A stretch of 64,000 nucleotides of DNA from Mayamaea pseudoterrestris (Eukaryota). This document shows, one piece after another, positions 1 through 64,000 of the stretch (its first letter is position 1; every line of letters begins with the position of its first letter). Under the pieces are notes generated by a model. The model ran no database searches and was not told where the DNA came from. It saw only the letters and a program-made list of their open reading frames with translations. A program made the position numbers and the translations under genes. The stretch covers positions 558,001-622,000 of the forward strand of contig BROI01000016.1 of the NCBI GenBank assembly GCA_027923505.1, given 5' to 3'.

Positions 1-9
1 TTCGAGGCC

Positions 10-621
10 ATGAACGCCAATGAGCTCGGCGAAACTGCCGACACTACGGACAAGGCGGGTATTGCGGAAACTGCTGCTGCTGGTATTGCTGGTATTGCTG
101 CTGCTGCAGAGGCCAAACCTGCATCTGTTAATGAGTTTACCAACATTGGCGAACGTTTCATGGTAGAGCCAATGAACCTGGCTGCTCCGGCAACTGCCAC
201 TGCTGCTGCTGCACCACCTGCTGCAAGTCAAGCAGATACCGAATTTGTCACGGAGCTAAGAGGCGCAAATGTTTTTCCAAGTCAAGCCACGGGAAGCGGC
301 TCGGAGATTGACATTCCGTCGAGTGGATTCCGGCTAGGAAAAGTGTTGCAAATCTCAAATGTCGATCCGAAAACCAAAATGCTTATTGTTGCCATGAAAC
401 GTATCTTTCGCGGCCAAGTCACTATTAAACGAGAGCATGATTGGAGCGACTGGAGCGTTTCCATTCAGTTTTGGAGCTTTTTGACTCCTCAACTGACTGC
501 CAATGTGAAGAGAGAGCCTGATGGTGGCATTGGAGGTCATTTCAAGCTGGGCCGATTTGGTAGCAAGAAGAAATTGCCGTCTGGCCAGGACGAGAGAAAG
601 TCATTGACGTTGGAAGCATGA
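10..621 (+). CDS. Uncharacterised Ala/Thr-rich protein of a local paralogue family; probably 5'-partial at the window edge
   Basis: C-terminal TKMLIV..VTIKREHDWSDWSVSIQ..VKREPDGG resembles TKLSL..ISFKRERNWSIVVAV..FEREPGG in 2578-3663 and HWSVSIQ in 19342-19875. Confidence 0.6.
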   Translation: MNANELGETADTTDKAGIAETAAAGIAGIAAAAEAKPASVNEFTNIGERFMVEPMNLAAPATATAAAAPPAASQADTEFVTELRGANVFPSQATGSGSEIDIPSSGFRLGKVLQISNVDPKTKMLIVAMKRIFRGQVTIKREHDWSDWSVSIQFWSFLTPQLTANVKREPDGGIGGHFKLGRFGSKKKLPSGQDERKSLTLEA

Positions 622-2577
622 GACGATTTGCATGTACATACAAGAATTATCGCGGCTGCTAGTGGACAAGCCATTCGCTTTGTCATGACGGGACATGAGA
701 GACATGAGAGCCGTAAAGGCATCGATGGACACGGAAACTCAACAAAAACTTCATTTTTGGGCTGTGCAAATATGAGACATAAACATTATATACTTACATA
801 CTATACGTTTCATTCTTGACTACAAAGGTACTTCTTGTATGGGCAATCGCCATTAATGTACTGCTTCGTAATTGCGGAAGACGTTGTCGTTAACAATCTG
901 CAACGCTTCTTCAATCATCTAATCAAATGACGGTTCAGCCAACTGGAATCTCACTTTGATAAGTAGCATATCAAGTATACTGGAGCACGACCAACCAATG
1001 CTCCGTCAGAGAGTGCGGCGTATAAGCTTCTAAACTCCGCCTCGTTTCCGGACTGCTTGCATTCGGCACGTCGGTAAAGCTTGTGACGTGGCTCGCCGCT
1101 GATACATTAACTTCTGTGCGGCACTGTAAATTTGTTTTCCCCGTCAAATGAGCACTTTCCTAAATGAGTCGCTCGACTCTGGTCCTGCACCATCTCTAGT
1201 AGAAGTCTGACAGTGCAAAACGCAGTTCCTCGTCATTAATGAAACGTCGATCCAGACTGCAGATTACTAGTCCTTCACTTTGCATTCTGCATCGTGCGAT
1301 ACTCGCGCATTCGCTCCAAAAAGACTGAATGCGTAGTTACAACCTCTCAATGATCGGAACTTGATTGTGTAGCCACCATGCTCCGACATTTTGTCAACCA
1401 ACTCGTCCAACGTCGCCATATCATCTTTTTCCATCCATTAAAAGCCTCATCGATTGCATTTACACTCGCAGCGGTCTAGTGCCGGTTCTTTGCTGCATTC
1501 TTCAGCTTCGATTGAACAAAACTCTGTCGCGTACTTCAAATATGCTCGCTACAGCGCTTGCTCTCCATGTCTCACCTGGCAACCCAAAATGAGTCTCCAT
1601 TACCTTGTTCCTTTTGCTAAGATATTACCTCTACCCATCTTTGTACTAGCACGGCCCGGTATTGTTATCATGACGCATGAATTTTGTTGCACGCCACGAT
1701 CGCAATCGCTGCTATTATACCTTTTCAGTGTAGCCTTCATGCCAGAGTTACCGTTACTGCAAATGCTATCTGACTTCAGATTGCATGCCTAGTTCTGTCC
1801 ATGTAATTGTAACTACAGGCGATGATATAAAGACTACCGCTATAGAGAAAGACTTGCAAAATGGACGATCTTCGCCATGGTGTGGTCGGCTTGGCGCGGC
1901 GCTGCGACACCAATGTCCTACAAGTCACTGTGCGACTAGTGTACAGTACAGTTCAACGGGTCGTGCGAAAAAGCTTTTCGCCGCGTCTCGGAAGGCAATT
2001 GGAGTATCTGCAAAAGCAGCAACGTCGCCTCTCCTTTACAAAAGTGATGTTTGCACTGGGGCTTGGCGGCCAACTATAAAAAGCTGATAATGCGTTCAAC
2101 TGATTGTCCGAGTTGCACCTTGCACCTAAGATAGGATGAGTTGCTATTATAGTGCCGAACAGATTGCGCAAGCCAATCAGAATCGTGATTCAAACGTACC
2201 AAGCTCGCGCTTCAGCTGCATGACGCACACTCCAGTCTGATGGGCAGTCATCGTTGCGTGAGCAGCGTCGGCTTCGAAGGCTCTCGAAAGACACGAAGAA
2301 GATTCTCTTCGTATCATCCATTGCAGCTGCAGCTTCCATTCGGGCGCAGACCCAGATTCGAAAATGTCGCGCTATACTGTTTGTGACGTTTATTATTTAA
2401 TGAGCATGAAATATATACCTGGTGTCACAAGCTGTTTTTGCGAAACATCTGATCAAGTTGCACGTGCGTCAATCGATTGCGATTCCTGCTCCCAGCCGCG
2501 CCTGGTCGCCTTCATTTTTGTTCGGAAATTCCGAGCTAGCAAAGAAGAATCGAAAAAAGCCAGGAACAAGGCAAAAC

Positions 2578-3663
2578 ATGCTCCTCTTCATTCTCCTCTT
2601 CATTCTTCTCTCCATCTCTCCCTTTGCCACCAGCTTTCAAGGTGCGCCGCACGATCCTTCGTTGGCGTTACAACCGACGACGATCCACGACTCGGCCGTT
2701 TCGCAGAACATGCATGAGGCTCGGGTTGTAAACAACCTTCAGCAGCAGCCATCGGATAGCATTTTCGATGCTTTGGATGTTTCTACCAAAACGTTTTCGG
2801 ATCAGCTATCGAGTGCTCCGGTACTTCAGGCCTTTCCTTTTGCTGGCACGGCGTCCTTGACGCCTTTTCCTGCCGCATTCAATCAAGGATTTTACGACGC
2901 TGCAGCTTTTCCAAATGGCTTTTCTAACAACACTCCATCGGCTGATGCAGCAGCAGAACTCCAACAGTTGCTCCATGAGCATTGCTACTCGTACGTGTTG
3001 AGTCAGTTTCAGATGCAAACCAATCAAGGCCCTTTTCAGGTGACGTCTCCGGTCCCGGAAGCTGCGGCTGTTCCTGCCGCGAAGGAGGAATCTGCCACCA
3101 AGGAAGAGAGCAACCTTGCTCCTGACGCCATTACGTTTAATGCTACCGCACCAAGCTCAGGTGCGAATGAATCCACGACAATCGCAATCCCCGATGACAA
3201 GGCCGGCGAGCGTTCCGTAGATGAACCTGCCGATGACTCCACGAACGTTGAGTCAGTCGAGGCTGTTTCCGAAATTGATTCGATCAAGGAAAATGTTGCT
3301 ACGAACGAGACCGCTTTAGAATCACACATCGAGCCTGGCCGCGATGAAGAAGCTCCTTCCAACAATGAACAAACGAGTGCGATTGTTCCAAAAGTACACA
3401 AGTTTGGATTCTTCGAATGGTCGACCGTCGGCAAAACCACCAAGCTTTCGCTTCCATTGAAGATCATCAACGCCAGTATCTCGTTCAAGAGGGAACGCAA
3501 CTGGAGCATTGTCGTTGCTGTCAAAGGTCTTGTTCATGCCGACGCTTCCTTTGAACGCGAGCCAGGCGGTAGCTTCCGTTTGGTGATTGACTCTGACATT
3601 ATTGAAGGCTCGTTCCGATTGTTTCGATCAAAAAGCAAGGAGCTGCCGTCCATTGCCAACTAG
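2578..3663 (+). CDS. Uncharacterised protein 'A' (hydrophobic N-terminus, acidic middle, conserved beta-rich C-terminus)
   Basis: Long ORF; ATG 2578 begins MLLFILLFILLSISPF; C-terminus shared with 10-621; decayed copy at 10490-11245. Confidence 0.65.
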   Translation: MLLFILLFILLSISPFATSFQGAPHDPSLALQPTTIHDSAVSQNMHEARVVNNLQQQPSDSIFDALDVSTKTFSDQLSSAPVLQAFPFAGTASLTPFPAAFNQGFYDAAAFPNGFSNNTPSADAAAELQQLLHEHCYSYVLSQFQMQTNQGPFQVTSPVPEAAAVPAAKEESATKEESNLAPDAITFNATAPSSGANESTTIAIPDDKAGERSVDEPADDSTNVESVEAVSEIDSIKENVATNETALESHIEPGRDEEAPSNNEQTSAIVPKVHKFGFFEWSTVGKTTKLSLPLKIINASISFKRERNWSIVVAVKGLVHADASFEREPGGSFRLVIDSDIIEGSFRLFRSKSKELPSIAN

Positions 3664-4399
3664 CGGACGGTGCAAGGTCATTTTTTTTGAACACTTTGAA
3701 TATAAAAATGCATGAATGCATACACCCTACAAGACTATTCGCTACCCAACCGAGGGCCAAGGCCATGCCTTGCAGAGCATGACATGAAAAGGAACATTGC
3801 CCCGCCGAGAGCGGACTCCGAATTTTGACAGAAACATTTTTGATTCTAAGCGATGCAGGATCTCTTATATAAAACAACACAACTCTTGAACATGTAGTGT
3901 TGTCATTCATCATTTTGCATTCGCTCGGGTGATGCGCGTCGGCGACTATCTCGCCAGTCGTGTACCGGTGTGATGTTCTCCATCGTGTACCGGTAAGATG
4001 GGAGAGCAGCCAGCGTATTGAAAACTCGCCGGCCGAGCTACCGGTAGGTATCTTTCGTTCGCTAGCGACCGTGAAGTCGAGCTTTCACTAAACTTCCGAT
4101 CGACCCGATCGACCATTGGCAGCAGCATCCACTCTTGCCGTTTATAGCATACATTTGGTCTTTCACATTGATTCATAACACTAGATCTAGTAAGTAAGTC
4201 ACGCGGCAGCTAGCGCTGTGCTTTTTTTGGTCATCAGAGACGTATTGGTTCAGCTGCTGCTCCATTTGGTCGAGTTGCATCCGTTCTTTGTTCCTTCCTC
4301 GTCGGCAGTGGCAGCCGCTCTTTAACGCTCTATTCTCGTACACTTACACATCGCTCTTTATTTCATGCACCAATGCAAAAAAGGATCGACGATCGTCAG

Positions 4400-4492
4400 A
4401 TTCGGAGTTACTACTCTTCTGGCAAGCGCAACTCGTTCTTCATATTCGGAGTCACTACTCTTTTGGCAAGCGCAACTCGTTCTTCACATTCG
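4400..4492 (+). repeat. 44-bp tandem duplication (2 copies) just upstream of the gene B ATG; also at ~12011-12103
   Basis: attcggagtYactactcttYtggcaagcgcaactcgttcttcaY occurs twice. Confidence 0.9.
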
Positions 4493-4494
4493 AA

Positions 4495-5654
4495 ATGAAT
4501 AGTTTAATCATCAAGTATGCACTCATTGCTTGGGTCATTGGCTGTGCCATGCTTTTCCTGGGCCAGCAGCTAAGCCTGCAGCATTCGCTCAAGATTCTCC
4601 TGTGGCTGCAGCCGGATGCAACGCATCAACAGCAATCCCTTGACAATTTTCTCTTGGAGCCAGAGCGAATGAACGTATTGTATGAGCCATCCTCCAGCGA
4701 AAAATATGTGGTGGATCATGCGGAGGAGCTGGGACTGCTCGCCAATACTTGGGAAAATATGACCACTCCGTCGTGTCGCATCTTTACGGATCCTGCTCTG
4801 CCAAACTATAGCAGTCTCCAAAGTTATCGCAAGGAACTTGTTGAGTATACGCAACGCACCGATGATTTTGAAACTGATATCAAAGACCTTCGCATTCCTC
4901 TCAGAGCTGGTGTGAACCGAGAAGAGCTCTGTTCCACTTTGGATTTGAACTTGCCAAGTATTTTCGAAGAATCGCAGCAACTCTCGCATGGCACTTTTGG
5001 ATACGCCGAGCCTTACTACCGCCAATGCGTCATCCGGACCTGTGCTTTGACCCTGAAAAGACGTACAAAGATCTCTTTACAATGACATATATGGTGCATG
5101 ACTGGGAGGTCATGTGCAAACGCTTGACACCGTTTTCGCGAACTGTCTTTATTGACATGGGAGCCTCTCTGGCCTTTTACGATAGTGCCAAGAATTCGCC
5201 AGCAGTCTACATTCTTGATACCTACAAGAAGTTTGGATTTGTCTTTGACCATGTGTATGCTTTTGAAATCACGGGGCAGGCGCCAACGAGTGTGTTTGAA
5301 ATGGTTCCGTCCAACATGCTTTCGCAGTACCATTGGATCAATGTTGGCGTCGAAGCTGATCCGGAAGCCAAGATGAATCCACTGCGCATGCTTTTAGAGC
5401 AGTTTACGGAGGAGGACTTTGTCGTGATTAAGCTTGACATCGACCATAGTGCGATTGAAGTGCCGTTGGCATATCAGCTACTGAATGACGATCGGTATAG
5501 CAAAATGGTGGATCAATTGTATTTTGAGCATCATGTCTTTCAATTGGAACTGTCACCCGCTTGGGCTGAATCCATGCAAGGAAGTATCAAAATGTCAATG
5601 GATCTCTTTGGCGGCTTGAGGAAAAAGGGCATTGCATCGCATTTCTGGATATAA
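4495..5654 (+). pseudogene. Frameshifted copy of FkbM-like methyltransferase-domain gene B
   Basis: Split into ORFs 4288-5085 and 5025-5654; gagccttactaccgccaatg here vs gagccattgcttccaccgatg in the intact copy is a 1-nt deletion near 5012. Confidence 0.8.
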
Positions 5655-6634
5655 AGCATTATAATATAGACCTTTTTATAGATTGTGAAAAACTTGTAAA
5701 GTAAACGAAGAGCTTGTGCTGACTGCCAATTGTAGTTTTGCTTCACCTCGTCCTCGCTTTTGTCGAATACGTAGCACGTCACCGACACGATGCAAGCTTA
5801 GACGATCCATTTGCTTTGTAGAATAGTAAAGCCTCTGCAGTACGTGCGGAATTGATCCAGTGTTACGGTTGCATTGAAAGTCGATACATCGTGTCCGACG
5901 CAGAGCAATGTCAGACGATAAATCAGTGTGTACCGGCTGACTATCCGCTACTGAATATTCATTTTCGTTATAAATGGGCCTCGCCAGACTGGACAGGAGG
6001 GACGCTGTTTGACGATAATCATCGGTGATAACGATGGATCATTATGTTGGCGACGCACTCCATCGTCTTGCTTTGTAAATGCTTCTGCAAAAGACAAATT
6101 GGATCATTAGAATTATGGAAGCTGGTTGATGTGCCCTAGCTGGGAGAGTGTTGGCACGAGTGGCACCTTTTTGAACGAACATTACTTAGATTCCATAGAT
6201 CCGTTCGACTCAAGTAATTAAGAAACATTTCTCTGTTGAGAGAACCGTTGCGCGCAGGGCGACTCCGTTCATGCGCGAAACCCAAATTTTGTCCCTGACG
6301 TGGTGAATGCAAAGTATCAATCAAGCACAAGTTCCTGAATAGCTGTTTTCGACACGGATGGACAGAGTGAACTTTCGCAAAGGTGAGCACAATGGCATCA
6401 TTGACGAGCAGCTTGCACCTTGTTTTGTCCACCTTTTGGACGACGACGTGCCACTTGACGCGACAAGCTTGACACGACGAGCGAAAGCGCATCTTTGGGA
6501 AGAGGCAGGCACGTGCGTATGTCCGTTTTTGGATCCGTTTTTGGATCCGTTTCTGTATCCGGTGTCGTCGCCACTCACAAAATCCGTCGTGGCCGAGATC
6601 TTTGAAGCACTACAGTTATAAAAAGTACGCAACC

Positions 6635-8464
6635 ATGATGATCAAACTTGCTACTCTCTTGATTTGCCTTGCGAGTCCAGTGCTTGCTGTCCAGATTGAT
6701 TCGAACAAGGATGACCATCAGCAGCAGCAAGGACTAATGATGAGCAAGCCGACCGGCATGCGCAAGTTCGACGCGATCCGTCGTAGCTTCAATCGTTTCT
6801 TTGAGAAGAATCTCATTGCAACTATTGAGGAAGCTCAAGTTAGTATCATGGCCAATGCAAAAATCAAAGGCTCCACTGCCAGCAACAAGGCACCTTCAAG
6901 ACAGGAAGAGACGAAACAAGCCGATCCGATCATCTTGCCGAAGAAAGATCCGATGACATCGATGACAGACGGCAAAGAAACTGCCGAGGAGCTGTACGAG
7001 AAGAACTTTCACTCTGTTGTTGAAACTGCAGCAAGTCAATACGGCGAGAAACAAGTAATGAACTCGTTGGGTCAGCCTACTGACGGCGACTCTAGCGACA
7101 AGGAGGAACCCACGGCCAAACGCGCACCCTACTCGACGCCCGTCGAGGACAGCAAAACTAAAGAGAGGAGCCTTCTCGAGCCAGCTCTAGATATTCCTAC
7201 GCACGCGCCTTCTCTGGTACAAAATGAGTTTAGGCGTCCGATTAATGATTTTGTTTCGGTGCCACCTTCAAACTCTCCAACGACTCTTCCGACACCAGGT
7301 GAGCCTATGCATCCCAGCCTACGTCCGAACAACACCGTGCTTTCCCCGCAAGCAGCTTCGTCTTCAACCACAACAGCTGATCCATTTGGACGCTCAAGCC
7401 CATTCAAAGCAGTTGGACCAACCTTTGCTCCAACGAGCGACAATCCTCGCAACAACGTTCGCTCCAGAGCGCCAGCTCCACTACATGCGTCCAAAAAAGG
7501 AAGTAAAGGCTTGTTTGCCCCTGCTAGACGGCCGGTTCCACTTTTGGAGGAAACACAAGAACCAACATCGGCACCAGCGAGCGACTTGCGTCCACACAGT
7601 GACTTTCTTTCCCCGCTACCTTCGCAAGCTCCGTCGCTCGCATCTCGCAAAGGAAGTAAAGGCTTGTTTGCTCCGGTTCGGCGACCAAGCCCACTCTTGT
7701 GGGAATCGGAAGAACCAACATCGGCGCCAGCAAGCGACTTGCGTCCACACAGTGATATTTATTCGCCTCAACCCTCAATCGCTCCGTCAATGGCGTCTGC
7801 GAAAGGAAGTAAAGGATTGCTCGCTCCGATGAGGCGTCCGAGCCCACTCTTGTGGGAATCGGAAGAACCAACTTCTGCGCCAACAAATGACTTGCGGCCA
7901 CACAGTGACATGCATTTACCGCCTTTGCAAGCTCCACCACTCGCGTCTGCGAAAACAAGTAAACGAGTGCGCGCCCCGTTTAGGCGTCCAAGCCCATTGC
8001 TTTGGGAATCGCAAGAGCCAACTTCTGCGCCAACAAATGACTTGCGGCCACACAGTGACATGCTTGCACCACCCTCGCAAGCTCCCAGTGCAGCTTCCAC
8101 AGGCGTCACCGATAGAAATGAAGCCGATCCTAGCGTCCCAAGCCCTTTTGGACCGGTTGGTCCGAATGTTCCACTGCCTTCACAAGGTAAATCACCGGCT
8201 CATCAGTATCAACCAAGTCGATCTACAACAGCAGATCCAACATCAATGAGTCAAGCTTTCAGTTCAGCTCAAACCGATGAACGGAAGCAGAATGCGCCAA
8301 TCCATTATCCTACACTGGATCCGAGCGCGCCACTACCTGCGTCCGAGGACATCGCCAAGCCCTCAACACTACTTACTGGAATGCCACCTACTCCAACGTC
8401 CAAGGAAGTACCTCGGCCAGAATCCGCGAAGCCAAAAAAGGACGCGGCGCGAGTTGAGTTTTGA
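6635..8464 (+). CDS. Secreted Pro/Ser/Thr-rich repeat protein 'C' with four ~51-aa repeats carrying KGSK/KTSK
   Basis: Signal-peptide-like MMIKLATLLICLASPVLA; repeat period 153/153/150 bp (7501, 7654, 7807, 7957); intact in both duplicate copies. Confidence 0.85.
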   Translation: MMIKLATLLICLASPVLAVQIDSNKDDHQQQQGLMMSKPTGMRKFDAIRRSFNRFFEKNLIATIEEAQVSIMANAKIKGSTASNKAPSRQEETKQADPIILPKKDPMTSMTDGKETAEELYEKNFHSVVETAASQYGEKQVMNSLGQPTDGDSSDKEEPTAKRAPYSTPVEDSKTKERSLLEPALDIPTHAPSLVQNEFRRPINDFVSVPPSNSPTTLPTPGEPMHPSLRPNNTVLSPQAASSSTTTADPFGRSSPFKAVGPTFAPTSDNPRNNVRSRAPAPLHASKKGSKGLFAPARRPVPLLEETQEPTSAPASDLRPHSDFLSPLPSQAPSLASRKGSKGLFAPVRRPSPLLWESEEPTSAPASDLRPHSDIYSPQPSIAPSMASAKGSKGLLAPMRRPSPLLWESEEPTSAPTNDLRPHSDMHLPPLQAPPLASAKTSKRVRAPFRRPSPLLWESQEPTSAPTNDLRPHSDMLAPPSQAPSAASTGVTDRNEADPSVPSPFGPVGPNVPLPSQGKSPAHQYQPSRSTTADPTSMSQAFSSAQTDERKQNAPIHYPTLDPSAPLPASEDIAKPSTLLTGMPPTPTSKEVPRPESAKPKKDAARVEF

Positions 8465-8880
8465 GTTTAGCAGCTATATGTGACGTTGCATAAGGCATGG
8501 TTACGTTAATCATGTTTGCAAATAGATCGCAAAACAATAGAATACAGAGAGTTTAGAGCTAATCAATGCATTATTTTTGCTTCATAATAAACTATCGTAT
8601 GCTCCATCGCGTGCGTAGGTATTTCTTTTACGTAAATTACGTGCTTCGGATAATCCGTTCTACTATTCGCCTCAGTAGCGCTTCGTGGAAAGGCGCAACT
8701 CCTGAAAGTCAAACCGCCAGCCACAATCAAATGCGCTGCAATAGGAAAGGGCGGGTGGCCCAATCGTATCAGCGCGACAACGAAAGTCGTATCTATTCAA
8801 CCATCTGCTAATGGCCCGCACCTTTCTCGACGAGGCGAAGAGTGAATCAACAATTAAACTAAATGCTTTACAGAGTCCTT

Positions 8881-10479
8881 CTACTCATCCTCGCCATCCC
8901 AAAAAAGGTACCTGCGCAAGGTTCCATCTGGGTGGAAGTCGGTAAAAAATCCATCCACAAACTCATCATCCGCGAATGTTCCTTCGCGACAAGTGCCGTC
9001 GCACAATTTGAGTTTGCCTGCTCCGTGGAAGTTGCCATCTTTAAACTCGCCTTCATAACAATTGCCGTTGCTCCAAATATATTTGCCCTGCCCCTCGAAT
9101 TTGCCGTTCAAAAAGCTGCCCTCGTACGAATTGCCGTCAATCCATGTAACTTTGCCGTAGCCATAAAGGAACTTGTCTTCTTTAAACTCGCCTTTGTACC
9201 AATCACCGTCGCTCATTGAAACTTTTCCTTGTCCCTCGTATTTGTCATTCAATAAATTGCCCTCGTACAAGCTGCCGTCTACATATGTAAGTTTACCAAA
9301 TCCATTTTGAAACTTGCCTTCTTTAAACTCGCCTTTGCACCAATCGCCGTTGCTCAATGTGAGTTTTCCTTGCCCATTAAATTCGCCATTTACAAAGTTG
9401 CCCTTGTACCCATTGCCGTCACACATCGACTCGCCGTAGCCATGTGGCTTATCTTGTCGAAACGTTCCTTCATACCACTGACTGCTGCTCCAGGTAAATT
9501 TTCCTTGCCCATCATACATGCCATTCACAAAGCTGCCCTTGTAACAAGCGCCATTGGTCAAAGTCAATTCACCATTGCCGTGAAACTCCCCGTCTTTTAT
9601 TTCTCCGTTGTAAACAGTTTTACCATCGGAGTCGACATAATGTAAAAGGCCTTCACTCATCTTGTCGTACTCCCAAATTCCTTTATACCCACTGCTGCCG
9701 TTGTCCTTTAACTGTTCGCCGTAGCCATGAGCAAATCCATTGCAATAATTTCCCTGGTAAATAGTTCTGCCATCGGAATATTTAAAGCAGCCCTGACCGT
9801 GCATCAGTCCATTGCGAAAGGTACCCTTGTATGATGATCCATCCTCGTATCGTTGTTCACCTTTCATTATTTGACCGTTGTTTATCTCGCCGATTGAGAT
9901 GCGCCGCATGTCATCCTCCAAGTCTTTCATCTCGTCCACCACTTGATCGTCCTTGGGTTTGCTGCCGTCTTCATTTTGGCAATCCATACCCGGCGGCCCT
10001 CCCTTGGGGACAAATTTACCTATTTTGATCCAATCTTCCAAGCAATACTTATCAAGAAAGCTCTCCAGCTTCCACTGGTCTACAGAGGCTTGAGTCCGCT
10101 CGTACTTGAATATCCTTTTTGCAACCCCAAGCACAAACGGTCTAAGCTGTGGACTCAGCTTTTCAATTTGTTGAGTATTCATACGAGATGTCATCTGCTT
10201 TACCAAATGATTGATCTGTTGTAGCTTGTCGAGCATCGCTCTTCTCGTGCTGTCGCTATGTCTCCACGAACCCTTGATCAGCTCGCGGCGATCGGACACA
10301 TCCAACAGGATCCACCAGAGAACTATGCACTTGCTAAACAAGGAGCGATCTGGGCCGATGAACTTGTATAGATTCGATGGAATCGACAGAATAGACTTTT
10401 CGCCTCGGTCAACCTTTTCAAACTCCTTCTTCAACTCTTCGTCTTCCAGTGCAAATATACCAGCGTCACTCACGGACAT
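8881..10479 (-). CDS. MORN-repeat protein, 5'-truncated by the duplication junction (open from internal ATG 10479)
   Basis: Many YxGxFxxGxxxGxG repeats; near-identical to 16870-18280; sequence beyond ~10488 derives from gene A. Confidence 0.75.
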   Translation of the reverse strand: MSVSDAGIFALEDEELKKEFEKVDRGEKSILSIPSNLYKFIGPDRSLFSKCIVLWWILLDVSDRRELIKGSWRHSDSTRRAMLDKLQQINHLVKQMTSRMNTQQIEKLSPQLRPFVLGVAKRIFKYERTQASVDQWKLESFLDKYCLEDWIKIGKFVPKGGPPGMDCQNEDGSKPKDDQVVDEMKDLEDDMRRISIGEINNGQIMKGEQRYEDGSSYKGTFRNGLMHGQGCFKYSDGRTIYQGNYCNGFAHGYGEQLKDNGSSGYKGIWEYDKMSEGLLHYVDSDGKTVYNGEIKDGEFHGNGELTLTNGACYKGSFVNGMYDGQGKFTWSSSQWYEGTFRQDKPHGYGESMCDGNGYKGNFVNGEFNGQGKLTLSNGDWCKGEFKEGKFQNGFGKLTYVDGSLYEGNLLNDKYEGQGKVSMSDGDWYKGEFKEDKFLYGYGKVTWIDGNSYEGSFLNGKFEGQGKYIWSNGNCYEGEFKDGNFHGAGKLKLCDGTCREGTFADDEFVDGFFTDFHPDGTLRRYLFWDGEDE

Positions 10480-10489
10480 ACTAGCGCGG

Positions 10490-11245
10490 CGCTGCAGCCT
10501 TTCAAATGGCTTCCAACACTCCAGCGGCTGGTGCAGCACAGAACTCCAACTTGCTCCACGAGCATTGCTGCTCGTACGTGTTGAGTCAGTTTCAAACTTT
10601 AGGCAATCGAGGCCCTTTTCGGTGACGTCTCCGGTCCCTGGGGCTGTTCCTGTCGCCGAGGAGGAATCAACTGCTACCAGGACGAAAGCAACCTTGCTCC
10701 TGACGCCATTGCTGTAAATGCTACTGCCTCAAGACCAGGTGCCGAATGGGTCACGACAATCGCCAAGCTCGACGACAAGGCCGGCGGGCATTCCCGTGAG
10801 ATGAACCTGCCGATGACTCCACGAACGTCGAGTCGGTCGGGGCTGTTTCCGAAGTTGATTCACTCATAGAAGATACTGCTGCGGGAACGAAACCGCTTAG
10901 AATCATTGAAGGAGCCCGCCGCGACGAAGAAGCTCCTTCAAACAATGAACCAACGAGTGCGATTGTTCCCAAAAGTGCCTCGAGTTTGGGTTCTTCGAAT
11001 GGGCGACCGTCGGCAAAACGACCAGACTTTCGCTTCGATTGAAGATCATCAACGCCAGTATTTCTTTCAAGCGGGAACGCAACTGGAGCATTGTCGTCGC
11101 TGTCAAGGGTCTTGTACATGCCGACGCTTCCTTTGAGCGCGAGCCAGGCGGTAGCTACAGTTTGGTGATTGACTCGGACATTATTGAAGGCTCGTTCCGA
11201 TTGTTTCGTTCTAGAAGCAAGGAGCTGCCGTCCATTGCCAACTAA
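10490..11245 (+). pseudogene. 5'-truncated, frameshifted copy of gene A
   Basis: Aligns with ~2898-3663 with several indels; only the C-terminal ORF 11039-11245 remains open. Confidence 0.85.
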
Positions 11246-12105
11246 CGGACGGTGCAAGGTCAGTCTTTTTGAACACTTTGAATATTTTAATGCATGAATG
11301 TATACAACCTACAAGACTATATTCGCTACCCAACCGAGGGCCAAGGACATGCCTTGCAGAGCATGTCATGAACAAGAACATTGCCCCGCCTATAGCGGAC
11401 TCCAAATTTTGACAGGAACATTTTTGATTCTAAGCGATGCAGGATCTCATTCATATAAAAACAACACACAACTCTTGTACATGTAGTGTTGTCATTCATC
11501 ATTTTGCGTTCGTTCGGGTGATGCGCGTCGGCGACTATCTCGCCAGTTGTGTACCGGTGTGATGTTTTCCATCGTGTATCGGGAAGATGAGAGAGCACCC
11601 AGCGTATTGAAAAGTCGCCGGCCGAGCTATGTAGGTATCTTTGTTGTCCGTTCATTTCGCTGTTTCGTTCGGCGACCGTGAAGGCGAGCTTTTCACCTAA
11701 CTTCCGATCGACCCGATCGACCATTGGCAACAGCATCCATTCTTGCCGTTTTAGCATACAATTGGTCTTTAACATTGATTCAAAACGCTACGTAGATCCA
11801 TTAAGTAAGTCAAGCGGCAGCTAGCGCTGTGCTTTTTTTGGTCATCAGAGACGTATTGGTTCAGCTGCTGCTCCATTTGGTCGAGTTGCATCCGTTCTTT
11901 GTTCCTTCCTCGTCGGCAGTGGCAGCCGCTCTTTAACGCTCTATTCTCGTACACTTACACATCGCTCTTTATCTTATACACCAATGCAAAAAAGGAACGA
12001 CGATCGTCAGATTCGGAGTTACTACTCTTCTGGCAAGCGCAACTCGTTCTTCACATTCGGAGTCACTACTCTTTTGGCAAGCGCAACTCGTTCTTCACAT
12101 TCGGA

Positions 12106-13266
12106 ATGAATAGTTTAATCATCAAGTATGCACTCATTGCTTGGGTCATTGGCTGTGCCATGCTTTTCCTGGGCCAGCAGCTAAGCCTGCAGCATTCGCT
12201 CAAGATTTTCCTGTGGCTGCAGCCGGATGCAACGCGTCAACAGCAATCCCTTGACAATTTTTTATTGGAGCCAGAGCGAATGAACGTATTGTATGAGCCA
12301 TCCTCCAGCGAAAAATATGTGGTGGATCATGCGGAGGAGCTGGGACTGCTCGCCGATACTTGGGAAAATATGACCATGCCGTCGTGTCGCATCTTTACGG
12401 ATCCTGCTCTGCCAAACTATAGCAGTCTCCAAAGTTATCGCAAGGAACTTGTTGAGTATACGCAACGCACCGATGATTTTGAAACTGATATCAAAGACCT
12501 TCGCATTCCTCTCAGAGCTGGTGTGAACCGAGACGAGCTCTGTTCCACTCTGGATTTGAACTTGGCAAGTATTTTTAAAGAGTCGCAGCAACTTTCGCAT
12601 GGCATTTTTGGATACGCCGAGCCATTGCTTCCACCGATGCGTCATCCGGACCTGTGCTTTGACCCTGAAAAGACGTACAAAGATCTCTTTACAATGACAT
12701 ATATGGTGCATGACTGGGAGGTCATGTGCAAACGCTTGACACCGTTTTCGCGAACTGTCTTTATTGACATGGGAGCCTCTCTGGCCTTTTACGATAGTGC
12801 CAAGAATTCACCAGCAGTCTACATTCTTGATACCTACAAGAAGTTTGGATTTGTCTTTGACCATGTGTATGCGTTTGAAATTACAGAGCAGGCGCCAACA
12901 AGTGTGTTTGAAATGGTTCCATCCAACATGCTTTCGCAGTACCATTGGATCAATGTTGGTGTCGAAGCTGATCCAGAAGCCAAGATGAATCCGCTGCGCA
13001 TGCTTTTGGAGCAGTTTACGGAGGAGGACTTTGTCGTGATTAAGCTTGACATTGACCACAGTGCGATTGAAGTGCCGTTGGCGTATCAGCTACTGAATGA
13101 CGATCGGTATAGCAAAATGGTGGATCAATTGTATTTTGAGCATCATGTCTTTCAATTGGAACTGTCACCCGCTTGGGCTGAATCCATGCAAGGAAGTATC
13201 AAGATGTCAATGGATCTCTTTGGCGGCTTGAGGAAAAAGGGCATTGCATCGCATTTCTGGATTTAA
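12106..13266 (+). CDS. Membrane-anchored FkbM-like (SAM-dependent methyltransferase-like) protein, intact gene B
   Basis: N-terminal TM segment; motifs VFIDMGAS, DHVYAFE, FVVIKLDID, VDQLYFEHH. Confidence 0.7.
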   Translation: MNSLIIKYALIAWVIGCAMLFLGQQLSLQHSLKIFLWLQPDATRQQQSLDNFLLEPERMNVLYEPSSSEKYVVDHAEELGLLADTWENMTMPSCRIFTDPALPNYSSLQSYRKELVEYTQRTDDFETDIKDLRIPLRAGVNRDELCSTLDLNLASIFKESQQLSHGIFGYAEPLLPPMRHPDLCFDPEKTYKDLFTMTYMVHDWEVMCKRLTPFSRTVFIDMGASLAFYDSAKNSPAVYILDTYKKFGFVFDHVYAFEITEQAPTSVFEMVPSNMLSQYHWINVGVEADPEAKMNPLRMLLEQFTEEDFVVIKLDIDHSAIEVPLAYQLLNDDRYSKMVDQLYFEHHVFQLELSPAWAESMQGSIKMSMDLFGGLRKKGIASHFWI

Positions 13267-14275
13267 GGCATTGTCAACGATATAAACCTTTTTAAATATT
13301 GTGAAATACTTGTAAAGTAGTAAAGAAATAGCTCTTTGCGGAGATGCAAGTGTTTGTTGGCCTCCCAACTGATAAAGCTGACTGCCGATTGAAGTTTTGC
13401 TTCACCTCGTTCTCGTGTGCTCCGTCTCGTCCCGCGCCGACGGCTTGAGCTCCACCAGCAAGGACGTTCGCGTTGTCGTTGCTGTTTTTTATACGTCAAT
13501 CTCGGAGTGACAAGACTGGGATAGTTCCTGATTACTGCGGTAATTGGTGCTACTTTACAGTCGGCGACGGTTTTATGATGGACCGCAGCTTGTTTCTTTA
13601 CAAGCATGCCGCGGCAGATTGGAAAGGGATGGACCTTTTTCGACAAAAGATAATCAGCTGTGAAACCATGGCGCGCTGCTTGACATACTTGTAAAGACGG
13701 ATCAGTATGTTGACGACGCACTCCGTCACTCGAAAATGTCTTGCTTTGTAAATGCTTCTGCAAAAGACAAAACTGTATCGTTACTGGTTGATGTGCCCTA
13801 GCTGAGAGAATGTTTGCACGATTGACACCATTTTGAACGAGCATTACTTAAATCCGTAGATCCGTTCGACTTGAGTAATTAAGAAACCTTTGCCTGTTGA
13901 GAGAACCGTTGCGCGCAGGGCGACTCCGTTCATGCGCGACACAAATTTTGTCCCTGACGTGGTGAATGCAAAGTATCAATCAAGCACAAGTTCCTGAATA
14001 GCTGTTTTCGACACGGATGGACAGAGTGAACTATCGCATAGGTGAGCACAATGGCATCATCGATCAGCAGCTTGCACCTTTCCTTGTCCACCTTTTGGAC
14101 GACGACGTGCCGCTTGACGCGACAAGCTTGACACGACGAGCGAAAGCGCATCTTTGGGAAGAGGCAGACACGTGCGTATGTCCGTTTTTGGATCCGTTTC
14201 TGTATCCGGTGTCGTCGCCACTTACAAATCCGTCGTGGCCGAGATCTTTGTTCAATACAGTAAAGGTACGCAACC

Positions 14276-16102
14276 ATGATGATCAAGCTTGCTGTTCTTT
14301 TGATTTGCCTTGCGAGTCCAGTGCTTGCTGTCCAGATTCATTCGAACAAGGATGACCATCAGCAGCAGCAAGGAATGATGATGAGCAAGCCGATCGGCAT
14401 GCGCAAGTTCGACGCGATCCGTCGGAGCTTCAATCGTTTCTTTGAGAAGAATCTCATTGAAACTATTGAGGAAGCTCAAGTTAGTATCATGGCCAATGCA
14501 AGGATCAAAGGTTCTACTGTCAGCAACAAGGCACCTTTTGGACAGGAAGAGACGAAAGAAACCGATCCGATCATCTTGCCGAAGAAAGATCCGATGACAT
14601 CGATGACAGACGGCAAAGAAACTGCCGAGGAGCTGTACGAGAAGAACTTTCACTCTGTTGTTGAAACTGCAGCAAGTCAATACGGCGAGAAACAAGCCAT
14701 GAACTCGTTGGATCAGCCTACTGACGGTGAGACTAGCGACAAGGAGGAATCCACGGCCAAACGCGCACCCTACCCGACGCCCATCGAAAACAGCAAGACC
14801 AAAGAGAGGAGCCTTCTCGAGCCAACTCCTGGAACTCCTACGCACGCGCCTTCTGTTGTACAAGATGAGTTTAGGCGTCCGATTAATGATTTTGTTTCGG
14901 TGCCACCTTCAAACTCTCCAACGACTCCTCCGACAACAGGTGAGCGTATGCATCCCAGCCTACGTCCAAGTAACACCGTGCTTTCCCCGCAAGCTTCGTC
15001 TTTCACCACAACAGCAGATCCCCCTGGACGCCCAAGCCCATTCAAGGCAGTTGGACCAACCTTTGCTCCAACGCGCGACAATCCTCGCAGCAACGTTCGC
15101 TTCAGAGCGCCGGCTCCACTACATGCATCTAAAAAAGGGAGTAAAGGCTTGTTTGCCCCTGCTAGACGGCCGGTTCCACTTTTAGAGGAAACACAAGAAC
15201 CAACATCTGCGCCAGCGAGCGACTTGCGTCCACACAGTGACTTTCTTTCCCCGCTACCTTCGCAGGCTCCGTCACTCGCATCTCGTAAAGGAAGTAAAGG
15301 CTTGTTTGCTCCGGTTCGGCGACCAACCCCACTCTTGTGGGAATCGAAAGAACCAACTTCTGCGCCAGCAAGTGACTTGCGTCCACACAGTGACTTTCAT
15401 TCGCCGCTACCTTCGCAAGCTCCGTCACTCGCAACTGCCAAGGGAAGTAAAGGATTGCTCGCTCCGATGAGGCGTCCGAGCCCACTCTTGTGGGAATCGG
15501 AAGAGCCAACTTCTGCGCCAACAAACGACTTGCGGCCACACAATGACGTGCACTTGCCACCTTTGCAAGCTCCATCACTCGCGTCTGCGAAAACAAGTAA
15601 ACGAGTGCGCGCTCCGATTAGGCGTCCAAGCCCACTACTTTGGGAATCGCAAGAGCCTACTTCTGCACCAACAAATGACTTGCGGCCACACAGTGACATG
15701 CTTGCACCACCCTCGCAAGCTCCCAGTGCAGCTTCCACAGGCGTCACCGATAGAAATGAAGCCGATCCTAGCGTCCCAAGCCCATTTGGCTCGGTTGGTC
15801 CGAATGTTCCACTGCCTTCACAAGGTAAATCACCGGCTCATCAGTATCAACCAAGTCGATCTACAACAGCAGATCCAACATCAATGAGTCAAGCTTTCAG
15901 TTCAGCTCAAACCGATGAACGGAAGCAGAATGCGCCAATCCATTATCCTACACTGGATCCGAGCGCGCCATTACCTGCGTCCGAGGACATCGCCAAGCCC
16001 TCAACACTACTTACTGGAATGCCACCTACTCCAACTGCAACGGAAGTACTTCTGCCAGAGTCCTCTACACCAAAAACGAACGGGGCGCGAGTTGAGTTTT
16101 GA
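14276..16102 (+). CDS. Secreted Pro/Ser/Thr-rich repeat protein 'C', second copy
   Basis: 608-aa ORF collinear with 6635-8464; same signal peptide and repeats. Confidence 0.85.
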   Translation: MMIKLAVLLICLASPVLAVQIHSNKDDHQQQQGMMMSKPIGMRKFDAIRRSFNRFFEKNLIETIEEAQVSIMANARIKGSTVSNKAPFGQEETKETDPIILPKKDPMTSMTDGKETAEELYEKNFHSVVETAASQYGEKQAMNSLDQPTDGETSDKEESTAKRAPYPTPIENSKTKERSLLEPTPGTPTHAPSVVQDEFRRPINDFVSVPPSNSPTTPPTTGERMHPSLRPSNTVLSPQASSFTTTADPPGRPSPFKAVGPTFAPTRDNPRSNVRFRAPAPLHASKKGSKGLFAPARRPVPLLEETQEPTSAPASDLRPHSDFLSPLPSQAPSLASRKGSKGLFAPVRRPTPLLWESKEPTSAPASDLRPHSDFHSPLPSQAPSLATAKGSKGLLAPMRRPSPLLWESEEPTSAPTNDLRPHNDVHLPPLQAPSLASAKTSKRVRAPIRRPSPLLWESQEPTSAPTNDLRPHSDMLAPPSQAPSAASTGVTDRNEADPSVPSPFGSVGPNVPLPSQGKSPAHQYQPSRSTTADPTSMSQAFSSAQTDERKQNAPIHYPTLDPSAPLPASEDIAKPSTLLTGMPPTPTATEVLLPESSTPKTNGARVEF

Positions 16103-16355
16103 GTTTAGCAGCTATATGTGACGTTGCATAAGGCATGGTTGCGCCAACCATGTTTGCAAATAGATCGCAAAACAATAGAATACAGTATTTTTAGACTAAC
16201 CAGTGCATTATTTTTTGCTTGCTACGGTACTATCGGTATGCGCCGTCGCTTGTGCTGATATTTTCTATGCGCATATCACGTCATTTGGATTCTCCGTTCC
16301 ACTATTCGTATCCGTAGCGTCGTGGAGATGTGCAACTGTTGAAAGTCAAAATTCC

Positions 16356-16462
16356 TGCCACAATCAATTGCGCTACACCAGGAGAAAGCGGGGGCATTCA
16401 TTTGCAATTGCCACAATCAATTGCGCCACACCAGGAGAAAGCGGGGGCATTCATTTGCAATT
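16356..16462 (+). repeat. 53-bp tandem duplication (2 copies)
   Basis: gccacaatcaattgcgcYacaccaggagaaagcgggggcattcatttgcaatt at 16357 and 16410. Confidence 0.9.
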
Positions 16463-16537
16463 TAATCATCCGCATCGGTTTTAATAAAGTGATGAGTGTG
16501 TTAACCTTTAAACTCAATAAGCTTTTGCGGAGTACTC

Positions 16538-19034
16538 CTACTCGTAGACCTCGCCATCCCGAAGAATGCACCTGCGCATGGTTCCATCTGGTTGGAACTC
16601 GGTATAAGTTCCATTTACAAACTCATCATCCGCGAAGGTTCCATCGCGCCATCGACCGTCGCTCAATCTGAGGTGGCCGGCGCCGTGAAAGTTGTAACCT
16701 TCAAACTGACCATCATAACAACTGCCGTCGCTCCAAATATATCTACCGTGTCCCTTGAGCATGCCATTTACAAATGTACCTACGTAACAATCGCCGTTGC
16801 TCAATCTGAGTTTGCCGGCGCCTTGGAAACTGCCATCAGTAAACTCGCCTTCATAACAATTGCCGTCGCCCATATTTGCCGGGCCCTTCGAGTTTGCCGT
16901 TCAAAAAGATGCCGTCGTACGAATTGCCCTCAATCCATGTAACTTTGCCGTAGCCATGAAGGAACTTGTCTGCTTTAAACTCGCCTTTGTACCAATCACC
17001 GTCGTTCATTGAGAGTTTCCCTTGCCCTTCGAATTTGCCGTTCCAAAAATTGCCCTCGTACGAATTGCCGTCGATATATGTAATCTGGCCATATCCGTTA
17101 TGGAGCTTGCCTTCTTTAAATTCGCCTTCGCACCACCCGCCGTTGCTCAATGTGAGTTTTCCTTGCCCCTTAAATTCGCCATCTACAAAGTTGCCCTTGT
17201 ACTCATTACCGTCACACATCGACTCGCCGTAGCCATGTGGCTTGTCTTGTCGAAATGTTCCTTTATACCACTGATTGCTGCTCCAAGTAAATTTCCCTTG
17301 CCCCTCATACATGCCATTCACAAAGCTGCCCTTGTAACAAGCACCGTTGGTCAAAGTCAATTCACCGTTGCCGTGAAACTCCCCGTCTTTTATTTCACCG
17401 TTGTAAACAGTTTTACCATCGGAGTCGACATAATGTAGCAGGCCATCACTCATCTTGTCGTACTCCCATAATCCTTTATACCCACTGCTGCCGTTGTCCT
17501 GTAACTGTTCGCCGTAGCCATGAGCAAATCCGTTGTAATAGTTACCCTGGTAGATAGTTCTGCCATCGGAATATTCAAAGCGGCCCTGACCGTGCATCAG
17601 TCCATTGCGAAAGGTACCTTTGTATGATGATCCATCCTCGTATCGTTGTTCGCCTTTCATTATCTGGCCATTATTTATTTCGCCGATTGAGATGCGCCGC
17701 ATGTCATCCTCCAAGTCTTTCATCTCGTCCACCTCTATATCGTCCTTGGGTTTGCTGCCGCCTTCACTTTGGCAATCCATACCCGGCTGCCCTCCCTTGG
17801 GGACAAATTTACCTAACTTGATCCAATCTTCCAAGCAATACTTATCAAGAAAGCTCTCCAGCGTCCACTGGTCTACAGCGGCTTGAGTCCGCTCGTACTT
17901 AAACATCCTTTTTGCAACCCCAAGCACAAACGGTCTAAGCTGTGGACTCAGCTTTTCAATTTGTTGAGTATTCATACGAGATGTCATCTGCTTTACCAAA
18001 TGATTGATCTGCTGTAGCTTGTCGAGCATCGCTCTTCTCGTGCTGTCGCTATGTCTCCACGAACCCTTGATCAGCTCGCGGCGATCGGACACATCCAACA
18101 GGATCCACCAGAGAACTATGCACTTGCTAAACAAGGAGCGATCTGGGCCGATGAACTTGTATAGATTCGATGGAATCGACAGAATAGACTTTTCGCCTCG
18201 GTCAACCTTTTCAAACTCCTTCTTCAGCTCTTCGTCTTCGAGTGCAAATAGACCAGCGTCACTCACGGACATACTAGCGCAGCTTTTAAACGATGGTCCT
18301 TGATTGGTTATTGCTGCTAGACTTGTCTTAGTTGTTGCGAATGTAGTCGCCTTGTTGATGCTGTGCGAAGCAACTCTGTGAGACACACACTGTTTCGCAG
18401 CAGGGCCATTCCGCTGCGCTTGAGCGTCGACGACGACGGCATCCATGTCTTCATCAATATAGTCGAGCATATCTAGCTCGAAATCGACTGACGGTGGGGG
18501 TGAATGACACATTCTTGCCGAGTTGTTATCACCCATAGTCTTTGGCGAAGGACTAGGACATAATTGAGCGACTTTCTTGGCAAGAGATATTTTCTCCGAG
18601 ATTTTCGGCAGCGGCAGCTCAGGCTTCTTGGTGTCGTTCAAAGTCGAGCAGTACTTCGTACTATCGCCATTGTGGTGCATCTTGGAGCTGTCAATATCTT
18701 CCGCAGCCTCGTTCTTTTGCTCAGATTCGCGAACCATGATGAAATCGTTCATGACATTGTTGAAATTGTCTGTGAATACTCCCTGGTCGAGTCCAGTAAC
18801 CATGATAAACTCGTTCAGGACTTCTTCGTTTTGCTGAATGTCAAGACTCTCCCATTCCTCCATCAGAATTGACTGACGAGTCGAATGGGCCTCATCATCC
18901 GTATCGAACGAAGAAGGCTGCGTCGTCGACGTCATCGACTCTTGCGATGAAATTGATGTCCTTCGTCTTGGAGTAAAGGGTCTCTCAGGTGCAGCAATCA
19001 TGCGCTTCTGCGGTGTAGCTGATCGAGTCGACAT
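16538..19034 (-). pseudogene. Full-length MORN-repeat gene with a frameshift near 16870
   Basis: ORFs 16851-19088 and 16538-16873; AAATATGGGCGAC vs AAATATATTTGGAGCAAC in copy 1 is a 5-nt deletion. Confidence 0.75.
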
Positions 19035-19341
19035 GGATTTGTAGTATGTATGACAGGCTGATGAGGAAAGGGTCGGCAGCAAGTCCAAAGAAAAAATTGA
19101 GCGCGCCGTCGCGATGCGCGATCGGCGTCAAGCAAAAAGCGACGTGACGTGGCAAAATATGATCCCTAAGTATACGGGGCGGTTCGGAAAGGATAGAAAC
19201 TTTTGCTTTTTAAACCTTAAGTATTACAAATTGCCTCGATCGAACGTTGGAAAGGTTAGATAGTTGCTTCGACCGCGGCCAAGATGGACCTCATTTTCCT
19301 CACAAAAAGCAAGTTGCGCACGCCCGACACAGCCAAACACT

Positions 19342-19875
19342 ATGAACTTGATCAACCCATTGAAGCTTTTCACTTTGGTCAAGGCTGTCAAGTCGTGGGA
19401 GGCCGATGCAGCTACGACTTCGGCTGCAGTAGCCAAGGAAGACGAGCACGGGCACCTTGAGCGCTCATTTGATCGAACCGCAGTCATCTCTCTTCAATTT
19501 CGCAAAGTAACTGCGACGATACTCTTCAAGGCAACACGAGTGACTAAAGAGATAAAGCAAGTCGAATCAGGAACGTCGCGAGTCAAGGCAGAGCGTCTCG
19601 CGGGTGATTACTCGACGTCGGACCCAATGACGAGCCATACGACCGTTGCTTCAGTCGCGGGGCATGAGACAGCGAAGCTCCTCGATTCCGGTACTACTGA
19701 TGCTGCTACTGCAATCATCGTGGATGCGGAGGCGACGAATGGATCAAAACAAGTGCAAACCTTGTCGTCGCCGCAGTCGTCTCTCGGTCGGCCACACTGG
19801 AGTGTTTCCATCCAAATTACCCTCGGCCGTACTCGTCAGACGGAAATGACTGACCAAGCCATGCAGGTTCTTTAA
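19342..19875 (+). CDS. Small uncharacterised protein (MNLINPLK family)
   Basis: Homologous to 26613-27302 (MNLI.., T.KLL..G, upstream DNA) and to 10-621 (WSVSIQ). Confidence 0.65.
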   Translation: MNLINPLKLFTLVKAVKSWEADAATTSAAVAKEDEHGHLERSFDRTAVISLQFRKVTATILFKATRVTKEIKQVESGTSRVKAERLAGDYSTSDPMTSHTTVASVAGHETAKLLDSGTTDAATAIIVDAEATNGSKQVQTLSSPQSSLGRPHWSVSIQITLGRTRQTEMTDQAMQVL

Positions 19876-20209
19876 TGTCGGAATGCGGAACTCATTGCGT
19901 TTGAATACAAAGTTATTCTTCATGTATCTAGAGTTACTTTAGTGGCATATGCTCTGGCATGCGTTCGCTCTCGAATTAGTGCTTTATACTTCCATTAAAT
20001 CGTTTTGGCGCAAGCCTGTGGCTTGATAGGTGACCAATTTCAGTCGATGTTGTTGTCGGCGGTGTAGCGCATGAACGTTGTCTTTCGCCAAACGTTTCGC
20101 AGGCTCAAGATGGCGCACGTCCAGTGACAGCAAATAGTCACTTTATCGAGTAGCATTAAGTTAATTGAAGTGAGCCGAATCGCAATAAATAACCTCTGCC
20201 ATAGCGCGA

Positions 20210-20305
20210 CCCGTGATGATGCCTGAGCAACTGCCTAGAACCTCTACTCCAGCTTCTCCCCGTGATGGTGCCTGAGCAACTGCCTAGATCCTCTACTCCA
20301 GCTCC
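20210..20305 (+). repeat. 49-bp tandem duplication spanning the MORN gene stop codon
   Basis: cccgtgatgRtgcctgagcaactgcctagaWcctctactccagct occurs twice (gcctgagcaa at 20221 and 20270). Confidence 0.9.
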
Positions 20306-22464
20306 TCACTTTCACAAACCTCAAACACACTTGTATGAACCTCCGTGTGTATCCCATCCACAAACTCGCCTTTTACAAAAATGCCTTTGTAAGATTCACC
20401 ATCGAACAGTGTCAGTTTGCCGTGGCCGTGGAACTCGCCTGCCTGAAATTCGCCCTCGTATCTGTCACCGGTACAAGATGTCCATATTCCATGCCCCTCG
20501 TAAGTGTTCATGTAAAAGTTACCCTCATACATTTCACCGTTGTCCCATGACAGCTTACCGTAGCCATGGCAGTGCCCATCTTTTAGCTTGCCTTGGTAGA
20601 CAGAACCATCGGCAGAGGCATACTGTCCATAGGTTTCCTCGATCAAGGCATCGGCCCAAGGCCCTTTGTACCAATTGGCGTTGCTACATGAAACCTCTCC
20701 TTGAAAAACTCCATTCTCAAATCTGCCTTCAAAGACAATGTCATCGGAACTAACGATGCGTCCGTGGCTTCTCACGTTTAAGGTATTCTCCCATGAGCCC
20801 TTGTACCAATTGCCAATGCTCCATGATATTCTTCCTCGAAATATACCATTTTCAAACGTGCCTTCGAAAACAGTGCCATCGAAATTAACTAGGCGCCCTT
20901 CGCCGGTAACCCACTTGTTGTTCTCCCAGGTACCTTTTAACCAATTACCTTCGCACAATGCTACTCCACCGTAGCCATGAAAAATTCCGCTTTTAAATTC
21001 TCCTTCAACGACAGTGTCAGTGGCGACGACGCAGCGGCCTCGGCCAATGACCCACTCGTCGTTCTTCCAAGTGCCTTCATACCAATCGCCATGGCTCATA
21101 AACGTCTTGCCGTTGCCATGGAAAAAGTTGTTTTGGAACTCGCCTTGGTAGACACTGCCATTAGAAAAAACCAAACGTCCTGGGCCGTGCATCAAACCAT
21201 TGAGGAAGCTACCCGTATACGATGATCCATTGTTGTACGTGAGGTGACCTTCAATGATTTTGCCGTCATTTACCTTGCCTATTGAGATGAGCGCCATTGA
21301 CTCTTCCAGTACTTCAATACTATCATCCTGTTGGCCCTTGAGCTTCCTACCCTCGACGATTTGGCAATCGACAATGCCACCTTTTGACTGCAATGCGTTG
21401 CTGAGCATTTGGCCATTGCTGATCCAATCTCTTAAACTCTGCTGCCCTTTTGACAGGAACGCCGATTTTGGATACGGAAGAAATCTTTCTAATTTCCACA
21501 GGTCCAGCGCGTCCTTGGTGATCGCAAATTTCTTGGCTTGGACGCCTTCGTACCTCGTTATAATCTTGGCAACACTAATGACAAAAGGCTGGCGCTGTCC
21601 ATTTACCTTCTCTTTTTGTTGCATACGAGCTGTCATCTCCTTGATTAACTCGTCAATCTCGGAAAAGACAGTCATTGCTTTCGCCTCGTCGCCGCTCCAA
21701 GCTCCACTGATCAGCTCGCGACGATCGGACTCCTTCAAGAGTGCGTATCCAGCAATGACTGCCTTGCGATACAGGGAGTGGTTGTCGGCAACGATGCGCG
21801 TGCAGTTGATGGACGTGAACGATGCTCCATTGCGAATTTTGTGAAACATATCAGATTGTACGAGTAAATAGAGAGCCCTGCTGACCAACATTCCAGCACA
21901 TGCTTCCTTAACGTTGACTCCTTCCATATTTGTTGATCCAGAACGTTTCGTCTTTATCTCCTTCAAATTATTCGGAGCAATAAGCGGTGCATGCGGTGCA
22001 ATCGGCGGCACATGCATGGGTTCTGCTGGGTCTGTCTGGTCCGATGCGGAGGCGAATCGGTTGCCACTCCCATTTTCATCCATGTCCATGTAGCCAGGAA
22101 CAAAGTCTATGTTAGCATCGCCGCAAAATTTCGAGCCAAAGTCGTCGTCAGCTACATCATCAGCTCCCAGTACTAGACCATAATATCCATGCACCTTTTC
22201 GTTCTCCGAGGCGGCAAACGACGAAGGGTCTTGTACGTCATAACCAATCTACTCGGAATCGTTCCAATAGCCATCTTTAAACATGTCAAAGCTATCGATA
22301 CTCTTCATCGTTTCGGTTTCTTCGTGTAGCAGTGGCGTCTGACGAGTCGACTCGAATGATTCATAGTGTGTCGAGTCGTCTTCGTCATCTCCATCCAATG
22401 AGAGCAAAGTTTTTCGTGGTGCAATGTCAAGTAGCTTGTCACCTACTACTGCTCGAGCCGGCAT
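20293..22464 (-). pseudogene. MORN-repeat paralogue with one in-frame TAG at 22249-22251 (or a shorter intact CDS from a downstream ATG)
   Basis: ORFs 22249-22464 and 20293-22194 share a frame (..WNDSE*IGYDVQDPSSFAASENEKVHGYY..); MORN repeats; LLKESDRRELISGAW domain. Confidence 0.65.
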
Positions 22465-22501
22465 GATTAAATATTGTATGTAAGGTAATAGAAAGGTGTA
22501 A

Positions 22502-23819
22502 TTGTGGTAGGATATATCCGAACATGCTTCACGACATTAATTGAGGCGCTGCCACTGCGACTGCATGACGTTTCGTTTGTGGCGCATGCAATGACCCTCA
22601 CAATGACCGTGTTAGCTAATCCCAAAACACATTGCCTTACTTTACTGTTAGGAGTATGTGCTCAAAGAGTTATACACTCAATTACTGCTATATCTTGCCT
22701 CTCCTTGTCTTCTATATAGACAGAATTGTTGGCATCAAGCCATCAAATAGGGTTGCTTTGAAAACCAGTGTCAATTTGACTGTATCTACTACTTAGCAGT
22801 GTTTGTGCGCGCGGAGCGCGCAAAAGTCTTGCAAGCGTTGTGAAACCATTGATCCTACCACCTCCCCGCCCCGCGAATGTGTTTGTGGTAGGATACATCC
22901 GAACATGCTTCACGACATTAATTGGTGCGCTGCCACTGCGACAGATATGACGTCAAGCTTTCGGCGCATGGGCAACGACCCTTCGCAATGACCCCGTTAG
23001 CTATCCCAAGTAACATTGCTTTACTTTAAGAGTAGGCTCTCAAAAGAGCCATTGATTACTGTTCAATCTATGCAATCTCTAGTCTTTTCTTTTGTTCCAT
23101 AAAGACAAGATTGTTGGCATCTACCCATCTAGATTCTGGCTACAAATAAGCAAATTGATATGAGGCCAGTATTAATTTTACTTTTGTCTGCGGTTTGGCA
23201 GTGTATGCGCGCGCGAAGCGCGCGAAAGCCACTGCTCCCTAAAAAGCATTGATCCTACCACCTCCCCGCTCCGCGAATGTGTTTGTGGTAGGATATATCC
23301 GAACATGCTTCACGACATTAATTGAGGCGCTGCCGTTGCGACTCGATGACGTTTGCACTCGATGACTCTCAAAATGACCGTGTCGTTCTGCGACATCGCC
23401 TACCTTTTACAGTTGAACGAAGCTTTGTAAAGAATCGAGTCAATACTACGTGTCCTTTTATTGAATTTGTAGATATTTCCTTACTCGTATTGAATTTGTA
23501 GATATTTCCTTACTCAACCAATGCAGTAACATTTCCACAGCTTAGGTTGATGGTAACTGGCTATGAAGGACATTGAACTGCTCTGTAGTGTGGCCATTGC
23601 CTAGCAGTTGTATTAGCGCGCGCGAAGCGCGCGAAAGCCTTTGGACCCTTCATCTGTCCACTTCATCCATGCAGCAAAAGATTATAGCTTTTTATAATAC
23701 ATCTCATGTACCACCTGCAACGCAAGAGGCATCCCGACTAGTTGTGCGCAAAACGCGCGAAAGCCATTGTTCCAAGTTAAACCGTTGATCCTACCACCTC
23801 CCCGCTCCGCGAATGTGTT
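22502..23819. repeat. Head-to-tail array of three diverged non-coding units (22502-22882, 22883-23282, 23283-23819) with conserved termini
   Basis: Each starts ttgtggtaggataYatccgaacatgcttcacgacattaattg and ends ttgatcctaccacctccccgcYccgcgaatgtgt; interiors diverged; GC hairpin near each right end. Confidence 0.95.
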
Positions 23820-23854
23820 ACTATGAGTCATTCAGAGAATAATAACTGCATTAC

Positions 23855-26395
23855 TATGGTGCAGACCCTCGACCCGGTACTGAACACGTTTTGGACTTAG
23901 TTGGTCCATGCGCGCCGGCCAATGGCCTCAACGCCGATGTTTCGCCAGAGTTTCTCCGACGACCGGTGATGGCTCCTCCGTAGAAACTCTACCACGGATC
24001 TACTTTTCTACAGAAACTCGCCTGCCGCAACTTCAACTCTGCTTTCTCGACGGACGCTTGCGAGATCAACCATGGACGACAAGTAACAAATAAAGGCAAC
24101 TACTAGCATTATCAACGGCCACATTCACCAACGCCTTTGCAGCATGACTCACTAAACTTGATTGCAAATGTCCTTTCCCATCTACCGACGAACGCGTCTC
24201 TATCCTCGCCGCAATGTTTTTTGAAACAACGCGCGACGGGCGCCAACGTTCGAGCAAAATATTTCTTTTCCTTCGCATCAAGAACAATTCTTTCGACGCC
24301 ACCAATCGCCTCGACTCTATCATGCAGCTCCAGCAAGGCGTCAAGTTTCTGAGGAAGTGACTTCAACTGAGCAATCGTCTCTCGCCCCGCAAAGAAATTT
24401 GTTGGCGGCGTCGCATTCTTTGCGCGTTTGCTTGACGACGACGACGACGGTGGCGTAACTGCTGCAACCTTCTCTGCCTCAATCAACTGCTGCTGCTTAT
24501 AAATTGATTCGACGTGCCTTTTGTATCGCAAGCAAATGGTTTTGCAAGGATTACGAAGCTCCACTGGAACAGTCATGAGCCATTGCTCGAGGCAATCTCC
24601 TTCGACAGTCGACCACTGAAACTGCTGCGCCTCAATTACCAATGAGCGAACGTTGCGCGCCACGCCATGCGGCACTTTTAGTTGCAACACAAACTCGTCG
24701 GCGAGCTGGGCGAGTGATTTACCGGCATGCTCTTGGGGACTTGGTTGCGCGCCACCATTGTGAACGCCTCTGTATGCCTTGGCAAGCTCGTTTCCTGGGC
24801 TTGGATTGATTTCATTGGATGAAACAAGTGTATTGGCGTTCCCCAAATACAAGACGGCTTCTTCATGGCGCATGTGGCGAGCGTCGTATTGGCATATTCG
24901 CAAGTCCGCCTTTTGAAACGCCGCTTTCAAGTAAGCACCTTTGCGGAACGAGTGCATACCGAATCCCTTGCCTGTCTCAGGACCAAATAATTCAATAAAG
25001 CGCTCTTTTAAATACTTGAATATCGTTCCGTAGTCGAGTCGTTTAGTGCCTCTGTAGTCTCCGTCGTCGCGCCTCGTGTTTGCCCCGAGCGACCTGAGCG
25101 ACTGAAACAACCAACCTTTCTTAAGGCCAAGCAAATGCACCAACAGCAGCAGATGGCGGACTGGGCAGATGTCCGGATACTCATGGTCCGCCCAAAGATG
25201 AAAGTACTGTCCACGCGAGTCGGTCTTTCCGCGTATCTTGAGGCAGACACCGTTGATTCGTCCGTTTGCTTCGACGTGGAAGGACGACGCCTCAAAACTC
25301 TCCATTGATATCGTCAGCAACTCGTCGTCTGCTCTCAAATACAAGTTGATTGCAATCAGAACGGCAACCCAAACGCTCAAACCAACAAGTCCTTCGTAGA
25401 CAAGCAACGCGCCAAGTTTGCGAAGCTGCCATGGTGCAATGGCACAGGATCCGTGTACCTCGTAGTCCTTGTCGAGCAACTGTTTTTTTCCGTTGGCGAA
25501 TTTGAAACAATGTGTCGGCTGTCCAATACGTTTGATCTGACGGTTGCCAAAGTGTTCATTACATCCATGGCTATTTTGGTCGACGCGGAAAAGATTCAAA
25601 CAATCAACACACTTTTCCTTGAAAGAATCCTGCGCCTCGTATCCAATGGACATATGGAGCCATACAATGGCTGAGGCGAAGGCCTTCATGCTATGGTTAC
25701 TCTTCCATCCACCATTGCAACGAATTGGTTCATTGAAGTTAGCGTCACGGAGAAGCATCTCATCGTCGTCACGCAAAAAGGTGTTTGTGTCGAGTTTCTT
25801 CCAACGCAGAAACAACACCAGCGACTCAACCTTCATGGAAGGAACCTTGCCAAGACCAATAGGCCTCGGCAGAAGGAGAACAAGCATTGATTCCCAGTCT
25901 CCAATCATTGCGAGAAACCGCCAAAGCATCGAATAGTAAGAGAGGTAAGAAGTGATCTGAGTCTTCTCGGCCAAGACTGGTCCGTTGGTGTAGTGCCATA
26001 CATTACAGCGGAAGCGAAACGGAGGAGGCGACAGAGTGAATCCATTATGTGCCGCAGAAAGAACAAGCTCATTGTCAAGCTTGCTCTGCAGATCAGGGTG
26101 CAGAACGCACCATCCGCCGATTGAAGCCATTGTTTTGTTAATGGCAATTGAAAGTCAAGGAGCCGCCATCGACACATTCTTTCATCGGCGAAATGTGAGG
26201 AGTACATGCTGTTTCGTGGCGCATTGGGAGCCTATTGCTGAGCGAGCCAATGCACTCCCGAGCCAGGCGAGCATTTCGAGGGTCGCGGGGTGAAGTTCAC
26301 CACGATACATCGCGGTGCGGACCTCACCTCACGTGCTCTACTTAACCCTCCAGTGCACGGTGATTAAATATCGTTGTACTCTAGCGTTATTATGG
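23855..26395 (-). mobile_element. Crypton-type (CryptonS-like) tyrosine-recombinase DNA transposon; may extend left to 22502 to include the array
   Basis: Single YR ORF with no RT or gag; TATGG direct repeats at 23855 and 26391 (ttactatgg / ttattatgg), matching the terminus I recall for stramenopile CryptonS. Confidence 0.7.
24112..26130 (-). CDS. Tyrosine recombinase (672 aa, intronless, catalytic residues intact)
   Basis: R (LYLRADD), K (RGKTD), HxxR (MHSFRKG), H (DARH), Y (AVLYLG); CPVR box; CxxC..CxxH insertion; Cys-rich C-terminal domain. Confidence 0.9.
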   Translation of the reverse strand: MASIGGWCVLHPDLQSKLDNELVLSAAHNGFTLSPPPFRFRCNVWHYTNGPVLAEKTQITSYLSYYSMLWRFLAMIGDWESMLVLLLPRPIGLGKVPSMKVESLVLFLRWKKLDTNTFLRDDDEMLLRDANFNEPIRCNGGWKSNHSMKAFASAIVWLHMSIGYEAQDSFKEKCVDCLNLFRVDQNSHGCNEHFGNRQIKRIGQPTHCFKFANGKKQLLDKDYEVHGSCAIAPWQLRKLGALLVYEGLVGLSVWVAVLIAINLYLRADDELLTISMESFEASSFHVEANGRINGVCLKIRGKTDSRGQYFHLWADHEYPDICPVRHLLLLVHLLGLKKGWLFQSLRSLGANTRRDDGDYRGTKRLDYGTIFKYLKERFIELFGPETGKGFGMHSFRKGAYLKAAFQKADLRICQYDARHMRHEEAVLYLGNANTLVSSNEINPSPGNELAKAYRGVHNGGAQPSPQEHAGKSLAQLADEFVLQLKVPHGVARNVRSLVIEAQQFQWSTVEGDCLEQWLMTVPVELRNPCKTICLRYKRHVESIYKQQQLIEAEKVAAVTPPSSSSSSKRAKNATPPTNFFAGRETIAQLKSLPQKLDALLELHDRVEAIGGVERIVLDAKEKKYFARTLAPVARCFKKHCGEDRDAFVGRWERTFAIKFSESCCKGVGECGR

Positions 26396-26612
26396 CGAAA
26401 GGATTGGCATCACATCATCAGCACGAACGAAATAATGATGATGAGCCCCGCTGCGACATGAGCAATGTCACGCACCGGGAACGTAGCACTTAAGATTAAA
26501 GCTAAAATAGAAAGTTTGGAAAGGTGAGATCAGAGGCGACATTTCCATAGCATAATGGGTACAATGCTCACAAAATCCAAGCTGCGCACCGCTAAAAAGG
26601 CAAGCCAACATT

Positions 26613-27302
26613 ATGAACTTGATCGAAACTCTCAAGATATTCCTTGTCGGCATTGCGGGCGTTCAGGCGACCCAGGATTGGACGCAGAGCATTCTTGCTG
26701 CGTCTGGCTCGGCCAAGGAACATGGCCTCGGGTCATTCTTCCGCCAATCCAAGGTAAAGAAGAATGCAGGCTTCGCATTCTCCCTTCCACATATCATGTC
26801 GATGGTTCAGTTCAATGCTTCAAAGGAGGAGGTCGTCATTCAAGTCCAACCGGGGACGACCCGCACCACCACCACGACGGGACCTTTTGCTGATGCCGAT
26901 CAGACGACAATGAATCCATTGACACTCCTTCGCATCGTTGACGAGGAAGCAACGAACCCCGTTGAAGCTGGCAACGGTGCGTCCTATGCCGTCAGTGACG
27001 ATGTGGGGACGACAAAGCTCCTCGAAGCCGGCAATGCTGCCATTTCGTTTCCTACCGCCACTGCTGCTGTTCTTGTTACGGCTGCTGATGCTGCTGCTTC
27101 TTCTTCTACTATTGTTCCTGACGATACAATGACCATGGATACTGCCGCCACTGACGCATCCAAGGATCAAGTCCTAGACTCGCCGGCAGCGCCGCCGTCG
27201 TTGGTACTGGGTAAGCGCAAGCCCATGTGGGGCATTGGCGTCAAGTTCAATGTTGCCTTTGGGCTAGCTCTTCACATGAAGACCGAACAAGACGTGCAGT
27301 AG
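26613..27302 (+). CDS. Small uncharacterised protein (MNLIETLK family)
   Basis: 229-aa ORF; paralogue of 19342-19875 with similar upstream motifs (ttggaaaggt, ctcacaaaa..caagYtgcgcac). Confidence 0.7.
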   Translation: MNLIETLKIFLVGIAGVQATQDWTQSILAASGSAKEHGLGSFFRQSKVKKNAGFAFSLPHIMSMVQFNASKEEVVIQVQPGTTRTTTTTGPFADADQTTMNPLTLLRIVDEEATNPVEAGNGASYAVSDDVGTTKLLEAGNAAISFPTATAAVLVTAADAAASSSTIVPDDTMTMDTAATDASKDQVLDSPAAPPSLVLGKRKPMWGIGVKFNVAFGLALHMKTEQDVQ

Positions 27303-27972
27303 TTGTAAAACATATCTATCGATAGCAATAGAAATATGCATGTAGTAGAAGTAACTAAGTTGCCTTTGTGGGAAAAGCTATCGCTAGCCTGTGCGTTCGC
27401 TTAACTAACCGAAAGGATGTGAAGCTAATCCATCTTACTTTAAAAAAAGTGATAGACAGTTATGCCTCCACTGCAGCAGTCATGAGGCACACTACACGTA
27501 ACGAAATTTGGTCGTCACATCGCGGGTAGTTTAGCTACTGGTAGTCGTCGTTTAAAGTTTGAACTAAGCTCACGGCAATGGAGGCACGCGCACTTTCCGC
27601 AAAAACCATGCTTACTTTAATGAGTAAGCTTTAGCTTGGACATGAAGCGAGGCGCAAACGTGCCGGTCCGAGATGGGCTCGTCAATCTCGCCAAACGCCA
27701 AAGCATATCCAACGACTAACCGGCAAGGCAAACACATACTTAAAACCGTTTCGTAGACAATCAAAGCGGGCAAAAACTATCTACATTGCGGCAACGAGAC
27801 GAACCTGCTGTGCTCCTGCTGCAATCGCCAAATGTTCCATGGATCATGCCGTTCTCGTCTCCACAGTCAACTCTGCACAGTGCAAGTCATGAAGATCTTG
27901 CTCATTTCTCGCTTTGAAACAAGCTTACCAAAAAAAGATTTTCGCAACGGATATGCGCACCCCGTGTTGATT

Positions 27973-30338
27973 CTACATTCTCACGGGCATTCCATTCCGC
28001 CATTGACCTTCATGGCGCAAAGTACCATCCGGATGAACCTCCTTGCCGTAACCATCCATCTCGCCGTGCAACCAGTTGCCCTCGTACCAGCCGCCGTCGC
28101 TCCACAACATCTTGCCGTTGCCTGAGAATTCGTTTTTTGAAAATTCGCCTTCGTAAACACTATGGTCCATAAATTCGCAACGTCCCTTCCCGTGTCTCAT
28201 TCCATTGACCCAGCTACCAGTGTATGTTGATCCATCCTGGTAAGTCATTTTACCTTCAATCATTTGGCTCTTTATGTACTCGCCTACAAAGACGCGACCA
28301 TAGGCAAACTCCATGATACCACGACCGTGCTTGTGACCATTCTTGAACTCGCCTTCGTAATAATCACCTTCACCGTTTGACAATTTACCATGACCAGTCC
28401 AACTTCCATGCTGCCAGTTGCCTGCTCAAATTGGGAAACATTGAAAAGAGTGAGCAAAATGCAACATGGTTACTTACTAGCACACATGATGAGGCCTTGG
28501 TATTCAACCTCACCTTCATACCAGCGACCAGCACGGTCATACTCAAGCCGCCCATAACCATGAGGCAAGTTCGTTGCTGAACTAATTGGCCCTGTATATG
28601 TCCCTTGTTCCCCGTATGGGTCGGTAATAACAAATGCTTGAACCGGATACGTCCCCGTGTCGGCCAAGCTGGAATGATCCGTACCATGCTCTCCCTTGTT
28701 GATATCGCTCTTGCCGTCACAAGGGACAGATGATTCGCTAGTTGACCCAGTCGATTTTCCTTCATTGCGGGAGAGATGAGCAACAGCAAAGGCTTCCAAA
28801 TCAGACCTTAGCTGCAAATTAGCCGCCATCAGTGCGCGTAAGGCGGCATCATGGCTGTTGCTCCATTTTGTATCTACTTTAAGTTCGCAGTCATGAAGCG
28901 ATGATCGCCCTGCCCGAGATGAGTCGTCCGCAAGTGACTCCGCCAAGGATACGCTTGTGTCGCTACGTTTGTATCTCCGACTTGTTTCACTATCATAGCT
29001 ATACCTGGATCGTTGCGACCCTCGTGAAGAATCGTCAGCAAGCGATGCGCTTGAAGCGCTACGTTTGTATTCCACACTTGTTTCACTCTCGTAGTCTAAA
29101 CCTTCAACGCCAGATCTAGAGTGATACGATCCTCGAGCTGAATTGTCTTCAAGCGATATATGCTGTGGAATAAGATCAAGACCAGGATCTTCAACGATCC
29201 ACTCCTTCAACGTTTGCTTTGTTTTCAAAAGATATGACTGTCCACGAGGTGGAAGGAAATTTTCCAGCTTCCAATTTGTAAGCTTGGCTTGAGGACTCTT
29301 CTCATAGATCTGTATTTTAGAAGCAATGCCTAGCACGTAGGGCTGGCGCCGAGGATCAATGTTTGAAATCGACTTCCCGTCCATACGCGCCGTCAGCTTC
29401 ACAGCCCACTCGTCAACTTGCGCGAATTTTGCCTTCGCTTTCGCGCCGTCGCTCTTCCACTGCCCGTGAATTAACTCGTATCTGTCGTCGTTGTCCAGCA
29501 GCGCATAACCAGCAGCAATAGCCTTGCCAAACTTTGTGCCATCGACGGGTGTAATACCTTCAATCCGGATTGACTCGATTGCTGCTCCTTTTCGGCCAAC
29601 CAAGTCAAATTTCCCGGCCTCAAACAGCTCAAAGAGCGCCTCGCTCACGGGCATCTTGTAGCATCGTCCCTGGACCTTTACTTTATCGTCCTGAACATGT
29701 TTCATCTTTTGTTTATATTGCGAGCGGGTCGTCTCGTGGAACAGTTGTTCCAAATTTATATCCACAGCTACTGACAGGCTTGTCTTGGCCACTGCGAACG
29801 AATTTGATGCATTATGGTGAGAAGCGACTTGATTATTTTCATTCTGTGCTGAAGATATACCATCGGGCTGCTGTTGATTGCCAATGGCGTATTCCGTCTC
29901 CGTGGCGTTCGCCTCAGCGTCGGACGGTTCCGGTGATCGACTAAAAAAAAGATCGGTCAGTGAATGGATCGACGAGGATTTGGAGCCATCCGAGCTACCA
30001 GAGCCGCCCTTGCTCAAAAATTGAGTCCAAGGATCAGGTGACGACGATTGTGCTTCTTTCTCGGAAACGGACAATCCATCGATGTTCGCTGTAACATTTT
30101 CCAAAATAGGCGTATGAATCGATGATGGCAGGCTTGAGTCCTGCCGATTGCAAGTTGAACTATTAGGTAATGGATCATCCCATTCTTGAGAAACTACCTC
30201 TCCTTCTGGCGACGCTTTGTGATCATCAAGGTACGACAGAAAACTGTCGTTCGAGAGAGAGAGAGCCGGAGAACTTGCGTTCGGCCTGTTCGCCCCTTCT
30301 GATTCTGATAATGCAGATGATTCCTTTTTGGTTGACAT
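27973..30338 (-). CDS. MORN-repeat protein, two exons (intron 28422-28513)
   Basis: Removing the GT..CAG intron joins WYEG to NWQHGSWTGHGKLSNGEGDYYEG; MORN repeats; LLDNDDRYELIHGQW domain. Confidence 0.85.
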
Positions 30339-30652
30339 TCTCGAGCAGCACCAATCTTCACGGCTATTCTTATGAGCGGCTATATGCAATGGAAAGGTCG
30401 AAAGGATCGGCAGAAAAGTGCCGACGGCATGATTGTCAAGGTGTCGCGATCATCGTTTCGTCAGGTGTGCATCGTACCGGTTTTGAATGACGTCATCATG
30501 ACGCCGCCCATCAATCAATCCAATTCTGCACGAATGAAGCGCGGCATGCTCGTTTATCCGATCCACCTTCTGCCGCAAAGAGCGATCACAATTTGCAAGA
30601 GGTCCGTCTTCTACCCTCGCAGTTGGCGGTAGATATATATATGTTATATATC

Positions 30653-32500
30653 CGCATGATGCTATACCTTCTCATCAACACGTTGACTTCATGGCTGGGG
30701 CAGTTGGATGCACACACCATACTCGTCAAGCTCTTGACGACGACACTCGTCGCCTCGGCCATTTTGACGCACTTGGAAAGCCGTCGGAGTCGCAAACTGC
30801 TGGCGCAAATGGAGCAAGATGCACTGGACGATTCGTTGTCGGAGCTTGATCCATTGACGAATGATACAATACATATTCGATGGATGTGGGAGAATGATGT
30901 TCAAGGATTTCTGCATAATCTCAGAGAAGGATGCATGGCCATGGAATCTTCCAATCAGCATCGGCTACTGCGCATGACGATTTCCCTTCGACCGAGCCTG
31001 TTTTTAAATCTCGACAAAGACGCAGCTGAGCAAGTGTTGTCAGCACTCCGAGAGGCTCCGATTCAGGAAGTTACGTTTAACGATTCATTGGTACAGCCTG
31101 GTGAATTCAATCAATGGATGGATCTTTGCGAGTGCCTCGGATCGCTCACTACCTTGAAGCACGTCAAGTTTTTCGTCCAATTTGGAGACTTTCGAGCGCT
31201 AGCTGGTGCCATGCAGAGCTTCCGGCAAATATCGTTCCTGAGTCTCTTTGACAATGACGACAAAGTTGATCGGGAAAACTTTCATCGCACCTGTCAAGCG
31301 GAACATGTCGCAGCCATTGCTTTGGCATTGTCAAGTCATCCGAGTCTCCAAACAATCACGTGCCGTCTCGGAAAGGCAGCTTACGATGAAATGTTACCAA
31401 AAATATTACCAGTACTACCAACGATGCCACTACTGCGACATGTTATGATTTCCGAGACTACGTCAGCCGCAAGATCCATGACCGCAACTGTGATGTCTTC
31501 AGCTGTCAACGCCGCCATTACCTCAAATGATATGGGCATGCTACCACCAGAGATTTGCATCAGAAACCTGGAGTTTATGGATCATGATGGAGCGAGTCAG
31601 CATTTCTGCAATGGGCTAGCTGCCACCACGGCGAGTCGGATCCACTTGGACAATGTTCTAGTCGATCCAATTGCACTAGTCGCCGCACTCAAATCCTCCG
31701 ACATGGTGTACCTAAAGATCACCAATTGGCCCAGGAAACCAGCTACTCTACCAATCTTCTTGTCGGCGCTGGCCGCGACCATTTCAGACATGCGCATGGA
31801 GACGCTGGACTTGGAAAACGTCATTTCCACGTCCTTTGATTGCGGCTACGATTCAGGCAGCCATCTTGCCTTTGAGCAGGCCATTCATGAGCTCATCCAA
31901 GCCGCCTCGACCAATTCATCACTCCGTGTGTTGAAGCTTCCTTCGATTCGCTACACGAAGGAAATGGACAAGGCTGTCGCCGCCGTTATTCTCAACAAAA
32001 TGTCTGCTATTCAAGAGTTGACACTCTGCTGTCCTTGCATGCCATCGGAAGCCAAGGCTACCGATGATTACTCGAGCTTGTTGGACGCCCTTCACACGAG
32101 CTACACCAATGACAAGCATGAGGGTTCTTCGTCGTCAGCAACGGAGCCAAGCAGCTGCATTGTCAACTCTCATTCGAGCCCAATCGTTTGTCCCAACAAG
32201 ATTGAGTGTCCGCTGTTGTTAACGGCACTCAAGTCCAACTTTACCGTCCAGCACATTCAATTCAAAACGTGCAGTTTCGGCGACGCCTGCCGCGAGTCGT
32301 TCAGCGCGCAGTCGCAGCACATGGCCGCCGTACTGACCAAACTGAATCAAGCGGGCCGAAAGTACTTGGGCAGCGCACCCACGGATCGGCAACTGGCGCT
32401 GCACGTACTCGACAAGGTGCAGGATGACGCGAACTGTCTGTTCGTTCATTTGCAGGAGAATCCGCTGTTGATGTGTCAGCAGATTGGTAATAGTTTGTGA
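30653..32500 (+). CDS. RNI/LRR-like protein of a diatom-type expanded family
   Basis: Degenerate LxxLxL repeats; C-terminal LNQAGRKYL..NCLFVHLQENP; start uncertain. Confidence 0.6.
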   Translation, partial: RMMLYLLINTLTSWLGQLDAHTILVKLLTTTLVASAILTHLESRRSRKLLAQMEQDALDDSLSELDPLTNDTIHIRWMWENDVQGFLHNLREGCMAMESSNQHRLLRMTISLRPSLFLNLDKDAAEQVLSALREAPIQEVTFNDSLVQPGEFNQWMDLCECLGSLTTLKHVKFFVQFGDFRALAGAMQSFRQISFLSLFDNDDKVDRENFHRTCQAEHVAAIALALSSHPSLQTITCRLGKAAYDEMLPKILPVLPTMPLLRHVMISETTSAARSMTATVMSSAVNAAITSNDMGMLPPEICIRNLEFMDHDGASQHFCNGLAATTASRIHLDNVLVDPIALVAALKSSDMVYLKITNWPRKPATLPIFLSALAATISDMRMETLDLENVISTSFDCGYDSGSHLAFEQAIHELIQAASTNSSLRVLKLPSIRYTKEMDKAVAAVILNKMSAIQELTLCCPCMPSEAKATDDYSSLLDALHTSYTNDKHEGSSSSATEPSSCIVNSHSSPIVCPNKIECPLLLTALKSNFTVQHIQFKTCSFGDACRESFSAQSQHMAAVLTKLNQAGRKYLGSAPTDRQLALHVLDKVQDDANCLFVHLQENPLLMCQQIGNSL

Positions 32501-32850
32501 CGGTTTGTGACGTTAAACCAGCAGACAATACCGGAGGAGGCTGATAAGAATGTGTGGATCATCCGCAATAGTACATGCAGTACTAGATAGTTGTCTTACT
32601 TGATTTGTTGCGGCTGGCGCCATGATACATTTAGCTACCGGTAGAGTACCGGTACGTCGAAGAGTCCAAGTGCTCTCAATTAAAAGTCGTACCGGCTCAA
32701 CATTACGTCAGGATTAGGTATGTCGCATGCGACACAAATGTCACGCAACACGTTTCGACCGCTCATCCGCGACCATGAGCCTTCGTCAAGGTGCTCACTC
32801 TTAGTGAAAGACACTATACAAACTGACTGTAAATCGTTTACAGCTTTACC

Positions 32851-34044
32851 ATGTCAGGAGAACAACAAGACGAAGGTCTCATCGAGCAGCAAATGGATGA
32901 TAGTCAAAAGAATGAGACTCTAGCGGAACGTTTCGAGCGCGCCATTCGCGAATCCTCGTCAGAACCGGCCCACGCCATTATACTCTTCGAAACGCTCCAA
33001 GTTCAAGTCGCGCAACTATCATTATTTTCTGACAATGAGGAACTTGCCGACATTTCCACAAAGTCACTTCCATTTCTGTCACTCGAGCATCATTTGGCCA
33101 TGTGTCATATGAGTCTACCAATGCAACACGCCAACATGACGGAACGCTACACCAATCTGCAGCGCGCCTGCGACTACTGGACGGCCTTTTTGCAGCGACT
33201 CGATCAGTTGGAGCTACTCACCAAGGAGGAGCGAACGCAGTATCACGATTTGATGGAGCTTTCACAGCAGCAGGTTTCGTCGCATGATCATCAAGACGTT
33301 GCATCGTCGCGCGTCATGCCACCGCCCATGAACCGCGACGTGAAGATCCATCGCTTTCGTCAAAAACAAGTGGCGCTGCAGGAACGAGAGCGATTAGTTT
33401 CGTTGCAGCAGCGGCGGAACCGATTGAACATTAGTGAAACGGACGACTTGGACGGGTACGACTATGAATCGCTGCTGCGCAACTTGTATTTGAAGGCGCT
33501 TGAGATTGACAAGCTGGATGCCTTGGAGGAATGGTCCAGTGTCATTCGTGAATTGCCAATGATATGCATGATGCTTCAAAGGCAGACGCAACAAGGAGAA
33601 GCAGGCAATGGCACTACTGCTCCATCAACGGATGTACGCGCGCCTCCAGCAGCAGCAGCATTTAGCAACAACCACAGTAACAAACCACTGCAAGTGACGC
33701 GCATTACGCAAGACGCCGCTACCGGTCGATTGCAAATGCGACAGGAAGAGATTCGCTCACAAGTCTTTCAACCCGGCTGGACGCAACCAACCATGTCGCT
33801 CGAAGCATTGGCCGAGCGAGAAGTGTCCGACGCGTTGGAGCGACAGGCGCAACAAACGATTGCGGAAGCGAACCGCAAGCTGCAGCCGCGTCGGTTCGAC
33901 TTGCTGCGCAAGGATGGACTCGAGGACGACGCAAACTTGGTGGATGCCAGTGCTTTGCTCGATCGACAGTGGGACGACTGGAAGGAGGAGAATCCGCGTG
34001 GAAGTGGCAACAAGCGAGCCAATGTTGGTGATCGCAACTTTTAG
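32851..34044 (+). CDS. TAP42: TAP42/alpha4 PP2A regulatory protein
   Basis: SLFSDNEELADIST, VFQPGWTQPTMSLE, WDDWKEENPRGSGN signatures. Confidence 0.9.
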   Translation: MSGEQQDEGLIEQQMDDSQKNETLAERFERAIRESSSEPAHAIILFETLQVQVAQLSLFSDNEELADISTKSLPFLSLEHHLAMCHMSLPMQHANMTERYTNLQRACDYWTAFLQRLDQLELLTKEERTQYHDLMELSQQQVSSHDHQDVASSRVMPPPMNRDVKIHRFRQKQVALQERERLVSLQQRRNRLNISETDDLDGYDYESLLRNLYLKALEIDKLDALEEWSSVIRELPMICMMLQRQTQQGEAGNGTTAPSTDVRAPPAAAAFSNNHSNKPLQVTRITQDAATGRLQMRQEEIRSQVFQPGWTQPTMSLEALAEREVSDALERQAQQTIAEANRKLQPRRFDLLRKDGLEDDANLVDASALLDRQWDDWKEENPRGSGNKRANVGDRNF

Positions 34045-34177
34045 TTGCGGAATGTCATTGTTCAGTCATTTGCGTTTAATAATTGTACTAAACAGCAAAG
34101 AGTAGGTTATATAATGAAATATGTATATATATTGTGCTGCAGTAAAACGGATTGAATAAAGCGCGGTCGTAAATATT

Positions 34178-35510
34178 TCACTCGCCATCGCCATCATCAC
34201 GAGGTGGCGTATACGGAAGCGTGCGCAATCCGCAAACGACTTCATCCCAGACCGAGTGATCGACTCGATCAAAGTTCACCTTCATCAGTGCCAGCAGGTT
34301 CAAGTAGGTCATCAAGCGGTAGAGCTCTTGGTCGCGACTAGCAGACGATTTCTTGCGATGGTACGCCTTGCACTTTAATCCGGACGACATGTTGAGGGCA
34401 AAGTTGCGCGACAAGTCGTCAATGTGAATGGTATTGTGACTACCATACTGCGGAAACTTGCTCCAAATGAGTTGCAGCGGTTTCACGTGATGGACAAAGG
34501 TGGTGCCGTCGCGCTTGGTGGACTTGACTGTAAACATGGACGTTTTGTCCAAAACAAAGAGAAACTTGTAATTATTCGTCATGAGCATTCCAAGCTCAAT
34601 GAGTTTGGTTTCCAGCCACCGCCAGCTTGTCTGCGACCAAACGACCATGTCATAGTTCTCGTAGGCGCTGTATATATGTAAAAGTGGTTGATGTGAGTGA
34701 GCCATCGCATGCGTTTCCATTGCCTACATTATGAATTGCAGCAGCATGCATACTTGGTAAGAAACTCGTCCATATGAGGCCGCTTCATGGAGCCAGGTGT
34801 TACTCCACGTTCAATGATCTGTCGCGACGAAAAGTCGAGCAAAGTATGATCCAAGTCGAGAACCTGTTTCGTAAGCAACGAGACGTGTGAGTCAAACACA
34901 ATCAGAGCGCTCACGCAAATACACACGACACGACAGCAGTATTTACCAACAATGCTTTTCCTGGTCGGGGCTGGTTCATCAAATGGACGGCTGTATGCTC
35001 GGTGAACTGCGCCAGCTTTTCGCCAGTGGCAACGTGCTCCAGCCACTGATCCGAGCCAGCTGTAAAGTCAAGCTCAAAGTCGTCAATGACATCCGGCATG
35101 TCGGAAGCATTGCGATTGATGGGATCAATAAAGATGCTCTCCTCTGGAGTTCCCATGAGAATGAATTGATGAGTCATAATGCTTATGCTTGCGTTCGTTG
35201 CTGCGGCAGCCGTCTTGCTCTTGAGACTTTCCAGCGTGAGCGAGTCCGTGACGTTCTTGGCGCCTCCATCGCGCGCCACGAGCCCGACAAGCTTTTGTCG
35301 CTTGGGTAAAATGTGCGTATGCGATGCAAGCATTTCCTTGACTTGCAAAATGGTCGTCGTGGGGTGCAAATTGGTGAGTTCGATCCGTTGCTTGTTGAAT
35401 TTGGCAATGAGCGTGACACCAATGTAGTCGAGTGCTGGAGTTTCGGACTCGGTCACGACGATTGACGCCGAATCTAGCGTCATTGATTCTTTTAGATCGT
35501 CTTCACTCAT
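34178..35510 (-). CDS. UBLCP1: Ubiquitin-like domain-containing CTD phosphatase 1; introns 34864-34946 and 34668-34753
   Basis: UBL (LPKRQKLVGL, LMGTPE) plus HAD motif VLDLDHTL, VWSQTSW, HIDDLSRNFALN; GT-AG introns restore the frame. Confidence 0.9.
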
Positions 35511-35963
35511 TGTAAATGAGTAAATGAGTGCAAGTAAACGGCTTTTGTCCAAGAATACAAAGCAATAAGCGGCAAAGACAAATTCATGCTTGGTGCGGTT
35601 TTCGCGTGTTGGAAAAATTAAAAATCGCACTGGTACTCGAGAAAGAATTTACACCCCCGGTATATAACCTAGCTGCTGGTGATCTACTGGGTTTCAGGGT
35701 TTAGTTTTGAGCCTCATTGTGTGCAGCAGGGGATTTCATGAGGGAATTGAAAGCAGCCTTTTTCTTGCCGTGCCCTGGCACCGGCACACAGTGGGCAAGC
35801 AGGGCTTTTATTGGCTATCTTCTTCTCTCTTATCTTTGTGCTACCAAGGTCACAAACGCGGGATTTTGTTTTGCAAATATTCTGTGTTGCCTTTAACTAT
35901 CTATTTACTTGGATATAGCGTTGATGGACACATACGTTTTGTTAGAATCATGATTATAATGGA

Positions 35964-38780
35964 CTATATTGATGGAATGATGCTTTCACCGGGAGCAAAT
36001 ATATCACCCGGCCGGTCAATTAACTTTGACTCGGTCTGTGGACCAGTGTTCAAACTCTTGGCGTTTCCGTATATTGCCACTTTGCTTTCCGCTTCGGGAG
36101 TTGCAAGGCTCGATGACGACGGTATCAAGTTGACGAGTGAAGGCGGGACCAGTAGCGCATCAATTTCGTAAATCAAGTCTTGCTTGGTCAAGTAGAATCC
36201 TGCCCCAGTACCCCTTGCTTCGTTGAAGCGCAGCAACTTGCCACTTGCTCCAGATCGCGTTACTGTCACGGTGATGGATTCTCCCTGCATTGTGAGATAT
36301 TCAAATGTGCCAAAGTCAAGCTCTGAAAACGGAATCAATTCCACAATGACGTGATACAAAAGCACCTCCTCCAGCACGGCCTGGTTGCTTGGATTAAGCA
36401 AATAATCAATTGTTTCCTGCGGCGTGTTGGTAAGTGCTATGTTATTGGGAGCGCAAAGGGTCGAGTCGACAAGCATGGCGAGCTCGCGCTGTAGCTGCGC
36501 TGTTTGAAAGAGCGCACTCAGCTCGCTAAAGGTACTTGGCAAGGCTGCCAAGGCAGTTCTTGGGTTTAAAAAGAACCAATATGGCAAGATGGCAGCGTCA
36601 ATCTGGTGGAGGACGCCATTCGTTGCAATTGTATCAGCAGCAATCACGTTAATGGGCACTTGCTTTCCAGCTGTGACACTCGGGGTGACTAGCTGGATGG
36701 ACCCGTTGGTCGTAACATCAATAACAATTTGCAGATTGTTTGTCATGGTAATTGATAAGCCATCGACTAAGCTGTTCGCAAGCAGCTCTTGCGTAGCGAG
36801 GTGGTATTGAGCCAAGTTTGTAGCATGCAGATCGTACTGCGGAGTCGTCAGCTTGTTGTAGTATGCATCGCCAACGGTGTTTTTCAAGGCTGCGTTTCCT
36901 GGTGCAAACAGTGTGAATGGACCACTATCAGGATTATTGAGTGGGCCGCTAACTCCAGCAACCTCGAGGAGCGTCGCGATGCCGGTGAATCTTGGTGTGG
37001 TGGAAACAATTGTGAAAATTGTTGACGTTTGAGTTGCAGGAGCTCGCGTTGGTCCAGGCGCGGGCGATGGAATTGCAAAGTCGGGCGGAAACAATACTTG
37101 TGGCGACTCGTATAGGACATTGTACTTGGCCAAGTAAAAGACACTGGACCGAATGTTGTTGAAGAACAAGTCAATGGTACCCCCTGGTCTACGCTCGCGA
37201 CGACTCATGACGATGGCATCGCCCTGGACGGATGTAAAGCTTGTATCTTCAAGTGGATAGTCGGTAAAGTCAATGACCGAATTGATAATGTGATACTCCA
37301 GCACTTGACGAAGAACTTCCGGATTGCTAGTCAAGTAAGTCAACGTCCGTGCAGGTAGTGCGTTGAACGCTGCATTCGTCGGAGCGATCAGAGTCGTAAA
37401 GGCCGATGTAATCACGTCCTGCAGTCCAGCCACCTGAATCAAGTTTAGCAAGGTGCTGTACCGGTTTGGAATCTCTTCCATGACGCCATTCAAATTTAGA
37501 AATACCCAGTACGGCGACAATACTTCAGGAACTCGGTGCAAAATACCATTTGACGCCATCTGCTCTCGTGGAAGCAACAAGACGTTTGATGTTTTCCCTT
37601 GACTGGCAGAAAATGTTTCCAAGTAAACGTTGTTGTTCGTAACGTTAATTGAAATTGGCTCGTTGCCGAGCATATTTAGCTCGAGTCCATTCGTCAAGTC
37701 GCTCGTTTTATAGGCAGACGTTTCCGTAATGTGATTGGTCAACAAGTTTTGCAAGTGCAGTCCAAAGGCTGAGTTTGTGATGAGTAGCTGCGAGTAGTTT
37801 GACCCAAGTCGTTCAAAAGCATTATTGTTTGGAGCAAAGACGGTGATTGGATCTTGCATTGCGAGCAAATCCTGCAAGTCAGCCGAAATGACGGCTTGTT
37901 CCAGTGTACTCAAGTTATCAGCCGCCTGGATCAAGTTCCAAACTGTTTGCGGCAGACCGACTGATGGTGCAAGTATTGGTTGGATATTTGGACGATTAGT
38001 GGGACTTTGCGATTGCGGACCTTTGGATGGCGTTTTTGTCGGCCTTGGTGTCGGACGTAGCGTTGGTTCTGGAATTCGAGGTCCCTGTGATGGTCGAAAT
38101 GTGGGACGAAGAGTTGGCGCCGATACTGGAGGTCTTGCAGACGGCGGAAGGATCGGTGGCGTAGTGGGTGTTTTCGTCGGCCTTAGAGTAGGTCGAGGAG
38201 CTATGGGAGCTTTTGCTGGCGCCATTGTCGGTCTCTTGCTCGTACTAGGAGACTTGCTAGGACGGGGAGTAGGTTTTTTTGTAACTGGTCGGCTGGTTGT
38301 CGGACTTTGGATTGGCATGCTAAAGCTGCTTTCAATGGCTCCACTGCCACTTCCAATCGTCAAGATTTCGTCCCATGCGAGTACATCCTTGTTTTCACCG
38401 TCAGCCAAGGATGCAGAGAAGCTTGCAAACTCGTCGCTCATGTTGTGGCTAGACGACTCCTTGATGATGGATGGAGGTGCGAAAGTGATGGCATCGGCAA
38501 TGGACGACGACGGAGCAGGAAATTGCGTATCCACTTGCCGCTGCTGCTCCGGAGCAACCGTATCCGGTGCATCAGCATAGTACGACGTACTTAGTGTGTC
38601 GAGAAAGTCTTCGTGCTTGACAGTGGTCTTGGAAGATTCGTCGGTGGTTGCGGATGTTGCTTGGTTCCCTCCGACCAGTTTCCTCGTTCGTAGCAAACCC
38701 TGCTGAAGCTGCGCCTGCGACGAGGTAGTAGCGGCTGCAAGCCAAAGCAGTGGGAGACTGTAGCGTGAGTTGAGCTGCAT
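35964..38780 (-). CDS. Secreted fasciclin (about 4 FAS1 domains) protein with Pro/Thr-rich linkers
   Basis: Signal peptide; RKL motif; TVFAPNNNAF, TLIAPTNAAF, TLFAPGNAA, LCAPNNIAL; ATNGVLHQID. Confidence 0.9.
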   Translation of the reverse strand: MQLNSRYSLPLLWLAAATTSSQAQLQQGLLRTRKLVGGNQATSATTDESSKTTVKHEDFLDTLSTSYYADAPDTVAPEQQRQVDTQFPAPSSSIADAITFAPPSIIKESSSHNMSDEFASFSASLADGENKDVLAWDEILTIGSGSGAIESSFSMPIQSPTTSRPVTKKPTPRPSKSPSTSKRPTMAPAKAPIAPRPTLRPTKTPTTPPILPPSARPPVSAPTLRPTFRPSQGPRIPEPTLRPTPRPTKTPSKGPQSQSPTNRPNIQPILAPSVGLPQTVWNLIQAADNLSTLEQAVISADLQDLLAMQDPITVFAPNNNAFERLGSNYSQLLITNSAFGLHLQNLLTNHITETSAYKTSDLTNGLELNMLGNEPISINVTNNNVYLETFSASQGKTSNVLLLPREQMASNGILHRVPEVLSPYWVFLNLNGVMEEIPNRYSTLLNLIQVAGLQDVITSAFTTLIAPTNAAFNALPARTLTYLTSNPEVLRQVLEYHIINSVIDFTDYPLEDTSFTSVQGDAIVMSRRERRPGGTIDLFFNNIRSSVFYLAKYNVLYESPQVLFPPDFAIPSPAPGPTRAPATQTSTIFTIVSTTPRFTGIATLLEVAGVSGPLNNPDSGPFTLFAPGNAALKNTVGDAYYNKLTTPQYDLHATNLAQYHLATQELLANSLVDGLSITMTNNLQIVIDVTTNGSIQLVTPSVTAGKQVPINVIAADTIATNGVLHQIDAAILPYWFFLNPRTALAALPSTFSELSALFQTAQLQRELAMLVDSTLCAPNNIALTNTPQETIDYLLNPSNQAVLEEVLLYHVIVELIPFSELDFGTFEYLTMQGESITVTVTRSGASGKLLRFNEARGTGAGFYLTKQDLIYEIDALLVPPSLVNLIPSSSSLATPEAESKVAIYGNAKSLNTGPQTESKLIDRPGDIFAPGESIIPSI

Positions 38781-39085
38781 CGTTTTTTACGGTCAAACAA
38801 GTGCGACGGGTTTGCTCTCTGTCATTTTTTGTTGTTGCAACAAAGAATGAAGTTGCGCCTTTTAGCGATGAGGTGCGTGACCGACTGTTGCCCGACCGGC
38901 GCGCGCGCCAACGGGTCTGTGACATCATTTCAGTGCCGGATCGACAGCTACCTTCCTCGGGGTCTACCGGTATTGTAGGTCAAGCTGCCAGCTTTAACGT
39001 AGCACAATATGCTCGCAAGTAGACGCATTAAAAATAAATAACAATGAATTATAAGCCATATAAGTTCCCCATTTAACAATCGCAT

Positions 39086-40393
39086 CTATTTTTGTTCCTT
39101 CAAGGATCGATCCGTCGGAGCAGCCTTGGCGGACGGCGCAAGCACCGAAGCCTTGACTGACGGCGCAACGTTTGGTCGCGATCTGGATGGTCTCCTGCTC
39201 CTCATTCTCTTGGCGGATGGTGCAAGAATTGTTGGCGTCTTTTGTGAAGCAGACGGCGGTAGTACTGGCGGAGGCGTCTCCGTCACATATGACGGACGTT
39301 TCGTCCCTGGTAGTCCAACATCTGATGGGGCTCGCACTGGTGGCGGCGTCTCCGTCACATAAGACGGACGCTTGGTGCCAGGTGGTCCAACATCCGATGG
39401 AGCTCGCACTGGCGGAGGTGTCTCCGTCACATATGACGGTCGTTTCGTTCCAGGTAGTCCAACATCTGATGGTGCCAACACTGGCGGAGGCGTCTCCGTC
39501 ACATAGGACGGTCGCTTGGTTGCAGGTAGCTCCACATCCGATGGTGCACGAGTTGGCGTTTGCTTGTGCGAAAAGGCTGGCGGTAGAGCGGGTGCCTTCG
39601 TTGTTCCCTTGTGCGACTTTCGGTTCGGCCGCGGTGCGCGAGCAGGTGCAAGGGTTTCTTCCTCCGAATACGACGGTCGCTTGGTGCCAGGCACCTCGAC
39701 ATAGGACGGTCGCTTGGTGACAGGCACTTCCACATCTGATGGAGGCAGCACTGGTGTGGGAGTCGCCGGTCGTTTCGTGCTTGGCGGTAGCACTGGCGAC
39801 GGCGTCCTGTTCATCATTGTGGGACGCTTTGTTAAACCCGGAATCTTGTAGGCTGGTCGCCTGGTTGCTGGCAATGGCTCCGTTGGTGCCGGCAGTGGAA
39901 ATATAGTTGTCATCGTCATCATCATTTGCTTTTTGGATGGTGGCATGCTCATGCTGGCAGAGTATCCGCTGGCGGCAAACTCGCTTAGCCACGAGGATGC
40001 TTCGTCCTCGTGCTCATCTTCGGTCGTTGTGATTCCAAAGTGACTCTCCCACATTTTTTCGTCTTCTTCCTTGACGAGAGCAACTGATGGAACTATCGTG
40101 GGACTGCTTATTGTTGATGCAACTGTTGGAATGAGCGTTGGAATGGCCGTACTAGGAGCCGCTGAAACTGGAGCAGCTGACACTGGCACATCCGTCAAAG
40201 CAAACACAATGGGTTCCACCTCTGGCAATGGATCCTCCTCAAATTTGTAGGGAACGTTATGAACGGCAATGCGGCGGGCGCGCACAAGCTTTGACTGCTG
40301 CTGTTCCTCCTCCTCATGGTTGTTGCTCGCTGTAGCGGAAACAATGGCCGTCGCCCCAAAGGAGATTGACACAAAGAGACTCTTCACCTTCAT
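39086..40393 (-). CDS. Secreted Pro/Thr-rich protein with 24-aa tandem repeats (PSDVGLPGTKRPSYVTETPPPVRA)
   Basis: Signal peptide MKVKSLFVSISFGATAIVSATA; SMSM motif; 72-bp repeats at ~39250-39550. Confidence 0.8.
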   Translation of the reverse strand: MKVKSLFVSISFGATAIVSATASNNHEEEEQQQSKLVRARRIAVHNVPYKFEEDPLPEVEPIVFALTDVPVSAAPVSAAPSTAIPTLIPTVASTISSPTIVPSVALVKEEDEKMWESHFGITTTEDEHEDEASSWLSEFAASGYSASMSMPPSKKQMMMTMTTIFPLPAPTEPLPATRRPAYKIPGLTKRPTMMNRTPSPVLPPSTKRPATPTPVLPPSDVEVPVTKRPSYVEVPGTKRPSYSEEETLAPARAPRPNRKSHKGTTKAPALPPAFSHKQTPTRAPSDVELPATKRPSYVTETPPPVLAPSDVGLPGTKRPSYVTETPPPVRAPSDVGPPGTKRPSYVTETPPPVRAPSDVGLPGTKRPSYVTETPPPVLPPSASQKTPTILAPSAKRMRSRRPSRSRPNVAPSVKASVLAPSAKAAPTDRSLKEQK

Positions 40394-40724
40394 CTCTTGT
40401 ATGTGCCTTGACTTGTATGTTTGATGAAAGCGTCGTCTGTCTTGTTGTGTATATAGGCCTGCACCTATTTTCGAAAATTTGCCTCCCTCCACAAGCAAAA
40501 GGTGCGACAGATTGGCGATGGCTCGCCCGGCTTGCTTTCAATATGGAAAACTCTCTCACGAAGAGTACCGCTACGACGAAGATATGCAAAGCAAAGCCAT
40601 CAAAGCAGCCCAGACCCTGCCGACACAAAACTTGACTCGTCGTTACTCTCTCCTATTCTACCAATCGAAACCTGGTGACTGTAGTAGTCTTGGAACCAAG
40701 TCACATAGAATATCATTTTTAGCC

Positions 40725-41769
40725 ATGCGAAATCCCTTTTCATCGCGAGACGCCCGAGCAACAAAAAATCATGACGACGACGACTCGCAGCACCAGCATG
40801 AACACACTTACGATACAATTAGCAGTAGTAGCATGACTGACCAAGACGATGCCTATTCCATGGCACCATCCATTCTGCTGCGCCGCAAGACGAGCGCTCC
40901 CTCGTGGAGCTCCTACCAAACGACTCCCATCACCAAGCTCTACGAGCTCAATCAACGAGTCTTGGTGGCCTTTGACTCGTCTCTTGCAGTATTGATCAAG
41001 CAGCAGTCGCAACAACAATCACATCAAACTCACCTGCATCAAACGCTTGCAATGGGACTACAGTTTGTGGAAACTGCCATTGTGGAACTGCCAAAGCATG
41101 GCTACTACTTGAGCAAGCGCCACGAGCGCGATCGCATGCAAAGTTGCTTGGAAGCCGTACGCGTCACGCGATGTTTGCAACAAGACGTATTGACGCAGCT
41201 GGAGCAGCAAGCGAACGAAGCGCCGACGGAATCGCTGCATAACTTGATGAAACATGTCCAAAAGTTGTCCGACTTGGCGCTTTGGCGCGTGCAGGAAGCG
41301 TCGCAGGATCAAGCTGCCGTCGCGTCGGCCAAGGTTCCTGCAACGAGTACTACTAGTCAAGATAGTAAAGGCAACAAGAGTAATGTTCCAGCAGGCGATA
41401 CCAATGCTTCAGCATCTGCATCATCATCCATCTTGTCGTGCGAGCCGCTCTCCAACTGGGATTGGGTCACATGGTGCCAGGAACTTCCAGACGTTTTGCA
41501 ATGTCCGCCAACCATGGCGCCTCCGCCAGCGTCGGCTGCTGCTGCCGGTTCGAGTGATACAAGCAGCACAACAAGCCCGGCACTCTTTGGAACAAGACCA
41601 GTCAAGCAGTCGTCACTGCTGGATGATTCCGAGTATGTGGTGGTGGAGCGAAACATAAATGATGCAGCGTCAAGTGGTGTTCCCCAAGACAATCACGATG
41701 CAAGCAGTATACTCGAGTCAGTGTCTATCAAGCAAGCTCAAGTTACCGCAATGCGAAGAAACCGCTCCC

Positions 41770-41804
<35 letters not shown>

Positions 41805-43037
41805 GACCACGAAGTGATACAGCCTGCAGTCTCGCAATCTACATCCACATCTTCATCGTCGGTTGCTGCCGTCAAGCCAGTTTCCTCCGAAACGTCGTCA
41901 ACGGCAGGATCGGTCTCGACCATGCGGACGCGATACTACCGCGCACCGCAGCATCAACAACAGCAACAATCTACAGTATCGCAAGCAAAGGGAATGGAGG
42001 AGCGGCGGCGGTTGGAGCAGGCTCTATATCTTTCGGGGTGGGATGCAACATCCACCACGAGTATGGATGCATCCGCCAGTCGAATTGAACCACGAAAGGC
42101 AATTCCAAGGACAAAAAACGTGGCATTACCAACGAAACAGCATAAACCTGCACCTGATGGAGACATTGCTTTGGATCGAGAACCATCGCCGACATCTGCA
42201 TCATCGGCACTTCCGTTTGAAACACTTGCCAAATTCTATCACGAGGACTTCGATCAGCTGCGATCATCGGGTCACGTTCGCATTAGCTTTGCAAATACGT
42301 ATCAGGGTCGCATTCCTGGATCCACCAATGGCTGCACGGTGATTGCTCCACTATTGTGCATTCATCATTTGCTCGATCACCAAGTACCAGATCCAGGCTT
42401 GCCAGACGCTGTGATTCAACACGTTATTGATGACGAAACACCGGCAATACTATCGCAGCTACGCAATCAACTCGGACTGTCGGAACATGCGTTTTTGATC
42501 CCATCCGATGCTCACGAGTATTTGATTGAGAATGGACAACTGTCGCAGGATCAGTTCTTTGACGTGATTGGAGGCAACGTATTGGACGATGATCACTTGT
42601 TAAAGTTTGTCACGACGGTGCAGACAGCTAGCAACCACAAAGTGGCTGCCTGTTTGTTTTTTCATGAGCACGTAATAACGATACTCAAGCTCCAACGTGA
42701 TGACAATCGCCGGAACACTTCGTATTGGTATGATGTGATTGATGGATTGCCGCTCAAGGAAACGTTGGGTCGCATTGGACAGTCGGACGATTCGCTGCTG
42801 GGTGCACTGACATTGACGGAATCGGAAAGCATGTTGTCGCACGCGTTTCTCCCAAAGACGGCGCGGATCCGCTGTTTGACTGCTGAAGCCTTGACGGCTT
42901 GCTTGCGATGGTACGCCTGCAGCAAGTTTACGCCGGAGAATGTGAATTACATTGACCAATACGCATGGAGCGATAATTCGTGTGACTTCGACCCGCGAGT
43001 CTTTCAAGGGTTCGTATGGGGTTCCATCGACCAATGA
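40725..43037 (+). CDS. Uncharacterised protein: helical N-domain (ELPKHGYY), polyQ linker, globular C-domain (NGCTVIAPL..FFHEH..YDVIDGLP)
   Basis: Long ORF with a globular-looking C-terminus; function not assigned. Confidence 0.7.
41771..41802 (+). repeat. (CAG)n microsatellite encoding polyQ
   Basis: About 10 CAG units. Confidence 0.95.
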
Positions 43038-43210
43038 TTTGTTTCGCTTAGCCGTGAGTGAGAACGGATGGCGATGGACTGCAACAACTGCCATGTGACT
43101 CTGCTGCCAAGAATACATCCAAGATCGAAGATATGTACTTAAAGCAGAATCCGACAATTAGTTACTATTTGTAAGTTATAAATTATGATAATGGTTTTTG
43201 GCCAAACTGA

Positions 43211-46198
43211 CTACAAACCTGGGAGAGTCATCCCACTCGGCACGAGGACCTCACCAAGCTGAATGCGACCACCATATTTTGATAAGAACATGAAGCCAAT
43301 TTGCGATACCCCATTGAGGGAGATTGCAAAGTTGTTGCTATCGATGCGAAGAGTCACGCTGTCGCCTTGTGCAGTAGCCACATCCACGTCTTGGTTGACG
43401 GGGAACTCAATCGGATTCAAAATAATGGGCAAAAAATGATACGAGAGAATGGATTTAAGGTCCTCCACGTTGGCTGCATCCGTCAAGTAATTAATAGTCT
43501 CGTCCGGTAGGGCTGCAAACGCGTCATTGTTCGGAGCAAGCAATGTGGTGCCAACAGAAGTGGCGATGGTCTCAGTCAAGCCGGCGAGTTCAATTAAGTT
43601 GAGCAGAGTAGAAAATCTACTACCTTGACTGATGACGTCGATAATGTTCTGATAGTACCAAATTGGCGTCAGAATCGCATCCGTCAAGAAAATGGCTCCG
43701 TTGGACGTGAGGATGGGTGGTGATCGGACTGGAATTTCCTCAGCAAGCCCAGAATCCGAAGCAATTGTCGCAATGAAAGCGTCACCAGAGTCGTCAACTT
43801 TGACAGTGGCCTGTTCCCCGCTGTTAAGTTCAAGCACAGTCCCATCCTCCAATGTTTCCAACGTATCTTGTACCGTGATATGGTTCGACGCCAAGCTCTG
43901 CAGGTGCAAGAAATACTGTCGGTCGGTAACCAAAGTTTCAAGGTACGCCGCATCAAAGTCGGCAAACGCTGATACCACCGGAACAAACACAGTCTGAGCC
44001 GAGTTACCGGCCAGACGGTTCAGAATTTTGGCGTTAGTAAGAACGGTCAGAAAGGAGGTGGCATCTACATTTGATATAATTTCCTCAGCTATATCTCGGC
44101 CCGACACGCTTGGAGTTGGTCTTGAGGTTGGTTCAACTCTGGGAATGCTAGACGGTCGCGTAATTGGAGGAAAAGTAGGACTTGCCACTGGTGATCCGAC
44201 TGGCGTTGTCGTCGGAGCGGGCGACAGTGCGGGTGCCAAGGTTGACGCCGTTGGTGATGCGGGTATCTCAAAGCCTCTGGGCAGCAACACTTCTGGCGAC
44301 TCGAAGCGAATACTGTATTTGGTCAAGAATATACTGCCGACACTCGTCACTCCGTTGAAAGTCGTCGCTGCAGTATTTTCGGCGGATCGCTGCACGAGCA
44401 CCACAACATTGCTGCCTTCCACTGACTTGACCCTTACGCTTTGACCAAGCGGATACGCCAACGGGTTCACAATCTCGGGCAGCAAGTGATACGTCAGCAC
44501 TTGCTTCAAGGCATCCACATTACTTGTCAGATACTCGGTCACTTCTGGTGCCAGAGCGGCAAAGGCTGCATTATTCGGAGCAATCAGAGTCGTGCCTTCC
44601 GTGCTTGCCACAATTTCCATCAAACCGGCTTGATCCAGTAGCGTCAAGAGCGTTCCGTACGTGTCCGACTGAACCTGCATCAACGTGATCAAGTCCAAGT
44701 AGTACCAGACTGGCAGCAGCAGCGACTGCACCTTGTACAAGACGCCATTGGTCGCCAACTCGCCGGAGGATGGCAAGTTGACAGCATCGACGTAGTCAAA
44801 TGTTGAGGCAAAGGTGGCAATGACAAAACTGGCATTGTTGCTTGACTCAATGACACTTTGTTCCTGCGAAAGCATCGTTAACGCTTGCCCATTCTGAAAC
44901 GTTTCGTAGCTACCTTGCAACGTAATGTGATTATCAACAAGACTGCGCAAATGCAAAAAGTAGTCTTCATTCTCCAGTAGCATGGTCGAGTAGGTATTGC
45001 CAAGCACGTTGAAGGCATTGTTTCGGGGCGCAAATAGGGTTTGTGGAGTCGACGTGTCAACCACATTTTGGCGACCCGCCGCGTCAATGAACGTTACAAA
45101 TTCCGATCGGGAAGAGTCGTTTTTGATTAAATCCAATAGCGACTGGTCTGTTGGAGTCGACGGTGCTGTCGCAACTGGAGCGTTCGTTGGCGGAGCTGCA
45201 ACGGGCAAGCTGGAGAGAATAGTTGGAAAACCAGCGGGTGCAGTCGTCGCAAGGTTTGTCGGTCGAGGCGTCGGTAACGGCGCCGTAGGACGAGTAGCCG
45301 GAGCTGATGTAGCAACGGGAGCAGCCGTCGGCGCAATCACTGGAGCAGGCGTAGCAATAGGGGCGAGCGTTGGAGCCGCCACTGGACTTGGAATTGGCAT
45401 ATTTGACGGAAATGCAACTGGAGTAGCGACTGGAACATTAGTTGGGACGGCAACAGGAGCAAATGTGACGGCTACTGGAGTTCCAGTGGGGACGCTAACA
45501 GGAGCAGTGGTGACAGCCACTGGAGCAACAACTGGTGCATTTGTGGGAAGAGTCACTGGAGCAGCGGCAACTGGAGCATTCGTTGGAGCCGCAGCTAGAC
45601 TTGGCCGCGGCGTTTTCGGCAAATTTGTAGGACGAGGAGCCCTCGTGGGTCGAAGCGCAGTGTCGGTTGGTGCTACACTGGAGGCTGGAGCAGTCGTCGT
45701 CGTTGATGTATCAGTTGGTCGAGGCGTTTTCGGAGCTCGCGTTGGACGCACTGGAGCGCCAGTGGCTGGGAAAATGTCGGTTGGTGCATTCGATGCTATC
45801 GCAACTGGAGCGTTCGATGCACCATTCGTTGGACGGGGAGTAGTTTCCACTCCCGTTGGACGAGTTGTTGTTTCCAAAGGTGTGGTGGGGCGTGGCGTAG
45901 GATTCGTTGGAAACAAGTCGGTGGGAGCCGCGCTGCCTTCAGACGCTGGTCGAGGAGTCCGCGATGGTCTTCTCGTAGGACGCTTGGTCGATGATGATGC
46001 CGTTGGAGGAGGTAGGGAACTCTCCTGCAGCAACTGCTCCCATGACAAGCTGCTCGTGGTAAATTCGTCCGCGACGGCTTGACTCATGGTCATGACGTTG
46101 CGCTCATTTTGGTCGCGTTGGCGCAAGGAGCCATCGGCCTTGGCCAATGGCGACTTAAGTAGCAGCAAGAAACTTGCCGCCTTGATGAACCTCATCAT
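43211..46198 (-). CDS. Secreted fasciclin (about 4 FAS1 domains) protein with a long PTxAP mucin-like region
   Basis: Signal peptide MMRFIKAASFLLLL; TLFAPRNNAF, TLIAPNNAAF, TVFVPVVSAF, TLLAPNNDAF; paralogue of 35964-38780. Confidence 0.9.
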   Translation of the reverse strand: MMRFIKAASFLLLLKSPLAKADGSLRQRDQNERNVMTMSQAVADEFTTSSLSWEQLLQESSLPPPTASSSTKRPTRRPSRTPRPASEGSAAPTDLFPTNPTPRPTTPLETTTRPTGVETTPRPTNGASNAPVAIASNAPTDIFPATGAPVRPTRAPKTPRPTDTSTTTTAPASSVAPTDTALRPTRAPRPTNLPKTPRPSLAAAPTNAPVAAAPVTLPTNAPVVAPVAVTTAPVSVPTGTPVAVTFAPVAVPTNVPVATPVAFPSNMPIPSPVAAPTLAPIATPAPVIAPTAAPVATSAPATRPTAPLPTPRPTNLATTAPAGFPTILSSLPVAAPPTNAPVATAPSTPTDQSLLDLIKNDSSRSEFVTFIDAAGRQNVVDTSTPQTLFAPRNNAFNVLGNTYSTMLLENEDYFLHLRSLVDNHITLQGSYETFQNGQALTMLSQEQSVIESSNNASFVIATFASTFDYVDAVNLPSSGELATNGVLYKVQSLLLPVWYYLDLITLMQVQSDTYGTLLTLLDQAGLMEIVASTEGTTLIAPNNAAFAALAPEVTEYLTSNVDALKQVLTYHLLPEIVNPLAYPLGQSVRVKSVEGSNVVVLVQRSAENTAATTFNGVTSVGSIFLTKYSIRFESPEVLLPRGFEIPASPTASTLAPALSPAPTTTPVGSPVASPTFPPITRPSSIPRVEPTSRPTPSVSGRDIAEEIISNVDATSFLTVLTNAKILNRLAGNSAQTVFVPVVSAFADFDAAYLETLVTDRQYFLHLQSLASNHITVQDTLETLEDGTVLELNSGEQATVKVDDSGDAFIATIASDSGLAEEIPVRSPPILTSNGAIFLTDAILTPIWYYQNIIDVISQGSRFSTLLNLIELAGLTETIATSVGTTLLAPNNDAFAALPDETINYLTDAANVEDLKSILSYHFLPIILNPIEFPVNQDVDVATAQGDSVTLRIDSNNFAISLNGVSQIGFMFLSKYGGRIQLGEVLVPSGMTLPGL

Positions 46199-46452
46199 CC
46201 TATTTCGGTCGGCGCTTTGTTGTTTGAAAGATTGTAATTCCATAGTATGACAATTTGAAACGGTAGAATGCGTTACATCGCCAAAGGCGATCCTTGCGAG
46301 CAAGCCGAGCCCTGAAAGTCGGAACGGTACACACTTTAGTCTTGGTGCGACAAGCCGCATTCAGCGTGCCCGACCGCGGCCGCGCAACTCCCCATGACAA
46401 CAAAATCCTTCCTCGCTGCTTCGTCGGCAATGCTAGTGAAGCAATAACAATA

Positions 46453-49400
46453 ATGAATCAAGATAATACAATTGAAATAGAAGACTCGGACGATGATTCA
46501 TCCATTGAGTTTCTACAAGTCCGTCGCAGTCCGACAGCAGCAGCAAGACCGACCGTAGCGACAAGCGGCAGCAGTCACCACGCTGCAGCTACTCTTGATG
46601 ACTCTGACTCGAGCGATTCCGAAACCAACCAGCAGGAGCGGCAGCGACGAAGACGAGCTCTTTTGAACAATCGGTACCAGCCGCATTCAACGCGCGCGAA
46701 GGAAATTTTGTTGATTGATTCGAGTGACGACGATGATGACGAAGTCTTGACGGTGCATGACGATGATAGTGACGTAGAAGAAATCTTTGATGCAGTCATG
46801 CAGGACAGTGACGAAGCTGTTCATGATGAGCTGCTTCGTCATGGATTGGAGGCGGACGATGAAGCCATGGATGAATGTGACATTACGTCGCAGTCTGCGC
46901 CAGCCAAGGGAGCGAGCCACTTTGCCATGCTGGATATGAGTATTTTACAAGAAGCTCAAGGGAAGAATGTAGCGACGGCTGCTACACTAGCCGCTCCAAA
47001 CGCCACGCAGCAGCAGCAAGGAACGAATGACGATGGCGACTACGATAGCGACACTAGCTGGAACTGCAGTATTTCGCAATACGATATCAGCGACGACGAG
47101 CTATGCCAAAAGTCGGAAGACATGCTTGGCTATGACGATGAGGGTAATCGACTCACTTTTGAATACTGGACTCGGTTGAAGGCATTTGCGCAGCAAGCCA
47201 AAATTGAAGGTATTTCGTTCAAGGAATATACGCTTCAACGTTATGCGCAGTGGCAGGCAGAACGAGAGGAAAAGGCGGAGCGACGACGACTTGCTGCTAT
47301 TGCCATGGAGACTTCGGCTCGCGCCATGGAAATCGAAGCGCAGCAGCATGGGCAAAAGCCTGCTGCCCAAGCTCACCTTATGCAACAAGACAATGTGCTC
47401 ATGGAAATTGACGAGGAGCGACACAAGACGGCAAAGGTTTCCAAGCCCTCATCAAGATCTGTCAGGCGACCTAAAGAGTCGGCCGAAGTACGAGCCCTTG
47501 CGGACTCGCTCACTTGTCCACCCTTACAACCGTTTCGAATTTCCCAAATGAACAAGGAAACCAAGCCCAAAGCTCCGAGTCCGCTCCAGCCAAAACAGAT
47601 CAAGACGCACAAGAAGAAGGAAATTGAAGTTGAAATAGAGCAGACGTATGAGACATATGAACTTATGTTCGAAGACAAGGAGTTCATGACTGAGGTCAAG
47701 CACTTGTGCTCGCTTTACCTTGATCCAGAAACGAACCTTCCAGTAAAGAAGCTGACGCTGCACAAGCCTGGCTCGCACAGTACGTTTCTTTGGTGCGGAG
47801 TAGCGTTCATTGTGTTAGACGTTGATCTTACATTGTTGCATCGTGTACTCCTTTCTCAGACACTATGTACGATTTTCTCATCACGGTCAAGCCCTCCAAG
47901 ATTGCGAACGGTGGGTACGGAGCCTTTCTAAAGTACGTTGGGGCGCGACGGCTGATTAAGAATGCGTATGAGCGTGGGCGGCGTGCCATGAAGGAGTACA
48001 AACTTTGTGAAACAGAGGATACGGAAGCAGTTTTGCAGGCCGTTTCTGCCACGGGTCACGGAGTCGCCGTCAAGTTGACAGGCGATTGCTTGGAACACAG
48101 CAACAGTACTTATATTCACAAGGAACATAACACTCCTCCACCAAGTATTCAAAATGGAATCGGGTTGCTTGGCATGTTCACCGAGGATGACTACGAAGCA
48201 GCTCCGAATGTGACATTTGAAACAACAACCTACTGCGTCAGCCTTGGCTGTTACGGACCATTTCGTAAAGAGGATCGTCTCGACGAAGAAACGTATACAA
48301 TCAAAAATTATATTTTCGGCAACGGCCCTGCAGAATACGCCTTTGATGTTCCGGAGAAGATTTACCCATCTAACCTGCGGCACATCTGGCACGTTGAAAA
48401 CAGTCCTAAACTTAAGGGCCGACAACAAGTCATTGATATAACAGACGATTTTGGAATGCCGCATGAGATAGCGCGTAAAAACATTCCAATGTGAGTTTCT
48501 GTTAGTGCTTAGATGCCGGCAAGCCTTTTTCAAACCTGCCAACTGATCAATCTTCTCCCTTTATTAAAGGTACGTGAATGAATGCTCGCCGAGAATTAGC
48601 TTTGAAGAGTAAGTACCAACTCAACATGAAACATGTCTTGAAACTACTTGACATGGAATGACTCACCCTTGCGTCAACTATCAGGCGAAAGATTATAAAG
48701 AATGTGTTTTTGGTCAACCACGACGAGCGACGCGTTGACTATCTGATTTATTTGGTGCGTATAAAATTCTGTTGGCATCAGCTCTCAATGTTCGACAATG
48801 TATCCGCTCACACAAAAGTTTCTCTGTACCAAGGCTTACAAAATGAATGAAGGAGACGAGGAAGAGCTCGTCACCGAATATGGCACGTCATACGATGACA
48901 TGCGCAATCGCCAAAATTATGGTCCGAAACTTGGTGTGAAATCCGATAGTCATTTTCCCAGTCGATTGGAACGAGATAATAGTATCAGACGCAGCAGTAA
49001 AGAGCACATCGATTCTGTTGATAACTTTCCAGAACTAACGGCTTTGCTCGTTTGGGTTCAAGAGACATGGGAGAAGTTGTACAAACTTCCACAATTGGAC
49101 GACCGCCTCGTTGTCGCGGTCGTTCGGATCCAGGGGTTGCTGGAGCATTTCAAAAGCAAAATTGAAGCGCTTATGATAACTCTGGATATCGATCTCCGAA
49201 GAAGAGAGCTATATGGCTCGCTCGACTGGTATTGTCAGGTCGCCGCACGCTCTTGTCTTGATTTAATCAAGGATATGCGGATATCAGAACCTTTGTACTT
49301 CTACTCTACGAAGTCGTCATCTGCATTGGATGTTGCACTTCAAGAGACGCAGGAACAAGTTCTCTTTGCAGTTTCTGAGAAGGGTGTAATTTGGCCTTGT

Positions 49401-50503
49401 GAAGAGTCTGTTTGGACGAAGGCAGGAGGGCGGTTGCTTGAACAGTGCTCGTTGAGCATTGCGAAAAGGCAACTACAACTTGCGCGCGGCGATGCAGTGC
49501 AGCAGCAATTTGCAGCCTCGATGAGTGAGGCGCTGGAGTCACTTAAACTCAACGAAAATATGGTGTTCGAGTCGGGTCTGCGAGAATTTGACCGCGAAAA
49601 GTTTGTTTTGCAGGAGAAGATCGACACTGTGCGACGCGTTTTGAATGAAACAAAGCAAACTCGAGTAGATTACCGTCTCATTAACTGCCAGACCCCAAAA
49701 GCTTTGTTATTCGGAACTCTTGGTCAAGCAAACGCTTTGAATTTGGATTTCGATGAACTGTGTGACGCACGATTTATTATGACGCTAGATGGTGACATCC
49801 ATGACGGCGATTACAAGCCTCTCGCGAGTGTTCCTCAACTTGAACGCACCAGAGGATATACGTTTTGTAATGACTTGTGGTACAAAGTTTGGCAGATTGG
49901 GTAAGCTTGATAGCTCTTTTCACACCTTGACAAGACCTGCTGAGGCCATTGCTCACACGATTGTTTTCCAGTTTCCCAGTGCTTGTTTTTCAGAAGACAT
50001 ATCCTAAAGATTTACCTATCCAATTCCCTGTTGAATGTGTAGCAAAAAAGCTTGGAATTGATCCATTATTCCTCACGCATGCCATTGAAAGTGGAATGCA
50101 TACGTCTGCAGTCGACGTTGACCTATCCATCTTGCTCGACCACCATGCCGCAAGTGCCTCAACTAAGATTGAAAAACAAAACAATCGATACATGCTATCA
50201 CCCACCCGCAAGGGAATAAAAAGCATCGCGGATGTTGCGCGGAAACGATCAAGCAATGCGCCCGTGGAAGTCTACCGAGGACCACCAACCAGAAATATTG
50301 GCCGAGAATGGCCAGCAGGTTGGCTTCAAAAAGGATTTGAGCGACAAGGTGGGAAATTCAAGGGACATGTGGACTATTACTGGTATACCCCGGTACTGGG
50401 ACGGAAAATACGGAGCATTGCACAAGTCCATGAGTTCCTTGATTCTTTGGCACGCAACGGTGGAGACGAAGAAAAGGCATGGAACCCAAAGTTTGGTTCG
50501 TAA
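46453..50503 (+). CDS. Multi-exon chromatin protein: acidic N-terminus, divergent SET-like domain, C-terminal MBD
   Basis: VKPSKIANGGYGAF, PMYVNE (across an intron at ~48491-48569), EEELVTEYG; MBD-like WPAGW..RQGG..DYYWYTP..RKIRS; intron 47780-47859 restores the frame; later exon joins not fully resolved. Confidence 0.65.
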
Positions 50504-50741
50504 GCTTGGCTAAGGAAGCATTTAAAGTAGCTTTCTTTTGCTCTCCACTTATTCATACTCGTATGTAGTGCCGTAATGAAAAATCAAAGCCATAACGTGG
50601 CCGCGTCATCAGTTTACAGTCGTGCTCGTTCAATAAAAGTAATTGAGGATAGCTTTGTCGCACTGCATTCGGCAAATTGGTGTGTAGTTGCTCATTTACA
50701 ATTTGTTCAAACTACCTATCGCGTTCAACGCAAACGAACCG

Positions 50742-51851
50742 TCATTTCCCACACGGAATTTTAGAGTCTATCCAGGCAATCTGTCCACCAAAGTGTTCAG
50801 CATCCAGTCGACGGATCATTGCAAACAGCTTTCGCCTGGTTTGAGCATCCACATTCGTCGAATGGCCGCCGGCGCCACTTTCTCCGCGGCTGCCTTGTGG
50901 CGCTTGATCATTCTCAGCAAGGTTGAAATGCGACAATGTCATTCCACTATTGTGATAGAAGTAATCCAGCCATTCCTGCATTGACTCGCGCATGGGTACC
51001 GTCGTGACTGTCTCGAAACATTGTATCATTGTGCGATCTTTGATCCATGGCACAAGAGTGGCGAGCGCCAAGTGCACAAAGGTTCCATGCTTGCCATAGT
51101 GCCGTCGCATGACCCACTCCACGTAGACACGCAAGCCAATCTCTGTCGGTTCATGCGCCAGCAAGTGACAAAGTGAATCATACGACTGCAGCGTCAACTG
51201 CGGTAGGCTCGTGATCCAGTTTCGCCAGTCTTGATGATATCGAAGCGGCAGCGGATGAACGAGCTCCTGACCAAACTCGTTGCGCCAACACTCCATGCCC
51301 GATCTATGGTAGACGAATCCACTCAGTAAGGAGGAATAAATGTTTCGTAGAATCAGCATTGCCTTGACATCCGTTTTCGGCCATTCCGCAGTCGAAATGT
51401 CAATGGCTTCCTGTCGAACGAAAATGTTGGTGAAATTGTTTCGCTCAAGCCGTGGACGCAGTTCGACTCCAATTTTGCGACTCCATTCGTAGCCCATCTT
51501 GTGAGCTCGCGCCACCATGCGACGGCAACAAGTCTTGTTTGTGTAGTTGTTGTTGCAGTTGCATTGAAGGTTGATAATTGGTAGAGGAGGTAAATTGCTA
51601 ACATTGATGGTTCCAGTGAGTCGCCATTCGTCGACGATTGATTCGCCAAACAATGGAATATATTGCTTCAATTCAATCGTCTCATTACGAAATGACTTGA
51701 CATGATCTTTTGTAGCACTAGCATTAGTATTAGTTCGACTATTCATGAGCTGGAGCAAGTGAATGATTGTAACGCCGACGAGGAACTTGACGACTGATCG
51801 AGGGACGCTCCGACGACATGCGACGAACCGTTCCGCTGCCATTTTGGGCAT
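50742..51851 (-). CDS. Type II membrane protein, possibly sulfotransferase-like
   Basis: N-terminal TM; HKMG and ILRNIYSSLLSGFVYH motifs; weak assignment. Confidence 0.5.
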   Translation of the reverse strand: MPKMAAERFVACRRSVPRSVVKFLVGVTIIHLLQLMNSRTNTNASATKDHVKSFRNETIELKQYIPLFGESIVDEWRLTGTINVSNLPPLPIINLQCNCNNNYTNKTCCRRMVARAHKMGYEWSRKIGVELRPRLERNNFTNIFVRQEAIDISTAEWPKTDVKAMLILRNIYSSLLSGFVYHRSGMECWRNEFGQELVHPLPLRYHQDWRNWITSLPQLTLQSYDSLCHLLAHEPTEIGLRVYVEWVMRRHYGKHGTFVHLALATLVPWIKDRTMIQCFETVTTVPMRESMQEWLDYFYHNSGMTLSHFNLAENDQAPQGSRGESGAGGHSTNVDAQTRRKLFAMIRRLDAEHFGGQIAWIDSKIPCGK

Positions 51852-52364
51852 CACTAACAATGACTGCGTCTCTCAGGCGAAAACAGCAAGACCGCCACTA
51901 CGCCGCCTGCATCCGTCCCAGCCTGATGAGAGCAGCAGAGCCGTCGCATGATCGTTTGACGAAACGGAGGGTGCACGGTGCGCGACTTCGCGGCAAGGTG
52001 GTGTCTTTTCATACGTGCTTAGCGACGCTCGGCTGCGCCATTGCACCTGCTCTTTCGATACGATGATGCTGCAACAAGGTTTTGCCCTTCTTGCTTCTAA
52101 TTGACGCTTTAAACCAATCTCTTATTTCTATGAGTAGTCTTGTCTGCAATGCTGGACTTGATAACGTAGCAAGGAATGAAGGCGGAATGTCAGAACCAGT
52201 GTGACTAAATGGAACTGGGACTCAATCATAACTGCTGTGACACACACTTGACGTCGGAAGTTTCTTCGAGCGAAACTTCCAACGCAACTTTGGACTTTGA
52301 TGTGAGCCTGCGGTAGCTCGCATTTCATTATTTTCGATTGTTTCAATCGACTGATTGAAAGAGA

Positions 52365-53405
52365 ATGGCTCGAGGTTACAACAAGCGTGACCATGGCTGG
52401 ATAATTTCGTCAACGCCGCCGCCAGTTGATAGTGCAAATGGCAGCAGCAGCGACAAGCGAATGCGGCGACTGGACGTGACGCCGTTTCCATTGGATCGTC
52501 CCATTCATGTTTCTAGCCAAGTCACAATGCTTTCGCTTTGTGTCAATCGAAATCTTCGAGATGCAAGCTTGAGGAGCAAGATTCAAAATTACTACAAGGA
52601 GATTCTTTTGAGTGACATTCTCGAGCAAGTCGACGTGATTCATTGGAAGCTGCTGCATGTCAAACAATCGGACATTCAGCTCCAAGCCATTGTTCAAGAA
52701 CTGACTGGTTATTTGAAATGCTACTCGGATAATGTTCCGTTCATGTTCACCATGATGGTCCTTCTGGCTGGTCTCAAGGGCCAAGCTCGCTTGGAGTCGA
52801 TGCGCAAGGAACTTGTATTGTCGTTTGTTGCTTCATTTCTTTGCATCACGCAAGCTAACGAGTACAAGCTTGGAGCGCATTTTGTCACCTTTGTGAGCAA
52901 AAGTCTCGACGACTTTAATGATCTTCGTCGACGTCAAGTATGTTCGAACTGGAACGCTCGCTTTTTGTCGCGACTCTTGTGTTTGGACGCTGCCGAAGTA
53001 TTACTGCGCATGGCCAACGACATGAAGTCCTACACAAGCATTCGACCAAGCGAAAAAGAGGAAGGTGAACTGGCGCAGAATTCCATATATTGTCTCACTT
53101 ACGAAGTAATTACCTTCTTGATGCAATGCATCGATGAGGATGGTTTGCTCCGTCGCCAGCACCATTCCTTGCTGGCGCAACTAACCTTGGCGCGTCGCGC
53201 ATTGACGGCGGAGATCGATGACATTGACAATGATCTCGCTTTTCAAGTGGCGGAGAAGGAGGAGGCGGAGGGATACTTTGACTACAACGATGGCAACAAT
53301 GACGACCATGAAAACAAGTACTGTCGCGAGGCGCCAGGTACGACAATTTCCAAGCGAAGAGTTGAACGAAAGGCAATCATCTCGACCCGTCACGCGGTAT
53401 TGTAA
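52365..53405 (+). CDS. Hypothetical protein
   Basis: 346-aa ATG ORF; no recognised motif. Confidence 0.55.
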   Translation: MARGYNKRDHGWIISSTPPPVDSANGSSSDKRMRRLDVTPFPLDRPIHVSSQVTMLSLCVNRNLRDASLRSKIQNYYKEILLSDILEQVDVIHWKLLHVKQSDIQLQAIVQELTGYLKCYSDNVPFMFTMMVLLAGLKGQARLESMRKELVLSFVASFLCITQANEYKLGAHFVTFVSKSLDDFNDLRRRQVCSNWNARFLSRLLCLDAAEVLLRMANDMKSYTSIRPSEKEEGELAQNSIYCLTYEVITFLMQCIDEDGLLRRQHHSLLAQLTLARRALTAEIDDIDNDLAFQVAEKEEAEGYFDYNDGNNDDHENKYCREAPGTTISKRRVERKAIISTRHAVL

Positions 53406-54761
53406 TTTTGTATAACATGTATAATGAAGTAGTGTGGTACATTCCGCCTTAGTAAATGTAGTACGAGTTATAAAGACACTTTACGGACCGGTGGGGTATG
53501 GAGCTCACGAGCATGCGCAGCAGCACGTTGACTGAACAAAGTACTTCATTCAAGTGTCATTTGCTGTCCGATACTTTTCAGCTATGGCAGCTCGAGATGG
53601 ATTTAAAAGGCTCGCGTCCTTGACTCGGACAACCCTGCAAAAGCTTTCGCAGATGGCAATGTTGTCGTGAGGAAGACGCACGGAACATGACGCACATCGT
53701 TCTATGGCCCTGACTCGTGTGACGCATCGCTCGGATGCGAAGGCTTAACCAAATTATTATTGCCATTGGCTGCAATTGATTTCCAAAGCACTAAACTTGC
53801 GTACAAGAAGCCCCTTTTTCTGGACGGTTGCTGATTGAAAATGTCAATCTGTAATCGTGCTATGCTTGACATTCGTCATTATGTCTGATTGAACCAACCA
53901 TAATGTCAAGACAGACATTTCGGATATTCGGAACAACATTAAGAATTCTACGGACAAACGGCTTAACAGTGCTGGACAGCATAACCTGAATAAGCAGTCA
54001 TATGTCCCGAAGCCAATGATATTTTTCCCTTTAAATCTAGCAATTGATAGAGCAAGGCTTAAAGAATACAGGGTCCAAGTTTGGTGAAAATCGCTTCGGC
54101 ACATCTAGAGGTGCGCCAGCTGTTGTGATGGATTTTTGCAACCGGGACTCGTTTCGCCACTTTTCACAAGCGCGTTTCGCATCGCCAAAATGGACCAATT
54201 TCACCACCCAGCGATAACGAAGGAACGACAAGTGCTGAAAAGCTACAAACACAACGATCCGTTCGTATACACCCACAAGGTGATGATGTAATGTTGTACT
54301 TCATGAAAATGATGTAAATCAGGTCCCAGAGGCTGCATCACATTTGAGCCAAAACCCCATTTTGGCACCTTGGGTCATTAATATCTTTCGACACCATTGG
54401 TTGCTTGACGTAATGAGGGTCATTCCTGAGTCGTATTGATGAATACTCCATGATGAAAGCCCTAATTCACGAATCTAAACTTATTCAGGTTATGCTGTCC
54501 AGCACTGTAAGTAAAGGCAATTGCACTTCATGTCGGAGTCTTCATCATGACATGTTCAAAACACTTAACCGCGACCGCACAACCTTCTCGTCGCGTTGCA
54601 GTAATTTTTCGCTCCACAAAATTACACCGTCAGAACAAACGAGTCGCGTTCTTTACAGTTATAAAGCTGCATATACTCCAGCAAGATCAACAACATGTCT
54701 ATACTACAGTACTTGGAGGAGCACTTTGGCTGCGACTGCAACTTTACAATCATTTCCGACA

Positions 54762-55424
54762 ATGCGAAGTCCCTCGCATCCAGTCAGCCGCGCCGTGCAA
54801 CGCAAACGTCGGCACCAGCACAAGTCAGCCTCCTTTCCACCTAGCAAAGGCAGGAGACGGTCATGTGCACGACGAGCATCCCATCCGCAGCCCCCGCAGC
54901 CGCAACGAAAGCAGAGTAACCGGCGATCGACGAGTCGGTGGGAGGGAGCCGCCGTGCAAAAGGATCATCAACTCACGCCAGTCATGCGGGGCCGAAGAGC
55001 TATCGGCTGCGTGGAGCGGCAATGTGTCAGCGACAAGCACAATATGAGTCTAGACGACGTCATGGAAGGGCTTTACATTCAACCGGATTCACTGCAGGAG
55101 CAAGACTTGGTCATGAAGCTTCCGTCGCGCCAAGACTCGTCGCCCGACTTGGCAGCAGCTGCGGCATTATGCTGCTACACGTCACCGGAGCGTAGAACCA
55201 AACAAGACTACTTGCTTTCACAGCAAGGACGAAGACTATCGCTCTGTCACCTTTCGCCGCCGCAACCACTCACTAGTAGCAGCGACCATGGTCCCAGCCG
55301 CGATGTTCGACCACGCATGCCCGTCAAGACCAACTCGTCCACGTCAATGAACAACAGCAGCAGCACTTCGAAGCGATGGATGATTCTCAATAATATTGAC
55401 AGGGCCATGATTGGGACGCAGTGA
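54762..55424 (+). CDS. Hypothetical basic, low-complexity protein
   Basis: Part of a 324-aa ORF from MRSPSH; no recognised motif. Confidence 0.4.
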   Translation: MRSPSHPVSRAVQRKRRHQHKSASFPPSKGRRRSCARRASHPQPPQPQRKQSNRRSTSRWEGAAVQKDHQLTPVMRGRRAIGCVERQCVSDKHNMSLDDVMEGLYIQPDSLQEQDLVMKLPSRQDSSPDLAAAAALCCYTSPERRTKQDYLLSQQGRRLSLCHLSPPQPLTSSSDHGPSRDVRPRMPVKTNSSTSMNNSSSTSKRWMILNNIDRAMIGTQ

Positions 55425-55916
55425 ATTGTGAAACTTGACAGGAGCGTTACAACATGCTTGCATACCATAGTGTATCTGGAGCTAAAATATAACAACAACA
55501 TGTACTTTTGTAATGCTAACTGCGCCACCATGTATGCGCGCGTCCTTGTAAACAATCAAGTCATGTCAAACTATAACATGGCATTTTCCGGTAGAATACT
55601 AGTTGTCCATGATGCGCGTGTAGTAGGATGATGGAACGTGGTTTGTCTCGCTTGTAAGACTCGGAACTCGGAGCCACCGCTCAACGATTTAACTAGCTGG
55701 GAGTTGGCCCAAATACTGGGCGCACCATACCCCGCATTACACTCTTGATCAAACATGGCATCATATAAAGTGAACTCGTATCCTTGTATTATTTATATCG
55801 GTTCACTAACCACTAATTACGATCCAAGGTGCGACTACTGCTCGCACCCACGGTCGCTTGCAAATTTTTACTTCGTTTCGTTGTACTACTCGAGTCCTCC
55901 ACACTCTTCCCTTTGC

Positions 55917-57029
55917 TTACAACCCCTTGGTAGTGTCCTGTCCAAGCTGCATGAGCGAGTCATCAACCTGCTGGACAATCTCCGAGTGACTGTACTTTTC
56001 CGCGTCACCGCCCTCCTTTTCAATCTGCTCCTTGATCCAAAAGTACGTCTTGCCAAGTCCCTCCTTGATAGAAATGGTCGGACACCAGCCAAGCTTTTCC
56101 AAGATCAAAACGTTATTGGAGTTGCGGCCACGAACACCCATGGGCCCATCAATATGCTTGATCGGCAAGTTCTTGTTCTCAAACGACATGGCAATCTTTC
56201 CAAACTCAATCATGTCCACCATTTCCGTTGTTCCCATGTTAATAGGAACATCGCAGTCACTAAACATCAACCGCAAGACTCCCTCCACGCAGTCATCAAT
56301 AAAAGTAAACGACCGCGTCTGCTTGCCATCACCCCACATTTCAAAATGCTCCGTACTGGTCAACGCCTTGCGGCAAAAGGCGGCTGGCGCCTTTTCACGC
56401 CCACCCTTCCAGGTGCCGCGCGGACCGTAAATGTTGTGGAAGCGCGCGATGCGAATCTTGAGCGGAAAGTCGCGTCCGTACGCCAAGGCCATTTCCTCGG
56501 CGTACAGCTTTTCGAGTCCGTACATGTCCTGCGGACGCGCCGGCCAGGCGTCGGATTCCGCCAAGCCGGGGTTGGCCGGGTCCTCCTGCTTACTCTCGTT
56601 GTAGACGCAGGCGCTGGAGGCGTAGAAAAAGTCGTGGCACTTGGCGCGGCGGGCGGCTTCCAGCATGTTCATGCTAATGGCCGTGTTGTTGAAAGCCAAG
56701 ACGGACTCGTTGGAAACAATGAAGCCCATGCCTCCCATGTCAGCCGCAAGATTGTAGACTTGGGTGCAGCCTTCGCAAGCCTTGCAGGCAACCTCGAGCT
56801 TGCGAAGGTCATCGAGGATGAACTCGTCGCAAAACTCCTCGTTGCTCATGAACTCGTTCTTCTTCCAGTCGACGACGATAACGTGGTAGCCGGCAGCCTT
56901 GAGACGCTTGGCAATGTGCGAGCCAATGAAGCCGGCGCCGCCACCGACGCACACCTTGGCGCCATTGCCGGCGGGAAGCGTAAAGGGACGAAAGGTGCTT
57001 GGGTCGGGAGGAGCTTGGTTGGAGGACAT
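55917..57029 (-). CDS. GME: GDP-mannose 3',5'-epimerase
   Basis: GGAGFIGSH, VYNLAADMGGMGFI, YGLEK, RFHNIYGPRGTWKGGREKAPAAFCRK, GVRGRNSNN. Confidence 0.95.
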   Translation of the reverse strand: MSSNQAPPDPSTFRPFTLPAGNGAKVCVGGGAGFIGSHIAKRLKAAGYHVIVVDWKKNEFMSNEEFCDEFILDDLRKLEVACKACEGCTQVYNLAADMGGMGFIVSNESVLAFNNTAISMNMLEAARRAKCHDFFYASSACVYNESKQEDPANPGLAESDAWPARPQDMYGLEKLYAEEMALAYGRDFPLKIRIARFHNIYGPRGTWKGGREKAPAAFCRKALTSTEHFEMWGDGKQTRSFTFIDDCVEGVLRLMFSDCDVPINMGTTEMVDMIEFGKIAMSFENKNLPIKHIDGPMGVRGRNSNNVLILEKLGWCPTISIKEGLGKTYFWIKEQIEKEGGDAEKYSHSEIVQQVDDSLMQLGQDTTKGL

Positions 57030-57459
57030 GGTGATGGTGAATGAACTTTGCTTTGGAGAGAAGATTCAGGATTTGATGCAAGGATCAAGTAAATGTATCG
57101 ATTACTTTATCAAGTTTGCAGCAGATGAGATCAATGCTCTCGGTTATTGTGGTCTTGCTACGAGAGGTTGGCCTCGGACTTTTGATGGATCCTTTGGCCT
57201 CGATGCGTGTTGTTGTGTGGACCAAAATGACTGCAGAGCCGATTTGGAATGACCCTTTTCGCCATCGTGGCATCCGATCCAATCAAAGCGAGTACCGAAG
57301 CGATGCTCAGCTATCTATCATAAACGTACTGTTAAGCTTTTACGATAGCCGTACATGCCGGCAAACTTCAGGCTTTAACTCACTACAGCTCATATAAACC
57401 AGAAACTACAGACGGTTCATGCTTATAATCATAGTCTCAAGTAATCGGTAACTTTTTCA

Positions 57460-59086
57460 TCATTTTATTTCCAAGTCGGCTGCCTTTGGGACTCCCAAAA
57501 CATCCAACTCCTTGTTGCAGTTCCACATGTAGCATGGATCAGGATATCCATGCGGTCCTTTGCAACGACTCGTCTTGTGGTGGATCGACGACCAAGTGAC
57601 GCAGTCGGAAGCGCCAGTCGTCAACGACGTTCCAACGGTAAAGGTGAGCCCACGCGTAAAGGCATATGCAAGTCGCGTCAACAACTTGCGGCCTAGCTCA
57701 TCGTCAGGCAAGTATGCCACGCGACGAGTTCCGCTGAATGACCTTCCGGGGTTGCTGCGGCGAGTGAAAACATAGACGAAGGCGTTAGGTGCGATCATTT
57801 TGTAAGAGCGCGAAGCTATGCAGCGTTTCAAAAACGTACGGATGATAATTCTTTTGAGCGCCGCTCGGAATGTTATATGTTATCACAATTGACTGTGTTG
57901 AGCTGTATCCTTCGCAGGCAATCCAGGGATTTGTTACAATCTTCATCGAGCCCGACGGCATCTTGCCTTGTGGCTCCGCAAAGTTGGCGCAGCAGAGCGG
58001 ACAGCGACCCGAATGGGCAGCCGCACTTAGTATGCAAGCGTAATGAAACTGGTGGTTGCAACCAGACACTTGGCCGACTTGTTGTGTTTGGAGCGGAAGG
58101 AGACAAATAACGCAGCCGCTGTTTATAACCGAACGCAGGTCGACCGCAAGAATTTTGTCCCGCACACTCAAGGAGAGAGAGTCTGGAGCAGTGTACATAA
58201 TGGTCTTGCTTGGTAAAGGTCGAAAAAACTGGCCGACAAAACTTGACAAACACGGAAACCCTATCCATATGCGGTGAACAGTATTGGCGTCCGCCTGCGA
58301 GTTAAACATGAGATCAATGAGGCATTGAATCTTATCTCGATATTCAAGGATTTGATCCTTCGGGTCATATGTGCAATGCATGAGAGGGACGCACTGCGCT
58401 GATGAGCGAACTACAACGAGAGGGCCCCATTGAAATGTATATGCATTCGACACCCATCGGCTAGTAGTTCCTTTCAACCGAGCGACGAGCAGACAGACTG
58501 GACCAAAGCCTTGGTTGCGATATGTAGTGTGGTCGTCGCAAAAATATATACCCTCACCGAAAGATGACCCATTTGAGCTTGCAACAATATTCCGGGAGCT
58601 GCGATCCTTTGGAGTCAAGAGCCCATACTTTTGGATGTTTATCAACGAGGATTGCGTCGTATAATGAAACGATAAGTCTATTCGAGTGCTGATTTTCATG
58701 GACTTGAATTCCTTCTGCTTCTCGAGCATGCGTGCGACCAGTTCGATAAGATCGTTGTGTCCATTATCGCTCATGAGGCTGATGTCAGCTGTATAACGCC
58801 CATAGCCTCGCTTAAGCAGCACGTGCAACTCAGCGAGGCAATGCACAAACGCTGCAGCCTTTGTCGACAAGGTTTTTGCATCAAATTTGGCTTGTAACCA
58901 CTTGGCAAATAGACTATCGAGTTCGATAGATGGATCTGTCGGACTAGGTGTCGTTTTATATGTAAGCATTGGAGTCATGCGACAACCAGCGGACATGCAG
59001 AACCCCTTGACTTTTTCGGCCGCCTTGTCCAGGACACGTAGGGCCACATTGGCGATGGAAACAATGAAGTCAAGCATACAAAACAT
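57460..59086 (-). CDS. Deltex-type E3 ligase: PARP-like region + RING-H2 + Deltex C-terminal domain; intron 57755-57839
   Basis: CVIC..CNHQFHYAC..CPLC; GKMPSG; RVAYLPD..GLTFTVGTSLTTG..W.SIHHKT..HGYPDP. Confidence 0.85.
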
Positions 59087-59772
59087 AACGGATACTAGTG
59101 AGCTAGAATGCGTTGTTTTGGAAAGCACAGGAATGATGATTAATGCTTCCACTTTCTTGAATTGGCGTGGGAGACGGTCGAAAGTTGTCACGTTTCGCGG
59201 TAAAATCCAAATATCAAACGTCATACCGGTAGTCACTTAGTTTCTCATATCGATGCAGCCTTTTAGGGCGTCGATGCAGCTCTGCTCTAGTACTGGCATG
59301 CGATATACTAAGCCATAGACAGACGTTGTAACAGTTAGAGCAAGCCAAAGCTTTCACGTGATGAGGATTGAAAAATTGCAGACAGCTGTCGCTTGAATGA
59401 CACGGAGTGCTCCAATGACATCAAGAATGGCACAGATGAGCAAAGAGGCATGTTAAAGGCTATGAAGAATAACAATGAAGCATTCCAATTACGATGTGAT
59501 ATTAACCGATAATGGTTGTAAGCAATTCGTCATCTCGTGGTTTATTCGTCGTCTTTTTTGTTTTCGCGGGCAAAACAAGTTGTGTCACACCGTTACTCAA
59601 ATCACAACATTGGTAAAGCGCGGGCAGCAACTCGAAAAAATCTCGAAATGCGCTCTCCGTGGCTTGCTCATCATGGAGAATCACTTGTCCCTCATTCTTC
59701 GCTTAAACCTGGCAAACAGCGAATACTACATGCAGATTAATACTAGAACAATCTGCGAGAGCGCCTTCACTA

Positions 59773-60861
59773 ATGATATCTACGATTCTGGGACGAGCGA
59801 GCGCGAAGAGAGTAGTATGGATTACGGATTCGCCCGCCGATGAGACGGTAAAATTTGCGCAAGAGAGCGTGACGAGTCTGAAATTGGAGGCAGAGGTAGC
59901 GACCGAGCCGAAGGGAACGGATGTTTTCGTGCTGAACATTGGAGGCAAGGAGACGGCGACGACCTTTCGCAGCACTCTCACAATCATCCCAAACAACATG
60001 CTAGCAGATAAGTTCAGCGGTCGCTGGGATCACAACTTTCACAGAAGCAAGGATGGCAGCTACCTTGCCTTGATTGATCGCAAGCCCGAGCTCTTTGTGC
60101 CACTCTTAGATTTTTTACGCGATTTGAGTGTCATGACTCCTCATGACAAGCAATCGCTTCCACCAATGACACCGTCGTTCACCAATCCTTTAGACGAATC
60201 ACAGTTCCGCCGCATGGTTGACGGATATGGTTTGACGACTACTCTATATGCGTACGATATCTACGAATTTGGCAGGCTGTTGCTAACGTGGAATTGTCGC
60301 ACATGTCTATCGACAGAATGCTCTGTGATGGACGTTTTATTGGAGAGAGATCCTGCACCGGAATGTCGCGCTCGCTACTTTTGTTTGGATCGCCCAGAAG
60401 GATCGCTTGGAGTCAGTCACGGTCGTAAAGTGAAAGCTTTTGAGGTGTTGGTGGGGCGTAATAGTATGTGCCATGTTGGTTGGATCCATCGAGGCACGTT
60501 CTTTGGCAATAGTATGATGGAACTTGAAGCCGAGACCAGAGATGTTCTGTTTTGCTGCAACATTAACCGAGTTGGTTACAAGAATGGGCAAGGCCGGTCA
60601 ATTGATTGCAAGTTGCCCAAATTACACCGCGACGATGAATTCCGAATCCATTGCAACAAGCGAAATGATACCGGCGAGTTGGAATTTCGAATTGACGGCG
60701 TTCCTATCGTTGCATCAAACAACATCCTGAAAGAAAATCAAGTAAAACATTTGTGTTTTAGTACATTGTTTGGTTGGTCAGTTCCTCAAGATTATGAGAT
60801 GATACCCTACCTTTGTGTGACGGCTGGCGTGTGTCGGTTCTCGGATATCGAACTGGAGTAA
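59773..60861 (+). CDS. BTB/POZ (KCTD-type) domain protein
   Basis: VLNIGG..RSTLT..MLADKFSGRW..IDRKPELF..LLDFLR. Confidence 0.8.
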   Translation: MISTILGRASAKRVVWITDSPADETVKFAQESVTSLKLEAEVATEPKGTDVFVLNIGGKETATTFRSTLTIIPNNMLADKFSGRWDHNFHRSKDGSYLALIDRKPELFVPLLDFLRDLSVMTPHDKQSLPPMTPSFTNPLDESQFRRMVDGYGLTTTLYAYDIYEFGRLLLTWNCRTCLSTECSVMDVLLERDPAPECRARYFCLDRPEGSLGVSHGRKVKAFEVLVGRNSMCHVGWIHRGTFFGNSMMELEAETRDVLFCCNINRVGYKNGQGRSIDCKLPKLHRDDEFRIHCNKRNDTGELEFRIDGVPIVASNNILKENQVKHLCFSTLFGWSVPQDYEMIPYLCVTAGVCRFSDIELE

Positions 60862-61091
60862 ACTGATCTGTAAACATGTACCAATCGACATAGTTTCTCC
60901 TCCGCCGCATGATCCTTGTCATTCTCTTGAAAGCCTTTTATTGTGCTGCGGACTTTTGATACAGCACGCGCCTACTCGAAAGCTTGCCCCTCGGCCCATG
61001 CGGCTGAAACTATCGGTCTATTATATGCGCTTTTACTCACGGCGTAGACTAAATGTTAGCACCAGCAAAGCGTACGGCTGCGAATTTACTG

Positions 61092-62994
61092 CTATCTCAC
61101 CGACGAGTTTGAATTCCACTTTTCCAATGCCGCGCGCTTGTCGTCAGCACAGGTGACCAACCATTGGCAACACATCCAAAAGTTGGGGTCTTCCAGCTCC
61201 AAGAAGCATTGAAAGTCGTTCACTGGTGCAGCCCCACACCCAGCGCTTAGTAAATCTCCAAGTAAAATGTGAAAATTGGAGCAGCAGTTGGCCAGCGTCA
61301 CGCGAGCCAGCAACTGGAACTGAAGGGTTGTGATGGCAGACAAGAGGCTGGCGTCGCGACTTATAGTGGAGGCTGCACTGGTAATGTACCCAGTGTCAGG
61401 ATTCACATCATGAATGTTTGACGCTATTTGGAATGGAAAGTTTGGATTGTTGGTAGAGAAGTTTTGCTGATCGCGAACCATGGCAGTTGACTCGGTCGTA
61501 AAAATGATGGATGGCATTGCGGCAGTCGAACTAAGAGAAATGTTTTGCGCTTGTGAAAACTTGGACCAAACAAGCTTTGTTGCTTCGATATGTTGCTGAA
61601 ATGTCAGACAATCGCTTTCAGCGTCACATTTGTCAGAAGCTGAGTAAGCAATAAGGTTAGCACTTGATTCGCTCCCTCGAGCAACGCTTTTCCGCACACT
61701 CAAACTTACCTCGCACCGGCAAGCCGACGGAAAACTCCGAATCAATTGAATTCCTCGCCTTCAAATCCTCCAACAAATCCTTCATTTGCTTGGCCTTGTC
61801 TCGTCTAGGTCTCAAGGCATACACTGCTAGCGCATGGTGAGCCTTGGTGTTGGCGGCGGGGTAAGAATGGCCACTGCGCGGCGGGTCTGGCGTCAATATA
61901 TTATCGGCTGCCTGATACAAGAGTTTCTTGAATTGGTCATTGGCGCTGGTAAAGTGCTCCTCGATCAAACTGTAGGAGTGGTTGCGCAGTCGCTCGGCTG
62001 CCAGTCGTGGGGTGTGCCCCTGATTCCAGTAGTACAATCGCACTTGCCACACCTTGTCATTTTCGTGCCCCGCAGGAGGTATACCATGATCGTACATGGA
62101 ATCCGCCTCCTCCTTGGTCAAAAAGTACGCCTGCTCCAAATCCTGTTCCGTCAAGACGCACGGGGTGCTTGGCATGAAGAAGCACTGCGTGTCGCGCCGC
62201 GCACGCTTGCCATCGTCGCACGAGACTTGCGCCCAGGGAACTTGGAGAAACTCCTCACTTCCCACCGGCGAATCGTTCACCCAAATCACAATCCGATCGG
62301 CAATGAGAGCATGCAAGTATCCATTGATCATGCCCAGTCGAACGTTGGCGCCAAGTCCAATGGGCGACGATAATCCAATGGCAATGTACTTGGCGTTGGA
62401 ACACTCGTAGTCATATGGTCCAACTGTTGACGCTGGTGGATAGCAATCGATTCCCTTGGACGCTTGCTCCTGCCGATGCTTTGCTTCGCGTCGAGCGTGC
62501 CGAGTTTGATGGTAATGCATGCTCCAGTAGACGAGTCGCATGGTCCATTGCTTGATTATGGCTGCATCCGTAATTGCGTCCATCGATTGCAGCTCTTGCT
62601 GATCAGTGAATTGCCGAAAGCGCGATCCATCCGCGCAAATGGATTGGTCCAATAAGTCTTGCAGAAAGTAGTCATGCCCAAAGCTGTCCAAACGTTGCGA
62701 CAATGGTGGAAGAATGTCCAAATCCAGCAGCGAGGAATCATTCACGTTTCCCATTCGCGCGCCCTGCAACCACTCGGGCGAATTGACTGAAAAGCAAGCG
62801 TTGAAGCTATTCTGATGTTGATGCAGCTGTTCATTGGCAGTCGTCGATTGCTGCGCCAGCGGCTCGTCCGCCGCTGAAAGCAAATGCTCTTTCGTCGACT
62901 TGCTCAGAAAAAAGGTGAAATTGAAAACGACGCTCAACAAGACAAAGAGGAGAAACCATTGGCGAATCGATCGAGCGCCAATTGGCAATGCCAT
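61092..62994 (-). CDS. Glycosyltransferase, alpha-1,6-fucosyltransferase-like; intron 61640-61709; 3' end uncertain
   Basis: Type II TM anchor; GLGAN; spliced VGLPVRASDKC..E; IIFTTES; NCCSNF. Confidence 0.6.
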
Positions 62995-64000
62995 ACGTGT
63001 TAGACTATTGAGTGTGAACTGAAACAATCTCTATGTCTGCATGTGCTTTCGTGCTTGTCAGTGAGAAAAGTCATTTTCACTTTGGAAAAGAAAAACGGCG
63101 TTGGGCCGATTTTTGGAATGGCAGCAACCGCGCCGGCGCGCGTAAAAGTGTCGTAGCGTTACCACGATCAATACCGCTAAGACTATTCGTTCTGTCGACC
63201 ATCAACAACGACTCGTCCAATAGTCACATGCTGCTTCATTCCTTTCTGCTAATATTTCAATGAGCCAAGCATCAACGCGACTACGAGTAGCTGGAGTAAC
63301 TGGTATTGATATCATTCGAAGCGACGGTCATCGAGTGACTGCTTGAGAAAGAGTCGGAACGACGAGACTGGCCGATACAAAGGTGGGCGACAATCGTTGT
63401 CTTACCAAGATGGCTGTGGCTGTGAAAGGCGTCGCGATAAGGCCAGGCATCCAGAGCATGCCAGATGATGGCATTGACGCCTTTGACTTGACGAATGAGG
63501 AGTTTTACGATTTGGTTTATGGGTGCCGCGGTAGGGCTGCCCACACGCCAATGCGCAGAACGTTCCGTCATGGGTCATGGATGTTCGCAAGCAGCACGAG
63601 CCAGCAGCTGGCATCTTAATATTACAAAATTCCTTCATTGGCGTAGTTGGAAATCAGAGGAGTATTATTGACGCAAGTTCACATTATTTAAGGTAAATGG
63701 TTTGTCGGATGGATTCGCCGCGCAAGTAGGGCGTGTTATACTTGTCGTGACATGCGGCTAGTCAAGTGCAGGCATTAAGTTGCGAAGCTGATCCGCGCAC
63801 TTGACGCGTCGGGTTAGTGAACAAACACTCCCTTAACCATGTCAACGCTTTTGAGGTCATTAATGGCAGATTTCGCTAATCGTACCAATCGAGTACTGCT
63901 TTCTCCTGCCCCAAGGTGCGAGCTATAAGGTGGAGCGGCAGGCCAAACGCGAGACGCGATAGCGATTGATTTACTCGTCGTTGCTGGCTTGGGACCTAGT

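Follow-up and report, generated by a model that had tools for sequence, protein, structure and literature searches.

Three short, non-coding head-to-tail units lying beside an intact tyrosine recombinase gene, in a 64-kb window (the whole stretch of DNA analysed), are members of a non-autonomous family that is dispersed in many copies and whose ends are defined. They are probably rolling-circle elements of the Helitron2/Helentron group (HLE2), inserted successively at one spot. The locus is an ordinary transposon cluster and not a eukaryotic integron, and the recombinase is carried by a CryptonS element that is an independent single-copy insertion into TATGG, 35 nt from the array.

The three units are found on the forward strand, namely unit 1, a non-autonomous element of 381 nt (22503..22883), unit 2 of 400 nt (22884..23283), and unit 3 of 536 nt (23284..23819), each boundary being given to within one T (+/-1 T). 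They are joined by the junction GTGTTTGTGG and the array corresponds to exactly 3.0 units. The original observation of three head-to-tail units with near-identical ends and diverged interiors was confirmed, as a 25-nt 5' motif and a 34-nt 3' motif each occur three times in the 64-kb window (0/100 shuffles), with a pairwise identity of 54-58/60 for the 5' 60 nt and 39-41/44 for the 3' 44 nt. Respective to the interiors, 206/308 columns (67%) are identical between units 1 and 2 vs ~51% when shuffled, 205/457 between units 1 and 3, i.e., the shuffled level (~45%), and 208/462 between units 2 and 3. The interior of unit 3 is unrelated to those of units 1 and 2, a hairpin block excepted; it further exhibits an internal tandem duplication of 29 bp (23459-23515) and, at 23742-23775, a hairpin block for the second time, in degenerate form. 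Every unit starts with TGTGG (3/3), as had been reported together with the TATGG found at 23855 and 26391. The outermost junctions, originally described as half-sites, are indeed half-junctions, where neither the left flank AGAAAGGTGTAAT resembles a unit 3' end nor the right flank ACTATGAGTC a unit 5' end. Elsewhere in the 64-kb window, blastn and nhmmer retrieved no further unit copy; the best match, i.e., 19 nt at 89%, inverted and within the recombinase ORF (24620-24638), was rejected as a chance similarity (E 0.34). The array sits upstream of a MORN-repeat gene.

The dispersal of the units is apparent in public assemblies of the same organism, from which 363 (X1), 416 (X2), 243 (X3), and 13 (X6) contigs were aligned over 8001 nt. 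The summed contig depth, which is not equivalent to a copy number, ranges in the six array bins from 146 to 2233 (X1) and from 862 to 11776 (X2), vs 27-53 (X1) and 100-173 (X2) in the flanks, that is a unit depth of ~10-100x flank depth. The interiors are multi-copy too in X1, with a summed depth of 479 in the unit 2 bin and 146 in the unit 3 bin vs ~41. Among the X1 contig ends listed, seven are positioned at 22883, six at 22884, and six at 22885, and beyond these points the contigs continue as unlike sequence (agreement 0.45-0.53); among the contigs listed as starting at 22499 after unlike sequence, five come from X2, five from X3, and two from X6. Because depth is raised and many contigs break off where the units end, with unlike sequence beyond, the units constitute a dispersed, high-copy and non-autonomous family, and since the interiors each have their own multi-copy relatives, the array did not arise by duplication in situ. 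Beyond these assemblies, the 20-mer of the unit 3' end gave 0 matches in a metagenome collection and the unit end motifs 0 matches in viral and prokaryote-genome collections, while these motifs searched as text strings in the literature returned unrelated primers alone among the matches listed.

The end anatomy of the units is constant. An asymmetric inverted repeat of 10 bp, reached by chance in 13/20000 shuffles, has its 5' arm GTGGTAGGAT 1 nt from the 5' end (22504..22513, likewise 22885-22894 and 23285-23294, forward strand) and its 3' arm ATCCTACCAC 22 nt from the 3' end (22852..22861, likewise 23252-23261 and 23788-23797, forward strand) in 3/3 units, the 3' terminus being set by the contig ends at 22883-22885. 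Helitron2 elements are defined by ATIRs of 8-15 bp, the 5' ATIR lying 0-2 bp from the end as part of a 5' palindrome and the 3' ATIR ~20-30 bp from the end, as well as by a 5' T and no target-site duplication (PMC3627910), and both arm length and arm position in the three units fall within these bounds. The units possess a 5' T and a 3' end in ...TGTT. Directly 5' of the array stands TAAT (22499..22502, forward strand), a putative target tetranucleotide of the type where insertion occurs between TNAT and T; the flanks read ...GTGTAAT before the first unit and ACTATG after the terminal ...GTGTT, with no target-site duplication in this one array, and other copies align from TAAT. Such a site agrees with the T-flanked sites of Helitron2 (within TT, or between TTTT and T or TNAT and T). 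In the available part of their description (PMC5148889), FoHeli1 and FoHeli2 have their insertion point between TNAT and T, with a 3' arm 20-40 bp upstream of the 3' terminus.

The hairpins fit this anatomy less well. The palindrome GGATATATCC (22510-22519) overlaps the 5' arm in units 1 and 3 and is imperfect in unit 2; its fold at -1.6 kcal/mol is not better than shuffles (68/200 equally stable). Downstream of the 3' arm, where Helitron2 would display a hairpin, there is a 3-bp stem alone at -1.7 kcal/mol (21-32/200 shuffles equally stable in the three units). A GC-rich hairpin, in which a 7-bp stem is closed by a GGA/GAA loop (22806..22822, likewise ~23209-23223 and ~23618-23632, forward strand) folds at -9.7 to -10.6 kcal/mol, its outer pair being T-A in unit 1 and C-G in units 2 and 3. 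Lying ~30 nt upstream of the 3' ATIR, it occupies a non-canonical place, which speaks against Helitron2, as does a 10-bp ATIR shorter than the 12-15 bp of HINE. In the 64-kb window, the Pfam scan found a Rep/helicase in 0/27 ORFs.

From the sequence of their ends, the rolling-circle assignment of the units appears probable. The three units would be separate members of different subfamilies inserted one by one at the same spot, in a given orientation, after a TNWT-like tetranucleotide and without target-site duplication. The 3' end ...TGTT may mimic the TAAT target, so that a resident copy would offer a new site exactly at its end; precise serial insertion would occur because TGTT resembles the site between TAAT and T, and unlike members could in this way line up precisely, head to tail. 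For their movement in trans, the units would depend on a Rep/helicase gene located elsewhere in the genome. In other words, we infer a rolling-circle enzyme, target mimicry and an order of insertion, the target site being deduced from one array and from the positions at which alignments begin in a summary table. As for Helitron insertions in tandem, they are already on record in the portions of the literature consulted.

The neighbouring recombinase ORF (24112..26130, reverse strand) encodes an intact protein of 672 aa and ends 292 nt from the array. As originally claimed, it is catalytically complete, with R266, K302, H393, R396, H419, and Y428 invariant or almost so in a 30-sequence alignment. 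Pfam gave no match for the protein itself, and the family profile searched against PDB sequences retrieved no recombinase (best E 0.05, Bcl-2-related protein A1), hence the need for a fold search. With the AlphaFold model (mean pLDDT 85), the top Foldseek matches are Cre (E 2e-5, TM 0.58-0.64 by target), whose chains occupy ranks 1-12, the first integron-integrase entry appearing at rank 50 (E 0.06). Among the 30 relatives, four match NDC10_II and one Phage_integrase in Pfam. No conserved stretch suitable as a search pattern was found across the 30 sequences; a pattern drawn from three of them gave 510 (metagenome), 129 (viral), and 80 (prokaryote) matches, none confirmed. The ORF is bracketed by TATGG direct repeats (23855-23859 and 26391-26395), which delimit on the reverse strand an element with putative bounds at 23855..26395, deduced from one copy. 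CryptonS termini are 5-6 bp direct repeats, mostly TATGG (PMC3212892), and judged by these sequence features the element is a CryptonS-type transposon. Its Crypton-type tyrosine recombinase is at flank-level depth, with a summed contig depth of 41-53 (X1) and 110-152 (X2) in the ORF bins (24505-26106).

The proximity of array and recombinase had suggested either a cargo array or an integron-like platform. Between the array and the nearer TATGG boundary of the Crypton there are 35 nt, on the side where the recombinase gene has its 3' end; being beyond the boundary, the array is therefore not cargo, and this claim was abandoned. In its mobile version, the Crypton recombinase or a paralogue would move the units in trans as circles recombining at a TGTGG/TATGG-like core, resulting in an integron-like array. 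Besides the intact recombinase 292 nt away, this very unlikely scenario could draw on the single base separating TGTGG from the CryptonS TATGG, on the resemblance of the array right flank TTACTATGA (23818-23826) to the Crypton flank-plus-core TTACTATGG (23851-23859) and TTATTATGG (26387-26395), and on the junction of joined unit ends, which falls within a hairpin with a 10-bp stem. However, the inverted arms at the joined ends are separated by 23 nt, vs a spacer of 6-8 bp in the core sites of tyrosine recombinases according to the available part of the source (PMC3212892), the array right flank is ACTAT and not TGTGG, and the array stands beyond the TATGG boundaries. The best-supported 3' ends of copies, among those listed, are at 22883-22885, ahead of any TGTGG repeat and not after it, which speaks against a Crypton-type 5-bp crossover repeat. 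Units and Crypton ends lack detectable similarity, with no 7-mer in common between the junction of the units and that of the Crypton circle and no BLAST or nhmmer match in the 64-kb window. As far as the dispersal check originally set out as a refutation could be run, its outcome goes against the integron-like reading: the units reach 10-100x the depth of the recombinase gene, itself at flank level, and their copies have unlike flanks. A tie to a Helitron/HUH element, originally named as another refuting outcome, is indicated by unit ends fitting the Helitron2 terminal pattern. The idea of serial capture thus survives in part, i.e., separate mini-elements with their own multi-copy relatives inserted successively at a regenerated site, while its integron-like platform, which implied a link to the neighbouring recombinase, is not supported. 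By analogy with attC, the CryptonS recombinase might still move the units in trans via a hairpin of their joined ends, circles stacking at a regenerated site and solitary copies being scattered; this is extremely improbable but would, if true, represent a eukaryotic recombinase-driven cassette system with solitary copies also spread through the genome.

Other readings concern the units themselves. Their likeness to Helitron2 could be superficial, the dispersed non-autonomous family being moved otherwise, e.g., as an atypical DDE-type MITE or by an undescribed HUH or other transposase. Dispersal and defined ends would be equally expected there, the Helitron2 terminal hairpins are weak, the strong one is misplaced and a Rep/helicase partner is lacking in the window; nonetheless, this reading is rather unlikely, as there is no target-site duplication and the ends are asymmetric, the 22-nt tail past the 3' arm being part of the dispersed copies, which argues against DDE elements. 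On the same grounds, i.e., no target-site duplication and asymmetric ends, the DDE-type MITE was dropped, and so was the SINE, the units having neither tail nor target-site duplication. Replitrons were dropped as well, for they have short direct terminal repeats and, in the available part of the source (PMC10288648), were not detected in diatoms, a point that counts if the host is a diatom. Finally, the array could be non-mobile, either a young satellite born of local duplication in tandem or a cluster of small structured-RNA genes, whose conserved part would lie across the junction. The ~100 nt conserved across each unit junction do fold better than shuffles (z -4.3) and the array has a whole number of units, but the ends of other copies coincide exactly with the unit termini and adjoin unlike sequence, which already indicates solitary copies across the genome, the interiors of units 1 and 2 vs unit 3 are at shuffled-level identity and the outer copies are cut midway through the would-be RNA. 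Moreover, no Rfam family reached threshold on the array, a Histone3 stem-loop in unit 2 alone scoring 21.9 bits, below the gathering score of 34, and such a non-mobile origin is most improbable.

To find an integron-like platform in a eukaryote would have been highly surprising, but the evidence does not support one. What emerges is a family of miniature elements, probably of Helitron2 type, in a stramenopile-like alga, where a 3' end apparently mimicking the target could in a simple way turn a dispersed transposon into a head-to-tail array, and so into a seed for satellite DNA, together with one additional CryptonS with TATGG termini. Both are of use for the repeat annotation of this genome, and the case calls for caution since an enzyme gene beside an array is no basis for inferring function.

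Compared with known systems, the array resembles integron arrays (IntI, attI, attC) by its units arranged head to tail, whose junctions are conserved and whose interiors differ, the nearby tyrosine recombinase and the hairpin that can form across the junction. The integron core-site consensus is of the GTTRRRY type. In contrast to integrons, the units have no such core sites (compared by eye with the consensus), they are dispersed genome-wide at a depth far above that of the recombinase, the array is positioned beyond the 3' end of the recombinase gene, outside the element that carries it, and the recombinase fold is closest to Cre chains (ranks 1-12) rather than to an integron integrase. Compared by description with the available part of the CryptonS source (Kojima and Jurka, 2011; PMC3212892), the recombinase element likewise has one ORF, for a tyrosine recombinase, TATGG at either terminus, a conserved C-terminal region, no GCR1_C and a low copy number, whereas the units have nothing in common with CryptonS.

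In the partial texts available, non-autonomous HLE2 elements (HINE/DINE-1, Helitron-1N1_CRe, FoHeli copies) are like the units in having a 5' arm at the very end and a 3' arm ~20-30 nt inside, a 5' T, no target-site duplication with T-flanked and orientation-specific insertion, and constant ends with variable interiors at high copy number; tandem insertions are also known in this group. The units match HINE features (PMC4067079), while they differ from HLE2 by the 10-bp repeat, the marginal hairpins at both termini and the strong GC hairpin (GAA/GGA loop), which is upstream of the 3' arm and not downstream. The main text of the HELIANO paper (PMC11417382) does not contain the words diatom or stramenopile. 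Helitron tandem arrays of bat, maize, Drosophila, Xenopus, and Metarhizium, as far as the consulted excerpts describe them, similarly exhibit whole elements or parts head to tail with junctions at the termini. These arrays mostly consist of one element copied by read-through or rolling-circle replication, whereas the three units described here come from different subfamilies, which points to successive insertions.

Three non-coding units (units 1-3) lie head to tail in the window with near-identical ends, just as originally predicted, at 22503-22883 (unit 1, 381 nt), 22884-23283 (unit 2, 400 nt) and 23284-23819 (unit 3, 536 nt), each boundary being good to one T; the outermost junctions are indeed half-junctions. 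The window contains three occurrences of each end motif (25 nt for the 5' end, 34 nt for the 3' end), against 0 of 100 shuffles. Pairwise identity reaches 54-58 of the first 60 nt and 39-41 of the last 44 nt, and interior identity amounts to 206/308 columns for units 1 and 2 (shuffled, about 51%), 205/457 for units 1 and 3 (shuffled, about 45%) and 208/462 for units 2 and 3. The array is flanked by ...GGTGTAAT on the left and ACTATGAG... on the right, without target-site duplication. Unit 3 also carries a perfect 29-bp tandem duplication (23459-23515) and a second, degenerate copy of its hairpin-plus-GAAAGCC block (23742-23775), which suggests a composite that has two 3' regions. On the minus strand of unit 2 (23013-23055), the stem-loop of histone 3' UTRs gave a sub-threshold Rfam match (21.9 bits, gathering threshold 34, E 0.011) that corresponds to GGCTCT TTTG AGAGCC, of which unit 1 contains no more than a degenerate version. 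The array and the neighbouring Crypton element both lie in the spacer of a tandemly arranged gene family. They stand some 310 nt upstream from the ORF at 20293-22194, which belongs to a minus-strand cluster of MORN-repeat paralogues (8881-10539, 16851-19088, 20293-22194, 27973-28383); segments of the genes that flank the two elements recur at 7005-nt spacing.

Every unit starts with T-GTGGTAGGAT, and the 3' arm of the inverted repeat, ATCCTACCAC, stands 22 nt before the unit end (...CTCCCCGCYCCGCGAATGTGTT); a 10-bp inverted repeat at such positions arose in 13 of 20000 shuffles. Since dispersed copies match through the 22-nt tail, the latter is part of the element and the unit ends are therefore truly asymmetric. 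A palindrome, GGATATATCC, overlaps the 5' arm. Each unit further contains a GC hairpin (22806-22822, 23208-23224 and 23617-23633 in units 1 to 3) that has a 7-bp stem, a GAA or GGA triloop and a folding energy of -9.7 to -10.6 kcal/mol; it is placed some 30 nt upstream from the 3' arm, its outer pair being T-A in unit 1 and C-G in units 2 and 3, i.e., a single compensatory change.

Beyond the window, seven public sequencing runs were listed, six of which contain all or part of the stretch, and the contigs of four were aligned to 20500-28500 at a likeness of at least 80% (X1, 363 contigs; X2, 416; X3, 243; X6, 13). Summed contig depth, which is not equivalent to copy number, was 27-53 in X1 and 100-173 in X2 over the flanking genes, 41-53 and 110-152 over the recombinase ORF bins (24505-26106), and 146-2233 and 862-11776 over the six array bins; this 10- to 100-fold excess over the units, in two studies, indicates a multi-copy family. 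In X1, at least 7, at least 6 and at least 6 contigs cease matching at 22883, 22884 and 22885, i.e., the unit 3' end, and continue for a median of 170-255 nt in mutually discordant sequences (agreement 0.45-0.53); at least 7 and at least 6 contigs of X2 likewise cease matching at the unit 3' end. Following unlike sequence, matches start at 22499 in at least 5 contigs of X2, at least 5 of X3 and at least 2 of X6, a run bearing a different organism label whose pieces are 80-95% alike and include both unit termini. As the interiors of units 2 and 3 exceed flank depth in X1 (479 and 146 vs about 41), each unit belongs to its own multi-copy subfamily; no further copy was found in the other 62.6 kb of the window. 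The units thus belong to a family that is dispersed and has defined termini, and separate insertions rather than a local duplication produced the array.

The recombinase ORF (24112-26130, minus strand) is intact, as had been claimed; it encodes 672 aa, and 292 nt separate its end from the array. Its protein had no match in Pfam, and its family profile retrieved no recombinase among its matches to PDB sequences; 775 relatives were found at E<=0.001 in a library of 1.84 billion proteins. In an alignment of 30 of these 775, R266, K302 (after G301), H393, R396, H419 and Y428 are invariant or nearly so, and NDC10_II matched weakly in 4/30 and Phage_integrase in 1/30. H419 and Y428 are spaced like W315 and Y324 of Cre. 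The AlphaFold model (mean pLDDT 85) best matches Cre chains (E 2e-5; TM 0.58-0.64 by target), followed by XerH, lambda integrase and Tn1549 integrase. The ORF is bracketed by TATGG at 23855 and 26391; in the passages of Kojima and Jurka (PMC3212892) on CryptonS, these transposons, which come from oomycetes and a single diatom, end in direct repeats of 5 or 6 bp, mostly TATGG, and conserve the C-terminal region without GCR1_C. The segment 23855-26395 is therefore filed as a CryptonS-type transposon. By the distribution of CryptonS, the host would be a stramenopile alga, probably a diatom. The motif TTAYTATGR occurs at both its boundaries, TTACTATGG (23851-23859) and TTATTATGG (26387-26395), and right after the array, TTACTATGA (23818-23826); the Crypton direct repeat may thus be 9 nt, not 5, and the spacer may have contained a pair of candidate Crypton targets separated by 33 nt. 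In X1, a single contig of depth 121 (vs about 41 for single copy) joins the left 45 nt of the Crypton to its right 136 nt, from 23899 to 26260, skipping 2360 nt with 30 nt on the shorter side; neither X2 nor X3 showed this junction. Bins 24238-24504 and 26107-26373 show about 2-2.5 times flank depth, and both observations may reflect a miniature, internally deleted Crypton derivative.

The original prediction proposed serial capture of mini-elements at a regenerated site, forming a eukaryotic integron-like platform, or else a cargo array carried by the Crypton. Serial insertion at a regenerated site is retained. Cargo is contradicted by the array end (23819), which lies 35 nt outside the Crypton; a recombinase-linked, integron-like platform does not hold either, as the recombinase gene stands at flank depth, so most of the dispersed copies cannot adjoin it. 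One point speaks for mobilisation of the units in trans by the Crypton recombinase: the right flank resembles the Crypton boundaries, the chance of which is roughly a few per cent for such 8-9-mers. This resemblance may only reflect two TATGR sites in the intergenic spacer. Against such mobilisation, unit depth far exceeds recombinase depth and copies have unlike flanks; no 7-mer, in either orientation, is common to the unit ends and the junction of the Crypton circle; after a Crypton-type crossover, each copy should be bordered on both sides by the 5-bp core, whereas the array right flank is ACTAT; among the matches listed, those 3' ends of other copies that have the best support precede any TGTGG; and the arms stand 23 nt apart across a unit junction, as against the 6-8 bp tyrosine-recombinase core in the relevant passage of PMC3212892. 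Such mobilisation is hence very improbable, and we are highly confident that the units form a dispersed transposon family that has no relation to the recombinase. An inverted match of 19 nt (89%) links a unit 5' region (23319-23337) with the recombinase ORF (24620-24638) and was taken as chance (blastn E 0.34).

The best reading is that non-autonomous elements of Helitron2-like type are clustered in tandem beside an unrelated CryptonS, the rolling-circle assignment itself being somewhat favoured. A putative Rep/helicase encoded elsewhere would nick a unit at its T-flanked termini, and the unit would travel via a circular intermediate and insert in a single orientation after a TNWT-like tetranucleotide. 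The unit 3' end, TGTT, would mimic the TAAT target, so that the end of a resident copy could itself be the target; successive insertions would yield the invariant junction GTGTTTGTGG, an array of unlike members and outer half-junctions. Contigs of other copies begin to align at 22499, with TAAT, as would suit a target tetranucleotide that is conserved; alternatively, TAAT could be part of the element.

As defined in the relevant passages of Bao and Jurka (PMC3627910), Helitron2 has asymmetric terminal inverted repeats of 8-15 bp, a 5' T and no target-site duplication; its 5' arm starts at a distance of 0-2 bp from the terminus and belongs to a 5' hairpin, and its 3' arm lies some 20-30 bp inside the other terminus with a hairpin downstream of it, a terminal plan shared by HINE/DINE-1 (Thomas et al., PMC4067079) and, in the sections describing them, by FoHeli elements (Chellapan et al., PMC5148889). 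The units agree in arm length, positions of both arms, 5' T and absent duplication. A 5' palindrome is present and folds no more stably than shuffles. The units differ in that only a 3-bp stem lies downstream of the 3' arm, the strong hairpin being upstream. In the same sections, FoHeli 5' hairpins likewise have GAA loops, and FoHeli1/2 insert between TNAT and T, to be compared with TAAT followed by T at the array left flank. Tandem Helitron insertions are reported, in the portions of the literature drawn on here, from bat, Drosophila, rice, maize, Metarhizium and Xenopus.
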